Shown: positions 1 through 64,000 of the stretch, piece by piece
Position numbering within the stretch: position 1 is the stretch's first letter
How the letters are laid out: each line of letters opens with the position of its first letter
From: a virus
Virus record (IMG/VR): IMGVR_UViG_3300024517_000019
Span: 2,370 to 66,369 of that record
DNA length: 64,000 nt
Reading direction: 5' to 3' (one strand)
Notes under the pieces: model-generated
What the model saw: only the letters and a program-made list of their open reading frames with translations
Databases searched by the model: none
Told to the model about the DNA's origin: nothing
Made by a program: the position numbers and the translations under genes

Positions 1-1
1 G

Positions 2-3000
2 AGCATTACCCACGGCAAAGGCGGGGGACATCGTCACAGCACCAGCTCGGAACGTCGTCGTAATGGCCGAGAATACCTTGCCAACGACGTTTGGCAGCAC
101 CGCCTGGTCAGTTCGCTTCACTGCTTCGTACAGGTCAGGCCTGAACCAGAACAGGTGAGGCTTCATCTTCTTCAGGCCAGTGATGTTGCCATCCTCGTCA
201 GTCTCATACTGGCTGGCAGTGTCGTACAGCAGCAGGACCGGGTCAGCACCATTGTTGAACAGGTCAGGACGCCAGATGTTGAGCGTTTGCGTCAGGCTGT
301 CAGGGTCCATGTTCTCCAGGTCTTCCTGGCTGATTCCGTTCTCCAGCATGATCTTCTCAATACTGGGCCAGATCTCAGATACGTTGAACTGAGTAGGGAC
401 ATTCTTCGGCTGCAGCTCATGGACAAATCCACCAGGCCCCTTCATGCCCGTGTGTAGTGCCTGGTCAGCAATCGTCTTGGTCAAGTACACCTCGTTGCTG
501 CGAGAGTACATCTTGATCGTCTTGCGGATCGTTGACACCATCGGGTCAATGATCCGGTTGCCGCTGCCGTGACGACGCTTGAACAGCTGCGTCGAGCTGA
601 ACAGCTTGGCACCGCCAATCGACTTAGGGATCTTCTGCGACTGATCGATCTGACGGTACATGGGGACGTAGTTGTTGTGGGAGTCTACGATCCGCTTGGC
701 TTCCAGCAGAGAGATGACCCCTGCATGTGCCGAAGCGAACGTCATGGCATCATTGAACTTCTTCAGGTCCAAGGCTGCCTGTCGCCACACTGGGTTGTCG
801 TACTTCTCAACGAACTGGGTAGCGTCCTCCAAGGTGATACCCGGCTGCACAGGGGTTGCGTTCCCCTTGGCGTCAGTCTTGTTCCACATCTCGATCGCTT
901 GCAGTGAAGCAGCAAACTCCGACCACTTGCGGTACTTCTTTCTGCTCCAGCCCAACACCTTGTGGATGCCACGCATGTTGACCGATTCGATCTCAACCTT
1001 GTTAATGTCCTCGTCAATCTCAAGGGCATCAAACAGCTGCTGAGCATGCTCGGCTGTCATCTCATTGTCGATCACCTCTCGCTTCACCAACTGCTCGAAC
1101 GTAGGGCCGATAGGCTGGTTGTTCCTGGGCGAGAAGACTTCACCTTCGATAGCCTGCCTGGCATTGGAGGGGCCGGTGTAGTTCATCACCTCAGCCACTT
1201 CCTTGGCCGTCTCACCGGGCTTGAGCTTCTTCCCGCCTCTCTTGCGGCGTTCGTTCTCAAACACCCGTAGAACGTCATTCTCGTCCTTCAGGGCCGTGTA
1301 CAGAGACCGGGTCATCCCACCAGCCTTCTGCACTCCCCAGTCGAACGTCGTCTGGCCAAGCTCACGGGGCATCTTGCTGGTCCACCAGTCACCCCACCAC
1401 ATCTGGTCATCCACTCGCTTCTCGAAGCCAGCACTGATCCAGTTGAGCGTGTGGCCCTGCATGTCCTTGATCTTCTTGCCCATCTCCGGGTTCTTCTCAA
1501 TCCAGTCCTGGAAGTGAGCGGAGAAGGCAGGATAGTTCCGGCCCAGGTAGTCAGGGTTCGACCAGTACAGCCGTACAAACTCAGCGAATCCCTCGTGTAT
1601 CCGACGACCGATACTACGGAAGTTACCGATGTCAGATCGAGCAATCGTTGTGTCAATCCAGTTCTTGCCAGCATCCTGGACAGCAACCACGATCGAGTCA
1701 GTGTTGCCCGATCGATACACGCCTCTAACCTCGCTGCCGTTCTTCAGCACAACCTTCACCCGTTGGTCGTAATCAAGGTCACGTAGAGAGACCCGGGCAT
1801 CCGTCGGGGCCGAAGACACAATGTTCGTTCGCTTATCGAGTACGTGACCCACTTCGTGAGCATGGATCATGATGTCGCCACTTGCCTTGTTGCGGCGACG
1901 GATAATCTCAGGGGCAACCTTGAAGACCGCCAGGGCCTTACGGTTGCTGATGTAGTTCTCGAAGATCGGCACGTCGAACCAGATCGACATCGTCTTGATG
2001 ATGTCGTGGTGGCTACTGTAGGGAGCCTTGTTGTTGTCAGGCTCTCTCAGGTTGACAGTAGGTCCGTCAGGAGTGATTTGGGCACCGCTCTGTGAGTCAC
2101 CTGCGAAGTACTGATCAGCGTCACTCTGCTCATCCGTTTCAGCTTCTTCAGCCTTACGTATGTCAGCGTAGATATTGTGAATGCGTTCGGGGTAGTGAGG
2201 GGACTCCATGGCCTGCTCGTCAGATTGAGGATGGTCTGACTCCTCTTGAGCAGGCTGCTTCCACTTGATCTTCTCGACCGCTTCCCTCGCCTTCGTTTGT
2301 GCCACCCCGCCTTGTCCCTGAACAGTCCACGATTCACCACTGCCCCAAACCTTGACTGTGTCACCAGTCCTGGCGGGCTTCTGCCCTGTCCACGCAATTA
2401 CAGGCTTAGAGGTTGCCCACACTGCTTTGATCCCGCCCTTGAACCTGGAAACTCGAATAAATCCAGCGTCCTTCAAAACTCCCACGACTACCTGCTGGGG
2501 TGTTGCACGCTTGATGCCCAGGTCTTCCAGGTTGATCCCAATCGTCTGGCCAGCCGTTAGTTCATCCTCGTGCAGATTGAATGCCTCAGGCTCCAGCTCA
2601 TAGGTGTAGCCGTCTCGGAACACGAGCTTCTTAGCAGCACTGACCGTGAATACAGGGTTGTAGGAAAACTCAGGAACGTCTTTGGAGAGAGTCTTTACTA
2701 GCTCGGCACCAGTCTCTTTAAGGCGAAGGCCACCCGTAGCCCCCAGGTCGTCAGCGTCAAGGATGATGTCAGCATCGACATCAGTCTCCTTTGCACCAAC
2801 ATGAGAGTACATCTCTTCACGCTCTGCCTCTTCGAGGTGCTGGAGGCTGTCCGTCTGCCAAGAGCTATTGACCCTCTGCATCTTCGACAATAGGCCACTG
2901 TCGATATCTTTGAGTTTCTTGATCTTGGAGAAGTCAGCACCCATTCGTTTCATGAACGCCAGGTGCTGCTTGACCTCAGATCGGGTGCCCACGTAGCCGA

Positions 3001-6000
3001 TTCCTGACTTCGTAGGGACGTGTGTCATCTGGAACTTCTTGGTCGGCACCCATTGGTTCTCCGTCCCGTTCCATTCCATGTCTGGATGGATCAGAACCGT
3101 GCCTTCAACCAGCTCACCAGATACGTCAACTTGATCCTGGACCTTGGCCTCGCCTGGCCGAGTCAGCTTGACTGTCGCATCTGACTTCCCTCCCTTGATC
3201 GACCTGGCATCCTTCTTGAGTAGATCAAAGAAGCGAACGTCCTTCTGCCTCTCACGGGCCGTAGCACGACGCTCGATCAGTTCCTGAGCTGCCGGGCTGA
3301 GCTTCGGCTTCTTGGCTGGTTTAGCCTTGGCCTTCTTAACTGGCTTAGATTCGGACTTGGGTTCAGGCTTCGCTTCTTCCTCAGCACCAACAAGCTCCAG
3401 GAACCCTGTGTCCTCAGACACTTCCCATTGGGCAGGATCAAGGTAGTGAGCGAAGATGACCGCCCGTGGCTTCTTCCCCCAGTCACGCTCTTCTATCTCC
3501 GCAACCACCGCACGCTGGGCAGCGTCAATGTGCTCATTCGTGGCGGCAGGGAACTCTTGCTGCAGGACGACTGCCAACTCAACCTCAGGAATGTAGTACC
3601 CACTCTCTTCGCTCTGCGACCGGATAGGGCCACGCAGTACGTACTCCGTCTGAGACAGGTGATTCAAGATAGCGACATCGCCATCCTCAGCTTCGCTCTC
3701 AAGGATCGGGCTTTGCTCAAGCTTGTCTAGAACACGAGAGACGTTCCCCTCGTACTCTTCCAGGTACTTAGGTGCATCGGTCACTACCCCGTCGAAGCCA
3801 AGCCTGCGGGCCACGGCGTGTATGTCCGATGGGGTGGCGTCCTTGGGAATCTCAGGTGCCCTGGCAACAGACTTGATCCGATCAACCCAGGTTTGGTTCG
3901 CTGGCTCAACTGTCTTTGGCTCAAGCGTGGTGCCTTTCTCTGTGGTGCGTGTCTCGCCTACCAGCATCGCATCGAATACTGACTTCAGATTAGGACTGAC
4001 CTTCTTGGCCAGGGGTGTCCCCTTGATCGCCTTGTAGATTGCCTTCAACCATTCCTTGAACTTGGCGAACACCTTCTTCAGGGCTGAACTGGGGGCCTTG
4101 CCGTCCCTCAGGTATCGCTCAAAACCAGAGGCGAACTGTTCCTCTGCTTCTTCCGACCACACAATGCCATCCTGCTTCAGTTCAGCAGACGCTCTCTCCA
4201 TCAGGTTCTTCGGCAGGGATCGCCTGAAGATGTGCCCTAACTCATGGACTAGCGTTGATACGTCTGACGACTCGAAGGCGTGAAGGATCGCTTGGTTGTC
4301 TTTTGTGAACTCGACTGCACCACGCTTCTCGCCTCCGCGTCGCTGCTCAAGGATGTCGCTGATCACAATGTCAGCATGGTCGAATATGACGTAGTTAAAA
4401 GTTGCCTCGCCACCAGACGTGTGGCGAGAAGCCTGGTCAAAGTATTTGATGCCCCTGATTCCATGGTCAAGCAGATGAAGCGAGGCCTGCTTGGGTGACC
4501 ACTTACTTTCTTCGTATCCCTCAAATTCTTCTTCCGTTTCCTCCACTACTAAGCTGCTTAGCCACTTGCCAACTTCCTGGCCTTCCACATTTTGCTCAAA
4601 GTAACGCTTGGCGTCCTCTCTTGCGTCATCCTCGCTCCGTCCGGCACCAACGGCATTCTTTTCACCGTCCACAACCTCATAAGCAGCCCACATCTGTGGT
4701 GCCACGTAGAGTTCGCGGGCGATGCTCTGGTAAATGGCTTTCCCTGTCGGGAGATCAAAGCGGACCGGGCCGCTTCCTTTTTCCAGGACGGAGGAACCAC
4801 CCGCTCGGTTGGTCACTCCGCCGTCGGCGGTGTACCGTGGCAGAGGAGTGATTCCCGGTTTGCTCAGTCTGGGAACCTGCCCCATAACCGGAATAAGCCC
4901 GGCAGTCCTTGACCGCCTTCTGAGGTCGTGCATTCCCTCTTCAACTTCGTCCCACTCTTTGCGGATAGCAATTCCTTCAGTCCCGTACTCCTCCCCTCCA
5001 CGAGCAAGTAAGTCGTGATGGCGACGGGCAAGGCTATTGGCTCTTTCGTTTAAGTCATCTAAGTCCTTCGACATCGCCTGGTGGTCAGTGATGATCGGGG
5101 CCGAAGTACCCTGCAAGGCAGTTCTCACTTTTTTGCTCTGGCCATCCAGGGGCTTGTCCCACAGCAAGTAATCCTTCTGCTCTGGTGCCAATTCAACTTT
5201 GTAGAGCAGCCCGGAGTAGGGCTCTACGCCTGCATCCTTCATGTTCTTTGCTTCTGGGTGAGGGCTGAGCAATCTCTTCCGCCCTCCCTCCACAGCCATC
5301 CACTCAGAAGTGCCCTTGAACCCCATCTCTTTCATTTCTGGGGTAATCTGCTGAAAGCCCTCTCGCTCCACCTCTTCTACGTCAACCGACCATCTGCCGC
5401 CTTTGCCCTCATGGAACGCAAGGACCCTGTCGTAGCCTCCCCGTCCACGGATAATTCGGCCTGGAGTGTAGTACTCGCGGAGCTTCTCCATCGGCTGTTC
5501 ACGGCCTCGGGATAGCCCCTCCTTGTAGGATCTGCCAACCGCTTCTGCGTCAGCAAAATAGAGTCCCCAGCCATAAGTCTGGTTGCCTTCCCCTTCGCCG
5601 ACATGGTCCAGCAAAAACTGTGGGAACGCCTGGTGGGATGGTGATCCGTGCCAGGCAGGGTGATAGAGAACGTCACCGCTCTCATCAACTTCACCACTCC
5701 GCTTGGCGGTGATCTTCTCGAAGAACTCGTCAGCAGGCCTGTTGTTTTCCTTCGCCCATTGCTCAGCCCTGGCATTGGCAATCTGCATCACTGCTTCGGA
5801 CTGCTCTTTGCCAGCTATGGCCTCAATCTCTTGGGCTACTCGTGAAGCGTGAGCGGGGTCTTGTAGGGTGGTTCCGGCCTGTGTGGTGTGAGTGGGGCCG
5901 ATATCGACACCAAAGACATCGGACAAATCGCTCGCAGCGAGCTTCTTGGAGGCGTCCCTGGAGGCGGAGGCTCTCTGCAACAGCTCCATTGCACGTTTGG

Positions 6001-9000
6001 CCTCCTTGAGACTCCCGTACTCGACGGTATTGGGGTCTGTCTCGTGAGGGCCAACTGTCTTGATCGGGGTATCGACGAACCACTTGCGACCCTTGCCGCC
6101 AATCATCCAAAGCTTTCCGTCACTGCCACGCTTGGTGTACGGCGTGTCAGAGTCAGGGTTGTACTCCCAGCCATCAGGCTGCATGTAGCCGTCAGTGTTG
6201 CCAGGGGACTTCTCCGTCCCTGGCTGAACTGGCTTCTGGGAACGGTCAGGAGTTCTCGACCAGACACCCGTCTCGCCCATCGCCTTGAACACTGACTCAC
6301 CTGAGTCATCGATCAGGCCAAACGTCTTGAGTACCCTTTCCAGGAACTTACGTGCTCTACTAGCTGGCTTGGATGACCTCCACTTGGGGAAGGCATCTGC
6401 GACATCTTCCTCTTGCTCCCAATCCTCTTTGCTCTTGTCCGAGTACTTCTTGACCAGGGAGTTCCATTCTTGCTGAGTGACCATCCCTCCCTTACGCAGG
6501 AAGTGAACAACCTCGTGCTCAAGGGTATCGACTCCAGCCAGCTGCTTACTGATCTTGATTATCGCCACACCGTGAATAGGGGCCTGGCCTTCGACAACCA
6601 TGCCGATCATTCCACGGGTGCCAACCCCTTGCTGTCGCTCTTGGGGAGTAAGCTCACGACCAACCTGTCTCTCAACAGCTTGCCACTCAACCTCAGTCAT
6701 GTCGCCCATATCAGAGACGAGTATGTCAAAGAACTTCCCGCCAGCCGTGTTAACTCTCCAGCCTGCGTTTCCTTCAAGCTCGTCTACCTTCCTTCCGGCT
6801 GCCAACTTGCGAACGTCCTTGGTGCCGATACGGGGGTGGATTGCACCTTCAGCAGCAGGGGGACCAGCCGAGACGTTTCTCGCAGGTTGCACTGGTTCAG
6901 GCTGAGGCTGCTGCTCTTGCAGGCCGGGAGGGAGAACCTGTGGTGCTTCAGTCGGTGACTGCGGGAATGGCTCTGTGAAGTCAGGGAAGTCACGGGCATT
7001 GGCTTCACGCCTCTGCACATCCTGCTCTGCCGTCATTCCACCCCAGGGTTGCCTGTAGCCCTCTGGGTAGCCCACTTCGCCTTGGATTGGGCCAGGCTGT
7101 GGCACTGGAGTCTCAGCAGCCGGGGGCATCGTCTCTCGTAGCGAACCTGGGTCCTGAACCTGACCTGGTTGTGGAACCTGCTGCTCAGGGACTTGCTGTG
7201 GCACTGGTTCAGGGGCCACCTGCTCTGGAACCTCTTCAGCAACCTCGGCCTCTCGCTCAGCAAGCTTCTCCGCTGCTTCTACCTGCCGCTGCAGTAACAC
7301 TTCACGAGCGTTGGCCTTCGCATGCTCTGCGAACTTACGCCTCTCTTCAGCACTGTTCTTCAGATCCTTGCCGAAGATCACGCCTTGCTTTCTCAGGTCG
7401 CTCCGGGTGGGGTTGTCAGGCAGGTCCAAAGCAGCCTGCGGGAACTCAGCTGAAAACTGATACGGGTTGTCTGTCGTCTTGGGACCAACCCTTGCCGCTC
7501 CACCAATGATCGAGAAGGCAATCAACTCAGGAAGCATGTCGTCCCAAAGCTCTTTGCTGAAGGGACCGTACTTAATCAGCTTCCCAGGCTTTCCGTAGTC
7601 CTCCCTAACGCCAGTTAAGCCACGGGCTGCATCACCAACCCACTCTTCCGCCATCTCCTCACCGACGCCATGGAAGCCGCCCTTCTTGAACACTCTCCCA
7701 AGGGCACCCATGTTTCCAAACGTGCTCCGCAGCCGACGACTGATCATTGTCGCCTTCAGGGCCTCCTTGAACGCTGTCACCCTGGCTATCTCAGGCAGGT
7801 ATCTAAACGAAGCACCGAAGTGCTCAGACGCCATCTCAATGTAAGAGTCCAGTCCGCCTTTCATCATCGAGGTCATGAACGACTCGTCCACCTCGGAGGC
7901 CATGATCTGGCCCATCTGCTTCATCTCGTCCTTCGTCAGGGCGATCTTCGGTATCCGACGCTGAGATACGTTCTTCAGAATGTGCTGCGGGTTGGCAATC
8001 GTCTGCAGTGGGATACCACCAACCAGGCCAGCTGCGACCTTGCCACCTAACTTTGGTGCCCAGTGTGCTCCATGGGCAAACATGGCCTTAGCCGCTCCCC
8101 TGGCACCAACCTTCGACAGCCCTGCGATGGCTCCCCTGGTGGCACCCTTCATTCCAGCTTTGAAGATCGTTCCAGTGCCAATGAACTCCGCCATGAACGC
8201 TGGTGCATGAGAAACTATGTCACCAATCTTCCCCCACCGCCCCTTGGCCTTGTATCGTTCCTGCTGTGCGATGTATTGAGCAACAAGTCGATAGTCACTC
8301 TCGCCAGCCGTGCCCTTCTTCATCGCCTCCACGGCACCTGTGAGCTGATATGCCTTTCCAGCGTCAAACAGTGATCCAGTGATCGGTGCTCGCCTGGACC
8401 AGTAGTTGATAGCCTTGCCCTCTTTGGCCTTCTCTTCCTTGAGAATCTTGGCAAACGTCTTAGCTCTCTGCTGCTCTTGCCAATACTTCAGGTCAGTGTT
8501 CTCAGCAGGCTTGTCGCCCCATAGCTTCTTTGGGTCGTACTCCATGTCTTGGAAGTACTGACCCTTGTTGTTGGCAGCGGGACGGTCCTGCTCTTCTTCG
8601 AGCCTGCCAATGTCACCCTTCTGCCGAAGGTAGGGGTCTCTGACGCGGACTTGGCCGTAGGGGTCAATGTAGACAGACCCACGCTTCATGTTCCGCCAGC
8701 CTCGGTGGCCAGATCCACCTGGTCCGTACTCCATCGTCGGAGGCTCAGCACCTACCAACTGCTCCTTGCTGGTGACCGGTTCCCAACCGCTCTGCTCCCA
8801 CTGGTCAGGCTCTCTGGTGGATGGTTCAGGCCCTGGTTCAGGGACAGCTTCCAGTTCAGCTTGGGCTTTGCCAATGTCATGCCATTGCTGCTGTTGCTGC
8901 TGAGGTGACAGTGGAGCGGCAACTGGCTGTTGTGTTTGTGATTGGTCAACAGGCCAGTTGGCCCACTGCTGCTGCTCTGACGCAGCCGGAGTAACTGGTA

Positions 9001-9082
9001 CTTGGGCTGCAGGGGGCTGGTTAGGATCAATCTCAGTCCAACCAGCCTTCAGCCAACGGTTGTCTGTTAGTTGGTCGGGCAC
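2..9082 (-). CDS. Giant polyvalent virion/ejection protein (>3000 aa, 3' end outside window) with ART-like, two zincin metallopeptidase and LPD38-like regions
   Basis: GTG at 9082 follows a GAGGTG RBS. The frame translates cleanly at every point checked down to base 2, and the ORF track lists no minus-strand ORF in this frame. Motifs: AWHGSP..GEGEGNQTYGWGLYFA (~5550-5660), LYKVEL, GIKYFD, NYVIFD (ART-PolyVal-like); STLVHELGH..EEQFASGFERYLRDGKAP (~4100-4250); HAHEVGH..HEGFAEFVRLY (~1565-1865); FRAGAVTMSPAFAVGN at the edge (LPD38-like). Confidence 0.85.
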   Translation of the reverse strand, partial: MPDQLTDNRWLKAGWTEIDPNQPPAAQVPVTPAASEQQQWANWPVDQSQTQQPVAAPLSPQQQQQQWHDIGKAQAELEAVPEPGPEPSTREPDQWEQSGWEPVTSKEQLVGAEPPTMEYGPGGSGHRGWRNMKRGSVYIDPYGQVRVRDPYLRQKGDIGRLEEEQDRPAANNKGQYFQDMEYDPKKLWGDKPAENTDLKYWQEQQRAKTFAKILKEEKAKEGKAINYWSRRAPITGSLFDAGKAYQLTGAVEAMKKGTAGESDYRLVAQYIAQQERYKAKGRWGKIGDIVSHAPAFMAEFIGTGTIFKAGMKGATRGAIAGLSKVGARGAAKAMFAHGAHWAPKLGGKVAAGLVGGIPLQTIANPQHILKNVSQRRIPKIALTKDEMKQMGQIMASEVDESFMTSMMKGGLDSYIEMASEHFGASFRYLPEIARVTAFKEALKATMISRRLRSTFGNMGALGRVFKKGGFHGVGEEMAEEWVGDAARGLTGVREDYGKPGKLIKYGPFSKELWDDMLPELIAFSIIGGAARVGPKTTDNPYQFSAEFPQAALDLPDNPTRSDLRKQGVIFGKDLKNSAEERRKFAEHAKANAREVLLQRQVEAAEKLAEREAEVAEEVPEQVAPEPVPQQVPEQQVPQPGQVQDPGSLRETMPPAAETPVPQPGPIQGEVGYPEGYRQPWGGMTAEQDVQRREANARDFPDFTEPFPQSPTEAPQVLPPGLQEQQPQPEPVQPARNVSAGPPAAEGAIHPRIGTKDVRKLAAGRKVDELEGNAGWRVNTAGGKFFDILVSDMGDMTEVEWQAVERQVGRELTPQERQQGVGTRGMIGMVVEGQAPIHGVAIIKISKQLAGVDTLEHEVVHFLRKGGMVTQQEWNSLVKKYSDKSKEDWEQEEDVADAFPKWRSSKPASRARKFLERVLKTFGLIDDSGESVFKAMGETGVWSRTPDRSQKPVQPGTEKSPGNTDGYMQPDGWEYNPDSDTPYTKRGSDGKLWMIGGKGRKWFVDTPIKTVGPHETDPNTVEYGSLKEAKRAMELLQRASASRDASKKLAASDLSDVFGVDIGPTHTTQAGTTLQDPAHASRVAQEIEAIAGKEQSEAVMQIANARAEQWAKENNRPADEFFEKITAKRSGEVDESGDVLYHPAWHGSPSHQAFPQFLLDHVGEGEGNQTYGWGLYFADAEAVGRSYKEGLSRGREQPMEKLREYYTPGRIIRGRGGYDRVLAFHEGKGGRWSVDVEEVEREGFQQITPEMKEMGFKGTSEWMAVEGGRKRLLSPHPEAKNMKDAGVEPYSGLLYKVELAPEQKDYLLWDKPLDGQSKKVRTALQGTSAPIITDHQAMSKDLDDLNERANSLARRHHDLLARGGEEYGTEGIAIRKEWDEVEEGMHDLRRRSRTAGLIPVMGQVPRLSKPGITPLPRYTADGGVTNRAGGSSVLEKGSGPVRFDLPTGKAIYQSIARELYVAPQMWAAYEVVDGEKNAVGAGRSEDDAREDAKRYFEQNVEGQEVGKWLSSLVVEETEEEFEGYEESKWSPKQASLHLLDHGIRGIKYFDQASRHTSGGEATFNYVIFDHADIVISDILEQRRGGEKRGAVEFTKDNQAILHAFESSDVSTLVHELGHIFRRSLPKNLMERASAELKQDGIVWSEEAEEQFASGFERYLRDGKAPSSALKKVFAKFKEWLKAIYKAIKGTPLAKKVSPNLKSVFDAMLVGETRTTEKGTTLEPKTVEPANQTWVDRIKSVARAPEIPKDATPSDIHAVARRLGFDGVVTDAPKYLEEYEGNVSRVLDKLEQSPILESEAEDGDVAILNHLSQTEYVLRGPIRSQSEESGYYIPEVELAVVLQQEFPAATNEHIDAAQRAVVAEIEERDWGKKPRAVIFAHYLDPAQWEVSEDTGFLELVGAEEEAKPEPKSESKPVKKAKAKPAKKPKLSPAAQELIERRATARERQKDVRFFDLLKKDARSIKGGKSDATVKLTRPGEAKVQDQVDVSGELVEGTVLIHPDMEWNGTENQWVPTKKFQMTHVPTKSGIGYVGTRSEVKQHLAFMKRMGADFSKIKKLKDIDSGLLSKMQRVNSSWQTDSLQHLEEAEREEMYSHVGAKETDVDADIILDADDLGATGGLRLKETGAELVKTLSKDVPEFSYNPVFTVSAAKKLVFRDGYTYELEPEAFNLHEDELTAGQTIGINLEDLGIKRATPQQVVVGVLKDAGFIRVSRFKGGIKAVWATSKPVIAWTGQKPARTGDTVKVWGSGESWTVQGQGGVAQTKAREAVEKIKWKQPAQEESDHPQSDEQAMESPHYPERIHNIYADIRKAEEAETDEQSDADQYFAGDSQSGAQITPDGPTVNLREPDNNKAPYSSHHDIIKTMSIWFDVPIFENYISNRKALAVFKVAPEIIRRRNKASGDIMIHAHEVGHVLDKRTNIVSSAPTDARVSLRDLDYDQRVKVVLKNGSEVRGVYRSGNTDSIVVAVQDAGKNWIDTTIARSDIGNFRSIGRRIHEGFAEFVRLYWSNPDYLGRNYPAFSAHFQDWIEKNPEMGKKIKDMQGHTLNWISAGFEKRVDDQMWWGDWWTSKMPRELGQTTFDWGVQKAGGMTRSLYTALKDENDVLRVFENERRKRGGKKLKPGETAKEVAEVMNYTGPSNARQAIEGEVFSPRNNQPIGPTFEQLVKREVIDNEMTAEHAQQLFDALEIDEDINKVEIESVNMRGIHKVLGWSRKKYRKWSEFAASLQAIEMWNKTDAKGNATPVQPGITLEDATQFVEKYDNPVWRQAALDLKKFNDAMTFASAHAGVISLLEAKRIVDSHNNYVPMYRQIDQSQKIPKSIGGAKLFSSTQLFKRRHGSGNRIIDPMVSTIRKTIKMYSRSNEVYLTKTIADQALHTGMKGPGGFVHELQPKNVPTQFNVSEIWPSIEKIMLENGISQEDLENMDPDSLTQTLNIWRPDLFNNGADPVLLLYDTASQYETDEDGNITGLKKMKPHLFWFRPDLYEAVKRTDQAVLPNVVGKVFSAITTTFRAGAVTMSPAFAVGNA

Positions 9083-9093
9083 TGATCACCTCG

Positions 9094-10452
9094 TTAAGGT
9101 TTCCGTCGCTGGTAGTACTTACCGTTGCTGCCACGGACTGTGAACATTGTTCCAGAGGGAGCGTTCTTCCATTCTTCCGATTGCTCTACCTCGCCGGGAT
9201 TGTAGATAGGCTGGTCCCTGAGCTTCGGAGGTACATACTCGCCACTGCCGAAGGTGTCCTTGAGGGCATTGTCCAGTTCCTCACCCAACAGAGGATTGCC
9301 TCCCTGAGGGGCTTGCTGCGGAGGTGCCTGCTGCTCAGAGGCCTCCACTTCGCTACGCACCTGGTCCGTGTAGTTGTCCCACGTTGCACTGCCTGGGTCA
9401 GCCCCTTGCTGAGGCTGAGTCTGCACTGCATCAAGCTGCTTCTGTCGCTCGGCGATCTCAGCGTCTTGCTGGTCCAGATCTTGCATCTGCTGAACGATCA
9501 GCCTCTTCTTCTGCAGGTGCTCTCGAACCTTCTGTGGAGTGATCTTGGCATCTGGGTCGATCTTCTGCAGGTCCCGTACAGCGTCACCGTAGTCCTTTGC
9601 GTAGTCAGGCTTGTTCTTGTTCTCATCCTTGTGCAAAGGCACCTTCTCGCCAACGTGATCAATCTGCATTTGGATACCCGTCTTCGGGTCGGTGTAAACC
9701 GTACCGGTCAGAGGGTGTGCCGACTGGGCATACTTCGGTCCCTGCGGAGTCTGCAAAACCATGCCAGCTGGTCCAGTCATGCCGCCAGGGTTATGCACTG
9801 GGTCGAACGCAGTTGGGTTGTTTTGAGCGTCGTAGGGCTTTGATATGTACTCCCACTGTGGCTTCTCAGGGGCTTTCTGGTACTGAGGATTGTTCAGTGC
9901 CAGGATACGTCGCTGGAGCTTCGCTTTGCCTTGCTCCTTCTCAGCAGGCGTCATGTCAGGTGCAGTGTCAATCCTGTCCGACATCTGGTTGAACTTGGCA
10001 GCCATCGCCTGGCCATTGGGGTTCAGAAACTGTGCAGGGTTCTGATACCGCTCCATCGCCATGGCAAGCTTGTCGCCGTCCCTGGCGTTCAGGTAGTCCA
10101 TCTGCTGCTGAGCACGCTGGCCGTTGAGGAACTCAAGGTTGTCCCTGTAGCCAGCGTCACGCTGAGTCTGCAACGCCTGTGACTGAGCGAACCCCTGCTT
10201 CTGTCTCTGGGCAGCCTGCTGAGCACCGAACATCTGCCGCTGGTTCTGAGCTTGGATCTGCTGTTGGCGACCCATTTGCTGAGCTTGCAGCTGCTGTTGA
10301 AACTGCTGCTGAGCCTGAGCCATACGGTCACGCTGCATAGCGAATTGCTGCTGACGAGCACGTTGACGCTCAGCCCACATTCTCTGGGCAGCGTCGTGTG
10401 CAGCCTCTCCCATGCGTGCTACAGGAAGAGCAGGCTCAATTGTTATTGGCAC
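9094..10452 (-). CDS. Gln-rich putative internal virion/ejection protein
   Basis: 452-aa ORF with a Q/A-rich helical N-terminus, lying between the tail genes and the giant protein. Confidence 0.65.
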   Translation of the reverse strand: MPITIEPALPVARMGEAAHDAAQRMWAERQRARQQQFAMQRDRMAQAQQQFQQQLQAQQMGRQQQIQAQNQRQMFGAQQAAQRQKQGFAQSQALQTQRDAGYRDNLEFLNGQRAQQQMDYLNARDGDKLAMAMERYQNPAQFLNPNGQAMAAKFNQMSDRIDTAPDMTPAEKEQGKAKLQRRILALNNPQYQKAPEKPQWEYISKPYDAQNNPTAFDPVHNPGGMTGPAGMVLQTPQGPKYAQSAHPLTGTVYTDPKTGIQMQIDHVGEKVPLHKDENKNKPDYAKDYGDAVRDLQKIDPDAKITPQKVREHLQKKRLIVQQMQDLDQQDAEIAERQKQLDAVQTQPQQGADPGSATWDNYTDQVRSEVEASEQQAPPQQAPQGGNPLLGEELDNALKDTFGSGEYVPPKLRDQPIYNPGEVEQSEEWKNAPSGTMFTVRGSNGKYYQRRKP

Positions 10453-10549
10453 GGACTAGGCCTCCGTAGCGAACCGAGCGTTCATCCATATCAGCCCGTC
10501 GGATTCTGGAAAGAGGTGGAGAAACGAGACAAATTGGATCCTGGGTGTC

Positions 10550-13500
10550 CTACGGCCTTGGCGCGTTGAACCAAGTGTTGTAGAGCCTGTCATACTCTCG
10601 CTGAGTAATCCCCAGCCTTTTCTGCAAAGCGACTTCAGCAGCCTCATATCGCCGCCTGTACTCCTCTTGCATCCAGTCCTCTTCCCCAGGACCGTCTGGG
10701 ACTTCCTTGAATGCGTCGTCCCAGGCAGACTCAAAGTCTTCCTTGCTTATGGGTGGAGTGTAGCTTGGGTCGGCTGGGAGAGTACCGTCAGTGCTGCCAG
10801 GATAAGGAGCACCGCCGGTCTTAGCTGCCCACTCAGCTTGATCCATGGAGGTTCTTCCGTTCCGATTGGGGCGAATGCCGGAATTCTGTCCATGTCCTGA
10901 ATCGACCTGGTTCCAATATGGGTCAAGCGGGTCGTTGTTGCCCTGGAGTCCTCCAGCACCTTGGCCAATCCCTTGGCCAGGAGTTGTGTTACCGTTGCCC
11001 CAGTACGGATCGTCACCAGGAAGGTCTCCTTGTGAGCCACCGTTGTTCTGAGTCCAGTACGGGTCAAGCGGACCATTGTCGTTCTCAAGGAACCCAGCAC
11101 CTTCACCAATCCCCTGGCCGGGGGTAACTCCGCCTTGTCCATTGGGCCTGGGCTTGGTTGTCGATCCTGGTCCGACGTTCCACATCCCACCACCTTGGCC
11201 ACCGCCAAAGTTAGGCCACACACTCTGGTCCTGCACTCCGCCTCCGCCAGTGCCACCGCCAATGCCTCCACCGTATCCGCTAGGACCAGCGTTGCCAGTC
11301 TGCTGAGCTAAGGCGAGCATCTGAGCAATGTCAGGCGACTTGCGAGTCAGTCTCTCCATGAACTGAAGCTTCTTGTCAGTGGTACGTTCCTCAAGGTCAC
11401 GAGACTCTCGCCTAAGCAGCTCGTTGAGCCGTCGCAGGTCAGTTGACTCACCTTCACGTAAACCTCTGTCACGGGCCTCTGCGACGGTCGTGTTCGATAG
11501 CCTGTTCCCGATCAGACTCTGCAGTGCGTTACTAGCACGCTGCGAGTATCGATCCGAGATATCTTGCCGAGCTGAATCACCAAGTCCCTGCTGCAACTCT
11601 TGCAGCCTGGTCTTAGCACCGACGTAACCACCTTCGGCAGCCTGCTCGTCGTTCTCACCACCACGTAGGACCTCGTAGCGAGCTTCCTCTTCTGCTCGTA
11701 CGTCGTCGTAGGACTTCTGTATCGCTTCGGGGATCGTTAGCTGACGTTCACCATTCCCACCACCGCTCATGGCGTTAACGATCGCCTGTGCCCAACCGTT
11801 GTCGCCACCAGTTGCACCAGTGACTCCACTGCTTGTACCCTGTCCACCTCCCATGTCGAACCTGTCCGACTGAATGGAACCTCCACCCATGTCAAACCTA
11901 CCACTAGGACCGAGGTTGGGTTGGCCTACCTGACCGCTGATACTGCTCGGTGCTCGGCTGGCACCACCGGGGGCTCGGCTGTTGATAGCCTGCTGAAGTG
12001 CCCTGGTAACCTGTCCGCCTGGGCCGCTCTGTTGGCTCAAGTGAACACCAGAACCAGCACCGCCTCTGGAGATGCCGTTGAGGGCGTCCTGCGAAGCCTG
12101 TAGATGGGGAGCTGACTGAGGAGCTGACTGAGGGGCCGGTGCAAGCGTCTGCTGTGACACCTGCGGTCCACCGACCTGATTGGCCTGACTCATTTGAGCC
12201 AAGGCTGCCAGGGGATTTGATTCCCCTTCAGCCATGGAGTTTAAGTTGCCAGCTGGACTTAAAGCATTTGGCATATTGTTTGAAAGTGAGGAAGCCAGTG
12301 GGCTCTGTGAGCCGTTCGGGCTAACCGTTCTACCGCTATAGCCAATTGTTTTATTGAGCTTGTCTATTTCTCCCTGCAAAGCGTCTCTGCGGGGCCTGCC
12401 AACCTCCCCAGGTCGCCTTGCTTGTTCGTCCTTAAAGCCCTGGATCTTCTTTCCGAGTTCGTCGATATCGTCCTGTGAGAGTCTCCTCGCATCCGTGACC
12501 CTCTTTTCCCTGGCACGTACGTCTTGAGGTCGCCTTCCGTTCTCAAAGATCTGATCGTCACCTTGGCCTGCCCTGGCGGCTAGTTGTTCATGTTGACCGT
12601 AGTCTCGCTGAGAATGTCGCTGGGCTCGTCTCGCTGCCCAGTCTTCAACCGACTCTCCGCCAGTACTAGACGACGAAGTCAGGTTCGACTGTCGCTGTCG
12701 CTCTGCTTCCAGTTCAGGGGATAGGCCAGGCTGTGAGCCTCGGTTGTTCGAAGTCTCCACGCCTAGCTGGCTGAGTTGCGAGCGAATCCCCTCTGAGCTT
12801 TGCCCCAACGGAAGGTTGGCCAACTGATCCTGCAACCGACTGATCGTCAGATTCTTGGCGTAGTCAACTTTTCCTTGCTCTCTTGCACCAGCCTGCCTGT
12901 CCAGTTCGTCATAGACTGACTGAGGAGTATTGCGAGCATTCTCTCGCTGTCCCTGGGCAATCAGCCTGTCTCGCTCCATGTTCTCTCGGAGTCTCGAACC
13001 AGGCGACGTTCCTGTCAGTCCTGGACGTAGGCCACCGGGGTTTGTTCGGGGGTTAGATCCACTGGGAACATTGACTCCACTTCTTCCTTCGTTGAGTCGT
13101 TCAACGTCAGCCAGCCAATCCTGCTGCGACTGTCGAGCTAATGGTTGAACTCGACCACCGGCAGCTTCAAACTCTGCTTGCGTGACTCGCTGTCCGTCAC
13201 CGCCTGTGTTTCGTACGACTGGAGCGGGAGTGAGATCCTGAGGGAGCGTCGCATTTGGGACTCCTGCACGCTGTGGACCCTGTTGGCCAAACACTTGGTC
13301 ACCACCGCCAGAGCGAATCTCCGGGGCTGCGTTGGTCACGGGAGCCGCCCTCATGCTTGAAACAGCACCACCGCCTAATGGCCCTGTGTTGCCAGTCGTT
13401 CCACCAGCTCCCCAGCCACCACCGCCTGAAGCTGGTCCACCATCGTACGCACCGCCTACTCCAATTCCACCGTCAACTGCAACGGAGGGAGCACCTGGCA

Positions 13501-14521
13501 TTCCACCAGCACCACCGGGTCCTGATATTCCACCGCCAGGGCCACCTGCTAAAGGCTGCCCACCGCCGGGGTACGTGTTGACTGGGTTAGACGGGAAAGG
13601 TTGTCCAGGGACGCCGCCTGGGGCAGGGGCACCACCACCTGGCATAGTCGGGATTCCTCCACCTGGCATTGAGGGAACGCCTCCGCCGGGAACACCACCA
13701 CCACCGGGCATGCCTGGCATTCCACCACCGGGCATCGAGGGTAACCCGCCTCCGGGTAAACCGCCGGGCATCCCACCGCCTGGGGGCATCGAGGGCATTG
13801 TTCCACCACCAGGCATTCCACCGCCTGGAAGGCCGCCTGGCATTCCTCCACCACCGGCCATTGGAGGCAACGTGGGAAGTCCACCACCGCTCGGTCCACC
13901 ACCCATGCCTCCGCCCACAGGAGGAAGCGTTGGGCCACCAGGGCCGCCAGCACCACCACCTATCCCGCCTGTGGTTGGGAAGGTTGGACTGGGTGAGAAA
14001 GGTGGGCGAGTGACTCCGCCACCAGATGACGGACCTGATCCAATTGCACCGCCAACGCCACCGCCGACTCCGTACGGCTGGGGGTTTCCTGAGCTACCTG
14101 GCAGTCCCCATGGGTTTGGCTTAGTTGATCCACCTCCACCACCTGTCGCCCAGGGAGTCGTTGGTCCACCAATGCCTTGTCCGCCACCACTAGCTCCACC
14201 GACTGACTGAGGACCTGAGTGACTGCCACCGCTGACACCAATGCCTTGTCCGCCCCCAGTGGCTCCTCCACCGATCTGGGGAATCATCCCCATGCCGCCG
14301 CCCATGGCTCCGCCCGGCTGTCCCATTCCCATGCCACCGGGCATACCGCCCATAGCACCACCCATCATTCCACCACCGGGCATCCCTCCGCCCATGGGCA
14401 TACCGCCACCCATGCCACCGGGCATACCACCTGGACTGGGACGCTTGAGCTTATTTGCGGACATCGGGTATCTGGACATTACGTTCGGCATTTGATTGTT
14501 CCCACAGTTTTTGCAAGCCAT
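10550..14521 (-). CDS. Gly/Pro/Met-rich low-complexity putative ejection (pilot) protein, 1323 aa
   Basis: ATG at 14521 overlaps the upstream TAA (TAATG). About 400 aa of GGMPGG-type repeats, a coiled-coil block, and C-terminal DPYW repeats. Confidence 0.75.
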   Translation of the reverse strand: MACKNCGNNQMPNVMSRYPMSANKLKRPSPGGMPGGMGGGMPMGGGMPGGGMMGGAMGGMPGGMGMGQPGGAMGGGMGMIPQIGGGATGGGQGIGVSGGSHSGPQSVGGASGGGQGIGGPTTPWATGGGGGSTKPNPWGLPGSSGNPQPYGVGGGVGGAIGSGPSSGGGVTRPPFSPSPTFPTTGGIGGGAGGPGGPTLPPVGGGMGGGPSGGGLPTLPPMAGGGGMPGGLPGGGMPGGGTMPSMPPGGGMPGGLPGGGLPSMPGGGMPGMPGGGGVPGGGVPSMPGGGIPTMPGGGAPAPGGVPGQPFPSNPVNTYPGGGQPLAGGPGGGISGPGGAGGMPGAPSVAVDGGIGVGGAYDGGPASGGGGWGAGGTTGNTGPLGGGAVSSMRAAPVTNAAPEIRSGGGDQVFGQQGPQRAGVPNATLPQDLTPAPVVRNTGGDGQRVTQAEFEAAGGRVQPLARQSQQDWLADVERLNEGRSGVNVPSGSNPRTNPGGLRPGLTGTSPGSRLRENMERDRLIAQGQRENARNTPQSVYDELDRQAGAREQGKVDYAKNLTISRLQDQLANLPLGQSSEGIRSQLSQLGVETSNNRGSQPGLSPELEAERQRQSNLTSSSSTGGESVEDWAARRAQRHSQRDYGQHEQLAARAGQGDDQIFENGRRPQDVRAREKRVTDARRLSQDDIDELGKKIQGFKDEQARRPGEVGRPRRDALQGEIDKLNKTIGYSGRTVSPNGSQSPLASSLSNNMPNALSPAGNLNSMAEGESNPLAALAQMSQANQVGGPQVSQQTLAPAPQSAPQSAPHLQASQDALNGISRGGAGSGVHLSQQSGPGGQVTRALQQAINSRAPGGASRAPSSISGQVGQPNLGPSGRFDMGGGSIQSDRFDMGGGQGTSSGVTGATGGDNGWAQAIVNAMSGGGNGERQLTIPEAIQKSYDDVRAEEEARYEVLRGGENDEQAAEGGYVGAKTRLQELQQGLGDSARQDISDRYSQRASNALQSLIGNRLSNTTVAEARDRGLREGESTDLRRLNELLRRESRDLEERTTDKKLQFMERLTRKSPDIAQMLALAQQTGNAGPSGYGGGIGGGTGGGGVQDQSVWPNFGGGQGGGMWNVGPGSTTKPRPNGQGGVTPGQGIGEGAGFLENDNGPLDPYWTQNNGGSQGDLPGDDPYWGNGNTTPGQGIGQGAGGLQGNNDPLDPYWNQVDSGHGQNSGIRPNRNGRTSMDQAEWAAKTGGAPYPGSTDGTLPADPSYTPPISKEDFESAWDDAFKEVPDGPGEEDWMQEEYRRRYEAAEVALQKRLGITQREYDRLYNTWFNAPRP

Positions 14522-14874
14522 TAGGGCACCACGTTTCCCATTCCGTCTATCCAGTTCGTGCCGTTGTGCCACAGCGGCTGATCCAGGGTCGTATCATAGA
14601 TATGCCAGCCAGCTACCGGGGACAACGCTATTCGTTCCGCTCCAGTATGCAAGGGAACATCCACATACACTCCAGCTTTTACAACCCAGTCCTTCTCGAA
14701 GTCTGTCCTGGCAGTACGAGATGCTGTTCGCCTCTGCCTTAAGCAATCCTGACCAGCCCCACCTCCACTCCTGGCATTGGCCATCAGCAGGTAAGGCCAC
14801 TCAAGGATCAGATCAAAGGCAGTCTTGAGTATCACCCAGACGCCTGCGAATCCTGTTCGTGCTATCGTTCTCAT
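14521..14874 (-). CDS. Small virion protein with tail-fibre-like C-terminal motif
   Basis: ATGA overlap with the upstream gene. The IYDTTLDQPLWHNGTNWID motif resembles phage tail/collar segments. Confidence 0.55.
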   Translation of the reverse strand: MRTIARTGFAGVWVILKTAFDLILEWPYLLMANARSGGGAGQDCLRQRRTASRTARTDFEKDWVVKAGVYVDVPLHTGAERIALSPVAGWHIYDTTLDQPLWHNGTNWIDGMGNVVP

Positions 14875-16442
14875 GTTGTGAACACCCTTCTTCCAACGCC
14901 CTGGTAAACCTCTAATCCAGCGACTGAATACTCGTACGACCACTGCTGAGCTACTTCGTTGTTCATCAGTTTGAGGTAGATCGCGTGTCCCCTGACGTTA
15001 GGCCTGATGACCGGGTTGCGACCGGGGTACACCATGGCTCGATACACCGGGTCCTGATTCAGGGCATGCTCTTCACTGTTTCCAGCATACACTTCGAACT
15101 CTACTGGAGAGGACTCGTCGTCAAGCACAAAGGTTATGTCCTTCAGCTGCTGACCTGCACCACCTTGTTGATTGATCGGCCCAAGTATCACGTAACTCTC
15201 AATGGCTTCACCGTCGTCGTCCTTGGCGTCTACGTCGATCTTCCTGATCCTGCCATCTCGACCACCTAGCAGGATGTGACGGTCTGCTTCTGTGTCTCCG
15301 TCAAACAGCAGGGCTGCACCTGGGTCGAAGTTCGTGTTGGTGAACGAGTCAATGAACCAGGCCTCGTTACGAGCATCCCAGTAGTAGTGAGTCGTTGCTG
15401 CTGCTGTCAGTGGAGTCACAAAGAAATGGCAGCCTTGCGTCCTGTCGTCCCAGGCCGCACTGATGATCGTGTTGGCGACACTAACCTCAGCCAACCTCTC
15501 ATCAATAGCTTCTGACGTGATCCGCTCAGGCTGACCTCCGGGGGCCATCCTGTAGATACCGCCACGACTGCCGTAGAAATAGATCCTGCCGATCGGATCT
15601 CTGCACCAAGGGGCACCAAAGGCCATGCCCACAACGTCTGTGATTTGATCAATCCGACCACCAGCCATCGGGTCGTCTCGGAACATCTCGATGCTATGAT
15701 CACCACCCATGATCAGGATGTCATCGCTGTACGGGATCAGGCAGTTGACCACGTCACCGAACTTGCCTGCTTCGGCACTGGTCCCTGCTACCGCCTGTGT
15801 CTCAACCACCGTGGCTGGTGAGTAGTCGTAGTCCAGGGGGTTGCCTACTGCACTCATGAACCAGTTGGAGGCGTCTGTGGGAATACCACCCAAGACCACA
15901 CGCCCACGCCAGGTGCAAGCCAGGCGAGCTTCATGACCACCGTCTGTTGGCAACGTCCCTGGTGATGCCGCCCAGGTAGCCAGGGTGTCAGTCGTCATCG
16001 TGTACTTGTTGTAGTTCGAACCATCCACGAAGTAGATCACACCGAACACCTGAGTCGCTGCGATGTACGGGGCTGCTGAGTCAATCGTGATGCTGCCTGT
16101 TGGCGTTGCCCAGGCTGACGGGGTGAATGTCTGGAACGTACCACCTGCAATGCCGATTCTCTTGTGTTCACGCACTGGCAGCGTCGTAGCGGTGTAGGCA
16201 GCGTCCTGACCTTGGATTGCTGAGAAGATGCACTGGAACAGCTTCGAGCCAGATGTGTGCTGAGCTGTCAGGTACTTGGTTAACCCGGCTCGCTGAGAGC
16301 CTCGTGAACGCCCTGAGAGTGGATCGAAGGACCGTACGTTCTTTAGATCCACGGAGGTGTCTGGTCGCTGTCCGTGGTAAGCGAAGCCTTCGTTTATCCC
16401 CTTGTACGGGAATCGTAGTTCAGCGTTGGAGCGACTTGGCAT
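14871..16442 (-). CDS. Tail tubular/nozzle protein (P22 gp10 / T7 gp12-like beta-propeller)
   Basis: 523 aa, beta-rich. N-terminal LRFPYKGIN..DLKNVR and WRGRVVLGG..WFMSAVGNPLDY motifs. Position after the adaptor gene fits. Confidence 0.7.
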   Translation of the reverse strand: MPSRSNAELRFPYKGINEGFAYHGQRPDTSVDLKNVRSFDPLSGRSRGSQRAGLTKYLTAQHTSGSKLFQCIFSAIQGQDAAYTATTLPVREHKRIGIAGGTFQTFTPSAWATPTGSITIDSAAPYIAATQVFGVIYFVDGSNYNKYTMTTDTLATWAASPGTLPTDGGHEARLACTWRGRVVLGGIPTDASNWFMSAVGNPLDYDYSPATVVETQAVAGTSAEAGKFGDVVNCLIPYSDDILIMGGDHSIEMFRDDPMAGGRIDQITDVVGMAFGAPWCRDPIGRIYFYGSRGGIYRMAPGGQPERITSEAIDERLAEVSVANTIISAAWDDRTQGCHFFVTPLTAAATTHYYWDARNEAWFIDSFTNTNFDPGAALLFDGDTEADRHILLGGRDGRIRKIDVDAKDDDGEAIESYVILGPINQQGGAGQQLKDITFVLDDESSPVEFEVYAGNSEEHALNQDPVYRAMVYPGRNPVIRPNVRGHAIYLKLMNNEVAQQWSYEYSVAGLEVYQGVGRRVFTT

Positions 16443-16457
16443 TTCATTGACTCGGCT

Positions 16458-16904
16458 CTATGCGATACCAGCGAAGATCAAGACCTGTCCGGCAGTACCG
16501 CTAATGTTCCTCGCCCTGATCGTGTTGATCGTATCAATCGTTCCACCACCGAAGTTCACTGTGTAGTTGGCGTACGAGATGTTGCTGGGGATCACGATCG
16601 GTGGCCCGAATACGCCAGCGACACTCGTTCCTGGTGAGTAGATCGTGTAAGCCACCTCGCCAAACGTGGCGTCGTCATCTGTCACCAGCTCAATGTGCAT
16701 TGGGTAGTCAGACTTGATCGCTACAAGCTTGAAGGCACCCTGCAGCGTGCTGTCGTAGATCTTCTGAGTTGTGCTGGTAGCTACGTCAAACGTAGTGATG
16801 TACGGGTTATCTACAGCCGTGATGGTGTAGCTATCAGGATCGAATGAGTACCTCTGCCCGTTGGCTGAGATAAACGCACCGAAGTCGTAATAGAGGTTTC
16901 CCAT
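16458..16904 (-). CDS. Hypothetical virion protein
   Basis: 148-aa beta-rich ORF, translationally coupled within the structural operon. Confidence 0.6.
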   Translation of the reverse strand: MGNLYYDFGAFISANGQRYSFDPDSYTITAVDNPYITTFDVATSTTQKIYDSTLQGAFKLVAIKSDYPMHIELVTDDDATFGEVAYTIYSPGTSVAGVFGPPIVIPSNISYANYTVNFGGGTIDTINTIRARNISGTAGQVLIFAGIA

Positions 16905-17242
16905 TACCTGTATCCAATCTGTAGGCTACCAACAATAGCACCACCGCCAGATGCGAGGGTGACTGTAATGTCTGAGCCCTTAGTAGCGTCCGTCAGTGGC
17001 TGGTTCCCAAACGACACGAACCCAGGCCCGGCTGCTGTAATGTCTACATCTACCAGCACGGTTCCTCCAAGGTCGATCTTCAGGTTTCCGCCTGTGGGGG
17101 CAGCACTGTAGCTATACCAAACCCAGTCAATCACAGCGTACTCATCGTCAGGGACCGTGACAGACGCTATGGCTGCCGTAGCCGCTGCGGGCAGGTGCTG
17201 TTTGTTCTTGGTAAGCGAATGCGTATTCGGTAGCGTGAACAT
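16904..17242 (-). CDS. Hypothetical virion protein
   Basis: 112-aa beta-rich ORF, coupled to its neighbours. Confidence 0.6.
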   Translation of the reverse strand: MFTLPNTHSLTKNKQHLPAAATAAIASVTVPDDEYAVIDWVWYSYSAAPTGGNLKIDLGGTVLVDVDITAAGPGFVSFGNQPLTDATKGSDITVTLASGGGAIVGSLQIGYR

Positions 17243-17244
17243 GA

Positions 17245-18024
17245 TTAGGGTCCGTTGTATTCCGTGCCATCGTAAGTGACGATGTGATTGTCGAGCACGT
17301 AGCGACTGCCCCTGAGGCCGTCACCACGGTTACTGTTGTAGCCAACCTTGATTCCACGTACCTTCTGAGCGTCGATCGCTACTGCTGCCTCAAGCTTCTC
17401 TGCGAAGTCCTGGGTCATTGACCCCTTCTCACCGTTGATCTTCAGCTCTGCTGCTGACAGGCAACTGGACAGGATCAACTCACCCATCTCAGGGCCGCCG
17501 TACGGGAAGGGCCTCTCTTCACTGAGCATTCTGGGGATGACTCGCATCGGCCCCTTTAGCTTGTACGTCTGATCTGGCTTGGGCCATACCAACAGGTAGT
17601 GAAGCTGACTGCCACCGCCATCGTGCTTCCTGGGGGCGACTCCGAACTTCTGGGGGTAGCCAGTCGTTGTGGTCTGATTGTTCTCTCGCAGGTACATGAT
17701 CTGCTGAGGGTTCACCTGATCCAACTGGAACCAGCTATTGTCATCCTTGCTGTAGCTGAGCTTGTCCTCGAAGCTGCCGAAGTCGTCTGGCAGGTCGTAG
17801 TCGTCCTGGTCTGCCGTAACCACGATCTCACGGTACGGTTTCAGGAAGCTCCACTTGTGCTGGTTACTGGGCCAGTATGCCTGACTGCAACCACTTCTGA
17901 TGCAGTCGTCTACATCAGTCTTCTCGTCAGGGGTGAATCTTGAGGGCTCACGTCGGTAGCCGATCGAACGACCGATCTCCCGGCGTAGGCTGGTGTAGTC
18001 AATTGCTAACGTGTGGTCAGACAT
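17245..18024 (-). CDS. Head-tail adaptor / tail tubular protein A-like
   Basis: HKWSFLK, DDYDLPDDF, GYPQKF and LLVWPKPDQTY motifs are typical of podophage adaptors. Confidence 0.7.
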   Translation of the reverse strand: MSDHTLAIDYTSLRREIGRSIGYRREPSRFTPDEKTDVDDCIRSGCSQAYWPSNQHKWSFLKPYREIVVTADQDDYDLPDDFGSFEDKLSYSKDDNSWFQLDQVNPQQIMYLRENNQTTTTGYPQKFGVAPRKHDGGGSQLHYLLVWPKPDQTYKLKGPMRVIPRMLSEERPFPYGGPEMGELILSSCLSAAELKINGEKGSMTQDFAEKLEAAVAIDAQKVRGIKVGYNSNRGDGLRGSRYVLDNHIVTYDGTEYNGP

Positions 18025-18031
18025 TGCTCAC

Positions 18032-18490
18032 CTAGTAAGGGATCTCTTCGTACAGGCTGACCTTGTTCAGGGCGATGGTTCGTTCATCCACATGGCCCTC
18101 GATCAATACAACAACCGACTTGCCTGTGTGGCGAATGATCTTGGCTGCGTGAAGCTTGTCTCGGTACATCACTTCAACCATGTCATCAGGACCGAGCTTC
18201 TTGATCGCTGCGATCATCTCCTCTTCTTCCTCTTCCTTCGTGTACTCAGCTTCTACCTCAGCGATCGTACGGTCTGTCTTGTAGGTGAAGACCAGCATGA
18301 AGATCTTGTCCAGCTCCAGCGGGCTGGTGACCCCTACGCCCATCTTGGTGACGATCCGCCTCATCGCCCAGTACATGTCCACCAGGGCGTCAGGCAGACG
18401 CTTGGTGTCATCGTAAGCACCCTGACCCAGAGCGACCTTGATGTTCATCACATCTTCGTCGGGCATGCTGTCTTGGTCTCGCTTAGCCAT
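18032..18490 (-). CDS. Hypothetical protein (SH3/Tudor-like C-terminus)
   Basis: 152-aa ORF with an AAGGA RBS. Confidence 0.6.
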   Translation of the reverse strand: MAKRDQDSMPDEDVMNIKVALGQGAYDDTKRLPDALVDMYWAMRRIVTKMGVGVTSPLELDKIFMLVFTYKTDRTIAEVEAEYTKEEEEEEMIAAIKKLGPDDMVEVMYRDKLHAAKIIRHTGKSVVVLIEGHVDERTIALNKVSLYEEIPY

Positions 18491-18582
18491 GTTGTTTCCT
18501 TAGCCTTCTCGTTGATCAAAGGAAGAACCGGACGCCGGGTGACAATCGAGAAGGCTGTCACCACGACGCCGATCCTTGTTCG

Positions 18583-19416
18583 CTACATCTCTTGGGCGAT
18601 AGCCACCCAGTCGAGGTCAACCGTCACGGCTGTGCCGGTTCCGCCGATACCCATGACAAAGCCCATTTCCTGTTCGTCAGGGAACGTGGCAGCTGCCATG
18701 TTGGTGGCGGTAATACGAGCGTCCGATTGCTCGGCACCGTCCACGTAGAACTTGATGCGTTCAGCAACCGGGTCGGTGGGTCGATAGATCCAACCCAGCT
18801 TGTACCAAGTGGCAGCAACCAGGGTGAACACGTCTGAGGTGTTATCGAGAGTTTGACCACTGGTCTTGTACTCGACATCCAAGGCGTTGCCATCGTCTTC
18901 ATGGACTGCGAAGCCAATGAAGTCCTTGTCGATGACTGCACCGCCAGCGTCAACGAAGAAGCTGTCAGCAATTGAACCTTCTTCCATCATTCCGACGAAG
19001 AGGTTGTAGTTGTCAGCTACAAGCGTGACACGGACCCTGGCTTCCATCATGCAGACCTTGTCCGTGCCTGCGGTTGTGACACCACGGGACGGCTGGATCT
19101 GTACGCTGGTCGTAGAGCCAAGCTGAATGGACGCACTGTCGTTGTCCGTCGTGTCCAAGGTCAGCCTCAGCACACCATCAACCTCTGTCGCCAGGGGCAA
19201 GATGGTTGCACCAGTGTCTTCATAGCTACGCCAGCTGCCAGACTCACCGTAGTAAGTTCCGACGTTACTGGAGACCGAGCCGTCCCAGGTAGCGAAGTCT
19301 TCTTGGTACAGCTTGAACTCTTGAGGCTTGTAGTGCCTCCAGATCTCAGCAGACGGGTCTTTCTTGGTCGATCCGCCAGCGAGCCGTACTCGTTCTTGAA
19401 ATGGGTTTCCCAACAT
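18583..19416 (-). CDS. Putative capsid decoration/minor virion protein (lectin-like beta-sandwich)
   Basis: 277 aa, directly downstream of the capsid gene. Contains TWYKLGW..IKFYVDG..DLDWVAIAQE. Confidence 0.6.
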   Translation of the reverse strand: MLGNPFQERVRLAGGSTKKDPSAEIWRHYKPQEFKLYQEDFATWDGSVSSNVGTYYGESGSWRSYEDTGATILPLATEVDGVLRLTLDTTDNDSASIQLGSTTSVQIQPSRGVTTAGTDKVCMMEARVRVTLVADNYNLFVGMMEEGSIADSFFVDAGGAVIDKDFIGFAVHEDDGNALDVEYKTSGQTLDNTSDVFTLVAATWYKLGWIYRPTDPVAERIKFYVDGAEQSDARITATNMAAATFPDEQEMGFVMGIGGTGTAVTVDLDWVAIAQEM

Positions 19417-19529
19417 AATGCTTCCTTGTTCTTCCGAGGTAAGGGATGATTTTCCTGAGCCCCCCCAGGTCTATTTAGCCATTACTCTGAGGGACTCTAA
19501 AGCCCTGAGAGCTGACAGGGGATATTCCC

Positions 19530-19566
19530 AAAAAGCTGACCTGCAGGATCTCTCCTACAGGTCAGC
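19530..19566 (-). terminator. Rho-independent terminator after the major capsid gene
   Basis: GCTGACCTG...CAGGTCAGC stem, with a T5 tail on the minus strand just past the capsid stop. Confidence 0.65.
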
Positions 19567-19576
19567 CTGTGGAAGG

Positions 19577-20614
19577 CTACACCTTGTAAATCACTGCATT
19601 AGCCCGACGGTTAATGCAAATGAAGTTGTACGTCAGGTACACGAAGCACTCGAACAGGTTCGGTTGCTGCGGTGCCCGCATGGGCTCCATTTCTCGCAGG
19701 TTGTCACCACGCAGGATTGCGGGATAGAACGTGCGATGGTTGAGCATGTAAATCGGATTGTCAGTGTCAGTGTCAAGGTAAGGCACCCATACGCAGGGGT
19801 GACCCTTGAACACCATCTGACCGTCCATGCTTGCCAGGTCTTTGCCGAGGTTATCGTTCTGCGATTCGCCGAGGTCTTCCATCTCTTGGATGGAGGTCTC
19901 GTTCATGTACAGGCGATAACTCTCACCCTTGTTGCCACGATACTCAGGGATCGTGACCGGGCTCTTAAACCTGATCTTCCGGTGGGCGGTTCGGAGATCA
20001 CGGATACCGTCGTCCTTGCTCAAGGCTCCACCGTACGTGGAGGAGTAGTTCTTGAAGTTAGGACTGGTTGTCAGGCTGACGCCACCAACGGTCGTGTGAC
20101 CAGTGGGGGCTCCACCCGTGAAACCGGTGGTCGGATTCTTGACGATCCAGTAGGGAACGCCGTAGGGATCGACCGTGTCGGTACTCGAAGGAGAGTTCCA
20201 GGAACGCTCTTCGATCTCGTCTACCAGGTCGATCATCGCATCAGCTCGGCGAGCTTCAATCGTGTTAACGATTGCACTGCCTCGACGGTTCTGAAGGATG
20301 TCCGATCGGTACTCGAATGCCCAGGACGTTTCTGCGTAAACCCAGTCAACTCGAACCTGCTTGAGAATCTCAGGCACATTCGCTTTGGCTGTGTCGTACA
20401 GACCTACGTGCTTGGCTGCACCGGAAAGCTTGTTGAGAAGATTCCTCTGGATGCCCTTGCCATCCTGAATCATCACCTTCTCTTTTTTGAACCACTTCGG
20501 AACAACTTCATAGTCCTGTAAGGGCTGAGCGATGTTCTCGAAGTTCAACGGACCCAGGTCGTCCAGCGTTGCTGTGACCAGATCCGCAATATCGGGTGAG
20601 CGTAGTTGAGCCAT
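19577..20614 (-). CDS. Major capsid protein (HK97 fold)
   Basis: 345 aa with AGGAG RBS. Has an ADLVTATL N-terminus and FKGHPCVW..IYMLN..NFICINRRANAV. Follows the scaffold gene. Confidence 0.8.
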   Translation of the reverse strand: MAQLRSPDIADLVTATLDDLGPLNFENIAQPLQDYEVVPKWFKKEKVMIQDGKGIQRNLLNKLSGAAKHVGLYDTAKANVPEILKQVRVDWVYAETSWAFEYRSDILQNRRGSAIVNTIEARRADAMIDLVDEIEERSWNSPSSTDTVDPYGVPYWIVKNPTTGFTGGAPTGHTTVGGVSLTTSPNFKNYSSTYGGALSKDDGIRDLRTAHRKIRFKSPVTIPEYRGNKGESYRLYMNETSIQEMEDLGESQNDNLGKDLASMDGQMVFKGHPCVWVPYLDTDTDNPIYMLNHRTFYPAILRGDNLREMEPMRAPQQPNLFECFVYLTYNFICINRRANAVIYKV

Positions 20615-20647
20615 TGTCAACTCCTATATGTGACACGTGGCCGCTGT

Positions 20648-21691
20648 CTACTCTTGGTCGTAGTCGTAGCCTGACGAACGCAGTTGAGCATTCCACCTGG
20701 CGGCAGCTGAATCAGCCCCTTTGGCCGGCTTGGCTGTACCGGTAGGTCTCTGCCTTCGCTTCGGCTGCTTCTTCAGGCCCTGAGTAGCACCTTGTTGAGC
20801 GGCTTGTTGCATTTGTTGAGGGAACACCATGTAAGCTGCTGTCTTGGCTAACTCTGCCCGTGGCGGTGGATTCGAACCCATGCGGAGATACTGATTTCTC
20901 AGCTCCTCTGCACGGCCTACGACCATCGACATGTTGTTGTAGGCAGGTGTGCCTGGATGTGCAGCTGAAGGATTCTCGCCAAACAGATGGGTGTAGTTGC
21001 CTCCGAGGCTACCGAGAGACTCGGCATACTCCTTGGCACCCTGCTGGTTGGTTTGATTCTGAACTTGCGATTGCAGGTCAGTCGTGTACTGCGACAGTTG
21101 CTGGAGGTAAGAGAAGTTCTGGTCCAGCTGCTGCTCGTAGTTCTTCTGCATTGCAAGCTGTTGAGCATACACATGATCGTTGATGGCCTGGAACTGAGCG
21201 ATCACAGAAGGATCGGTCACATCAGGGTCAAAGTTCATCTGCAGTTTCTCAACTGCGAAGGGGTCAACCTTCGGGTCAACAAACTGCTGTTGACCTGCCT
21301 GCTGATTATTCGAAGCAGGCTGCTGTTGGCCCCAGTTCTGCTGCTGATATCCTGCAGCTTGTTGAGGTAGCATTGCAGCCGACTGCTGGGCAATCGCCTG
21401 CTCCAAGACCTCTGGGGAACCCATGGCTCGTGCGGCTTCAGCTGTGTAGCCGTAAGCCTGAGCCCGTGACAGAACGTCAGGGGTGAATGAATCACCGCCT
21501 GGGTCTGTCTCATCACCACTCGGTGGATCTAATGTATCGTCGTCACGTTCAGCGGGCTCGACCTCGTCATTGCGAGTGAGCCCCTGGCCAACGTGGTATT
21601 CAGACTCCTTCGGCTGCGGTTGGCCACTATCAAGGCCTGCAGCATCGAGGGCGTCTTGCTGTTCCTGTAGTCCCATTTCACCTGTAGACAT
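20648..21691 (-). CDS. Capsid scaffolding protein
   Basis: Acidic N-terminus, Q-rich coiled region and basic C-terminus. Lies between portal and capsid genes; AGGAGA RBS before ATG 21691. Confidence 0.65.
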   Translation of the reverse strand: MSTGEMGLQEQQDALDAAGLDSGQPQPKESEYHVGQGLTRNDEVEPAERDDDTLDPPSGDETDPGGDSFTPDVLSRAQAYGYTAEAARAMGSPEVLEQAIAQQSAAMLPQQAAGYQQQNWGQQQPASNNQQAGQQQFVDPKVDPFAVEKLQMNFDPDVTDPSVIAQFQAINDHVYAQQLAMQKNYEQQLDQNFSYLQQLSQYTTDLQSQVQNQTNQQGAKEYAESLGSLGGNYTHLFGENPSAAHPGTPAYNNMSMVVGRAEELRNQYLRMGSNPPPRAELAKTAAYMVFPQQMQQAAQQGATQGLKKQPKRRQRPTGTAKPAKGADSAAARWNAQLRSSGYDYDQE

Positions 21692-21896
21692 TGACTTTCT
21701 CCTGGCAGCCTTCTCAATAAAAAAGGAGGACCTAGCGTTTAAGCTCGGCCCTCCTTGATGAGGCCAGGCAGTCAAGGTCCTGCTCGTCCTGAGCTAGGCA
21801 ACCTCGCCTTCGCCGAGAACCGGACGCCTATCACGTTCGGTCCTCCACAGTGAAAGACTATGCGATCACCACATGTCTCGTCTAGTCTTTTGGTTC

Positions 21897-22235
21897 TTAG
21901 GGATCGCTGTATCCACCATTTCTGTCGAGCAGGCCAACCGCTCTGACGTAGTCACGCCTGTGGCCTTTGGAGCGGAACACAGCGTCACCTTCGTGGTCGA
22001 AGTCTGTTGGGATACCCATGTCAATCGAGGTCTGAATGGCCTGCTCTCGCTGGTCAGGGTTGACTCCAGACCGGTCTGATGTCATCGGGTAAGTGGATTG
22101 CAGCCTGATGCCGCTCACACCCACCAGCTTGTACCCTTTGTCAACGCACCAGGCCTTCTGCTTCTTGCTGAGCTTACTGGGATCTGTAGTCTCAACCTCT
22201 TTGCCATCGATGTATACGAATGTTCGCTTAGGCAC
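21897..22235 (-). CDS. Small conserved phage protein between portal and scaffold
   Basis: 112 aa with AGGAG RBS; contains GDAVFRSKGHRRDYVRAVG. Confidence 0.6.
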   Translation of the reverse strand: MPKRTFVYIDGKEVETTDPSKLSKKQKAWCVDKGYKLVGVSGIRLQSTYPMTSDRSGVNPDQREQAIQTSIDMGIPTDFDHEGDAVFRSKGHRRDYVRAVGLLDRNGGYSDP

Positions 22236-22248
22236 GTCTCACTCCTGG

Positions 22249-24018
22249 CTATGCGGGGGTCATTTGTGATTGGTCAGGGCCGCTCTGGCTCCTGGCCGCT
22301 TGCTGCAGGGGGTTCGTCTGGTCACCCTGCTGTTGCTGTTGAGGGTTGCCGTTGACGCTCTCTCTGACGTAATGCTTGTCACCCTGTGAGCTGCCTGCCG
22401 AGTCTCCACCTCTGGATGGATCGTAGCCACCCTGGCTGGGACGAACGATGTCTGTCAGCTCTGGGATGTCGGCGTACGAGGATGCGATCTGGAACAGTCT
22501 CTCCAGGTCGATCTCCATTCCCTGCATGGCCAGCTGTTCGCCGAAGGGCATCACCAATTGGCTCATCAAAGTCATCAGCCGACTGAGTCGCTCTTCTGGA
22601 CTCTTAGGTATCAGTCCATGTGGTTCGATCTTGAACTTGTACTGCAGGAAGTCACCCAGCTTGGAGTCTGGGGTCCAGGCTGTCTCAACGTCGATGTCTG
22701 TCCCATGTATCCGTTTCTTGATCGGGATGTACGAGACTGGATCGTGCCAGTTGTACCAAGCCAAGTCCCTGAAGATGTCGCCAAGGAACTCTGCTGTCTG
22801 AGCTTGCATGTCCTTGAGACGTTCGCTGGCCTGTTCGGTCAGCATCTTGTCGTGGCCGAAACCACTGGTCTGATTGGCCAGTCCACCGAGCAGGTCAATG
22901 TTCCCTGAGAAGTAGGCGAACAGGTCCTTGACGCTACTTGCGAATGCCAGGTTGCCTTCATGGACTCCGCCCAGGACCACTTCCTGAACACCACGTCCAC
23001 CCTGCAGCCTGATCACTTCACCGTCTTGTGCATCTACGACTCTGTCACCGTCGTCATTGCTCCCGTCTGCAACGCCGATTGTCTTCTGGCGATCTGCCTG
23101 GTCTGCCAGCTTGCTGAACAACAGGTTGGCTAACTCGTGCAGGTCGAACCAGGCCATGGCTGGTGCCAGGGGCATCACAGTCCCAGGCATCTTGTTGAAG
23201 TAGAGGAACTTGTAGGGTCCTGGTTCAGGGCCATCCCAGTCCTCAACCGACAGCGGAGGGGCTGACGAGTTGTCTGCCAGGAACGTGCAGATGACACGCT
23301 CGTACGGTAGGAACACATCGATCAGCTTGCACTTGTCTTTCACTGGCTCGGACGGTGAGCCTGTGATTGAGTTCATGGCTGTCCTGCGAGTGTCCCTTCT
23401 GTCAGCTGTGTAGAGCTGTGAGGGGCGGGCCAATTCCCTGGCCCTCTTGCGGAACATCTTGTTCTCTTGGACGTATTCCAGGGGTACTTCGTAGTAGTCC
23501 CCAATGTAATCCAGCTGTTCGAATTCCTTGGCGTTCGTGTCAAGGACAAGCTCGTCGAGGTGGACGGCGTCAACGTAGGGCTGGTTGGCATCGTGCAGGA
23601 TGCCGTTCATCTCTACCTCGTGGCTGTCCGTTACTCCCATCTTGACGACGCCAAAGGGGCTCATGATGGAATCCATCACCACAGCCCTGAGAGTCTTCCC
23701 CAGGTTGATCTCGCTGGCGATGGTGTTCACAGCCTCTTGCATGTTGGCTGCTACGGGGATCAGGTCTATCTGCTCTGCGACTGACAGACAGCGTGGTGTC
23801 ACGGGTGCCAGCTTGCGGACGTAGATGCTGACAGCCAGTTCCAGCAGGTTGACTGGGACCTTCTTCCTGGCCCCCTCGTCACCGTAGTGGCTGCCCTTGA
23901 TCTGGTTGTAGAACTTCTTCCGGGTGTCACGGAAAGACGACATCTTCCCGTTGTCCTGGTCGATAGTGCCGAAAAGCTTTTGGCGATCCAGCGGTGAGTT
24001 GGGATCGAAGGATCGCAC
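22249..24018 (-). CDS. Portal protein
   Basis: 589 aa directly after the terminase, with a P22-like layout and Q-rich tail. Confidence 0.8.
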   Translation of the reverse strand: MRSFDPNSPLDRQKLFGTIDQDNGKMSSFRDTRKKFYNQIKGSHYGDEGARKKVPVNLLELAVSIYVRKLAPVTPRCLSVAEQIDLIPVAANMQEAVNTIASEINLGKTLRAVVMDSIMSPFGVVKMGVTDSHEVEMNGILHDANQPYVDAVHLDELVLDTNAKEFEQLDYIGDYYEVPLEYVQENKMFRKRARELARPSQLYTADRRDTRRTAMNSITGSPSEPVKDKCKLIDVFLPYERVICTFLADNSSAPPLSVEDWDGPEPGPYKFLYFNKMPGTVMPLAPAMAWFDLHELANLLFSKLADQADRQKTIGVADGSNDDGDRVVDAQDGEVIRLQGGRGVQEVVLGGVHEGNLAFASSVKDLFAYFSGNIDLLGGLANQTSGFGHDKMLTEQASERLKDMQAQTAEFLGDIFRDLAWYNWHDPVSYIPIKKRIHGTDIDVETAWTPDSKLGDFLQYKFKIEPHGLIPKSPEERLSRLMTLMSQLVMPFGEQLAMQGMEIDLERLFQIASSYADIPELTDIVRPSQGGYDPSRGGDSAGSSQGDKHYVRESVNGNPQQQQQGDQTNPLQQAARSQSGPDQSQMTPA

Positions 24019-24101
24019 GGCATAACCCCTGGAGTGTTAAGAAAAACCGGGGGCATGGGTGAGTGAGGCCCATACCCCCAGAGTCGCAAGGGAGCGTGAC
24101 T

Positions 24102-24254
24102 CTAGTAACCCTTTTTACCACTCTTCGAGGACTTACCCTCTTTGGTGGTAGGACCACCTTGTTTCTTGCAGACCGAAGCTGCAGCTGCTTTGGCTGCCTT
24201 CATGCTGTTTCCGCCGAAGTCAGACTTCTTCAGATTTTTGCCGCTCATACTCAT
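24102..24254 (-). CDS. Small Lys/Gly/Ser-rich basic protein (50 aa)
   Basis: Hand-translated MSMSGKNLKKSDFGGNSMKAAKAAAASVCKKQGGPTTKEGKSSKSGKKGY, with AAGGAGA RBS. Too short for the ORF track. Confidence 0.6.
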   Translation of the reverse strand: MSMSGKNLKKSDFGGNSMKAAKAAAASVCKKQGGPTTKEGKSSKSGKKGY

Positions 24255-24294
24255 GACCTGTTCTCCTTTGAATTGAAACGTTTCATCTAAGATC

Positions 24295-26187
24295 CTAGCG
24301 GTAACCCCAGGAAGATTCTAGTTTCTCGCCGTCTCTGACCTTACGCTTCATCCAGGCAATGCTGCCGTACGGGGGCTCACTGCTCAGGTCTAAGGTGGCT
24401 GGCTTACTGCTGCCGCCAGAGTTGAACTGCTTCACAACTTTACATGCCAGGGCGTCTCCGATCACACGGTCACCGTGGTTCTCACCAGCACCTGACGGGT
24501 CTGGGTTGCTCTGCTTGCTGCTGCGTGAGTGCATCGGGACTCCGTTGTTGCCGAACACGTAGTCACCCATCTCGTCAATTGAATCGATCGAGGGATTGGT
24601 GCAGCGACCCTCTTTCAAGAACTCTTGGTAATCCGAGAGAAGCACCCGCTTTGAGGCTGGAGTTGTCCAGAAGCCTGGTGTCTGAATCTTGCCGACTGCC
24701 GACACTCGGTATTCGTCGTACTCTCTGTAGTAGACGTTCTTATAGTTCCGGGTGGCGATGATCGCTCCGAACTCAGCACCTGGTCCGTTCTCTTCCCAGA
24801 TGATCTTGGCTGGCATACTTGGTCCTGTGAAGAACTTACCCAGGGCCATGACGTACAGGGCGAACTCAGCTGGGAACATGGACGGTGTGCAGAACTCAGC
24901 ACACTTCTCACCTGTCCGCTGGTTGTAGACTTGAGCCACACTGTTGGTACTCATCTCACCATCTTTACCGGTGGCGATGTCACAGCCGATTACGTACGGT
25001 GCCAGGAACGGGGTCTGACTGTCGTCCATCAGGCTCCAGATCTTCAGCCGTCCACCTGCGTGCGAGAGGAACCTAATGCCTTCGTCTTCCAGGGCGTGGG
25101 AGTAGACCATCTCTCCCAGCATCAGCGGAGGCTTGCAGCGATTGCGAAGCTCTGTGAGAAGTCCTGCACTGAAGAACTGCTTGCCTGCACCTTGGTAATC
25201 AATGTCAACTTCCTGAGCCAGGTGCCAGGCACTACGGCGACGATCTTCCCTGTCGTACCAGGGTGACCTGTTCTTCCCGTCACAGATGAACTTGTAGTCC
25301 TTCGGGAAGCTGTAGTCTGAATCGTGCAGGGTGACTTGCTTGGTGACCTTGTCGCCTATGTACATGCCCTCGCTCTTGCCAGGGTGTAGCGTCCAGCGTA
25401 GCGTCACGACTTTGAGGTCACTCTTCTCATCGAACCGCATTTTGTAGAAATGGTTTCCTGTCCCCTGTGGTGTTGAGACGATGATTCGGCAATTCGTCGC
25501 ATCAGCCGTCGAAGTGTCAACTGCACCTCCGTCTGGCACTGCAGCGAATTCATCCAGCATGATGGCGGTATGCCTGGAACCACGACCGAGGTTCGGTGTG
25601 GTTGCTTCCCCTGCGATGATTGATCCATTATTCAGGTTCTCCAGGTGGTTCTTCTTCCGGCCTGCGTACTTCTTCCCCTTGTGGATTACCTCCTGTCCCT
25701 TGCACAGCATATAGTCGGGCTGATACCTGTGGATTGCATCTATCTTCCAGAACAGACTCTTCGGGTCACCGATCTTGTCTACGTAGTCTTGAACACGACT
25801 GGCCAACAGGAAACTCAGGTTGGCGTGGAACTTCCAGGCCCACTCGATCGCCATCAGTACGATCCACGAGGCACCCATGTCTCGTGACTTCTCGATCAGG
25901 ATATCGTCCTTACCGAAGCTGTTGATCGTGTCGATGATGCAACCGTCTTGAAACCCGTACGTCCACATGGGGAGTACTGGGTTGATCAGGCGGGGATCGT
26001 AGGTGCAGCAGAAGCAGTTGATGTACCAGAGCGGGTCAACTTTGCACCGCTCCCTGTACTCGTCAGCCTTGGGAATACTGGAGGCAGCTGCTTCCAAGAC
26101 CTGGCCACGATACCTCAGGAACCGGTCGTATCGGACCTTGGGGACTTTCTTGTAGTACGGGAGTTTGGCTATGTCGAATGAAAACAC
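24295..26187 (-). CDS. terL: Terminase large subunit
   Basis: IEKSRDMGASW (Walker A), IMLDEFA (Walker B), VSTPQG, YVIGCDIA (RNase H-like nuclease) and HGDRVIGDAL. Confidence 0.92.
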   Translation of the reverse strand: MFSFDIAKLPYYKKVPKVRYDRFLRYRGQVLEAAASSIPKADEYRERCKVDPLWYINCFCCTYDPRLINPVLPMWTYGFQDGCIIDTINSFGKDDILIEKSRDMGASWIVLMAIEWAWKFHANLSFLLASRVQDYVDKIGDPKSLFWKIDAIHRYQPDYMLCKGQEVIHKGKKYAGRKKNHLENLNNGSIIAGEATTPNLGRGSRHTAIMLDEFAAVPDGGAVDTSTADATNCRIIVSTPQGTGNHFYKMRFDEKSDLKVVTLRWTLHPGKSEGMYIGDKVTKQVTLHDSDYSFPKDYKFICDGKNRSPWYDREDRRRSAWHLAQEVDIDYQGAGKQFFSAGLLTELRNRCKPPLMLGEMVYSHALEDEGIRFLSHAGGRLKIWSLMDDSQTPFLAPYVIGCDIATGKDGEMSTNSVAQVYNQRTGEKCAEFCTPSMFPAEFALYVMALGKFFTGPSMPAKIIWEENGPGAEFGAIIATRNYKNVYYREYDEYRVSAVGKIQTPGFWTTPASKRVLLSDYQEFLKEGRCTNPSIDSIDEMGDYVFGNNGVPMHSRSSKQSNPDPSGAGENHGDRVIGDALACKVVKQFNSGGSSKPATLDLSSEPPYGSIAWMKRKVRDGEKLESSWGYR

Positions 26188-27077
26188 TACAGGTCCTCTT
26201 CGCTAAAGTCTTCCTCTTCGGCTGCCTTCTCTTCTGCACCCAGCAACTTACCGGTGGCGTCTACTTGGATCGTCTTGCTACCGTTGACTGGCTTCTTCCT
26301 GTGTCGGCGTCCTGCCGGTGCGTCACCTTCCGTCCATTGTTCCTGCAAGGCCTTCATCTGTGATAAGCCTGGTCCGACTGGATAGTTGGGGATCTGCTTG
26401 GGACCACTCTTCGCCTTCCTCTCTTCAACCAGGGTCGCCTTGTCGCTGAACAGTATTGCTGTCCTGGTTGTCCTGGCAGCGTCACTGAAGTACTTGAACA
26501 TCATATTGAAGAACTTGGACTCGTCCTTGGCAGCCCATATCAGCCAGCTCCAGTGTGCCCCGGTTGGTGCCTCATTGTCTTGCCCTGATCCAGGCGGGTG
26601 GACGGTGAACAGTTCCTTGTGGGTGTCGTACTCAGACGCCTTGTCCCACTTGAATACCGCTGGAACTCGCCAGAGATTCTGGCTGACCCATTCCATGCAG
26701 GCGTACTTAACCGGGTCGTCACGGGCTTCCTCTATCATTGCCTGATAGTCATGTAGGCCTTCGATCTCGATCGGGGCAGCGTCTCGGATCATGGACTCGC
26801 CAGTCAGTCCCTTGCTGAGCTTCTGTCCTAGTGCCAGCATTCTGAACCTGGCGATAGTTCCGTCGGCAGACCTGATCTTCTCCACCTCTTCACAGATCCT
26901 TGGCCAGAACTCTGTGCGATAGAGACGGTTGAGAAGTGGCCTGAGCCAGATGATCCTCGTGGGTGGTTGCCACTGGATATCGTCAGGCTGCATGATCGGG
27001 TTGAGCCGCTTCCGTTCTGTCAGGTTGGCGACCTTCGGCGACTTAACCGCCTTCTTCCTGGGCGTCTTCTTGGCCAT
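26187..27077 (-). CDS. Hypothetical protein, possible terminase small subunit
   Basis: 296 aa coupled to terL. The function is inferred from position only. Confidence 0.45.
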   Translation of the reverse strand: MAKKTPRKKAVKSPKVANLTERKRLNPIMQPDDIQWQPPTRIIWLRPLLNRLYRTEFWPRICEEVEKIRSADGTIARFRMLALGQKLSKGLTGESMIRDAAPIEIEGLHDYQAMIEEARDDPVKYACMEWVSQNLWRVPAVFKWDKASEYDTHKELFTVHPPGSGQDNEAPTGAHWSWLIWAAKDESKFFNMMFKYFSDAARTTRTAILFSDKATLVEERKAKSGPKQIPNYPVGPGLSQMKALQEQWTEGDAPAGRRHRKKPVNGSKTIQVDATGKLLGAEEKAAEEEDFSEEDL

Positions 27078-27510
27078 GATCTTCCCCGTAGTTGATTATC
27101 CCCATTTTTCCAAGGAACACCTGTGCGGCAAGTAGGGCGTTGTTAGCCAGGTCTCCGTAGACCTCCGGTGCGAGTTCCTGTGTTGGGTCGTCTATGAGTA
27201 GGTGACCGACGAGGCCTTGGTAGATATGACTGCTCAGGCTGAGCACCATGTTGGCCTGCTGTTCGGCTGCTTGACGTGCTGCCAAGTAATCTATGTCCTG
27301 TTCAACCGCAGCTGACTTGGGCTGCTCAGGCTCTTGGAAGTCGTCCAAGATGACTGACGTACGCCTGGTGCCAGGCTGCTCAGGAGCTTCAGGCTGGGCG
27401 GCTTCCGTCATCACCTCAGCTACCGATTCAACTACCTCGTCTGGTACTGGACCGTCGGGGGTGTTCCTTCTCATTGTCCGTGTACGCCTTTGGCGTGTTC
27501 TCTTCGACAT
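27043..27510 (-). CDS. Hypothetical protein
   Basis: 155-aa ORF overlapping the next gene. Confidence 0.6.
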   Translation of the reverse strand: MSKRTRQRRTRTMRRNTPDGPVPDEVVESVAEVMTEAAQPEAPEQPGTRRTSVILDDFQEPEQPKSAAVEQDIDYLAARQAAEQQANMVLSLSSHIYQGLVGHLLIDDPTQELAPEVYGDLANNALLAAQVFLGKMGIINYGEDHGQEDAQEEGG

Positions 27511-27597
27511 TGCCTTCTCGCTTCTGTCAGAGATCTAATGAAAATGGCGACGGTGCCAGGGAGAGTGACACCGCCGCCGATCGCAAAGCACCCTCGA

Positions 27598-28290
27598 CTA
27601 CGAAGAGTTACCTTGAATGATATTGAAGTTGATTACCAGCAGGGCGTCCAGGGCCACGGTGGCGTGCAGGTTGGTGACTGTGATGTCAAACGAACCAGCA
27701 GCCACTGCCGAACATACAGCGACTGGAGTCCCTGTGCTGGCAGTGCTTGCCAGGGTGACGATCGGGGTGTCTAGTGCCGTGACCTTGGTGTTGGTGACCG
27801 TGAAGGTCTCCTCTGTGTTTGCGGCGAGAGTGCCAGCAACTGTGGTGATCTGACCACTTAGAGTAGACAGCGTTACACCAGTTGTGGGCGAGGTGATCTG
27901 AGTCACCGTCCCACCGTCTGACACCCGGATCGGGACTTCAAAGTCCACTCGGCTGTTGCCTACGTCGAACAGGACGTATTCCGTGGCGGAACCAAGGAAG
28001 ATCTTGGTGTCCATGTCGTAGGTGCCGTCACCAATGTGGAAAGCACCTTGGTCGTCTACTCGTGGCAGCCATTCCAGCGTAGCGGTACTGGAGAGGTCGA
28101 ATCGTTCCCCGTTGCCGAGGGTGGCTTTCAGTAGCCGTCGCATTGCACGATCGTTCATAACTAACTCCTTGTCCCGTGTAACATGTCGGGAATCATGGTC
28201 CCACCAGCCGGGCACCGCCGATCGATGCTTTACAGTGGGAGCCGGGTTTACTTCGATCGCATTGTACGTATCATGACCGGGTCTAGCCAA
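27598..28290 (-). CDS. Thr-rich putative virion/tail-associated protein
   Basis: GTVTQITSPTTGVTLSTLSGQITT..FTVTNTKV motif, seen in phage structural proteins. Confidence 0.6.
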   Translation of the reverse strand: MARPGHDTYNAIEVNPAPTVKHRSAVPGWWDHDSRHVTRDKELVMNDRAMRRLLKATLGNGERFDLSSTATLEWLPRVDDQGAFHIGDGTYDMDTKIFLGSATEYVLFDVGNSRVDFEVPIRVSDGGTVTQITSPTTGVTLSTLSGQITTVAGTLAANTEETFTVTNTKVTALDTPIVTLASTASTGTPVAVCSAVAAGSFDITVTNLHATVALDALLVINFNIIQGNSS

Positions 28291-28397
28291 CCATTAGCTC
28301 CCCCACTATCCACGCAGCACCCTGCCGCTCTTCATTGGGAATCCTGTTCCCGTGATGGTTGGCCCCAAGTGGCAGGGTGCCTTTTCGAGGACTTGTC

Positions 28398-28766
28398 ATG
28401 CTCAAAGCAAAGGACGTGTACGCTCTCCCCTACGCTGTTCCTAGTGAGCGAATTGACTACGTGTTCAACCTGCACGACTTAGATGGTCCCATTGCTGGGA
28501 AGTGGATTCGAGCTGACGTTCAACAGTGGCCGCAGGGTGTCAGTCGGGTAGCGATTGATGTCAGAGTGAAGGACGTAATGCTCTTTCGTCAGATCACTGA
28601 GGCTGAGATCCAGGCGATCTTTGATGAGGCTACGAGACTCGCTGCTACTCAAGCACCCTGGGAGCTGTCGCCATCCTGGTCCACTGCCACGAGCTGGATC
28701 TCATCCTCCACCATTGGATACAGCAACTGGAACTCGGCACCAGTCCGAGTTACCACCAGTGGCTAA
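28398..28766 (+). CDS. Hypothetical protein
   Basis: GAGGA RBS, ATG 28398. Confidence 0.5.
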   Translation: MLKAKDVYALPYAVPSERIDYVFNLHDLDGPIAGKWIRADVQQWPQGVSRVAIDVRVKDVMLFRQITEAEIQAIFDEATRLAATQAPWELSPSWSTATSWISSSTIGYSNWNSAPVRVTTSG

Positions 28767-29256
28767 GCACCTCACCAAGTCCGCAAGGAATCTCATGACA
28801 AAGCAAAAGCTGGGGGCACTACTCTCCTACGACCGGGATCTTGACAAGGATCAACTTGCCGACAGTCCCTTCGCCGAGCGGTCTGAGATCTTCGGGGCGT
28901 ACAAGCTGTCCGGTGAAGAAGGGCTTTGGCGTAAAGCTTTGGACAAAGAAGAAGATGTTACCGTCGCAATCGACCTTACCTGGCGTCAGCCTCGACGCTT
29001 CGTCAAGCTGACGGATGAAGAGTGTCGCCTTGCCTTCGAAGCTCACGTGGATGGCGACCCTCCGCCCTTTGGACCGTATAAAGGAATTGGGCGTAGTGAG
29101 TTCGCAGAGATTAAGATGCAGGCGGCCATGTCACAGATCATTGGTGGAGGGGTTCCCGATGGCGAAGTACAAGATAGACCCGGAAGTGAGGGCGTCAATA
29201 CTCGCTGGGTATCAGGAGCTGTACGACGAGCTGGAGACAGTGAAGGGACTACCTAA
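28759..29256 (+). CDS. Hypothetical protein
   Basis: ORF coupled to the upstream gene; start estimated. Confidence 0.5.
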   Translation: MAKHLTKSARNLMTKQKLGALLSYDRDLDKDQLADSPFAERSEIFGAYKLSGEEGLWRKALDKEEDVTVAIDLTWRQPRRFVKLTDEECRLAFEAHVDGDPPPFGPYKGIGRSEFAEIKMQAAMSQIIGGGVPDGEVQDRPGSEGVNTRWVSGAVRRAGDSEGTT

Positions 29257-29482
29257 CGTCCAGATGCTCGTATTCGGAATGGAGCAGCGGGCCACCATTC
29301 ATGGCTACACTTCACTGCTTCGTCATGACCGTGGCATGGACACTTCTATCACCGAACTTGAGAAGCTTGACCCACCGAGCTTCTTTGGGATCAAGGGCGA
29401 ATACTGTGGCGAGCGGGATGCTCTCTACGTTGTCTTCAAGCCGAAGGACGGGGCGTCTCACATTAGGTTCCTCTCCCATTGA
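29159..29482 (+). CDS. Hypothetical protein
   Basis: GGAGG RBS, ATG 29159. Confidence 0.5.
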   Translation: MAKYKIDPEVRASILAGYQELYDELETVKGLPNVQMLVFGMEQRATIHGYTSLLRHDRGMDTSITELEKLDPPSFFGIKGEYCGERDALYVVFKPKDGASHIRFLSH

Positions 29483-30078
29483 GCTTCTGCGAACAGGGCT
29501 CTCTTCTTTAGTCGTTCGCAGCGATCCTTCTCGTCGTCAAGCTGCTGATAGACGCTTTGCTCTTCCCCGTTGGTGTTGAAATTATGATCACGGGTGGGGC
29601 TGTCCTTTCTCTTCACTAAGTCAGCCACGTTCTGCTCCAGCACGACGATTCGATCGTCACGTTCTTGTATCATTCTGGCCTGGCTGGCGAGCTTGTCTGA
29701 AGAGTACCTCTTCTCATCCGCTTGACCTTTCCCGTAGGCATTAGCGACCTGTCGCCTGTGATCTTCCTTCAGTGCTTCTTCGCGTCGCTCGGTGTAGTCA
29801 GGGGTGTTCGCTTTCTTCCTTGGGTTGCCCTGCTTCACTGACGCTACTAGTACATAGTTCATGACGTAGAAGGGGGCTGCGACGGGTGCGAAGATAAACT
29901 GAATGATGTGACCAGCCTCTCCACCATCCAACACTACCCCCTCTTTGACACGCTTCCTAACGATCGGGATCGCCATCCACCAGGTAGTCACTGCGTAGGT
30001 CAGTAGCCACATCCACCAGGGCATCTGTGTCAGATGATCCTTCAGGGCACTCAGTGTTCCTGTCAGTGCTTCACTCAT
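29458..30078 (-). CDS. Membrane protein with C-terminal coiled coil
   Basis: Hydrophobic N-terminal segments and a charged coiled-coil tail. Confidence 0.55.
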   Translation of the reverse strand: MSEALTGTLSALKDHLTQMPWWMWLLTYAVTTWWMAIPIVRKRVKEGVVLDGGEAGHIIQFIFAPVAAPFYVMNYVLVASVKQGNPRKKANTPDYTERREEALKEDHRRQVANAYGKGQADEKRYSSDKLASQARMIQERDDRIVVLEQNVADLVKRKDSPTRDHNFNTNGEEQSVYQQLDDEKDRCERLKKRALFAEAQWERNLM

Positions 30079-30548
30079 TTGACTTCTCCCTTTGCGAACT
30101 GCTTGATCAGGATCTTGATCGCCAGACGTAACTTCACTCTGTCCTCTTCAGCCAACTCTTCTTCGACCGGTATCCGCAAGAAGTCTTGTTGACCTGTCGC
30201 CTTGGCAAGAGCGTCTGTCAGATCGGACTTCTTGATCTTCTTCAGGTGACTCTTGATCAGATTGCTGAACTTGTAGCTGATCGGGTAGTCAGGCTTAGTG
30301 ATCGACCAGCGGTCACCTACTACCTTCTCAATCACGATCGACCCGTCCTTGGTTTGGATCTTGTCCTTGGAGATCTCCCAGTGGGTCCCCTCTTCAACCG
30401 AGTCGAAGATTGCCTGTAGCTCCTTGCCTGGCCATCTGGTGAACTCATCAGTTTTGTGAACAGCAAAGATCACCCCTGAGGCAATCATGAGGATCGTCCC
30501 AAATAACGTCACCGGTCCAGGTCCGTCATCCCAAAACAGCTTCTTCAT
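30075..30548 (-). CDS. Hypothetical membrane-anchored protein
   Basis: N-terminal hydrophobic helix; ATGA coupling. Confidence 0.55.
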   Translation of the reverse strand: MKKLFWDDGPGPVTLFGTILMIASGVIFAVHKTDEFTRWPGKELQAIFDSVEEGTHWEISKDKIQTKDGSIVIEKVVGDRWSITKPDYPISYKFSNLIKSHLKKIKKSDLTDALAKATGQQDFLRIPVEEELAEEDRVKLRLAIKILIKQFAKGEVK

Positions 30549-30820
30549 TTCACTTCTCCCTTTTCAAAAGGCCATGCCTTCACAAATGCAGTTTCTTTCC
30601 AGCCTTGGTCGCACACCTCGTCGTCAGCCTCCCACTCTGATACAGACGCCTGCTCGATCTTCCACCCGTCCCTCTCAAAGTCGTACGAGATCCTCAGGTC
30701 ATCCGCAGCCCGAACGTCCATCAGTCCCACTTGAATGAACTTTGCACTGTCGTCGCTACGTGGATACCAGAGGTCAACGTGCAGCGAGTCACCGTGCCTC
30801 TGTAGTTTTTCGGGGATCAC
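30545..30820 (-). CDS. Hypothetical phage protein
   Basis: 91-aa coupled ORF. Confidence 0.55.
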   Translation of the reverse strand: MIPEKLQRHGDSLHVDLWYPRSDDSAKFIQVGLMDVRAADDLRISYDFERDGWKIEQASVSEWEADDEVCDQGWKETAFVKAWPFEKGEVK

Positions 30821-31059
30821 TCATCCTCTCCCTTTTTCTTGAAACTAGGTCGCCCTGCACTCCTTCGCTCACTCAACACTTCTCTTAAAGCAATTGGCAA
30901 ATGCCTCTTCCCTGCTTCGCCTAACCATTGAGACAGGCCCTTCCCCTCACTGTGGGCCGCTTCCTCAAACGCCAACCACCAATCAGGTGGCTGCGTCAGC
31001 TTTCTTTGTTCTGCTCTCATGACTAAATGGGACCATAATAAAGTGCCATTGTCAATCAA
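30817..31059 (-). CDS. Ribbon-helix-helix-like DNA-binding protein
   Basis: LTQPPDWWLAFEEAAHSEGKGLSQWL fits a strand-helix-G-helix pattern. The true start may be ATG 31020. Confidence 0.5.
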   Translation of the reverse strand: MIDNGTLLWSHLVMRAEQRKLTQPPDWWLAFEEAAHSEGKGLSQWLGEAGKRHLPIALREVLSERRSAGRPSFKKKGEDE

Positions 31060-31356
31060 TCAGAACGGCTGGTTATCTTCCCGATCAATCCCGCCCTCAT
31101 TGCGTACCGTCCTGAAGTCAAGGAACGGTTCTTCTTCCTCTCGCACCGTTTCAGGCGGCACCGCTTCTTCCTTCTTCGGCCTACCAACAGTCACGTGTGT
31201 TGACAGCTGCTTCGCCGCCACTCGATCACACTGCATCAAACAACATCTGCGTACCCACTGACTCATCGTGTACCCCTCAGCCGTTGCCGTTGCCTTGAAC
31301 AATCCCCAAACATCATGACTCGCTCGGAAACTACGCATTGGTGTCTTCATTACCAA
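31060..31356 (-). CDS. Ribbon-helix-helix (CopG/Arc-like) DNA-binding protein
   Basis: MRSFRASHDVWGLFKATATAEGYTMSQWVR fits the RHH pattern. Confidence 0.6.
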   Translation of the reverse strand: MVMKTPMRSFRASHDVWGLFKATATAEGYTMSQWVRRCCLMQCDRVAAKQLSTHVTVGRPKKEEAVPPETVREEEEPFLDFRTVRNEGGIDREDNQPF

Positions 31357-31382
31357 ACCCTGTAAAAATAGCAGTGAAACCT

Positions 31383-31540
31383 AAGGGTAATACACGAACG
31401 CCCATTTTAGCCCAAAAACGGTGTATTACACCCCTAAATGACGATAAAGGGTAATACCCGGTGTATTACACCCCTCAGCCAGCTATCGGGTCCCATCCTC
31501 GCCGTGACAATCTACACGTACACCAGTACATAAAGGGTAA
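31383..31540. promoter_or_regulatory. Cluster of palindromic operator-like sites
   Basis: CGGTGTATTACACCCCT at 31419 and 31459, and AAGGGTAA(TAC) at 31383, 31447 and 31533, all upstream of the RHH genes. Confidence 0.6.
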
Positions 31541-31940
31541 CAAGCACTACAGCACGGGTCCCCGTAGACAGAGGGGCCGTTTTACCAGGGTTTTAACCAA
31601 TACCAGGTGATTTTGGTGATCAGGGGTTAAGTGTTAGATGAGAGGGCACGTCCAGTTCAGCATTTCGGGCAAAACTGACATCTTTACAAATGGGTCCCAT
31701 ATCGACTAATCCCCTACCTTGTCTCGACTTAGGTCGATTGTGATATGCAGCTGTGCTTCTCATACTGCTCCAACTGGCCTCTTGTGCCTTCAAATTTACC
31801 CCTCGATAGGTATTTGACCTCAGAACATTCGCTGCCTATCGAGGGGTGGCTTTCGTTAAGTCGGTGAGTCGCTTGCACTTACGTGTCCTCGATTGAGCGG
31901 CTGGTTGGATGAGCGGTTTTAGTGGTTTGACACTATCAAA

Positions 31941-31975
31941 GCTAAACGGCCCACAGCGTTGACTGTAGGCCGTTC
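31941..31975 (-). terminator. Hairpin-TTTAGC element, copy 1
   Basis: AACGGCC..GGCCGTT stem directly after the stop of the 31997 gene; same flanks as the copies at 33445 and 33888. Confidence 0.55.
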
Positions 31976-31996
31976 GGTTTGGGTAGTGTTGCGAGA

Positions 31997-32278
31997 CTAG
32001 GGCTCAAGCTTGTATTGCAGTTCGCTGAGAAGTTTGACACCGGTATCATTTGTCGCTGTGTAATCCCAATTGCCACGATTAAACCAACGTTTTCGCGTCA
32101 AATGGCCATTGGCAAGGCAATCGTTAATTCTTTCCCGGTCAATGCCGGTTAATTCGCGAACCGGATCAAGTGCAAGCGAATCGGTCATCGTGAATGCCAT
32201 TTCACCATACCGATCTAATAATCCTGTCTTGTTCCACATTGTCGTTCTCCCTAGTGGTGATCTTGCGATAGCCCGCAA
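31997..32278 (-). CDS. Hypothetical protein
   Basis: GGGAGA RBS before the internal ATG (MWNKTG). Confidence 0.5.
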   Translation of the reverse strand: MRAIARSPLGRTTMWNKTGLLDRYGEMAFTMTDSLALDPVRELTGIDRERINDCLANGHLTRKRWFNRGNWDYTATNDTGVKLLSELQYKLEP

Positions 32279-33351
32279 CGTGCGAGCCTATCGACGAGGT
32301 CCAAGTATTCGAAGTCTGTTTCCCTATCGCCCACCTCGACGGCTGGGGCTTGTTCGGGCTTGCGAAGTAGGCACGTCAACCAGTGGTCGATCTTGCTTTC
32401 CAGCTCACTATCTAGCCATTTGACTAGTGGGGCAGTGTTGCTTGCCAATGTCTTGACGTTCAGACCGTCTGGCTGCGATTGTGCGGCCTTGCGACGTGGT
32501 TCGTGTCCAAGTAGCCAAAACACCGGATGAGTGATTTTGAGGGGCATTGAGGGGGCGTGCGGCCAGTGGTGGATTCTGCCGACCGGTAGGCCGTATCCGT
32601 GCAAGTATGTTCGTGCTGACGATCCCCCACGATTGTCTTGTTCGACTTGTTGGAACAGCTGGCGTAACGCTCGCTCTGCATCGAGCTGGCGTAGCGTTAG
32701 TTGCTTTTGCTCGGCCACATCTTGACTGTCCACCCGTTGCAGTTCGACCACCCATTGCAGCCGGTCTGCGATATCGTCACATCGGCGCGATATCGTGCTT
32801 GGCGAACTGTGCTGGCGTTTGGCTATGTCGGTTCGCGATACGCCATTGATCAACAGATTGGCTACCGCTTTTAGTTGGCTATCCAGACCGCCAATCATGC
32901 GGGCAACACGTGACAGTAGCGTTGCGTGTGAATCGGCATCTGCATCGGGTAACCCGTAGGCGATTAGTTCGCCCAGCACGTCGTCAATTGTCCTTAGCTT
33001 CTCACCATCGCCAGTCTGGCCGAATCGAGCTTGCAGTTCAGTTAATGACCAGACGCCAGTTTTGTCTTGATTGTCTTCGATGCTTTGCCGACTATCGCAA
33101 GCTTCGTCACCGAAGATTTGGCGTTTGTCCGTCCCGTGGCGAGCACACAGCTTTGCGAGTTCTTCATCCTGTTCCGGCGTGTTGTCTGGTTCGGCACGTT
33201 CACAGAATAGCGACATAGCCCAACATAGTGAGTTCTGTCGCCATTCATCCCTGCCATTTGAGGGGTTCGGGTTGTCGCCGGACCACCTTGCTATGCGGTC
33301 GTCTATTAGCCTCTCAACGGTGGCTAATTGCCGTTCAAACCGATCAATCAT
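32251..33351 (-). CDS. Protein with sigma-70 region 4/ECF-like HTH
   Basis: LDSQLKAVANLLINGVSRTDIAKRQHSSPSTISRRCDDI matches the sigma-4/LuxR HTH spacing. AAGGGAG RBS. Confidence 0.55.
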   Translation of the reverse strand: MIDRFERQLATVERLIDDRIARWSGDNPNPSNGRDEWRQNSLCWAMSLFCERAEPDNTPEQDEELAKLCARHGTDKRQIFGDEACDSRQSIEDNQDKTGVWSLTELQARFGQTGDGEKLRTIDDVLGELIAYGLPDADADSHATLLSRVARMIGGLDSQLKAVANLLINGVSRTDIAKRQHSSPSTISRRCDDIADRLQWVVELQRVDSQDVAEQKQLTLRQLDAERALRQLFQQVEQDNRGGSSARTYLHGYGLPVGRIHHWPHAPSMPLKITHPVFWLLGHEPRRKAAQSQPDGLNVKTLASNTAPLVKWLDSELESKIDHWLTCLLRKPEQAPAVEVGDRETDFEYLDLVDRLARCGLSQDHH

Positions 33352-33444
33352 TCTTGTACTCCCTTGCTTCGTTTCGTTTCGTCCAACCACAAATCAGGAT
33401 ATCACGTTATATCGATACGTGTTGTGGATAACTTGAGTAAGCAA

Positions 33445-33474
33445 GCTAAACGACCGGCGAGATGCCGGTCGTTC
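33445..33474 (-). terminator. Hairpin-TTTAGC element, copy 2
   Basis: GCTAAACGACCGGC-GAGAT-GCCGGTCGTTC. Confidence 0.6.
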
Positions 33475-33481
33475 TGTTTGG

Positions 33482-33850
33482 CTACTCAATCCGCTCATTC
33501 CGCTCACTCCCTTGCGAGTCCAGGCAATCTTGCTTTCCGCCCCTTGCGACCCACACATCAGGACAACTCATGTGGGGCAATGCAGCTACTTGAACGGAGT
33601 CAACACGCAAGAGCCAAGGCCAATTCTGGCTACTGATCCAGGGCGAATGATCAGCGACAAGACGGTAGAAGTCTGACAGTTTGCCGTTCTCCACAATCCA
33701 GAACGTAATCGTGTCTTCGTCTTGTAAAGCGTAGACGGGGTGGGGGTTCCCCATCAGCTGGATTACGTCACGGACCTCAGTGATTCCGGCGAGTACTTGT
33801 TTCTCCAGCGTGCCGTCTTCGTTCCGCCCCTTAATAATCGTGTACGTCAT
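33482..33850 (-). CDS. Hypothetical early protein
   Basis: GGAG RBS; flanked by the repeated hairpins. Confidence 0.55.
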   Translation of the reverse strand: MTYTIIKGRNEDGTLEKQVLAGITEVRDVIQLMGNPHPVYALQDEDTITFWIVENGKLSDFYRLVADHSPWISSQNWPWLLRVDSVQVAALPHMSCPDVWVARGGKQDCLDSQGSERNERIE

Positions 33851-33887
33851 GACAATTGCTCCAAATTGAGTGAGTAGTAGTGAAAAC

Positions 33888-33918
33888 GCTAAACGACCGG
33901 CGACTATGCCGGTCGTTC
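33888..33918 (-). terminator. Hairpin-TTTAGC element, copy 3
   Basis: GCTAAACGACCGGC-GACTAT-GCCGGTCGTTC. Confidence 0.6.
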
Positions 33919-33928
33919 GGTGATTGCA

Positions 33929-34351
33929 CTACACACTGGCAAGGGCCTTTTTCATTCCTTCAATGTCGGGTGTGTATCCATGTTCACGCAGGGCAAGGAT
34001 GATCCCCTTGATACCGGCCTCGCTGCACACAGCTGCGTCCCAATAGTCAGCATTCCGGTTAAACGGCTTGCCTGCACCCTCGCTGTGCAACATTGGAATA
34101 GGGGTCGCACCTTGCCTGACTTTCCCTGTCTTCTTGTCGGTGGGTGTCCAGTGAATGGCACTCCATTTGATCTCGCCGTTTCCCTTGCCTGAATCAGCCT
34201 TGTTTTGCAGGGTCGCCACTACTTCAGCGAGTTCCGTTGCGAGTTCAGCGTACAGAATGTCATACGCATCCGGTGTGCATACCTTGTCCTTCAGTTGCTT
34301 GTTCAGGTTCGTTTGGCATTGAATGATCTCTAGTGCTGTTCGCTTAGCCAT
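33929..34351 (-). CDS. Hypothetical early protein
   Basis: GGAGA RBS, ATG 34351, directly downstream of promoter motif copy 1. Confidence 0.6.
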   Translation of the reverse strand: MAKRTALEIIQCQTNLNKQLKDKVCTPDAYDILYAELATELAEVVATLQNKADSGKGNGEIKWSAIHWTPTDKKTGKVRQGATPIPMLHSEGAGKPFNRNADYWDAAVCSEAGIKGIILALREHGYTPDIEGMKKALASV

Positions 34352-34396
34352 GACATGTTCTCCAATACGTGGATGTATGTTGCGGGACCAAACATT

Positions 34397-34440
34397 GGTC
34401 CCGCCAATCCCTACCCGGTCGGTTTTCCTGTTTTTTTTCA
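34397..34440 (-). promoter_or_regulatory. Phage promoter-like motif copy 1
   Basis: Minus strand reads TGAAAAAAAACAGGAAAACCGACCGGGTAGGGATTGGCGGGACC. Confidence 0.65.
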
Positions 34441-34606
34441 CGTCCCCTATATCTCGCCTTTGACCCTCGACGGCATTCCGACTCAGTAGTACGAGCTATG
34501 AACCAGTGCCCCGAATGGCCCAAGGCTTAGATCGGATGAAAACGTACGCACGGCACAAATGAACCCAAGGCTAATTGGCCACAGAGGGGCCGCCGCAAAA
34601 CCAGGG

Positions 34607-34649
34607 TGAAAATCTTTCGGGGTTTTGACCGGGGAAATTGTGGCGGGAC
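34607..34649 (+). promoter_or_regulatory. Phage promoter-like motif copy 2
   Basis: TGAAAATCTTTCGGGGTTTTGACCGGGGAAATTGTGGCGGGAC, divergent from copy 1. Confidence 0.7.
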
Positions 34650-34690
34650 AAAGCCGTCGCCAGTCACACACACGCATAAGGAGCACACAC

Positions 34691-35233
34691 ATGGTCATGT
34701 TCGGGAAAGAACAGGAAGAGAACAGTGAGCACGCTAAGTTCATGCGTCAGCGGAATCAGCTTGGACTGCTCATTACGCAGTTCATGGACGACAACAGGGT
34801 TAACCCCTACGTACTGCTTGGGATGATTGAGGAGATCAAGCAGAAGGTCATGGGCTCAATGGGAAAGTACGAGGATCACGTCAAAGGCAGCCCCAAGGGC
34901 AGCCCCAAGTCTGCTATGAGCTTCACCACTGACGGCACTGGCGACGGCTTCGAAGTGGTCGAGAGTCAGTGCTATGCCGTCTCTAAGACCACTGGTGAAA
35001 TGATCCCCTTGGCTGAGTTCTGCAAAGAGAATGATCTGGACCTTGAGGAAACTCAGGCCAAGCTGGCTCAGAACATCAAGGAGCACCTGGCGAAAGAGGG
35101 TGCCCCTGGTAAAGGCCCTATCAGCTTCAAGGAGAACATGAAGAAGGCCGTGGACGATACCACCTCTGAGCTTCATAAGAAGCTTAAGAAGCACCTACGA
35201 GACGGGGAGAAGGGAGATGCTCCAGCCGAATGA
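34691..35233 (+). CDS. Hypothetical early protein
   Basis: TAAGGAG RBS, ATG 34691. Confidence 0.65.
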   Translation: MVMFGKEQEENSEHAKFMRQRNQLGLLITQFMDDNRVNPYVLLGMIEEIKQKVMGSMGKYEDHVKGSPKGSPKSAMSFTTDGTGDGFEVVESQCYAVSKTTGEMIPLAEFCKENDLDLEETQAKLAQNIKEHLAKEGAPGKGPISFKENMKKAVDDTTSELHKKLKKHLRDGEKGDAPAE

Positions 35234-35594
35234 GTACCTTGCTGTTGCCAGGGACCTGAGGGACTGGGCTGAGAAACCAGGAACCCAAGAGTGGTTCGTG
35301 GAACAGGGCTACTTCTGGGAGCAATTGCGGTCAGGGACACCCCATGTCTGTGCCAATGGCAGCCCAGTCCTTCGCTTAGTACTGCGGAGGATACATGCCG
35401 CTGGGCTCAACCCAGACAGGGAGTTCGATGCCGGTTCTTCCGTCTACCGTAAATGGCTTAAGCCAGCCTTGGAGGACCTGACAAACATGACAGGCCTAAC
35501 CGAGACACACCTTGGCAGGAAGAACAGACAAGAGCTGGATATTGCTGCTGAGTACCTTGAATACAGGGAGGCGAATCATGCTTCAGCTACATGA
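35217..35594 (+). CDS. Hypothetical protein (paralogue of next gene)
   Basis: MLQPNEY..RD..CANGSPVLRLVLRRIHAAG. Confidence 0.6.
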   Translation: MLQPNEYLAVARDLRDWAEKPGTQEWFVEQGYFWEQLRSGTPHVCANGSPVLRLVLRRIHAAGLNPDREFDAGSSVYRKWLKPALEDLTNMTGLTETHLGRKNRQELDIAAEYLEYREANHASAT

Positions 35595-35967
35595 ATACGA
35601 GGGAGTGATCCGCGATTGCAAGTCCACCCCAGCGTGTGACTCCTTCAGGGTTTGCTTCTTCGACGTGACGATAGCCACCAGTAATGCACTTGAGAACCAC
35701 GATGACCAGTGGCTATGTGAGCACGGTGAACCGGCTGTGAGGCTTGCTCTGAGACGAACTCATGCAAGCGGCAGAGGGCCTCATGATTGCACAGACTTCC
35801 CTGTAATGTGTGGACAAGCAGCAGGGGACATAGCCACTGCGGCTTTCCACCGGGTTACTAAGTCATCGCAGTTTGCCCGATACAACAGCTGGCTCTGTGA
35901 CAACCCTGCTCACATAGCCGAACGACTTGAAGAAGAGCTTGCTGTTCTGCAAGCACAACCACAATGA
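35578..35967 (+). CDS. Hypothetical protein (paralogue of previous gene)
   Basis: MLQLHEY..RD..CEHGEPAVRLALRRTHASG, with GGAGG RBS. Confidence 0.6.
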   Translation: MLQLHEYEGVIRDCKSTPACDSFRVCFFDVTIATSNALENHDDQWLCEHGEPAVRLALRRTHASGRGPHDCTDFPVMCGQAAGDIATAAFHRVTKSSQFARYNSWLCDNPAHIAERLEEELAVLQAQPQ

Positions 35968-36076
35968 ACCACAAGGAGGTGGTACATGTACTTGATTGGG
36001 ATCTTTTGTTTAGTCCTGGCGAGCTTTATGTGGCTCGAACAGGCAGTTGCCGAGTTTACTGCAAAGGGAGAACGCA

Positions 36077-36322
36077 ATGACTGATTCGACTGAAGGTGTG
36101 AGACGACAGATGACAGCCGAGATCAATGCCGTGGAGGGCTCTCGTGAGGCCCTGGAGGCTCAGCATGGCCAAGTCTGGGACACTAGCGAAATGACCACCC
36201 ACTTCGATGCACTGAGCTTCATGGCCCCCTACATTGTGGTCAAGCGAAAGTCTGACGGCGTGAAGGGGTCACTGACCTTCCAGCACTCACCTCGCTTCTA
36301 CTTCGACTTCCAGCCTGAGTAG
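36077..36322 (+). CDS. Conserved hypothetical protein
   Basis: GGGAGA RBS; contains GQVWDT..FMAPYIVVKRKSDGVKGSLTFQHSPRFYF. Confidence 0.65.
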   Translation: MTDSTEGVRRQMTAEINAVEGSREALEAQHGQVWDTSEMTTHFDALSFMAPYIVVKRKSDGVKGSLTFQHSPRFYFDFQPE

Positions 36323-36394
36323 TGTGAACCAGGGGGTACAGGGACTGCCCTGTTCCCCGTTGTCTACACCTCACCTCGCTAAAGGGAGAACGTA

Positions 36395-36883
36395 ATGGCC
36401 AATCTGGCAATGTTTCGTGACTTGATACAGGCTCAAGAGGGCGTACCGATCGTGATGGACCTGTGGTTCACTGAGGGGCATGAGTGTGGCACAGCTGGCT
36501 GCCTGGTGGGAAATTGGGCCATGCACGGTCAACACTGCCCTGTCCACTACGGGAAGGACGCTGATGGCGAGTACCAGTTCCGGCGAGGTGGTTACACCGG
36601 TGTAGACGTTAGGCCACCAGCTGAACGCAGCCTTGGGATTGGACGAAGGATATTCCAGTTCCTGTTTGTGGCTCACTGGAGACCAGCCCACAACTTAGGC
36701 AAAGCCCCTGAGGCTCAGTCCCTTAGCGATGCCGAGGCCAGGAAACGTCTCCTCAAGGTCTATCGCTACTATGAGCGAAAACAGGCCCTGCTAGACGCCA
36801 ATGAGCAGTGGCGTGCCATGCCGAAGCGTCAGCGACAACAGCACTGGAATGAGCGAGAAGTGTCTCTCGCACTGGCTAAGTAA
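36395..36883 (+). CDS. Hypothetical phage protein (CGTAGCLVG motif)
   Basis: GGGAGA RBS; the ECGTAGCLVG motif recurs in phage early proteins. Confidence 0.6.
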   Translation: MANLAMFRDLIQAQEGVPIVMDLWFTEGHECGTAGCLVGNWAMHGQHCPVHYGKDADGEYQFRRGGYTGVDVRPPAERSLGIGRRIFQFLFVAHWRPAHNLGKAPEAQSLSDAEARKRLLKVYRYYERKQALLDANEQWRAMPKRQRQQHWNEREVSLALAK

Positions 36884-37122
36884 CCAATGATGCACTCTCT
36901 CGTTCGGGTCGCTCCCAGGCCTCTGTGGGCCTGAGGGAGAGTGTGTCGTTGTTCTACTTCGCTACAAGGAGCAAAACCATGGGGATCACACCAAGAAGGC
37001 CAGGGAGCTTCAGGACGCTGCTCAAGAGGCACTCAACGAAATTACCGAAACTCGCAGGGAATCAATGAGGGCCTTGCTGAAGACGATCGACATGTTCCCA
37101 CCACAACTACAGGAGACCATCC

Positions 37123-37323
37123 GTGAACAAGCCGCCAAGTACACCGACAATTAGCGAGCTTGAGGGGGCTTCTGTGGAACTGGCCAAGCGTATCTTGGCC
37201 AGCGGACAGGACCCTGATAACGTCTCCCCCTTGTTTGTCTTCATGGCGACAGGGCTGGCGGCAAACATGCTCTGTGCTAACTATTTGAATAAGGAGAACA
37301 GCTGTGGCGATACCGACAATTAG
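37123..37323 (+). CDS. Hypothetical protein
   Basis: AGGAGA RBS, GTG start. Confidence 0.45.
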   Translation: MNKPPSTPTISELEGASVELAKRILASGQDPDNVSPLFVFMATGLAANMLCANYLNKENSCGDTDN

Positions 37324-38254
37324 CGAAGACGACCTGCTTGGGGTGATAGTTGAGCCTGACATCTACGGGCTCAAGGTTCACTTCGATGAGGTCAAGAGAG
37401 CGGCTGATGCTGCTGGCATTGGCCGAGACGTTGTCAAGGAACTGAGCTACAAGTCAGCCTTTAGCAGGGCCTGTAGCACACTCAAGGACAACAGGACAAT
37501 TGACAAGCTGGAGACCATGGACAATGGCTGCATGGTTTTCCAGTTCACTGCGAAGCATGAAGAGGACGAAGAGATCCACTTCAACAAAGAAGCCAAGGTG
37601 TACCTGGACCCAATTACCGGGGACATAAGGTGTGCTGGCAGACATGACTTGGAAGCTAAGGCTAGGGAGCTACTGAGCGAAGCAATGGACTGCAGGACTA
37701 CCTCTGATATCACTGGCCTGATCAAGAACCTGCTGAAAGAGCATGCTGACCTGTACCCGACAAGTCGCAAGGGAGGCTCTTACTTCGTACCGATCGCTCA
37801 CATTGAATACGCTCGTAAGCTTGAGCGATTCGTCGATGAGTGCGGTAGCTTCACTGACAAGCTGAGGATCTTCCCTGTGCCAAAGGGAACCTCTGAGGGC
37901 AATCGCAATGTCCGTGATAGCGTTGGTGCTGTGATCAACAGTGTCCTCGAAGAAATGGACGAGGCGATTGACGAGTGGGGTGAGAACACCAAGGACAAGA
38001 CGATCAAGGGCACCATGGAGAAGATTGAGGTGCTCAACTACAAGATCGAGTCACTATCCATGTACCTGATGGAAGAGACTGAGGAACTGCAGCGTAAGCG
38101 TGCTGTACTGAAGAACAAGCTTCAGACCAAGGTGTTTGGTATCGCTGAGGGCAAGGCAGCCCCAAGTGAGCCTGAGGCTACAGAGGCAGAGCCTGCAGCT
38201 GACTCAACTAGCGAAGACGAGCTACAGAAGCTACGAGAGTCGCTCTTTAGTTAA
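37304..38254 (+). CDS. DUF6744-like protein associated with AAA/VWA modules
   Basis: SAFSRAC and GGSYFVP motifs, 316 aa, upstream of the MoxR AAA and VWA genes. Confidence 0.55.
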   Translation: MAIPTISEDDLLGVIVEPDIYGLKVHFDEVKRAADAAGIGRDVVKELSYKSAFSRACSTLKDNRTIDKLETMDNGCMVFQFTAKHEEDEEIHFNKEAKVYLDPITGDIRCAGRHDLEAKARELLSEAMDCRTTSDITGLIKNLLKEHADLYPTSRKGGSYFVPIAHIEYARKLERFVDECGSFTDKLRIFPVPKGTSEGNRNVRDSVGAVINSVLEEMDEAIDEWGENTKDKTIKGTMEKIEVLNYKIESLSMYLMEETEELQRKRAVLKNKLQTKVFGIAEGKAAPSEPEATEAEPAADSTSEDELQKLRESLFS

Positions 38255-38277
38255 CGCAGCCGTCATGCACACGAGGC

Positions 38278-38321
38278 TGAAAATCTTTTGGGTTTTCGAC
38301 CGGGAAGGGATTGGCGGGACC
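38278..38321 (+). promoter_or_regulatory. Phage promoter-like motif copy 3
   Basis: TGAAAATCTTTTGGGTTTTCGACCGGGAAGGGATTGGCGGGACC. Confidence 0.7.
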
Positions 38322-38429
38322 GAGGTGTTCGCCACGTGGTTAACGCGGGGTATCGTAGTCAGGCTAAGTGCTCCAGGTTTGCACTACGGTATCCCCCGAT
38401 ATTCACTACTCGCTACTAGGGAGAATGAA

Positions 38430-38780
38430 ATGACTGAGAGACCATGCGTTGAAGAAGAGATTCTCAGTAATCTCGACAGTCTTATCCATGAGATGAAGCA
38501 ATACAACGACTGTAAGGCATGGGTCGAGAGATTGAAGGAGATGCGTGAATCAGTCGTGGAGGGGGCCGACCAATGGGTCAGGACCATCAGCGGAGAGAAG
38601 GCCATACGGGATAGCAACAGGCGTCAACTCGACGATGCCCTTGAGACTGCCGAGAAGTGGGAGAAGGACTACTCAGTATTGGTTAACCAGCACCAGACGG
38701 CCTGCGATGGGTTCAAGATCCTCGTCTCTGACCCAAGAGGAACCATGTACGAAACCCCCAACTTCCCACAAAGCGAATGA
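38430..38780 (+). CDS. Hypothetical coiled-coil protein
   Basis: GGGAGA RBS, ATG 38430. Confidence 0.55.
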   Translation: MTERPCVEEEILSNLDSLIHEMKQYNDCKAWVERLKEMRESVVEGADQWVRTISGEKAIRDSNRRQLDDALETAEKWEKDYSVLVNQHQTACDGFKILVSDPRGTMYETPNFPQSE

Positions 38781-38851
38781 CCCATGGTGTCACTCCGGTT
38801 CGCCAGAGTGACCCGATGGCTTATTTACTACTCGCTACAGGGAGAAACCAA

Positions 38852-39970
38852 ATGAGTGTAGCAACGCTAGAACTGCAGGAAGTGTTCAGCAAGGTGCGAG
38901 ATCAGCTCAACGATAAGCTGATCGAAAGGGAAGGTGAGGTGGATGTCGTACTGACGGCCATGGCCTGCCGGGAGCATGCTCTGTTCGTAGGGCCACCTGG
39001 TACAGCCAAGTCCATGCTCTTGGACGCTATCGCTGAACTGGTAGACGGACAACGATTCCTTTACCTGCTCACCAAGGAAACGGATCAGGACGAGCTGTTC
39101 GGCCCTGTGAAGCTGTCTGAGCTGAAGAAGGACCTCTACGTCAGGAACATCGACAAGTCGTTAGCGACGGCACACGTGGCCTTCCTGGACGAGTTGTTCG
39201 AAGGCTCCAGTGGTGTGCTCAACTCAGTCCTCAAGGTGCTGAATGAGCGTACCTACAACAACGGCAACACTACCGTCCAGTGCCCGCTACTGACCTGTGT
39301 GGCTGGTAGCAACAAGTGGCCCCATGGTCACAAGTCTGGCAAAGAGGTTGCTGCCCTGTTCGACAGGTTCCTGTTTCGTAAGCAGGTCAAGCCAATCGGT
39401 ACTGACCGTGGCCTGTCCAAGCTGCTGTGGGAGCCCAGCCTGGAGATCGAGCTGAAGGAAAGGCTGACCCCTGCTCAAATGGACGAGGTGGTTGAGGCCG
39501 TCAAGATGGTGCCTTGGAAGAGTGACGCCAAGGACTGCTTCCAGTCGATCATCAAGGAGATCCGCCGTCAGGGCGTGACTCCTGGTGACAGACGAATGAG
39601 GAAGGCAGTCAACGCTACTCAGGCGTTTGCCTGGATCAATGGTGCCCTTGAAGTTGAAGATGAGCACCTTGAGATCCTGGCTCATGTCCTTTGGGAAGAC
39701 CCTGAGGAACAGCCTGCGGTGGTCACCAAGGTCATTGGCAAGTTGGCCAACCCAGTTGGGCTTCAGGTCAACACCCTACTGATCGAAGCTGACCAGATTG
39801 TCAGCGAGACAGACGCCACTCAGCTGGACCAGGCAGCCATGGCGACTAAGAAGCTTGGTGAGATTGTGAAGAAGCTCGATAAGCTCAAGGGCGACAAAGC
39901 CAGCAGGGCAACCGAGTATGTTCGTAACAACCAGGCCGATATTCACCGACGGGGAATCGACGCGATCTGA
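38852..39970 (+). CDS. MoxR/RavA-family AAA+ ATPase
   Basis: GPPGTAKS (Walker A), AFLDE (Walker B), VLNER, ALFDRF and DRR. Confidence 0.9.
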   Translation: MSVATLELQEVFSKVRDQLNDKLIEREGEVDVVLTAMACREHALFVGPPGTAKSMLLDAIAELVDGQRFLYLLTKETDQDELFGPVKLSELKKDLYVRNIDKSLATAHVAFLDELFEGSSGVLNSVLKVLNERTYNNGNTTVQCPLLTCVAGSNKWPHGHKSGKEVAALFDRFLFRKQVKPIGTDRGLSKLLWEPSLEIELKERLTPAQMDEVVEAVKMVPWKSDAKDCFQSIIKEIRRQGVTPGDRRMRKAVNATQAFAWINGALEVEDEHLEILAHVLWEDPEEQPAVVTKVIGKLANPVGLQVNTLLIEADQIVSETDATQLDQAAMATKKLGEIVKKLDKLKGDKASRATEYVRNNQADIHRRGIDAI

Positions 39971-40090
39971 TCCTTGTAGCGAGGGTCGAAGTAGCCGTGT
40001 GGTTACTGCTCGCAGTCCCTGTCTCCACTCCATCCTGGCAGGGGCTGCCTGTTGTACTCATCCTAACTCGCTACAAAGGGAGACTTGATT

Positions 40091-40459
40091 ATGGATCAGC
40101 ATGAGGCCGAAGGGTTAGTCAGACAACGTGCCGATGAGTTCAGGGACGAATTCACCATACGGCTCAGGAAGCTGTGTGAGGACTTCCAGCCTGAGACGGA
40201 AGCTACGGTCGAAGGCATGATGAACGCATCTGCTGCTATCCATGGCCGGGGTGAAGCTGCCCTGGTGATGGCGATAGCGTCTCTGGGGTTCACTGCTGGC
40301 TTTAGCCGTGAGAAGTCGATCAATCTGCTGGAGGCTGTCTGGAAGACAGTTGCCGAAGAGGCAGCGGCGGAGTTCAGCACCCAGCTCTCTAGGGCAGAGG
40401 GCCTGAGTGACCTGCTGCAGCAGTTCAAGAACAGGGGAGGCAATTGCAGTGACAACTAA
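40091..40459 (+). CDS. Hypothetical protein
   Basis: GGGAGA RBS. Confidence 0.6.
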   Translation: MDQHEAEGLVRQRADEFRDEFTIRLRKLCEDFQPETEATVEGMMNASAAIHGRGEAALVMAIASLGFTAGFSREKSINLLEAVWKTVAEEAAAEFSTQLSRAEGLSDLLQQFKNRGGNCSDN

Positions 40460-40760
40460 AGTCAAGACCTTCAGGCAGTGGCACAGTGCCTGGAGTGAAA
40501 TGCTTGTTGACCTGGACAAGAGGATCTCCACGTCAGAGGGACTGGAGAGCAAGAGCACTGAAGAGCAGCAGGCTTATGCTTTTGCTCGATCTTACGCTGG
40601 GCTGGAAATGGCAATTGACAGCTTGGCCAACATGGCTGGAGCACCACAGAAGGAGGCGGATGAGATGTGCAATCTCATCTGCGAGATCCTGCACAAGAAG
40701 GCAGTTATGAACGGAGTGTGTGAACCACGGAAACCTGAGGGAGAACGCTATGGAGAATGA
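40449..40760 (+). CDS. Hypothetical protein
   Basis: GGAGG RBS, GTG 40449. Confidence 0.55.
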   Translation: MTTKVKTFRQWHSAWSEMLVDLDKRISTSEGLESKSTEEQQAYAFARSYAGLEMAIDSLANMAGAPQKEADEMCNLICEILHKKAVMNGVCEPRKPEGERYGE

Positions 40761-42213
40761 AGAATCTGAAGTAGACGTTGATCAGCTCATCTCTGATCTT
40801 CTTGAAAACAAGCCTGTTGGCGTATCGGTTATCGACGACGAGTACGACGATGACATGCCCGGTACGTTGCAGATACCTGAGAGCCCAACTGCTCTCGTCC
40901 TGGATAGGTGGTCTCTTCGTATCGGTGAAGAGATCCTTGAGGACAACCCTGGCATCAAGGACATCCTGGCTAAGGAGCCTGGCAAGAAGGTTAAGCCTAA
41001 GGAGTACGACGACATGATCCTCAAGGCAGCGGACTTTCATGCTGCTGCTTTTGAGCCTGTCCCTGAGCTTGCAGAGAACCCGACTGACAAGAAGATTGCT
41101 CTGTACATGGAGCAGTTGATGTCCACCCCTGAGTTCCAGCAGCTTCACCATGAAACCTGTTTGGACCCAGTTGCTAGTGAGATGGCCTGTGCCCACTTCG
41201 CTAAAGGCTGGAAGGTTGTCGTTGAGACTGACCCTGGCGAAGGGGACGGTGGTGATGGCGACGGTGACGGTGGCTTCAAGGAGGGACTGCGAAACCTCAA
41301 GGCTGCCAGTGACGCCCTCAAGGACGCTGACGCTGAAGTGAACGAGTGGCGTGACATGGAGAAGATGTTCGGCATGGGTGGTGGTGGTTCCATTGCCAGC
41401 AAGATGCCAAAGGATGTGATCCAGAAGTGGTTCCAGAAGATCAAGGACAACGAACAGCTTCGTAAGATCCTTGAGTTCGCTGGTAGCTTCAGGCGTCTAG
41501 CACAGGCTAAGCAGCGTCAGAAGATGATCCACGGCATGGACGAGATCTCTGGCATTGAGATGGGGAACAAGATCCCTCGCTTGCTGACTAGTGAGAAAGC
41601 TCGCCTTGCTGACGAGGACCTTGAGTGGCTGATGCTCAAGAAGATTGTTGACCGTATGGCTCGAATGAAAAAGCTACGGTCAATCGAAGACGAGATCCGG
41701 GGTGCCATTGTCTGCATCGTGGATGAGTCTGGTTCGATGAACGGCCATGCTATTGCTCAGGCCAAAGCAATGGCACTGGCACTTTACTGGGTAGCTCAGC
41801 ATCAGAAGCGATGGTGCTGCCTGATTGGCTTCTCTGGTGCAACCGAGGGTAACTTCCTTGTACTGCCACCTGAGGAACCGAAGCAGGATGAGCTACTTGA
41901 ATGGCTTGCCCACTTCTACGGAGGTGGCACAGATATGGACGTACCTCTCAATGAGCTACCTGCGAAGTGGGATTCTCTGGGGACTCCCAAGGGACGGACT
42001 GACATCATCCAAATAACAGACTGCTGTTGTCATGTCCCTGAGGCGACTGCCAAGAGCTTCAATAAGTTCAAAGAGGAACGTGAGGTGAAGATGACGACTA
42101 TCGTCATCGGCGGAGACGAGGCTGGGCCACTTGAAGCTGTCAGCGACAGGACCTACAGCTGTGCTGACTTGAGTCTAGACAATGATGCGGTCGGTGAGTC
42201 ACTGTCGATTTAG
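40750..42213 (+). CDS. VWA-domain protein (ViaA-like partner of the AAA ATPase)
   Basis: MIDAS motif VDESGSM, plus GGGTD and IIQITD. Confidence 0.88.
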   Translation: MENEESEVDVDQLISDLLENKPVGVSVIDDEYDDDMPGTLQIPESPTALVLDRWSLRIGEEILEDNPGIKDILAKEPGKKVKPKEYDDMILKAADFHAAAFEPVPELAENPTDKKIALYMEQLMSTPEFQQLHHETCLDPVASEMACAHFAKGWKVVVETDPGEGDGGDGDGDGGFKEGLRNLKAASDALKDADAEVNEWRDMEKMFGMGGGGSIASKMPKDVIQKWFQKIKDNEQLRKILEFAGSFRRLAQAKQRQKMIHGMDEISGIEMGNKIPRLLTSEKARLADEDLEWLMLKKIVDRMARMKKLRSIEDEIRGAIVCIVDESGSMNGHAIAQAKAMALALYWVAQHQKRWCCLIGFSGATEGNFLVLPPEEPKQDELLEWLAHFYGGGTDMDVPLNELPAKWDSLGTPKGRTDIIQITDCCCHVPEATAKSFNKFKEEREVKMTTIVIGGDEAGPLEAVSDRTYSCADLSLDNDAVGESLSI

Positions 42214-42223
42214 GTGGTCCATA

Positions 42224-42481
42224 GGTTGCCCTAGTCACACAGGGCAACCGCTTGGCCCATTTGAATGAACAACAACGCAACAACATAAGGAGACACGTCA
42301 TGGGCTAGTTGAGCGTTAGGTGGATTGGCCGAGTCCACCGAGTCACTGAAGCGGCCTGAGGGGCTCATGACCCTGATGGTTGAATAGGTGGCGGAAGGCC
42401 CAGAGATGAGGATCGCTACCTCGTCAAAGGCTAGGCGACGATCGGTTAAGGCGGCTACGGGGGAGGGCCTGGTCTCCCCGT
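42224..42481 (+). ncRNA. Candidate structured RNA/leader upstream of tRNA, containing a Met-Gly minigene
   Basis: No ORF. Hairpins GGTTGCCCT/AGGGCAACC, GGTGGA/TCCACC, GATGAGG/CCTCGTC and GGGGAG/CTCCCC. AAGGAG-N7-ATGGGCTAG. Confidence 0.35.
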
Positions 42482-42486
42482 TATGT

Positions 42487-42559
42487 GCCAGTGTAGCTCA
42501 GTTGGAAGAGCAACTGTTTTGTGAACAGTAGGTCGTCAGTTCGAATCTGACCTCTGGCC
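42487..42559 (+). tRNA. tRNA-Thr(TGT)
   Basis: Cloverleaf: GCCAGTG/CTCTGGC acceptor, GCTC/GAGC D arm, ACTGT-TTTGTGA-ACAGT anticodon arm, GTCAG-TTCGAAT-CTGAC T arm. No encoded CCA. Confidence 0.85.
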
Positions 42560-42582
42560 CTGGAAGAGATGAGAGGCATCGT

Positions 42583-42614
42583 GGCCAGGGGAAATTCCCC
42601 TGGCCTTTTCTTTG
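42583..42614 (+). terminator. Rho-independent terminator after tRNA
   Basis: GGCCAGGGGAA-A-TTCCCCTGGCC followed by TTTTCTTT. Confidence 0.75.
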
Positions 42615-42630
42615 TTGCAAGGAGAACGAC

Positions 42631-43635
42631 GTGGCTGAGAAGTTGATCGTTGTAGCCTGGGGTGAAGACTCCGTGGCTGAGTCGAAGATGAGATCGATGG
42701 GGGTGACCTACAAGATGGTCAGGTCTGTCCATATCGAAGAGATCGATGTTGCGGCAAGTCGTCGCAACAACGCTCGGCTGATGGACCCTTACGAGGACGC
42801 CCTGGCTCATGAGTACGCTGACGCCATGGCTGCAGGGGATCGCTTCCCTGCAATCATCATCGTCAAGCGAGGTGGCCGGAAGACCAACAAGTACATGGTC
42901 CTCTCTGGCAATCACCGCTTGGGTGCAGCTATCGACTGTGAGCAGGAAGTTGTTGACGCCTACATCCTGGACGACTGGGATGAGAAGGCGAATGACATCA
43001 TCGCTCGTTCTGCCAACCGCTGGACCGGCAAGCGACAGGAGCGTGACGAGGCTCTTGAGCATGCTCGGTTCTTGATTGAAACCTACAAGCTGACTGTCCC
43101 GGCTGTAGCACCGCTACTTAGCCTGAAGGTTTCCTGGCTGAGTGCAGCTCTTCGGGCTGAGCAGATTCGATCTGGCCTGGTGGACCTCAATGTCAGAGGG
43201 GTTGAGAACCTGCCCCACGTATCCCTTCATAAGCTCAATAAGCTGAAGGGCTCCAAGGACGTAATGGCGGTCGCTGCTGAAATAGCGGTCAGTCGTGGCC
43301 TCACGTCGGAGCGGATTGTGACCATGGTTGAGTCTGTCGCCAAGCAGTCCAATGACGACAAGAAGCTCACTGCCTTGGCCAAGATGGACGATACCTTTGT
43401 TAGTGAGGATGGTGTCAAGGCACCACGGGCTGTTGTCACGCCTTACAGGACTCGCTTCCTGAAGGCACTCAACAACCTGCATTCGATCGTCTGCTTGGGC
43501 AACTCTGGAGAGCCCTTCGACAACCTCAAGCAGCTTCAGATCACCAGCTCTGACGACAGGGCAATGGTGAAGCGACGAATGAAGGAAATGTGCGACCGTC
43601 TCTCCAAGATCACCGGAGTGAAGATCGGAGGCTAA
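42631..43635 (+). CDS. ParB/Srx N-terminal domain protein
   Basis: FPAIII..YMVLSGNHRLGAA motif, followed by an HTH-like region. Confidence 0.75.
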   Translation: MAEKLIVVAWGEDSVAESKMRSMGVTYKMVRSVHIEEIDVAASRRNNARLMDPYEDALAHEYADAMAAGDRFPAIIIVKRGGRKTNKYMVLSGNHRLGAAIDCEQEVVDAYILDDWDEKANDIIARSANRWTGKRQERDEALEHARFLIETYKLTVPAVAPLLSLKVSWLSAALRAEQIRSGLVDLNVRGVENLPHVSLHKLNKLKGSKDVMAVAAEIAVSRGLTSERIVTMVESVAKQSNDDKKLTALAKMDDTFVSEDGVKAPRAVVTPYRTRFLKALNNLHSIVCLGNSGEPFDNLKQLQITSSDDRAMVKRRMKEMCDRLSKITGVKIGG

Positions 43636-43636
43636 C

Positions 43637-44107
43637 GTGGCTGGCATGAACCCCCTGCAGCAAGCCGTTCAGGCCATCCTTCTTGACCGGCAATGGCACT
43701 CTATCAGGGAGATCAGGAAGAAGGTTGACCACTTGATCACCCCTGAGAGAGCGGCTGTCGCCTACAGGCATTCAGCCAGAACCAACCGGAGCAAGGGTGG
43801 TAAGGAGAAGAGTGAAAACCCTACTCCAAACGAAACGGTTGAGGTGGGCAAGACGTACGTCGTCTACCACATGCTGAGGAATATGACGAAGCCCTCGGCT
43901 CAAGGCCACTTGGCAGGAATGCTGGAGCACACCGGATACGGTATCAACCGAGCTGTCCGGCTGTACGCCTGGTTCTGCTGTAACTGCGGTGGCAAAAGCT
44001 TTAACAGCATAATGTGCGAGGGTTGCTACAAACTTGTAGGTGACCGTCGCATTGAAATGCTCCCAGATGCCCTTATCGCCGGAGAAGCGAATGACACCGA
44101 CTCCTAA
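43637..44107 (+). CDS. wHTH-like protein with C-terminal Zn ribbon (paralogue 1)
   Basis: LLDRQWHSIREI..HLITPE..TGYG..CCNC..CEGC. Confidence 0.6.
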   Translation: MAGMNPLQQAVQAILLDRQWHSIREIRKKVDHLITPERAAVAYRHSARTNRSKGGKEKSENPTPNETVEVGKTYVVYHMLRNMTKPSAQGHLAGMLEHTGYGINRAVRLYAWFCCNCGGKSFNSIMCEGCYKLVGDRRIEMLPDALIAGEANDTDS

Positions 44108-44258
44108 GGCAGAGTTCAACGGATCTCTTGCTGCCCTTCGGGACGCCTTTGACCTGAAGGACTTTCACATCCAAAAACTGGAGGACGAAATAGACGAGTT
44201 GAAAGAGAAGCTTGCGAACTATGAAGCGATGGATGAGTCGCTTAAACAGTCTGGGTGA
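44091..44258 (+). CDS. Small coiled-coil protein
   Basis: GGAGA RBS, ATG 44091. Confidence 0.5.
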   Translation: MTPTPKAEFNGSLAALRDAFDLKDFHIQKLEDEIDELKEKLANYEAMDESLKQSG

Positions 44259-44315
44259 TGCCACCCTGCTCCCTGTAGCGAGGGAGCACAGTAGCATCAT
44301 TTTGGGAGAACGAAC

Positions 44316-44729
44316 ATGCTATCGAAGCCTGCACCGAAACCAAAGACGGTGTCCTATATCCTCAGGAATCTCCTGTTGGATCGAAGGTGGCACACTCATG
44401 CAGAGATCATGGGGCTAGTAAAACACCTCATTCGGCCTGAGGCTGCTGTTAGGTCATACGAGAACAACGTAAAGAATCACTCTGACAAAAGCCTTGCCTA
44501 CAAGGTGCTCAAGGGAACCGTCTATGCTGCCAGTGAGCAAATACGGGCATCGGTTAACGACCGAAGCCGAACTGGTGTCTACGAGAGGACGGGGTACGGA
44601 AAGAAGGCCTGCTATCGAATGAAGGGAGCGTATTGCTCGAACTGCAGAGAGCCAGGTGATTCTGTACTGTGCAAGGCATGCAGAAAGCTAACGGGTATCA
44701 AGGACGTACAAGAATGGCACAAGGGCTAA
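44316..44729 (+). CDS. wHTH-like protein with C-terminal Zn ribbon (paralogue 2)
   Basis: LLDRRWHTHAEI..HLIRPE..TGYG..CSNC..CKAC. Confidence 0.6.
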   Translation: MLSKPAPKPKTVSYILRNLLLDRRWHTHAEIMGLVKHLIRPEAAVRSYENNVKNHSDKSLAYKVLKGTVYAASEQIRASVNDRSRTGVYERTGYGKKACYRMKGAYCSNCREPGDSVLCKACRKLTGIKDVQEWHKG

Positions 44730-44750
44730 CGGTGGTTTGATGTCCACCGG

Positions 44751-44797
44751 GGCCAGACGTGTGGCGTTCTCCGGCGTCTGGCCTGCCCTGTTTTTTT
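44751..44797 (+). terminator. Rho-independent terminator
   Basis: GGCCAGACG...CGTCTGGCC stem with a T7 run shortly after. Confidence 0.5.
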
Positions 44798-44812
44798 GGA
44801 TGGAGAATTGAA

Positions 44813-45112
44813 ATGACAATGAAGGAGCTACCGCTGGCGATCAGTAAGCACCAGCACATCAACACGAAATGTCACCTCTGTGGTGGCTTTCACCGGGAAC
44901 AAGAGACGCTCAAGGGCATCTACGAGATAGTCGGATTCGAAGGACTGTTCGTAGTTGCTCGGAAGAACCGCAAGAAGGCCGTGCGTGAAGCGATCGACTC
45001 AGCTACTGGGAAGGTGCTTCGCTTCACCCCTGTGAAGCGATCAGTGATTACCGAGGCCTTTGACGCCATTGGCGAAGAGCTGATGGAGTACGCAGAACCA
45101 GCTCAAGAGTGA
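44813..45112 (+). CDS. Hypothetical protein
   Basis: GGAGA RBS, ATG 44813. Confidence 0.55.
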   Translation: MTMKELPLAISKHQHINTKCHLCGGFHREQETLKGIYEIVGFEGLFVVARKNRKKAVREAIDSATGKVLRFTPVKRSVITEAFDAIGEELMEYAEPAQE

Positions 45113-45468
45113 GAGAACCGATCCACCTCTTCCTCAGTGATCGCTTCAGGTGCTCGTCCCCTGATCAGGTTAACCGCGACCCGGTCGTAACCTTCGGGAT
45201 CTGAATATTTCTTTAGTGCCAACTGGCGAGCAATGGGCCACTGCGAATAGTCGTCCATGTCGTCATGGTGAGCCCTGCACAAATGCAGCAAGCAGGCTCG
45301 CACTTCTATCGCCTTATTCCTGGCAGGACCACGTGCAATCTCGTGAACGTCCGTAGCTAAGCGGTCACAGTCTGACCGCTGGCACCAGGGATACAGGCGA
45401 CGGTACTCGTCACGCACTGGCAGGGCCTCCCTGTCCTGCTTCAGTGTCTTGAGTGACCTTCTTCTCAT
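45103..45468 (-). CDS. HNH-like Zn-binding nuclease
   Basis: CQRSDC..ATDVHEI..LLHLCRAHH. Confidence 0.6.
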   Translation of the reverse strand: MRRRSLKTLKQDREALPVRDEYRRLYPWCQRSDCDRLATDVHEIARGPARNKAIEVRACLLHLCRAHHDDMDDYSQWPIARQLALKKYSDPEGYDRVAVNLIRGRAPEAITEEEVDRFSHS

Positions 45469-46111
45469 CTAACTCCGCCCACTTGGACTCGATCTGCTGG
45501 TACAGGTCGTCTCGATGCGGCCTGGTAATCAATCGCCCATCAAACCTCTCAGCCACCCTGTCCTTTAGTTTGGCCAATGCACCTATGTCAGTGCAATCAG
45601 CAATGGCCTTCTGTGCAGCACGGACAACGCCTTCAACGTCCTTCTGCTTCTCTGCTTCAGCGACGTACATTTCGTCGTCCCAGGCACCAAGGAACACGTC
45701 AGCGTTGAACCCAAGCATACTCAATGCCTTGCTACGGGTATTTGTGAGAAGCTTCTTGTGGCACTGCTGGTTCGGAGTCCAGAGCATGTCGTTGGCAATG
45801 GGAAACCTGGAGCCTGGAGCGTAGAACGTGGCAATGAGAATGAGTGACGCCTTGCCGCCTGTCTCAGTAATACTCCAGCTCAGTTCCTCAAGCCCCCACT
45901 TGCCGCCATACGGTCCCCACTCTGCCGTTGCCAGCATGAGTTGATACTGCGGATCGGGACTGTTGAACTTATAGCCAATGCTGACCTGCTTGACGTAGTC
46001 TGCGTCCGTGGCTCTGTTCCTCAACCAGAGGCTAAGGTTCTCCCTGCTCGCCTCATTCTCTTCAGCGTGACGGACATCCACGTCATGCGTCTTCACTCTG
46101 TCCTTACCCAT
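45410..46111 (-). CDS. Single-strand annealing protein (Rad52/Sak-like)
   Basis: ATAEWGPYGGKWG..KKLLTNTRSKALSMLGFNADVFLG; adjacent to the exonuclease. Confidence 0.65.
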   Translation of the reverse strand: MGKDRVKTHDVDVRHAEENEASRENLSLWLRNRATDADYVKQVSIGYKFNSPDPQYQLMLATAEWGPYGGKWGLEELSWSITETGGKASLILIATFYAPGSRFPIANDMLWTPNQQCHKKLLTNTRSKALSMLGFNADVFLGAWDDEMYVAEAEKQKDVEGVVRAAQKAIADCTDIGALAKLKDRVAERFDGRLITRPHRDDLYQQIESKWAELDEKKVTQDTEAGQGGPASA

Positions 46112-46706
46112 TTGCCTTCTCCAATTGCTTGAGCACTAGGTCACGGAACTTGATGATCCTGTCGGCCAACTCTTCTATCACTGCTTCGTCTCGATCTACC
46201 CGTACGATCACCAACCCCTTGTCTTTCATTCGAGGGTCATACGAAACAAAGTCACACCACTGCTTGCCCGTTACCCACAGTTGACCCTGAACCTGATCAA
46301 TGTACTGAGGGGGAACGGTCTTCTTTAGCAAGGTGCGAACGTGCTCCCTGGTTGTGTAGGGGCACTTGATTTCCACCAGGCCTTCTTCGGCAGTAAGGCC
46401 ACCGTCGGGAGAGGCACCGATCCAGCGTTCCACAGGGTGAGGGTAGAACCCTTTCTCGGCGACATCTCTCCCTGTCTCGAAGATGTAGGTGTTGCGAGCC
46501 TCATCTTCGTAGTTGTTGCCCCAGTCCATGGCTTTGCTACGGGCAGAGCCTGCTTGCTGACCGGTCATGTGTTCGCCAACCAACTCGTAGAGATAGTTGT
46601 TGGCAGTACCGGTCCAGCCTCCACCAGACTTCTTGATCACAGGGAACATACTCGCTGTGACGTAGCCAACTCTGGCCTGAATCCATTCGGGCGTGTTCTG
46701 TTGCAT
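46104..46706 (-). CDS. YqaJ/lambda-Exo-type exonuclease
   Basis: QNTPEWIQAR..TAS, AMDWGNNYE, GASPDG, VEIKCP and QVQGQLWV. Confidence 0.9.
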   Translation of the reverse strand: MQQNTPEWIQARVGYVTASMFPVIKKSGGGWTGTANNYLYELVGEHMTGQQAGSARSKAMDWGNNYEDEARNTYIFETGRDVAEKGFYPHPVERWIGASPDGGLTAEEGLVEIKCPYTTREHVRTLLKKTVPPQYIDQVQGQLWVTGKQWCDFVSYDPRMKDKGLVIVRVDRDEAVIEELADRIIKFRDLVLKQLEKANG

Positions 46707-46708
46707 GG

Positions 46709-48223
46709 CTACACCTTTGAAACGCTCAATTCACCATTCGTAACCTGAGCACCAAACACATACAGACCATGAGTCTGTGCATACTCTGCCAGCTCTTTGC
46801 GATCAGCTGGCGGTAGATCCTGGTAGGTTCGCTGCGGGACAGGGAACACACCGGGTGACGGCAGCCGGGGGAGTAGCTCACTGATAGAGATCAGTACTCG
46901 CTCACCGTCACTGAGTCCGTCATCCTGATCGAACAGAGTGTTCTTGCCACGCTCATGGTCAACCACCAGGCGAGGGTTGCCTTTGATGTTCTTGATGCGA
47001 ATGTGCTTCGTGTCCATCTTCTTTGTGATGATGTCGAACACACTCTTGGCGTTAGCACGATGCTCACCTGCCTTCTTCATCAGTCCCTTGGCATGGTCGC
47101 CATGTTGCTTCGCCTTCTCTTGCGAACGAAGGGCGTCACGTACTCGCACTCCCTGCTCTTGTGCCAGGCGAGCTTCATTGAGGCATGTCTCCGCTGCTTC
47201 AATCGTTGCCTCATCAACTGGGACTGACGTTTCCTTCTTGAGTTCAGCTTCGTACTTAGCGATGAGCTTCTCGTGAGCCACCACAATATTGAGCTTCTCT
47301 TCAAGGTTGACTGCCTTATCCGAGGTCTGTTGGCATCGTTCCTTCTGGACCCTGAACGTCTCTTGAATGATACCCAACTCGATCGAAATCTTGTCAAGGT
47401 CGCTAAGGCTCTGCTCTTGCTCTGACTTGACCAGGCTGATCTGCTTCTCAATCTCTTCTCGACTCGCAGCAGGAGAAGACTCCCTGTGAACGTCAAGTCG
47501 CTGTTCAGCTTCTCGACGCTGGTCAACCGAAGCTTCGTAAGCCGCCTTCTGCTCTGACAACTTGGTCAACTCATTGGCACTGTCGATGACCTTGCCGTTG
47601 AGCTTGTCAGGGTCACATTCCTGGCCGAGATCAAGGCCTTCTGTCTGGTCAGAGAATCCCTTGGCGTAGCCTGTTTCGACTGACGCCTGGGACTCGTACA
47701 GCTTGGCCTGAGAGTCGATCTTATCCTTGACTCGCTGAGTCATCAGGACGGGATCTGAGGTGGCCTGTATGCCCATGTCTTCATAAGCCATGCGACCGCC
47801 GCATATCTCATGGAAGTCCTCTGGCTGAAGCGTCAGGCCGCTGAGTGTGGCAAGAGCCTTGATACGAACGGCGTCTCTTGTGACAGGCGTCTTTCCTGAG
47901 GGGTCGATCAGGTCTACCAGATCAAACTTCTCAGCATCAAGAACACTTGCTTCAAGCTTGCCAACTTTCTTGCGACGAGATCCGACAGGAACGGTGGCAC
48001 CAAACCCACTGATCTCTCCTTCGGGTTCAGAGTCGTTGACAGTCAGTGCTGTCTTGCAGCCTGAGAGCACTGCCAAGCATGACAAGATTGTGCTCTTCCC
48101 CTTCCCTTTGCCTCCTTGCAATTCGTACAAGCCTGGACCGTCGAGTCCCAGGTCAAACAGCCCTTCGATTGGGCCGACGTTCTCCACCGTGAAACGCTCG
48201 TCAGTCAGTTGATTCTCCGTCAT
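46709..48223 (-). CDS. SMC/Rad50-like ATPase with long coiled coil
   Basis: VENVGPI, GGKGKGKST Walker A, central coiled coil, LSDGER signature. Confidence 0.75.
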   Translation of the reverse strand: MTENQLTDERFTVENVGPIEGLFDLGLDGPGLYELQGGKGKGKSTILSCLAVLSGCKTALTVNDSEPEGEISGFGATVPVGSRRKKVGKLEASVLDAEKFDLVDLIDPSGKTPVTRDAVRIKALATLSGLTLQPEDFHEICGGRMAYEDMGIQATSDPVLMTQRVKDKIDSQAKLYESQASVETGYAKGFSDQTEGLDLGQECDPDKLNGKVIDSANELTKLSEQKAAYEASVDQRREAEQRLDVHRESSPAASREEIEKQISLVKSEQEQSLSDLDKISIELGIIQETFRVQKERCQQTSDKAVNLEEKLNIVVAHEKLIAKYEAELKKETSVPVDEATIEAAETCLNEARLAQEQGVRVRDALRSQEKAKQHGDHAKGLMKKAGEHRANAKSVFDIITKKMDTKHIRIKNIKGNPRLVVDHERGKNTLFDQDDGLSDGERVLISISELLPRLPSPGVFPVPQRTYQDLPPADRKELAEYAQTHGLYVFGAQVTNGELSVSKV

Positions 48224-48398
48224 CTTTCTCCCTTTGCGTTTGGTCGTAAATCTCTTTCCTGTGGACGATCACATGCTTAGGGGCAGTGATCCCTATCCGT
48301 GCTCTGTCGAGGCTACTGTCAACCAACATGATTGTGACCAGGCCGTCACTCGTAACGATCACAATCTCTTCGCTCCGCTTCCGTTGCAGAACTAACAT
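48201..48398 (-). CDS. csrA: Carbon storage regulator CsrA (RNA-binding translational regulator)
   Basis: MLVLQRKRSEEIVI..ARIGITAPKHVIVHRKEIY matches the CsrA consensus MLVLTRK.GE.I.I..VRIGI.APK.V.VHR.EIY. Confidence 0.88.
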   Translation of the reverse strand: MLVLQRKRSEEIVIVTSDGLVTIMLVDSSLDRARIGITAPKHVIVHRKEIYDQTQREKDDGESTD

Positions 48399-48408
48399 GG
48401 CGATCTCT

Positions 48409-48699
48409 CTATGTCTTGGCGTCCGGCCTCTTGTGCTTTGTCCGACGCTTCGGCTTCTTGAAGGACGGGGGAGACAGTATCCTACGCTCCCCTGTCTCAT
48501 GATTCTCTGCGACCAGTTCGGTGAAGCCACTGATCTGTGCCTTCTGAATCTGCCTGGCGAGCACTATGGCATCCCGCATGCAGGTGGCGTAGTAGTCATA
48601 ACCACCGCCTTCCTTCAGCTCGTCTATCGCTTCGTTGTCACGTTCATTGAACGATATATGTCTCAGCACTGAGTTCCGGGCAGTTGGTTTCATGATCAC
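48409..48699 (-). CDS. Small RHH-like regulator
   Basis: RHISFNERDNEAIDELK..CMRDAI. First gene of the leftward operon; AAGGAG RBS. Confidence 0.5.
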   Translation of the reverse strand: MIMKPTARNSVLRHISFNERDNEAIDELKEGGGYDYYATCMRDAIVLARQIQKAQISGFTELVAENHETGERRILSPPSFKKPKRRTKHKRPDAKT

Positions 48700-48835
48700 T
48701 CTCCTTTATTCGATAAGGATAACGATAGCACCACAGGAGCACCAATACAACCACATAGCAGTATACGTTTGTGGTTTTAATTGCCTATTGACTGCTTGGG
48801 CCATATAGGACAGACTTCACTCCTCTTCGCTACTC

Positions 48836-49642
48836 ATGGAGACACGAGTGATTTCTAAACCAGTCCCAGTGGGCACCCTTCAGAAGCACCCTCTCACAGT
48901 CCAGATCTACTCCGACAAGCCAAATGACGACCTTCTCGAATCAATGAGGGACACGGTCCAGCAGGTGCCCATCATTGTTGCCGCTGACGGGAAGACCATT
49001 GTGGATGGGGCGAGCAGGTGGCAATGTGCCAAGATTCTGAAGTGGAAAGAGGTCCGCATTGTCGTCAGGCCTGACCTGGTTCACGACCTGGATATCAGGG
49101 TGGCACTGATCCATGCCAACACCCACCGTGAGAAAACAGTCGAGCAGAAGGGTCGTGAATACAAGGAACTGAAGCGAATAGAAGAGCTGAGAGCTGCCAA
49201 AACACAGGCGAAAACGTCTTCTCGTACTGATCCAGTACAAGCAGAACCCCCCAAGGGAGGTAGGCCCAGCACTGCTGCCGCAGCCAAGGTTGGATTAGGC
49301 AGGGACTCCGCCATCAAGGCTAGCAAGGTTATCGACGAGATCGATATCGCTGAAGAAGCCGGTGACACCGAGCGTGCTGAAGACCTAAGGGAAACCCTCA
49401 ATACCAACGTCACCAAGGCTCATGCCAAGGCTACCAGCAAAAAAGACAAGCCTGAGCCGACCGACGAGGAGTACGCTGCCGATCGGTTGAATGCCCTGGC
49501 CAACACCCTCTCCAAGATGGCTGGAACCCTAGCTGAGCTTAGGGAGCTGCTGGGAGGGCGAGTACCGGCTGATAAGTGGATTGAGGAGCTGGACGAAGTT
49601 CACATTGGAATGAAACGATGCCAGAAGCAACTGCTGAAGTAG
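48836..49642 (+). CDS. ParB-like N-terminal domain protein
   Basis: LQKHP..QQVPIIV..IVDGASRWQCAK..ANTHRE. Confidence 0.75.
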   Translation: METRVISKPVPVGTLQKHPLTVQIYSDKPNDDLLESMRDTVQQVPIIVAADGKTIVDGASRWQCAKILKWKEVRIVVRPDLVHDLDIRVALIHANTHREKTVEQKGREYKELKRIEELRAAKTQAKTSSRTDPVQAEPPKGGRPSTAAAAKVGLGRDSAIKASKVIDEIDIAEEAGDTERAEDLRETLNTNVTKAHAKATSKKDKPEPTDEEYAADRLNALANTLSKMAGTLAELRELLGGRVPADKWIEELDEVHIGMKRCQKQLLK

Positions 49643-51213
49643 CCCCTCTCGTCCTCCGCCCACTGCAAGAGAAGGCAGACCTGCTTGTCAGGCGTGCCAT
49701 CTCCAAGCACCAGCGGGTCGTCCTAGTGGCTCCAACTGGATCTGGCAAACGCTATCTGCTGGTCCATTGGTGCATGGGTGCCTTGAGCAAGGGGAAGCGA
49801 GTCCTGTTCATCACCGACCGTCGCATTCTTGTTAATCAGATGGCAGCCGAGTGTGCCAAGCACTCTGTCCCCTTTGGGATGATCATGGGAAGCGAGCCAA
49901 GGGACGACTCGGCACTGCTACAGATCGCCAGCATCCAGACGCTACGCAGGCGTAAGTACAAGGACATGCCAGACGCTGACTTCATCTGTCATGACGAAGC
50001 TCACAAAGAACCCAAGGCTTGTCAGGAACTGTTTGACCTTCACCCGAAAGCCAAGATCGTTGGCGTCACAGCCACTCCTGTTGGCCCCAAGGGAACGTCC
50101 TTGATTGGCATCTATGACACCGTGGTTGAGGGCATGGTCAACAGCGAACTGCTGGCTGGTGGATGGCTACTACATACCAAATGTTGGACACCCAGCGAGC
50201 CTGACATTGAGGGCGTGACTGTGTCTTCCAGCGGGGAATACAACCAATCACAGCTGGGCAAACGGGTTGAGGAATGCACTGTCTTTGCTGACGTGTTTAA
50301 GCACTGGGAACCTTACCAAAACGAACAGACGATCCTCTTCTCGCCCAAGGTCAAGTTTGCCTACGGGATTGCCGAGCAGTTCAACGACCGTGGAGTCACT
50401 GCCGAGGTGATTGAGGCCGGGACTTCAAGCCAAGATCGTCCCCCCATGTTCGAGCGATTCAACAACCGGGAGACCCGCGTCTTGGTCAGCGTCGATGTCC
50501 TGAGAGAAGGCTTTGACGCTCCGATAGCAAGCGTCGGTATCGACCTTCAGCCGAACAAGCAGTTCAGGACCTATTGGCAAAAGGTTGGCCGAGTGCGACG
50601 TACCTACCCTGGTCAGACCCATGCCACTTGGCTGGACTTCGCTGGTAACTTCTGGCGGTTCTGGCACCCTGATGAAGACCCTGACTGGAAAGAGGTCACC
50701 TCTACCAGAAACATCCAGGATGTTATCGACCAGGTTAAGGGGACCCAGTGTCGAGCGTGTGGCAAAGGCAATGTCTACAAGGGTCAATGTCAGCACTGCG
50801 GCGAGCGGGTTGGTGAGACGAAGAAACCCTGGTCCTGCTCGAAGTGCCACTACAGCCTTTCCCAGTGGGAGAAGATGACTAATGGCAAGTGCCCCAACTG
50901 TGGGCACCCTGTGGGCAAGGCAATCCGGCGAATCAAGATGCAAGACGGCTCACTGAAGGCTGTCTCTGCCGAAGAGCGTGGAAAGAAGCTTAAGTCAAAA
51001 GCAAAGAGCGACTGGGTGGGATGCCTGTTCAAGGCATACCACTCTGACAAGTCGATGAACTTCGCTAGGTGGATATACGAGCAGGACCATGGCCACTGGC
51101 CTTCTCCCGAAGAGACAGGCTGTCCTGACCCACTTAGCTACATGTGGCGGCAATCAGTCGCTGAAGCCTGTCCTTGGGTGGCGAGGGCTGCAAACCGAAA
51201 GAGGCGAGACTGA
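49618..51213 (+). CDS. SF2 DEAD/DEAH helicase with C-terminal Zn ribbons
   Basis: APTGSGK, DEAH, TATP, EGFD, QKVGR and four CxxC pairs. Confidence 0.9.
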   Translation: MPEATAEVAPLVLRPLQEKADLLVRRAISKHQRVVLVAPTGSGKRYLLVHWCMGALSKGKRVLFITDRRILVNQMAAECAKHSVPFGMIMGSEPRDDSALLQIASIQTLRRRKYKDMPDADFICHDEAHKEPKACQELFDLHPKAKIVGVTATPVGPKGTSLIGIYDTVVEGMVNSELLAGGWLLHTKCWTPSEPDIEGVTVSSSGEYNQSQLGKRVEECTVFADVFKHWEPYQNEQTILFSPKVKFAYGIAEQFNDRGVTAEVIEAGTSSQDRPPMFERFNNRETRVLVSVDVLREGFDAPIASVGIDLQPNKQFRTYWQKVGRVRRTYPGQTHATWLDFAGNFWRFWHPDEDPDWKEVTSTRNIQDVIDQVKGTQCRACGKGNVYKGQCQHCGERVGETKKPWSCSKCHYSLSQWEKMTNGKCPNCGHPVGKAIRRIKMQDGSLKAVSAEERGKKLKSKAKSDWVGCLFKAYHSDKSMNFARWIYEQDHGHWPSPEETGCPDPLSYMWRQSVAEACPWVARAANRKRRD

Positions 51214-51214
51214 A

Positions 51215-51499
51215 ATGGACGACAAACTTGAGGTACACGTTAAGGAAGCCGATCTGGTCAAACGGATGATCATGGGCAGGGCAGCAGATAAAGCCGTGTT
51301 TGAATTGACCAGTGACGCCCTTGAGTCAGACACCTTGACTATTTCACTCTCGCAACGAGGGTACAGCGTCAGCGTCAATATTGACTTCGATCAAGCCAGG
51401 GAACTTGGAGCAAAAATCCTAGACCTCAATCTCTGGCACAGGCTAGTCAGAGACAACGATCATAAGCTGATCGACAGCGATCACAATTTGATCACTTAA
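51215..51499 (+). CDS. Hypothetical protein
   Basis: ATG immediately after the helicase stop. Confidence 0.55.
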   Translation: MDDKLEVHVKEADLVKRMIMGRAADKAVFELTSDALESDTLTISLSQRGYSVSVNIDFDQARELGAKILDLNLWHRLVRDNDHKLIDSDHNLIT

Positions 51500-51606
51500 G
51501 GGCTGTTACCGCGTCAAACGATACAGCCCTAACCTGTGAAGGGTCATTACGAGATCACTTCCTCATGCCCCGTGGGTGAAGCGGGGCGACTTTCAAGGAA
51601 GCGACT

Positions 51607-51990
51607 GTGACGGAACACAACGACCGACAACGAAGCTCTCAGCGTGACCTGCAGCTTGTACTGCTGGGGGTCGCCTTCACTAAGGGCGACCGGCAACGGG
51701 TGCTCGATGCGATAACACCTGAGCATTGCTGTGCTGAGATTGGTAAGCTCATGGCGGCGATCAAGGCCAGTGACATTGTCCCAATACGGCAGTGGCTGGA
51801 GGATCATGACACCCCTATTGCTGACGGCAACGATGTCATCCAGTCGCTAATTGACTCGGTGCATCGCTACTGCAAACGGGCCAGCATGAAGAACCTGGCA
51901 TTCGAACTGAACATGGCCAGGATCGAAGATACGCCTGAGCTGATTGAACGGTTGCGTAACATGGCAGATGACCTGGAAGGAACCCTGTGA
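51607..51990 (+). CDS. Hypothetical protein (possible DnaB N-terminal-like)
   Basis: 127-aa helical ORF; the similarity is impressionistic. Confidence 0.45.
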   Translation: MTEHNDRQRSSQRDLQLVLLGVAFTKGDRQRVLDAITPEHCCAEIGKLMAAIKASDIVPIRQWLEDHDTPIADGNDVIQSLIDSVHRYCKRASMKNLAFELNMARIEDTPELIERLRNMADDLEGTL

Positions 51991-52196
51991 AGAGCTTCAT
52001 CATTCTCTCGGACGGAACCTGTGTGAACATGAGGTACGTCACCTCTTTCTACCGAGGTTTCTCGCTGGGGGCTGGTGGTTCGTCAGGCATGGTCCTCACT
52101 GTTCGTGGTAGCTCATACCAGGAAGTCAGAGACCCGGATGATGTGAAGAAGATCCGAAGCTATATCGAAGAACACGAATGGGAGAAAGAAGAATGA
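51987..52196 (+). CDS. Hypothetical protein
   Basis: GTGA-coupled 69-aa ORF. Confidence 0.5.
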   Translation: MKSFIILSDGTCVNMRYVTSFYRGFSLGAGGSSGMVLTVRGSSYQEVRDPDDVKKIRSYIEEHEWEKEE

Positions 52197-52561
52197 GTAC
52201 TCTCGTGACTGAGAAAGACATTGAGACAATGGAAGCCGTCCTCGAAGAGAAGGGGATCGCTGCCTTGGCGAGGATGTCCAATAAACTCAACCACTGGAAA
52301 TGGCCTGGCCAACTGGAAAACCCAGAGCCACCAGAACTTTCCGGCAATACGAGCCGCAGGCGACAGTTAATGGAGTGGATCGAAGAAAGGATCGGTAACC
52401 GAGCAGTGCTGAGGGAGCACAACAGTGACATGAGTGAATTGGAGTTCAACGACTTCTGGCGAGGCACGTTCGAGCATCACGGACCTTCTCGTGATCGACA
52501 CAGGGCAAGAATGATGGCTGAGGCCGAGAAGGAAATAGCGAAAGAGAAATCAAGTGCTTGA
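52193..52561 (+). CDS. Hypothetical protein
   Basis: ATGA-coupled ORF. Confidence 0.55.
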   Translation: MSTLVTEKDIETMEAVLEEKGIAALARMSNKLNHWKWPGQLENPEPPELSGNTSRRRQLMEWIEERIGNRAVLREHNSDMSELEFNDFWRGTFEHHGPSRDRHRARMMAEAEKEIAKEKSSA

Positions 52562-52958
52562 ATTTGGGCCAATCGAACTTGCTGAGTGTCAGGCCAATCA
52601 ACCTGCCTCTGCGACACTTGAAGACTACCAGCAGGCAATGGCGTTTGCGGTAGCCGTATGCAGGCACTGCCATTGGTGGGTCGGTGACATGATGCTTGAG
52701 CTGGAGCGACGGTTTGGCGACCTGAGCACTCAGGCACTACCGATGGACAGTATCAGCCTGGATCAGCTTAACCGGATTAAGGCTGTCTCAAGGCGAGTGC
52801 CCAAGGCCAACAGGAGGGCCGACCTTAGCTGGTATCACCACCAGCAGGTCAGCAGGCTACCGAAGCACCTTCAGCAGAACTGGCTGGAGAAGGCCGCCCT
52901 GGAGGGCTGGAGCAGTAACGAGTTTAGGGTTCAGGTTTCGAAGTTCCTGTCGAGCTGA
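52554..52958 (+). CDS. LmbU-like DNA-binding protein
   Basis: WWVGD..VSRRVP..RRADLSWYHHQQV..WLEKAALEGWS..FR matches the LmbU-family pattern. Confidence 0.65.
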   Translation: MLEFGPIELAECQANQPASATLEDYQQAMAFAVAVCRHCHWWVGDMMLELERRFGDLSTQALPMDSISLDQLNRIKAVSRRVPKANRRADLSWYHHQQVSRLPKHLQQNWLEKAALEGWSSNEFRVQVSKFLSS

Positions 52959-53157
52959 GCTTCTTCTTCCACAGAAGCTGATACGCAATAGCACCCTCCA
53001 AGAGAACCCCGCTCACTCCCGTGAGTAGCTTCTTGAACTCGTCCCCGTCAGTCCAACTGCCAGAGAACGAGAAGATCGCTATGGTGCTCATGATCCCCAT
53101 TCCCATGACGGCGATCAGCATGTCCTTCTTACTGAAGCAGGGCGTGTTCCAGTCCAT
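52924..53157 (-). CDS. Small two-TM membrane protein (holin-like)
   Basis: Two hydrophobic helices and a basic C-terminus. Confidence 0.5.
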   Translation of the reverse strand: MDWNTPCFSKKDMLIAVMGMGIMSTIAIFSFSGSWTDGDEFKKLLTGVSGVLLEGAIAYQLLWKKKLSSTGTSKPEP

Positions 53158-53159
53158 GG

Positions 53160-54170
53160 CTAAACCTCAATTGGATCACTGGGATCGACTGGCGGAATCT
53201 GATTGGTTGCCGGAATGAAGAGCACTCCGTCGATCTCAACCTTGGGATACTCTTGTGGCGGAACGACAGGATCGGTGGGCGGATCTGGGGTGTCCCGTGG
53301 GAACGGGTTGTCTACGAAGTCGTAGTACTCGATCAGCTCGTCCATGCTCTTGTCACGAGGTGGCTGGTAGGGAGCTTCGCCGGTTGAGAACCCGCAGTAG
53401 TGATCCGGGGTCGTGTACGACATGACTGACTTGTGGACGTTCTCTCGCTGGAATTCATGCTCCAGGTTGTTGTTGTGACCGCCTTCGTGGCTCAGTAGCT
53501 GAGTGAAGTCTCGGAGGTTCGCTTCGTAGCTGGAGTCGAGGAAGTGGTCTACCTGGTCACCACAGCTACCGTTGTTGAAGTAGGCATAGCCGATTACGTT
53601 GCCAGGAATGAACTTCATCTTGATGTTGATGTTCGCGTCGTTCACGTCATCAACCAGCTTGTGCAAGATCCCCACTCGCAGATACGTCTCAATGTACAGG
53701 TCTGTGGCGACCGTCATGATCGACTTGCCAGACCAAAGATCGTAGACCTTCTCTTTTGTTCCCCAGACACCAGCGGACACTAGCGAGTCCAAGTCAAAGG
53801 CCGATACCGGACCTTCGAAGTAGTCAGTGAAGCTGTTTCGATTGACGTAGAACGTGGCGACATGGTGATCGGGGAACTCAGGATCACATCCCCTCGGCCA
53901 TGACCCTGAACCTGCTGACCTGGCGAGTATCCTCTTGTGGCTCTGGATCAGCCCTTCGGCCATATCGTCGCCACATTCCAGACAGTGAGCCAAAGCCCCT
54001 GGGTCTACGTAGGCTGCGATCTCAGGGTCACCATGGTCAGGGTGGAAGCACTTGCGATCCTTCACGGCTGCCGTTACCGATGGCGAGGCTGCCACCATGG
54101 CGGTATCCAGGTCGGCCATGGCCACGTTTGGTAAGTGGCCCATGGCCTTCATTAGCTTGTTCTGATTCAT
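53160..54170 (-). CDS. Matrixin/metzincin-like zinc metallopeptidase
   Basis: HEGGHNNNLEH zinc motif, SVMSY Met-turn, VIGYAYF, and a Pro-rich C-terminus. Confidence 0.75.
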   Translation of the reverse strand: MNQNKLMKAMGHLPNVAMADLDTAMVAASPSVTAAVKDRKCFHPDHGDPEIAAYVDPGALAHCLECGDDMAEGLIQSHKRILARSAGSGSWPRGCDPEFPDHHVATFYVNRNSFTDYFEGPVSAFDLDSLVSAGVWGTKEKVYDLWSGKSIMTVATDLYIETYLRVGILHKLVDDVNDANINIKMKFIPGNVIGYAYFNNGSCGDQVDHFLDSSYEANLRDFTQLLSHEGGHNNNLEHEFQRENVHKSVMSYTTPDHYCGFSTGEAPYQPPRDKSMDELIEYYDFVDNPFPRDTPDPPTDPVVPPQEYPKVEIDGVLFIPATNQIPPVDPSDPIEV

Positions 54171-54862
54171 CCCAGAATCCCCAGGATCAGCTTGAGTATC
54201 GTGGCGAAATCGAAGTCTCCACCGTCTGCAAAGACTGCCAGCAGAACCTTGATCAGCCCCTTGAGCTTGATCTTGCCTCCACCACGCCTGGCGATCTTGG
54301 CTGACTGCTTGGCGTCACTGCCTAGTGAATCACCGATCGTCTTTAGGGCAGTGGCGACCTGAGCATTCGTCGTCAGACGGCCTGCTGTCCGTTCTGCGGT
54401 CAGTGCAGCACCAACCCCGGCCCTCCAGTCCTTCCAGGCTGCTTCAGCTCCACGGGCCTTCAGGAAGCTGTCCGTGAGCTTCTTCAGTTGAGCCAATCCC
54501 TCGGCACCCGTTGATTTACCGTCGGCGACCTTGGAACCAACGATTGAATAGATTACGGAGAGGCCTGCCGCGTTCTGTGTCTTCTCCGGGTCCGTCACCT
54601 TCGTCGTCAGGTTTCGGACGGTCTGGCTTAGGCTCGATGGCGACGGGACGACTGGGTCGGTCGGGACGTTTCCGGGTGGGGTAGCGGACAAAAAATCCCA
54701 GGTGTGTCCCCCATTCGCGTCAGTCGTGACGACGATCACCGTGCGGCCTGGTTCCCATTTCTGGGTGTTGATGAGCAGATAGCCCGGCCCTTTGCCTGTT
54801 CCGGCCAGGACACTTGCCGCAAATATGAGGAGCAACGCGAGACTGATGTGCCGTTTCTTCAT
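54167..54862 (-). CDS. Secreted/membrane protein with signal peptide
   Basis: MKKRHISLALLLIFAASVLA signal peptide and a hydrophobic C-terminus. Confidence 0.65.
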   Translation of the reverse strand: MKKRHISLALLLIFAASVLAGTGKGPGYLLINTQKWEPGRTVIVVTTDANGGHTWDFLSATPPGNVPTDPVVPSPSSLSQTVRNLTTKVTDPEKTQNAAGLSVIYSIVGSKVADGKSTGAEGLAQLKKLTDSFLKARGAEAAWKDWRAGVGAALTAERTAGRLTTNAQVATALKTIGDSLGSDAKQSAKIARRGGGKIKLKGLIKVLLAVFADGGDFDFATILKLILGILG

Positions 54863-55038
54863 TGCCTTCTCCTTAGCCTTCTCTTTGGAGTGATTGTCGA
54901 ATCACCTGCTATTCTAAACAGCACTACGCCCGGTTGGCGATTACTTAATTGCCGATCTCTGCTCTGAGACAGCTCGTACCGTAGCAGGCTGCGAGCTGTC
55001 TCTTTTCGCACACATACCCACGTCGCCCGTGAGGCCAG

Positions 55039-55082
55039 TGAAAATCTTTTGGGTTTTCGACCGGGGAATTTGTGGCGGGACC
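55039..55082 (+). promoter_or_regulatory. Phage promoter-like motif copy 4, upstream of the RAMP/pentamer-array locus
   Basis: TGAAAATCTTTTGGGTTTTCGACCGGGGAATTTGTGGCGGGACC; the first 27 nt are identical to copy 3. Confidence 0.7.
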
Positions 55083-55106
55083 GACTGGCGGCGGCACGCT
55101 TTTACG

Positions 55107-55178
55107 GGTCACGTCAGGCACGGCAAGGCTTGCTTAGCCTAGGTGCGGTATGCCAACGGCATGGTATGGAATTTTCAC
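55107..55178 (+). ncRNA. GGY-NN pentamer tract A (putative guide RNA)
   Basis: GGTCA CGTCA GGCAC GGCAA GGCTT GCTTA GCCTA GGTGC GGTAT GCCAAC GGCAT GGTAT, then GGAATTTTCAC. Confidence 0.7.
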
Positions 55179-55192
55179 AAGGGAGAAACGGA

Positions 55193-55861
55193 ATGGACTA
55201 TCGGTTTAAGCTTACGGGGAAAACCCCGCTGATCATGCACGCCGACAACATCGCCGCTGGTGATGAACTCAACGCTTGGCGAAAGGACCCAGCGAACAAG
55301 GACCTGAGCGTAAAGGGGGATGATCGCAGCCCTCCGTGGACCTGGTCCACCTACCTCTACTCAGATGGGGATGTCATCACGGTGCCCTCCGAGACCATCA
55401 TGGCCTGCCTCAGGGACGCCGGGAAAACGGTCAAGATCCAAGGCAACAAGACCTTCAAGTCAGCCACCCAGTCTCAGTTGCTGATCAAAGAGATTGACCT
55501 GCCTCTCTTGGTTGACGGTGCTACTGTAGCGATCGCCGACATCCAAAAGTTGCTCGACAAACCCTTCCCTGAGCAAGCGGCTGGAGTCGAGGAATTCGGG
55601 TTTAGTTTGAATCTGAAACGGGTCAAAGTCGCCAGTTCCAAGAATCTCAGGGTTCGCCCTATTTTCGATACCTGGTCTGTGGAGGGGAACCTGACGGTTC
55701 GAGACGATGCTCTCCTGACCGAGGACAAAGTGAAGCTCCTGTTTCGAATTGCTGGCGAAGAAAAGGGCTTGCTCGATTGGCGGCCTGGAGCACCCTGCCC
55801 AGGTCCGTATGGAACTTTTTCAGTGTCGATCACCAAGGTCTGTTCGGCCGGGGTTAGCTAG
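55193..55861 (+). CDS. Stand-alone Cas7/RAMP-like RNA-binding protein (222 aa)
   Basis: GGGAGA RBS. RAMP hallmarks: N-terminal YRFKLTGKTPLIMH strand, ITVPSETIMACLRDAG helix, RVRPIFDTWSVEG, and C-terminal Gly-rich loop GLLDWRPGAPCPGPYGTFSV. Confidence 0.75.
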   Translation: MDYRFKLTGKTPLIMHADNIAAGDELNAWRKDPANKDLSVKGDDRSPPWTWSTYLYSDGDVITVPSETIMACLRDAGKTVKIQGNKTFKSATQSQLLIKEIDLPLLVDGATVAIADIQKLLDKPFPEQAAGVEEFGFSLNLKRVKVASSKNLRVRPIFDTWSVEGNLTVRDDALLTEDKVKLLFRIAGEEKGLLDWRPGAPCPGPYGTFSVSITKVCSAGVS

Positions 55862-55998
55862 GGCAGGGTGGGCTCTGGTCTGGCATGGTAAGGACTTTAT
55901 AAATCACTTAGGGATTGGGTTCGGCAAGCTAGGCTCCGGTGCGGTGGTGCATGGTGAGTCACGTCATGGCATGTCCGGGTGAGGTAAGGAATTTTTCA
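55837..55998 (+). ncRNA. GGY-NN pentamer tracts B and C (putative guide RNAs)
   Basis: B (55837-55891): GGTCT GTTCG GCCGG GGTTA GCTAG GGCAG GGTGG GCTCT GGTCT GGCAT GGTAA, then linker GGACTTTATAAATCACTTA. C (55913-55987): GATTG GGTTC GGCAA GCTAG GCTCC GGTGC GGTGG TGCAT GGTGA GTCAC GTCAT GGCAT GTCCG GGTGA GGTAA, then GGAATTTTTCAC. Confidence 0.75.
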
Positions 55999-56011
55999 CA
56001 AGGGAGAACAA

Positions 56012-56488
56012 ATGTTCGAGATGAAGTACTACGTCAAAAAGGAAGTTGACCAGCTTATGTCCCTCACTGAGGACATGGAACGAGGCACTCTCGTTACCTA
56101 CGAGGATATTGAGAACCTGATTGGCTTCAACAGGGAAGATTCACCGCAATGGCCAAAGGTCATTCGGCTCTGGCGTAAGAGAATGATGCAAGAACGGGGC
56201 ATCTACCCCAAATCAGAGCGTGGCATAGGCTACAGGCTGCCAGAGGTTGATGACCAGATCGACCACAGCATCACAATGGCCAGGAACTCCCGAAAGCGAC
56301 TGGGGGTGGCTGGTGTCCTCTCTGCCATGATTAGGGACGAGGACCTGGATGAGTACCAGACACGGAGGGTCATTGCAGTTCAGGAAGTGGTGGATGAAAC
56401 TCAATCCAGGTTCAATATCGAGGCAGCCAAGCGGAAAAAATGGTTCTCCGCTCAGCCCAGGCTGCCTCGTCCTGGTGACTCAAGTTAG
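56012..56488 (+). CDS. Accessory protein embedded in the arrays (wHTH-like plus coiled coil)
   Basis: GGGAGA RBS. TLVTYEDIENLIG..SERGIGYRL resembles a winged-helix wing. Confidence 0.7.
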   Translation: MFEMKYYVKKEVDQLMSLTEDMERGTLVTYEDIENLIGFNREDSPQWPKVIRLWRKRMMQERGIYPKSERGIGYRLPEVDDQIDHSITMARNSRKRLGVAGVLSAMIRDEDLDEYQTRRVIAVQEVVDETQSRFNIEAAKRKKWFSAQPRLPRPGDSS

Positions 56489-56676
56489 GCATGGTGTGCT
56501 CCGGTGAGGCTCGCTCCGCCACGCTATGGTGCGGTGTGGTCAGGCATGGTATGGACTTTTCGCAAATCAATCTTGGTTGGATATGGCAAGCTGAGGCATG
56601 TCATGCCAAGGTGAGGCAAGGACTTTTTACGAATCAATTCGGGCACGGTTCGCTTTGGCTCGGTCGTGCTGGGTTC
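56488..56676 (+). ncRNA. GGY-NN pentamer tracts D, E, F (putative guide RNAs)
   Basis: D (56488-56552): GGCAT GGTGT GCTCC GGTGA GGCTC GCTCC GCCAC GCTAT GGTGC GGTGT GGTCA GGCAT GGTAT. E (56575-56619): GGTTG GATAT GGCAA GCTGA GGCAT GTCAT GCCAA GGTGA GGCAA. F (56642-56676): GGCAC GGTTC GCTTT GGCTC GGTCG TGCTG GGTTC. Linkers GGACTTTT..AATCAAT. Confidence 0.75.
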
Positions 56677-56749
56677 GAAATCAACACCGAAACACTTACG
56701 GCCATTGCCGACACCGCAGCCGATGAGGACTGTGGCTGTGGACCTTAAC

Positions 56750-57200
56750 TGCACTTTCCCCATTGACGAAAGGAACCCTGATTAGCCATACTCCCCGACG
56801 TCAAGTCACTAGTGGAAATGACGATCCACTGATGGTGACGGCGATTACAGTTTTGGTATGATTCGGATTCACGAAGGCAAGTCCTGTGCTCTAACACAGG
56901 CAACTGTACCGCCGCCGATCATCGTGGATTTCGTCCCCACGCTCTGATCGGCATTTTTTATGGACAGCGAACACAGGCCCTGACTGCCAAAGGGCCAACA
57001 GTGCAGGGGCCTACCGTTGCGACGACAAGCCTGCATGGACAAATCCGATATCCCGTGAAAGTTGTGGTTGAAACCCACGGGACGGGGGCTGTGATTTCAA
57101 TTGATCCCAGCAGCCCTGATTAGATTCGGTGCCGAGGACCCTTCGTTGGGCGAATGCGAGGCTTTATATCGCGGTGAGCCCTAGGGACCCTTATGCACAC
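56750..57200 (+). ncRNA. Candidate large structured RNA
   Basis: No convincing ORF; at least seven consecutive stem-loops. Confidence 0.3.
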
Positions 57201-57369
57201 TCGTCCCCTGTTACGTTCTGTGTCCGATACAAGTGTGACGCTTGGTGGTGAGGCGTGTACCTCGCTGTCCTTTTAAGAAACCACTGGCGAAAGGAACCGA
57301 CGATGGGATCGTCTCGTCGCACCGTAAGAAAGGCCCTGCCATCAGAGCAGCGGAGAAACTGGAGAAATC

Positions 57370-57567
57370 ATGAAGGTTGAGTACAAGGGGATGGTGGTCC
57401 TGGATGACGACGAGCCAGGACTGGGGATCAGTAACGGCAAGCTGACTGTTGGTGCTGGGGATGAGGGCAATGAGTGCCTGGTTGAGTTCACTGCTCAAGA
57501 GACAGACATCATCAGGGACATGCTGCTATCGCTGGAAGGGAGGAAGCAATGGACACAGAGCACATAG
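57370..57567 (+). CDS. Hypothetical protein
   Basis: GGAGA RBS. Confidence 0.55.
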   Translation: MKVEYKGMVVLDDDEPGLGISNGKLTVGAGDEGNECLVEFTAQETDIIRDMLLSLEGRKQWTQST

Positions 57568-57833
57568 AGTTCGCCATGGGACTGTGCGACCTCTACGCCA
57601 GGGAGAAGAAAACGAATTGCACTTTTTGCATTGCAGGCAAATCTTTCACGCAACACTTCATCAAGAAGTTCGGGAGGCACAAGAGGTACGAATTGAGTGG
57701 TTGGAGCAGGGACATGCGAGCTGTCGTGGGCCATCAGCAAGGCCTCACAGACGAGAACGGCTACAGGTGGCGTTACCTGTGCCCATTGCACCTGAAGATG
57801 ATCCTCAGGCAGTACCTGGAGAAGCAACCATGA
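57549..57833 (+). CDS. CD.Y/CP paralogue family member 1
   Basis: LCDLY..LCPLHLKMILRQYLEK. Confidence 0.6.
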   Translation: MDTEHIEFAMGLCDLYAREKKTNCTFCIAGKSFTQHFIKKFGRHKRYELSGWSRDMRAVVGHQQGLTDENGYRWRYLCPLHLKMILRQYLEKQP

Positions 57834-58120
57834 TGACCAGGGAGCAAGTGGAGTACGTCATCACACGGTGCGACCAGTACATCAAGGCCAGGCACAAGAC
57901 CGTACGTGGCTGCTGCTTTGGAACCGGCGACAGACTGAGCCTGACCGGCAGCCTTGCCGTCAAGTTCGGGACACGTCCAGGTCTCTCATGGAGCTACGCC
58001 CTAGGCAGCGTCATCAGGACTGAGTGCCAGGTTCACGGGTCCTGGCGGGACATGTGCCCCATTCACCTGAAAGAGATCCTTACTAAGTACCTGGAGAAGA
58101 CACTGGAGGAGAAACTGTGA
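57830..58120 (+). CDS. CD.Y/CP paralogue family member 2
   Basis: RCDQY..MCPIHLKEILTKYLEK. Confidence 0.6.
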   Translation: MMTREQVEYVITRCDQYIKARHKTVRGCCFGTGDRLSLTGSLAVKFGTRPGLSWSYALGSVIRTECQVHGSWRDMCPIHLKEILTKYLEKTLEEKL

Positions 58121-58491
58121 AGGTGAAAATGATTGAAGGCATGAGGCCAGTTCCCTGCCTCCTGTGTGCCGGTGACAAAACATACAGAGGCTGGGAAATG
58201 ACAGGCCCAACTGGGGCCGTGTTCCTCTGCGACTATTGCATGGTTTATTCAGTAGAGGGGATTGGACAGATCAACGGGTGCGACACGAAAAGCACCAGGG
58301 CCGGCGTGAAAGCCAAAGCAAACACCTCTCCCCACAAGTGCGGCTTCTGCGAACTGACCAGCGAAATCACCTGGACTGTTGGCAAAGATTCTTTCGCATT
58401 AACCGCCTGCCTTGCCTGTGTGAAGACTATGAACGAACAGGTTTACGCTCAGAGCAAGGGATACCAAATGATTCCGAGGGCCGACTCATGA
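58117..58491 (+). CDS. Cys-rich Zn-finger protein
   Basis: Four CxxC pairs. Confidence 0.55.
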   Translation: MKVKMIEGMRPVPCLLCAGDKTYRGWEMTGPTGAVFLCDYCMVYSVEGIGQINGCDTKSTRAGVKAKANTSPHKCGFCELTSEITWTVGKDSFALTACLACVKTMNEQVYAQSKGYQMIPRADS

Positions 58492-58847
58492 CCGACACCC
58501 TAAGCCTGGCGGAAACCAAAGCAGCGATCAGAAGTTGCGACCACTACGCAAAGGCAGGTGAGAAGGACTTGTCGAAGTGGCACGTAGGAACCAAGCCAAT
58601 CAGGCTAGATCCAATCGGTGCCATCCTGAGGTCACGTGGTGTCAAGCTGGATATCGTCGGCGAATCGTATGAACCCAGCATGCCAGAGTCTCACGAGAAC
58701 ACAGAGTTGGGTGTGGACGGGTCACTGTTCATGACACTGTCAGGTGTGGAAATGCCAAAGCCGGGTGACTGGATGGACAGTTGCCCTCTGCTGGTCAAGC
58801 AATACCTGGTTAAGCATCTAAACAAACTCAAGGGAGAGCACCTTTGA
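58488..58847 (+). CDS. CD.Y/CP paralogue family member 3
   Basis: LSLAETKAAIRSCDHY..SCPLLVKQYL. Confidence 0.6.
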   Translation: MTDTLSLAETKAAIRSCDHYAKAGEKDLSKWHVGTKPIRLDPIGAILRSRGVKLDIVGESYEPSMPESHENTELGVDGSLFMTLSGVEMPKPGDWMDSCPLLVKQYLVKHLNKLKGEHL

Positions 58848-59290
58848 CAAATTCAAATTCCGAAAGGCGACGATGGGAAGCCAGGCCCAAGCAGAAGCCG
58901 CAACCGCTAACACTGGCGGAAACGAAGGTGGCGATTGAGGCCTGTGATAGCTACATCAGTGCAGGCCACATCAACTTCAGGAAACACACTGCAATCACAG
59001 GCATGGTGGAGACAGGACAGCCTGGGGTAGCCGTCTACCTGATGTACGGGTCGAAGTTTGAGACCCATGGCCGAAATGGCGAACTGCTGGAGCTGGTCTT
59101 CACTGGACAACAGGCAAAAGACAGGTTCCACGACGGACCTAACTTCTCATCTGTTATGTGTACGGCACTAGAAATTGGCGGCATGGAGGATGATAGGAGT
59201 GGTCCTTCCTTCTACATCCGTCGCTGCCCTGTCGAAGTCAAGGACGCCCTGCTGAAGTACAAGCACATTACGTTCGGGGAGAACTCATGA
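58844..59290 (+). CDS. CD.Y/CP paralogue family member 4
   Basis: LTLAETKVAIEACDSY..RCPVEVKDALLKY. Confidence 0.6.
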   Translation: MTNSNSERRRWEARPKQKPQPLTLAETKVAIEACDSYISAGHINFRKHTAITGMVETGQPGVAVYLMYGSKFETHGRNGELLELVFTGQQAKDRFHDGPNFSSVMCTALEIGGMEDDRSGPSFYIRRCPVEVKDALLKYKHITFGENS

Positions 59291-59685
59291 GCGAGAAATA
59301 CCCTCTCACTGAGTGTGAGGTGCATGCCTGCCTCATGTCTGCCGAGTTGTTCATTCAGCACAAGAAGCCGGACACGAGGGAGGTCCTGTTGGTCAGTGGC
59401 GACCTGAGCACCATCTACCCACCAGGTGCCGTTGCCAAGCTCCGTGGCTACACCTTTGGGTTTAATGCGGCTGGCATACTGATGACCACCAATAAGCCCG
59501 ACGACACCGAAGACCACCTCATCTTCGACGACATTGCCAACGCCCTGGCTCAGGGAGGAGCAAGCTGGATCGTGGGCTGGGCTCACATGACCCCACAGGC
59601 CTTCAAAGAGGCCATGCTCGCCTACAAAGAGATCGTCAAACGAAAGGGGAAGCGAAAACATGTCACTAACACTCAGGGAGGTTAA
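59287..59685 (+). CDS. CD.Y/CP paralogue family member 5 (divergent)
   Basis: LTECEVHACLMSAELF..MTPQAFKEAMLAYK. Confidence 0.55.
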   Translation: MSEKYPLTECEVHACLMSAELFIQHKKPDTREVLLVSGDLSTIYPPGAVAKLRGYTFGFNAAGILMTTNKPDDTEDHLIFDDIANALAQGGASWIVGWAHMTPQAFKEAMLAYKEIVKRKGKRKHVTNTQGG

Positions 59686-60049
59686 TGCTTGCCTCAAGTC
59701 CTGCGATCACTACATCAACGCAAGGCAGCTAAGCATGTCAGATGACGTTGCTTTGAAGGATGACATTGAGACAGCAGAAGCGGCACTCGCAGTGGCGATC
59801 ATGAGGGGCAGAGAGATGAGGGTCGAATGCTGGTCTGTCACGTCCACAGGCAGGAATCAATGCAATGACGTGTTGAGCCTGGCCTACAAGGACACACTGG
59901 ACGCACTGCTCGCTGGTGGGCTGATCCGTGATGACGCTGCTGGCTGGTACTGCGAATGCCCGGTGCTACTGCAGCAGTGCTTTCGCAAGTACAAGGACAA
60001 ACTACTCAAGGAAAGGAGAAGGAATGCTAACGCCTCAGGTCTTCGTTGA
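59660..60049 (+). CDS. CD.Y/CP paralogue family member 6
   Basis: LTLREVNACLKSCDHY..ECPVLLQQCFRKYK. Confidence 0.6.
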   Translation: MSLTLREVNACLKSCDHYINARQLSMSDDVALKDDIETAEAALAVAIMRGREMRVECWSVTSTGRNQCNDVLSLAYKDTLDALLAGGLIRDDAAGWYCECPVLLQQCFRKYKDKLLKERRRNANASGLR

Positions 60050-60190
60050 CAGCCAGGTCGTGGAGGTGCATCACTCAGGACGATCGATGGCTTCCCTAAA
60101 ACCTCCTGGCTTGTTCAATGCCCCGTGTACCTCAAGCAAACAATGAGACGCTACAGAGACAACCTCATCGCAAAGGAGAAGGAATGCCGA
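60024..60190 (+). pseudogene. Frameshifted, internally deleted 7th paralogue
   Basis: RBS plus MLTPQ start in one frame; the family C-terminus WLVQCPVYLKQTMRRYRDNL is in a different frame. Confidence 0.5.
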
Positions 60191-60393
60191 AAAGGAACGT
60201 CTTCAACCCTGAAGGAAACGAGTGGACCGACTCAACCATCATTGGACAGCTAAGGCGACTGGAGGCCTTCTGGCCTACCGACCTGACGCTCAAGGTTGAT
60301 CCCGCTACTGGTAGACTCAAAGTGGTGAGCAAGGTGGTCACCGAAGAGTTCCCGAACACTGAGATCTACCGAATACCAATGGAGAAATGGTGA
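60184..60393 (+). CDS. Hypothetical protein
   Basis: AAGGAG RBS, ATG 60184. Confidence 0.5.
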   Translation: MPKRNVFNPEGNEWTDSTIIGQLRRLEAFWPTDLTLKVDPATGRLKVVSKVVTEEFPNTEIYRIPMEKW

Positions 60394-60617
60394 TGCTATT
60401 CGCTGACCTGACCGGTGCCCCCAGAGAAGAACTACTGGAGAAAATCAACCAGCTCGACGAGGACCTAACTAAGCTCAAGGTCAGCGTCACCAAGATGCGT
60501 GAAGCTCAGCAAGGGTTCTTCAGGGACAAGTCACCGCAATGGCTCAGTGAAGCAAAGAAGCTTGAACGTGAGGTGGACGATCTACTACACCCAGACCAGC
60601 AGCAGAGGCTGTTTTGA
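60387..60617 (+). CDS. Hypothetical coiled-coil protein
   Basis: VTKMREAQQGFF..LSEAKKLEREVD. Confidence 0.55.
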   Translation: MVMLFADLTGAPREELLEKINQLDEDLTKLKVSVTKMREAQQGFFRDKSPQWLSEAKKLEREVDDLLHPDQQQRLF

Positions 60618-61054
60618 ACTCAATCAATTTCACAATCATCGGTCGCCCTCAGCAAAGAGGCTCCAAGGTCCCAGTCAGAACTAAGGACGGCAGGGTCTTC
60701 ATTAGGGACGCCAACCTCAAATCCAAGGACTGGATGACCTCAGTTAGGCAGGTGGCAGGGGAGGCATGGGACGGGAAGTCGCTCATAACGTCCCCTGTTC
60801 GCCTCTCAGCGACGTTTTACTTCAAGAGACCGAAGTCACACTACAGGACCGCAAAGGGCCGTACGGACGAACTCAAGGGCTCTGCTCCCCGGCTGCATGC
60901 TCAGTCACCTGACCTGGCCAAGCTGATTCGCTGCCTGGAAGACGCTCTCACAGGGGTAATCTGGCAGGATGACAAGCTGGTCAGACTGTACGCCGTCTGC
61001 AGCAGGGAGTGGACAACTGAGTCAGAGAGGGCCGAAGTCGCAATAGTCTGGTAA
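60614..61054 (+). CDS. rusA: RusA-family Holliday junction resolvase
   Basis: FTIIGRPQQRGS, FYFKRPKSH and PDLAKLIRCLEDALTGVIWQDD. Confidence 0.85.
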   Translation: MNSINFTIIGRPQQRGSKVPVRTKDGRVFIRDANLKSKDWMTSVRQVAGEAWDGKSLITSPVRLSATFYFKRPKSHYRTAKGRTDELKGSAPRLHAQSPDLAKLIRCLEDALTGVIWQDDKLVRLYAVCSREWTTESERAEVAIVW

Positions 61055-61086
61055 TCAAGGAAGACGCAACTCAAGGAAGAAACTAC

Positions 61087-61263
61087 ATGAACTACCTATA
61101 CGCAGCACTGCTTCTCTACTCGGCAAGCTGCATTCTGTTCTTCGGACTGTGTGTTCACATGAAGAAGAACTCTCACCACATGAGGAAAACCACCGTCAGA
61201 TCAATGGCCCTCGGATCACTGGTCTGGCCCATACTCGTCCTGTTCGCCTGGTTTGGAGACTAA
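61087..61263 (+). CDS. Small membrane protein (58 aa)
   Basis: Hand-translated, with two hydrophobic segments and an AAGGA RBS. Confidence 0.45.
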   Translation: MNYLYAALLLYSASCILFFGLCVHMKKNSHHMRKTTVRSMALGSLVWPILVLFAWFGD

Positions 61264-61265
61264 CA

Positions 61266-61967
61266 ATGCGGTACTACCCTGGCGTCCGCATGCCTGACAT
61301 CCTGACCATCGAAGAATTCAACGCTATCACCAAGCACCTGAAGGAAAAGATCGCCCATAACGGACACGACCTCACAAGGCGGTCAATGTGGACTCAGCTG
61401 GCAATCTTCAGGTTGGGTGCCTGTTGCGGGATCAGGCCACAAGAGATGCCCTTGCTCAGGATCAAGGACATCTGCCTAGAGGGCGACTACCCCTGTGTCT
61501 TGGTCAGAAAGGAGGTAGCCAAGACACGCAAGGAACGACGGGTGCCGCTGTGGTGGGACGTTGATACCTTCATCGACCTGGGCAAGATCAAGGCCAGGTG
61601 GGAGAAGGAAGGCCTCACCGAAGACGACATCTTCCTCAGGAGCCAGCATGGCCTCCCTCAGAAAAGATACTACAAGACTTGGACAGGGCTCATGTGGAAG
61701 CTGTTCTGCTCATGTCAGAACAGGTTCCTGGGAGGCGGGCTCGGCAAGGACAAGCCACATGCACCATCCTGCCGGGTCACCAGGATCAAGAGGCCCTACG
61801 TAGGCAGACACACGTTCGCCAGCATGGCCCTGGCAGCAGGCAAGACGATCGCTGAAGTCAGGGACGCCATGGGCCACTCGAACATCCAAACCACCTCCAT
61901 CTACCTACACGTTCCCCTCGTCTCTAAACCGACGATGGGGAGCATATTCAGATACAAGGAAGACTAA
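61266..61967 (+). CDS. Tyrosine recombinase (catalytic domain only)
   Basis: GIRPQE (R), AKTRKER (K), YVGRHTFAS (R), MGHSNIQTTSIY (H, Y). Confidence 0.85.
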   Translation: MRYYPGVRMPDILTIEEFNAITKHLKEKIAHNGHDLTRRSMWTQLAIFRLGACCGIRPQEMPLLRIKDICLEGDYPCVLVRKEVAKTRKERRVPLWWDVDTFIDLGKIKARWEKEGLTEDDIFLRSQHGLPQKRYYKTWTGLMWKLFCSCQNRFLGGGLGKDKPHAPSCRVTRIKRPYVGRHTFASMALAAGKTIAEVRDAMGHSNIQTTSIYLHVPLVSKPTMGSIFRYKED

Positions 61968-62290
61968 TGATTGCACCCCAAGAGACTGTCATGACGGTCA
62001 TGCTGGGCATAGACCCAGTGGAGCAGGTCTTGCAAGTCAGAGACATCAAGATCGACGGTGACTCAATCGTTGACGCCACTGACCCACCAGGCACGCCCTA
62101 CGTCAGGGAGTTCAAGTTCGAAGCAGGGATGGCTGAGAAGCTACACAAGTGGTTCGTCGCCTGTGGGATGACCAAGTCAGATGCAGAGGGGTCGGTCAGG
62201 GCCTTCGGGCACACCATGGACGAGACACTCAATGACCTCGTCGATGCCTCAGATGGTGTCTCAACCGACAACGCTGACTGTGTTGACTAA
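61967..62290 (+). CDS. Hypothetical protein
   Basis: TAATG coupling to the recombinase. Confidence 0.55.
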   Translation: MIAPQETVMTVMLGIDPVEQVLQVRDIKIDGDSIVDATDPPGTPYVREFKFEAGMAEKLHKWFVACGMTKSDAEGSVRAFGHTMDETLNDLVDASDGVSTDNADCVD

Positions 62291-62623
62291 GTTATCGAAC
62301 ACGTCAAACGGCTCCCAGTCGCTGTACCAGGTGCCTGTGTCAACGATGTAGACCTGAAGGTGCCACTTGCCTGGCCTGTCCAGGTCAGCAGCAATCGTCA
62401 CGTACTCAAGTATCCCGTCCGTGCCACCGCTGGTCAGAACAGCGGTCTTCTTCACCACTTCCTCAGGGACCACGTTCTGGGTGATCGGGTTCCGCCAGTG
62501 AGGCTTGCGGAAGTGTATCTGCAGTACCGTAGCACCGGAGATGTCCACTGCCGTCGTACCGTCTTGTACGGTGCGGCGGAAGGTGGTGCCAATGTCGCCA
62601 ACGTGTATTTCGTCTTTGGACAT
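62261..62623 (-). CDS. BppU N-terminal-like tail/baseplate protein
   Basis: HVGDIGT..AVDISGAT..DGILEYVTIAADLDRPGKWHLQ. Confidence 0.65.
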   Translation of the reverse strand: MSKDEIHVGDIGTTFRRTVQDGTTAVDISGATVLQIHFRKPHWRNPITQNVVPEEVVKKTAVLTSGGTDGILEYVTIAADLDRPGKWHLQVYIVDTGTWYSDWEPFDVFDNLVNTVSVVG

Positions 62624-62625
62624 AG

Positions 62626-62844
62626 TTAACGCTCTATCGTGTCAGCCTGGGTCTGTTCGATGTAGCTGATCCCAGCCCTGGTCTTGTCGATGTAGCTGGT
62701 GTCAGCCCTGACCTGATCGATGTAGCTAATGCCTGCGATTATCTCCAGGGCGGCAACTGGAGTGGCGACACTGTCTCCAACTCCGGCAATGCCGAGTTCC
62801 TTGCGCAGTTGCATCAGGATCGCTGGTAGTTTCTTGACGAGCAT
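62626..62844 (-). CDS. Small protein with three 10-aa repeats
   Basis: SYIDQVRADT, SYIDKTRAGI, SYIEQTQADT. Confidence 0.55.
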   Translation of the reverse strand: MLVKKLPAILMQLRKELGIAGVGDSVATPVAALEIIAGISYIDQVRADTSYIDKTRAGISYIEQTQADTIER

Positions 62845-64000
62845 CAGGTGCTATCTCGCGTGGCGACTTTCTTCCAGGTTCGAACGACGGATGCGTGGGT
62901 CATCGTGGCGACCACCAAGACGGCTTCGCCTAACGTGATTCGATTCGTGGCTTCGTCGTACTTGTACGTTTCGGTTGACCCGATTTCAGTCATCGCGGTT
63001 GCCGCGACTAGGTCCGTCCCATCGGTTCGCTTGATGACTTGGATCTTCGGCAATGTGATTCCGGTTGTGATCGGAACTCCGTCGAGGAACCATATCACGT
63101 TGTATTCATCCTGCGTGTTGGTTTGGTCGCGAGTGAATTCGATGTCAGCGTGATAGATGCCGGTGTTGATGGTGTCTATGTCTGCCGGGAGGTTCGCGGC
63201 ATCTAGTTCAGCTAACCGAGCTTCGGTTGCAACGGAGGCAAGGGCAGCGGAATCGGTTCCCCGCATCGCCGTTGTCGGTATTGCTGCAATGTCAGTGGGT
63301 AAATTCGCGGCATCCAACTCGGCCAATCTTGCCTCAGTGGCAACTGACGCGAGAGCCGCTGAGTCAGTTCCACGCATTGCGGTTGTGGGGATGGCCGCAA
63401 TATCGGTAGGCAAGTTTGCTGCATCGAGTTCGGCTAATCTTGCTTCGGTCGCGACGCTTGCCAATGCAGCGGAATCCGTACCTCTCATCGCGGTTGTTGG
63501 AATTGCGGCTATCTCAGTAGCGATGATTCCGAATGAACCAGCGGCAACGTGATCGGCCTGAGCTTCGTCCCAAACCGTATCGGCTACGCTTGCCGCAGTC
63601 GGTGGAGTCGTGGTATTCCAATCGCCTTTGCCATCTAATGCCGAAGCGGTGATACCAGCGGCAGTGAGCCAATTCGCTGGAATGGTTGGAAGGTTCGTTA
63701 ACGTGGTTACAGTGGCAACCGTGTCAGCGGCAGGATCAAAGTATGACGCGGCAACAAGTGTGCGAGCGTTAAACTCGGATACAGTTGGAACGTCTGCTAG
63801 ATCAGCGGAAATAGATGCTCCGATCGGTGCCCCGATACGTGCAAAGTTGTCACCGGTTTGAACCGTATGTCCGACAAGTGATCCAACTGAGCCTGTGACG
63901 TTCCCGTCTACGTTCCCTGCGACCGAACCTACCGCTCCGGTTACCGACCCAACAGCACCTGTCACACTTCCGACCGCACCCGTTACCGATCCAACTGAGC
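62844..64000 (-). CDS. Repetitive tail fibre/virion protein (5' end outside window)
   Basis: VTGAVGS heptad repeats, three 37-aa repeats and an ADTVWDE motif. The frame is open to the window edge. Confidence 0.7.
   Translation of the reverse strand, partial: SVGSVTGAVGSVTGAVGSVTGAVGSVAGNVDGNVTGSVGSLVGHTVQTGDNFARIGAPIGASISADLADVPTVSEFNARTLVAASYFDPAADTVATVTTLTNLPTIPANWLTAAGITASALDGKGDWNTTTPPTAASVADTVWDEAQADHVAAGSFGIIATEIAAIPTTAMRGTDSAALASVATEARLAELDAANLPTDIAAIPTTAMRGTDSAALASVATEARLAELDAANLPTDIAAIPTTAMRGTDSAALASVATEARLAELDAANLPADIDTINTGIYHADIEFTRDQTNTQDEYNVIWFLDGVPITTGITLPKIQVIKRTDGTDLVAATAMTEIGSTETYKYDEATNRITLGEAVLVVATMTHASVVRTWKKVATRDST

Follow-up and report, generated by a model that had tools for sequence, protein, structure and literature searches.

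The segment at positions 55100-56690 of the window, i.e., the whole 64-kb stretch of DNA that we analyzed, is a VIPR system, consisting of the RAMP protein Vipr, an accessory protein that appears to be winged-helix-like, and six vrRNAs, here denoted A to F. VIPR is an RNA-guided DNA-silencing system described in two 2026 preprints (bioRxiv 10.64898/2026.04.26.720920 and 10.64898/2026.04.26.720927), which define seven types. According to the former (10.64898/2026.04.26.720920), these systems occur mostly in phages; vipr and vap form an operon, and the guide RNA comprises 9-16 YNNGG repeats and an invariable 3' tail. In the SUSP1 system, each pentamer is bound by one Vipr protomer, which grips the GG and the next pyrimidine, while the two variable bases pair with DNA. 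An earlier note on this DNA had pointed to a conserved 3' handle that caps each guide. Further hallmarks of published VIPR systems are vrRNAs expressed at a length of ~100 nt that co-purify with Vipr, and variable dinucleotides that match natural DNA targets under a 1-nt-skip rule; the described Viprs are small RAMPs with an RRM core, a G-loop and a thumb. The handle corresponds to the published vrRNA tail, re-found at a new locus in five of the six units. In the complete explanation that we consider most plausible, and probably correct, the handle is the vrRNA 3' tail plus a spacer between units, from which the guides would be released by a stop-and-cut mechanism.

The locus is hosted by a marine phage contig of roughly 66 kb, in which genes for a large terminase, a helicase and an integrase were found. 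Its first gene, vipr (55193-55861, + strand), encodes a 222-residue RAMP protein (P0002) that matches phrog_4652 (E 1.1e-17). By tblastn, 94% of this sequence is covered by an alignment to positions 28495-29043 of phiSUSP1 (E 8e-8); in a pairwise comparison it is 26% identical to SUSP1 Vipr (E 4e-15), and both proteins contain the HAD and DWRP motifs. H16 is invariant, as are W196-R197-P198, and D195 is found in at least 90% of sequences (G-rich C-terminal loop). The AF2 model has a pLDDT of 94.3 and matches Csm3/Cas7 chains with E-values from 2.5e-5 to 1e-3. The product of gene 1 is, by homology, Vipr, and its predicted fold is Csm3/Cas7-like. The earlier proposal, in which a RAMP protein loads onto guides encoded by the repeat tracts, therefore agrees with the published VIPR system, insofar as the homology to SUSP1 Vipr and the predicted Cas7/Csm3-like fold indicate.

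The second gene, vap (56012-56488, + strand), encodes a 158-residue accessory protein (P0001), recognized from its tblastn relatives and its model, with a putative winged-helix-like domain and long helices. The model has a pLDDT of 93.3, and its top fold matches are to OmpR/MarR-type winged-helix DNA-binding domains at E-values of only 0.03-0.3, so that Vap may be called winged-helix-like only tentatively. No Pfam family was matched by Vap, and a word-indexed search for homologues returned nothing beyond Vap itself. In a related set of 80 IMG/VR loci from marine and environmental phages (L001-L080), whose Vipr proteins are 39-51% identical to that of the window, tblastn located vap relatives just 3' of vipr in 31. 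The published vap also neighbours vipr, and its product is predicted to interact with DNA.

The six tracts, with 7-16 YNNGG pentamers each, are found on the + strand only. Tract A (55104-55169) has about 11-13 pentamers. Tract B (55834-55893, about 12 pentamers) overlaps the vipr stop codon, and is followed by tract C (55909-55989, 16 pentamers). The vap stop codon is where tract D (56485-56554, 14 pentamers) begins, with TCAA just before it at 56480-56483; tract E (56572-56621) has about 9-10 pentamers. The last two pentamers of the tracts are conserved, namely GGCAT-GGTA(T/A) or GGTGA-GG(T/C)AA, and the five endings listed in the earlier note were all recovered: GGCAT-GGTAT in A and D, GGCAT-GGTAA in B, GGTGA-GGTAA in C and GGTGA-GGCAA in E, each then followed by GGA(A/C)TTT. 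We also observed a sixth, weaker tract after E, absent from that five-tract description. This tract F (56639-56686) is short, degenerate and terminal; its 7 pentamers (56639-56673), fewer than the published 9-16, are followed by AAATCAAC, with no GGAMTTT ending. Pentamers with the full GG number 9 of 13 in A, 10 of 16 in C, 10 of 14 in D, 6 of 10 in E and 5 of 7 in F, i.e., 5-10 per tract; this partial GG content and the tail-less F may mean that some units are decaying.

When the entire 64 kb was scored for a period-5 GG signal, 38 of the 40 top 60-nt segments fell in 55091-55175, 55826-56025 or 56476-56695; that is, the signal is confined to the locus. It lies on the vipr strand in 79 of the 80 related loci, and on the opposite strand in 5. 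Between 50000 and 64000, no Rfam family was matched at E <= 1, CRISPR direct repeats included. A layout interspersed with hammerheads has been published for other VIPR types; in 20 related loci C4-type antisense RNAs were the sole Rfam matches, with no ribozyme, and thus this layout was not seen in the window's clade.

The tails start with GGA at 55168, 55892, 55988, 56553 and 56620, where the earlier note had placed them. The motif GGYAWGGAMTTT has five matches in the window, all on the + strand and all within the locus; the mean over 100 shuffles was 0.06, and none of them reached five. Between consecutive tracts, on the same strand, the tail leads into a second conserved element: in the B-C linker (55892-55908), GGACTTT is followed by AATCACT at 55902-55908; in the D-E linker (56553-56571), GGACTTTT is followed by AATCAAT at 56565-56571; and in the E-F linker (56620-56638), GGACTTTTT is followed by AATCAAT at 56632-56638. 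These positions, too, are as originally reported. The linker had, however, been read as a single 3' handle, and this holds for its GGAMTTT half alone. TCAM precedes all six tracts, even A, B and D, which lack a tract on their 5' side; from this distribution, the AATCAMT half is better assigned to the 5' side of the tract that follows it than to the 3' handle before it. The full linker is also found 5' of tracts A and B. The copy before A, a T-run ... TCAC element without a tract upstream, is at 55100-55112 (+ strand), and 55100-55123 shares 79% identity with the E-F linker at 56625-56648. The copy just before B (55807-55833, + strand; GTATGGAACTTTTT ... TCAC) lies in the last vipr codons, and 55807-55818 matches the tail motif with 92% identity.

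The base that follows GG appears to define the boundary between tract and tail. Of 3849 such positions inside the tracts of the related loci, 3616 (94%) carry C or T, whereas of 217 unique, automatically called tract ends, 160 have a purine after the final GG; among the 57 ends without one, some calls are spurious. In the window, GGA is found at the junction in five of six units. These counts suggest that GG-pyrimidine changes to GG-purine at the point where tract meets tail. According to the structural VIPR preprint, the Y pocket of Vipr 'sterically excludes purines'; if a purine is excluded from this pyrimidine pocket, the Vipr filament would stop at GGA.

Two of the tails are fused to the leaders of genes. 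The tail of vrRNA A runs into the vipr leader (55168-55192, + strand) as GGAATTTT, CACAA and the Shine-Dalgarno sequence GGGAGA (55181-55186), and that of vrRNA C into the vap leader (55988-56011, + strand), with GGGAGA at 56002-56007. The leader element claimed to be shared by both genes is indeed an exact 16-nt repeat, TTTTCACAAGGGAGAA, at 55172-55187 and 55993-56008, upstream of ATGs at 55193 and 56012. The last pentamer is 23 nt from the ATG of vipr and 22 nt from that of vap, and 11-12 nt from the Shine-Dalgarno sequences. A link to translation of this sort recurs among the relatives: in 48 of the 80 related loci the end of a vrRNA lies 20-58 nt 5' of the vipr ATG, and many vap genes are arranged alike.

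Such nearness would permit autoregulation, as the earlier note suggested: once Vipr had formed filaments on tracts A and C, 30S binding would be blocked, or the mRNA would be destabilized by cleavage, so that Vipr and Vap are matched to free vrRNA. In the 48 loci where a vrRNA abuts vipr, the spacing is narrow, mostly 31-36 nt. A subclade (L003, L005, L006, L012 and L019) has no upstream tract, yet keeps two pentamers, a hairpin and a U-run before the Shine-Dalgarno sequence. There is also a precedent in TRAP, a multimer that reads G-containing motifs 5-6 nt apart in the trp leader of Bacillus and can block translation at a nearby Shine-Dalgarno sequence; for autoregulation at this locus it serves as an analogy only. 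Against this, the spacing of 31-58 nt in most relatives is at or past the usual 30S footprint, the SUSP1 repeat tract ends about 105 nt from the vipr ATG (its tail about 80 nt), and compact co-transcription also offers a simple explanation of the nearness. Moreover, vipr lacks an upstream tract in 25 of the 80 loci, and thus the leader fusion is common but not obligatory. The searchable text of the VIPR preprints names neither autoregulation nor a processing enzyme. On balance, we think autoregulation unlikely. A related and similarly doubtful idea is that the leaders act as dosage sensors. Since vipr and vap have vrRNAs A and C as their 5' UTRs, a filament would reach GGA 11-12 nt before the Shine-Dalgarno sequence; the event that matures the guide might then also shut down or uncouple translation of its own mRNA. 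If true, the ratio of protein to guide would be fixed by a feedback built into the leaders, and the hairpin-less U-rich tail would be a minimal form in which protein alone, without RNA structure, sets the guide 3' end.

The shared string might instead be mainly a translation leader, i.e., a U-rich enhancer with a Shine-Dalgarno sequence, that was copied together with the tracts, the copies in the array being functionless and decaying. U-rich stretches 5' of Shine-Dalgarno sequences are common translation enhancers, and the two leaders, which are identical over 16 nt, may stem from a recent duplication or conversion. Nevertheless, three of the five GGAMTTT copies are kept in the array with no gene after them; linkers that lack a Shine-Dalgarno sequence still conserve AATCAMT; and U-rich segments after the hairpin are kept in the array linkers of distant relatives, e.g., in about 10 units of L015. 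We therefore judge this reading to be quite improbable.

A third alternative is that each vrRNA is its own transcription unit, and that the linkers carry promoter or terminator signals and not a processing site. In SUSP1, a clear sigma-70 promoter does stand in front of vrRNA1, and a terminator separates vap from the downstream array. In the window, however, linkers of 15-18 nt leave no room for both a promoter and a start site; no hairpin stands before their U-runs; and the starts of tracts B and D fall within ORFs or at their ends. No promoter- or terminator-like site was found in the linkers by a scan of the sigma-70 type, although the promoters of the host, internal ones included, may be of another type. 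Separate transcription of the units is, in our estimate, very improbable. A CsrA/Hfq sponge, a TRAP-like attenuator, a G-quadruplex array, iterons and packaging sites were dropped from consideration given the Vipr homology and the preprints.

The reading that we prefer, namely release of the units from a single transcript, fits the boundaries of the locus. A terminator-like hairpin at 56914-56960 (+ strand; -24.3 kcal/mol, z -3.1), followed by A and six T and passed over by the terminator scan because of its long loop, is likely the 3' end of the transcription unit. At the other end, a strong hairpin with 11-bp perfect arms followed by TTTT (54966-55006, + strand; -28.3 kcal/mol, z -5.3), about 100 nt 5' of tract A, may be the upstream boundary of the VIPR transcription unit or an attenuator. 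The earlier suggestion that guides are released from one transcript thus gains indirect support from the 15-18-nt linkers with no sigma-70-like site, the overlap with ORFs and the single terminator-like hairpin. For SUSP1, the effector plasmid in the VIPR preprint carries vrRNA1 and the vipr coding sequence on one cloned fragment, in vectors with inducible promoters.

How the tail and linker might work at this locus we infer in four steps. First, the tract would stop where GG-pyrimidine turns into GG-purine, and the Vipr filament would end there. Second, the unpaired U-rich stretch that follows (A/C, TTTT, YRC) would stay bare between protected tracts, and could be cut by an RNase E-like endonuclease of the host or by Vipr itself; exonucleases would then trim the products back to the filament, and the units would thereby be released from one operon-length transcript, from about 55010 to 56960. 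Third, AATCAMT would form the 5' side of the following vrRNA. Fourth, before a gene, the Shine-Dalgarno sequence would take the place of the linker's second half, and vipr and vap would be translated either from the RNA downstream of the cut or from uncut precursor.

The tails of the window also differ in structure from those of its relatives. Most relatives have a hairpin of 4-5 bp with a WAY triloop immediately after the last pentamer; among relatives' tails picked by the loop alone, 31 of 42 are fully paired, with 14 distinct stems. In the window, the sole canonical tail hairpin is that of unit A (55150-55162), which has a 5-bp stem and an AAC loop and fits the clade consensus. Ten tail segments were folded, and no stable or consistent fold was found (z-scores between -1.75 and +1.5, most of them close to 0). 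Units C and E alone could form a weak GUGAGG/UUUU(U)CAC pairing. In a quick, midpoint-rooted tree, the window falls in a clade with hairpin tails in 17 of 22 rows. From this comparison, the tail of the window is probably a derived, hairpin-less form of one that in relatives is a covarying 5-bp hairpin. With no stable fold in the window's tails, the published role of the tail may not transfer to them. According to the preprint, the VIPR complexes of Pseudomonas fulva are without the SUSP1 pseudoknot marker, and thus tail structure may not be a defining feature of VIPR.

What we add to the published feature is the derived tail without a hairpin, the GGY-to-GGR junction, AATCAMT as a 5' element, and the proximity of vrRNA to vipr in 48 of 80 loci; the window's clade and its tail may already be included in the supplementary type tables or tail logos of the preprints. 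The locus is a compact natural case, in which the tail is a purine "stop" plus a U-run, units are packed at 15-18 nt, and two tails are fused to ribosome-binding sites. It bears on two matters absent from the searchable text of the VIPR preprints, namely the excision of guides from precursors and the balance of protein and guide. The boundary rule and the minimal tail could also guide the design of shorter engineered vrRNAs.

Among known systems, TRAP is a closed 11-mer ring and not an open filament, has a fold unrelated to that of Vipr, and has no guide function. Class 1 CRISPR systems (types I and III) resemble the locus in that a RAMP backbone, here with a Csm3 fold match, polymerizes on a guide whose variable part is flanked by a conserved element; in those systems the repeat gives the 3' handle to one guide and the 5' handle to the next. 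Class 1 CRISPR-Cas nonetheless does not fit the locus: there is no repeat-spacer array and no cas10, no cas1, cas2 or cas6 is found among the 20 proteins scanned, and the guide is itself the repeat, with a period of 5 nt and a fixed GGY as opposed to 6 nt and free sequence. The VIPR systems of phage SUSP1 and the P. fulva prophage are closer. These share with the window a small, phage-borne RAMP protein homologous to SUSP1 Vipr, the order vipr then vap, sense-strand YNNGG vrRNAs both upstream and in a downstream array, and a conserved element 3' of the tracts. In contrast to them, the window has an extra vrRNA pair between vipr and vap, units only 15-18 nt apart and two tracts overlapping ORF ends. 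With respect to SUSP1, the Vipr proteins are only 26% identical; the tail is about 8-18 nt, U-rich and unfolded, versus a hairpin/pseudoknot of about 40 nt; and it runs directly into both Shine-Dalgarno sequences, while that of SUSP1 is about 80 nt from the vipr ATG. The 80 related loci share the protein family and the tract-gene-tract layout with the window, although most of them carry the tail hairpin, which the window keeps only in unit A. Counterparts to its leaders are in L001, L021 and L078, where homologous tail-plus-leader strings place a U-rich ...CAC... leader before the Shine-Dalgarno sequence.

Reading of the sequence from 54500 to 57500 bears out the earlier note's description of the tract ends. 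Five tracts end in GGCAT-GGTA(T/A) or GGTGA-GG(T/C)AA at the places claimed, and each is followed by GGA(A/C)TTT, starting at 55168, 55892, 55988, 56553 and 56620. Three copies continue as AATCA(A/C)T (55902-55908, 56565-56571 and 56632-56638); in the two gene-side copies the sequence goes on with TTTTCACAAGGGAGAA, repeated exactly over 16 nt, and reaches the start codons at 55193 and 56012. Five copies of the composite motif GGYAWGGAMTTT are present in 64 kb, always on the + strand and within the locus, versus a mean of 0.06 over 100 shuffles. The tract pentamers carry GG at positions 4-5, and when the whole window was scanned for GG with a period of 5, 38 of the 40 top 60-nt windows fell within 55091-55175, 55826-56025 or 56476-56695, with nothing comparable on the opposite strand. 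A sixth, weaker tract, F (56639-56673, + strand), comes after tract E.

According to the preprint text, a VIPR system comprises a ~20-kDa ancestral RAMP protein (Vipr), an accessory gene (vap) and guide RNAs (vrRNAs), each with 9-16 YNNGG repeats and then a 3' "tail" that does not vary; pairing with double-stranded DNA is through the variable NN positions, one base being skipped per unit, and the carriers, mostly phages, use the system against competing mobile elements (bioRxiv 10.64898/2026.04.26.720920). The arrays are recoverable by their 5-nt period (10.64898/2026.10.21.760802), and a further preprint treats a shared tail as the feature that enables a vrRNA to form a complex with Vipr (10.64898/2026.10.15.759431).

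The first gene of the locus (vipr, 55193-55861, 222 aa) encodes P0002, a member of phrog_4652 with no Pfam match. Its relatives number 78, including the query and all unnamed, in a large protein collection, and 189 in IMG/VR; our counts of related loci rest on the 80 loci (L001-L080) retrieved from the latter. The AF2 model of P0002 is confident (pLDDT 94.3), and the structures it matches best are RAMP subunits (Csm3/Cas7) from CRISPR complexes of types III and VII (E 2.5e-5 to 1e-3, TM 0.4-0.5). Against the published Vipr of phage phiSUSP1, tblastn gives E 8e-8 with 94% of the query covered, and pairwise alignment gives 26% identity (E 4e-15), with the HAD and DWRP motifs in common; as judged from these alignments, P0002 and SUSP1 Vipr are directly related in sequence. 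Of the 80 related loci, 79 have strong period-5 GG tracts on the gene's strand, mostly adjoining the gene, and just 5 show any such signal on the other strand. Some loci contain CRISPR-like arrays, in which a conserved ~30-nt element alternates with variable pentamer tracts (L015). The second gene (vap, 56012-56488) has relatives immediately 3' of vipr in 31 of the 80 loci; its model (pLDDT 93.3) best matches winged-helix DNA-binding domains, weakly (E 0.03-0.3), in line with the "predicted DNA-binding vap" that some VIPR types have. The proposal that the tracts are guides of a RAMP protein thus matches VIPR, and from the kinship of P0002 with SUSP1 Vipr, the period-5 GG tracts and the vap neighbor we conclude that the locus is a VIPR system and the "handle" its vrRNA tail. 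The source genome, a single 66,369-nt contig, encodes a large terminase, ParB-like proteins, a helicase and an integrase and, by gene content, is a phage. The window also holds two very large minus-strand ORFs, at 2-9082 (>3027 aa, running off the window edge) and 10550-14572 (1340 aa).

In relatives, the tail usually forms a hairpin directly after the last pentamer, with a stem of 4-5 bp and a WAY triloop (W, A or T; Y, pyrimidine). Among 42 unique tails selected by this loop alone, 31 are fully paired, versus 13.7% with arms re-partnered at random; they include 14 distinct stems, covarying at both middle positions. In the window, this hairpin is kept in unit A only (55150-55162); units B-E carry a short U-rich string in its place, and folding of the window tails gave no stable and no common structure. 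On a quick, midpoint-rooted tree with crude tail classes, the window Vipr falls in a well-supported clade with hairpin tails in 17 of 22 rows, and the other two loci with GGATTTTT-type tails (L078 and L080) fall in a different, hairpin-less clade. The window tail is, on this placement, a derived form without the hairpin, which was probably lost more than once, since hairpin-less tails occur in two separate clades. The vipr codons at 55807-55820, encoding the conserved C-terminal …P-Y-G-T-F…, read GTATGGAACTTT, nearly the tail GTATGGAATTTT; the tail of this phage may be derived from, or constrained jointly with, the vipr 3' end.

Internal GGs of the tracts are followed by a pyrimidine in 3616 of 3849 cases. 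Among 217 unique tract ends called automatically, the last GG is followed by a purine in 160; the total of 217, like the caller's 238, includes noise because the in-house tract caller joins long arrays that are in phase and wrongly calls some tracts within GC-rich ORFs. The window has A at this place in five of six units. In SUSP1, as published, one Vipr protomer binds per pentamer with the GGY sequestered, the Vipr pyrimidine pocket "sterically excludes purines", and the vrRNA 3' end is capped by a pseudoknot (10.64898/2026.04.26.720927). We infer that GG-purine is what stops the Vipr filament; in this phage that stop would define the 3' boundary of the guide without RNA structure. Elsewhere, unbroken in-phase runs of 62-197 pentamers (L070 1931-2933, L074 9-649, L075 3683-4068 and L030 3660-3980) end …CAAGGAACAAGG…, without a hairpin, and may be the 'staggered arrays' of the preprint.

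The earlier note had taken the linker as one 3' handle. Its GGAMTTT part (M, A or C) stands, as the vrRNA tail, but the AATCAMT part calls for another reading: TCAM lies directly 5' of all six tracts, including A (55109-55112), B (55830-55833, in the final codons of vipr) and D (56480-56483, just 5' of the vap stop), and the entire T-run...TCAC string is found 5' of A and B too. Because A, B and D have no tract upstream, AATCAMT is better assigned to the next vrRNA, as a putative 5' element, than to the 3' handle. Before a gene, this half is replaced by a Shine-Dalgarno sequence.

The linkers measure 15-18 nt and contain no promoter-like (sigma-70-type scan) or terminator-like sites, tracts overlap ORF ends, and the SUSP1 effector plasmid carries vrRNA1 and the vipr CDS on a single cloned fragment in inducible-promoter vectors (10.64898/2026.04.26.720920). 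Together these features point, indirectly, to one transcript across the locus. It would run from 3' of a hairpin at 54966-55006 to a terminator-like hairpin at 56914-56960; Vipr would coat every tract as far as the GGA stop, and the bare U-rich linker would be cut by a host RNase E-type enzyme or by Vipr itself, the gene-proximal copies leaving a short leader with the Shine-Dalgarno intact. RNase E prefers A/U-rich single strands, a preference that the linker would match. A search of sequencing runs for this sequence gave no RNA run. The 54966-55006 inverted repeat (perfect 11 bp, 15-nt loop, then TTTT; z -5.3) lies in a divergent intergenic region ~100 nt 5' of the first vrRNA and resembles a + strand terminator, although there is no + strand gene 5' of it; it may serve the VIPR operon as an attenuator or operator. 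The ~220 nt that separate the last tract from the terminator-like hairpin (56690-56910) hold no convincing ORF and no pentamer periodicity. In phiSUSP1 (L081), a conserved ~35-nt element precedes each vrRNA tract (1270-1315, 2545-2580, 2690-2730 and 2835-2870), and a similar string follows the vrRNA1 tail; the published guides, ~100-nt RNAs co-purifying with Vipr, would exclude this element, which may therefore be a processing or promoter element.

Fusion of a vrRNA to the ribosome-binding site recurs in the family. The nearest upstream tract ends 20-58 nt 5' of the vipr ATG (mostly 31-36) in 48 of the 80 loci, 61-76 nt in 4 and >150 nt in 2; an upstream tract is absent in 25, and one locus is cut by the contig end. 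Many vap genes have the same tract-leader arrangement, and U-rich ...CAC... leaders like those of the window precede the Shine-Dalgarno in L001, L021 and L078. The window distances, 23 and 22 nt, are at the short end of the range because the hairpin is missing. That Vipr bound to leader tracts autoregulates translation, as had been suggested, seems unlikely: in keeping with it, the tract lies 11-12 nt from the Shine-Dalgarno in a conserved layout, and a subclade without a full upstream vrRNA has a mini-tract and hairpin in its leaders, but in most relatives the tract is 31-58 nt upstream, 25 of 80 loci lack it, and compact co-transcription accounts for the layout equally well. In five such loci (L003, L005, L006, L012 and L019), the leader, ~95 nt 5' of vipr (~2905-3000; L012 ~2170-2265), has two pentamers (…CATGG CAAGG A…) followed by a strong hairpin and T6 run ~10 nt before the Shine-Dalgarno, which looks like a terminator or attenuator.

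The VIPR preprint texts searched describe neither a processing enzyme nor autoregulation, and the relevant use of 'processed' there is just a figure legend on staggered arrays. The system, the pentamer code and the conserved 3' tail are already in print (preprints of April-October 2026), and the clade's tails may already be in their supplements; the present analysis shows what the parts are, how they are conserved and which bases stand at the tract boundaries. The hairpin-less tail, the GGR stop (R, purine), the two-part linker and the ribosome-binding-site fusion are variant details worth a bench test. C4 antisense RNAs are immunity RNAs of the P1/P7 type, and Rfam C4 / c4-2 matches (65.1 and 44.1 bits, both above gathering) are found no more than a few kb from the VIPR locus in L026 (5806-5900) and L001 (2284-2353). 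In SUSP1, the vipr ATG lies ~80 nt 3' of the tail, whereas in the window the tail runs into the leader. The two-half linker is comparable to a CRISPR repeat, which likewise provides handles for the guides on either side.
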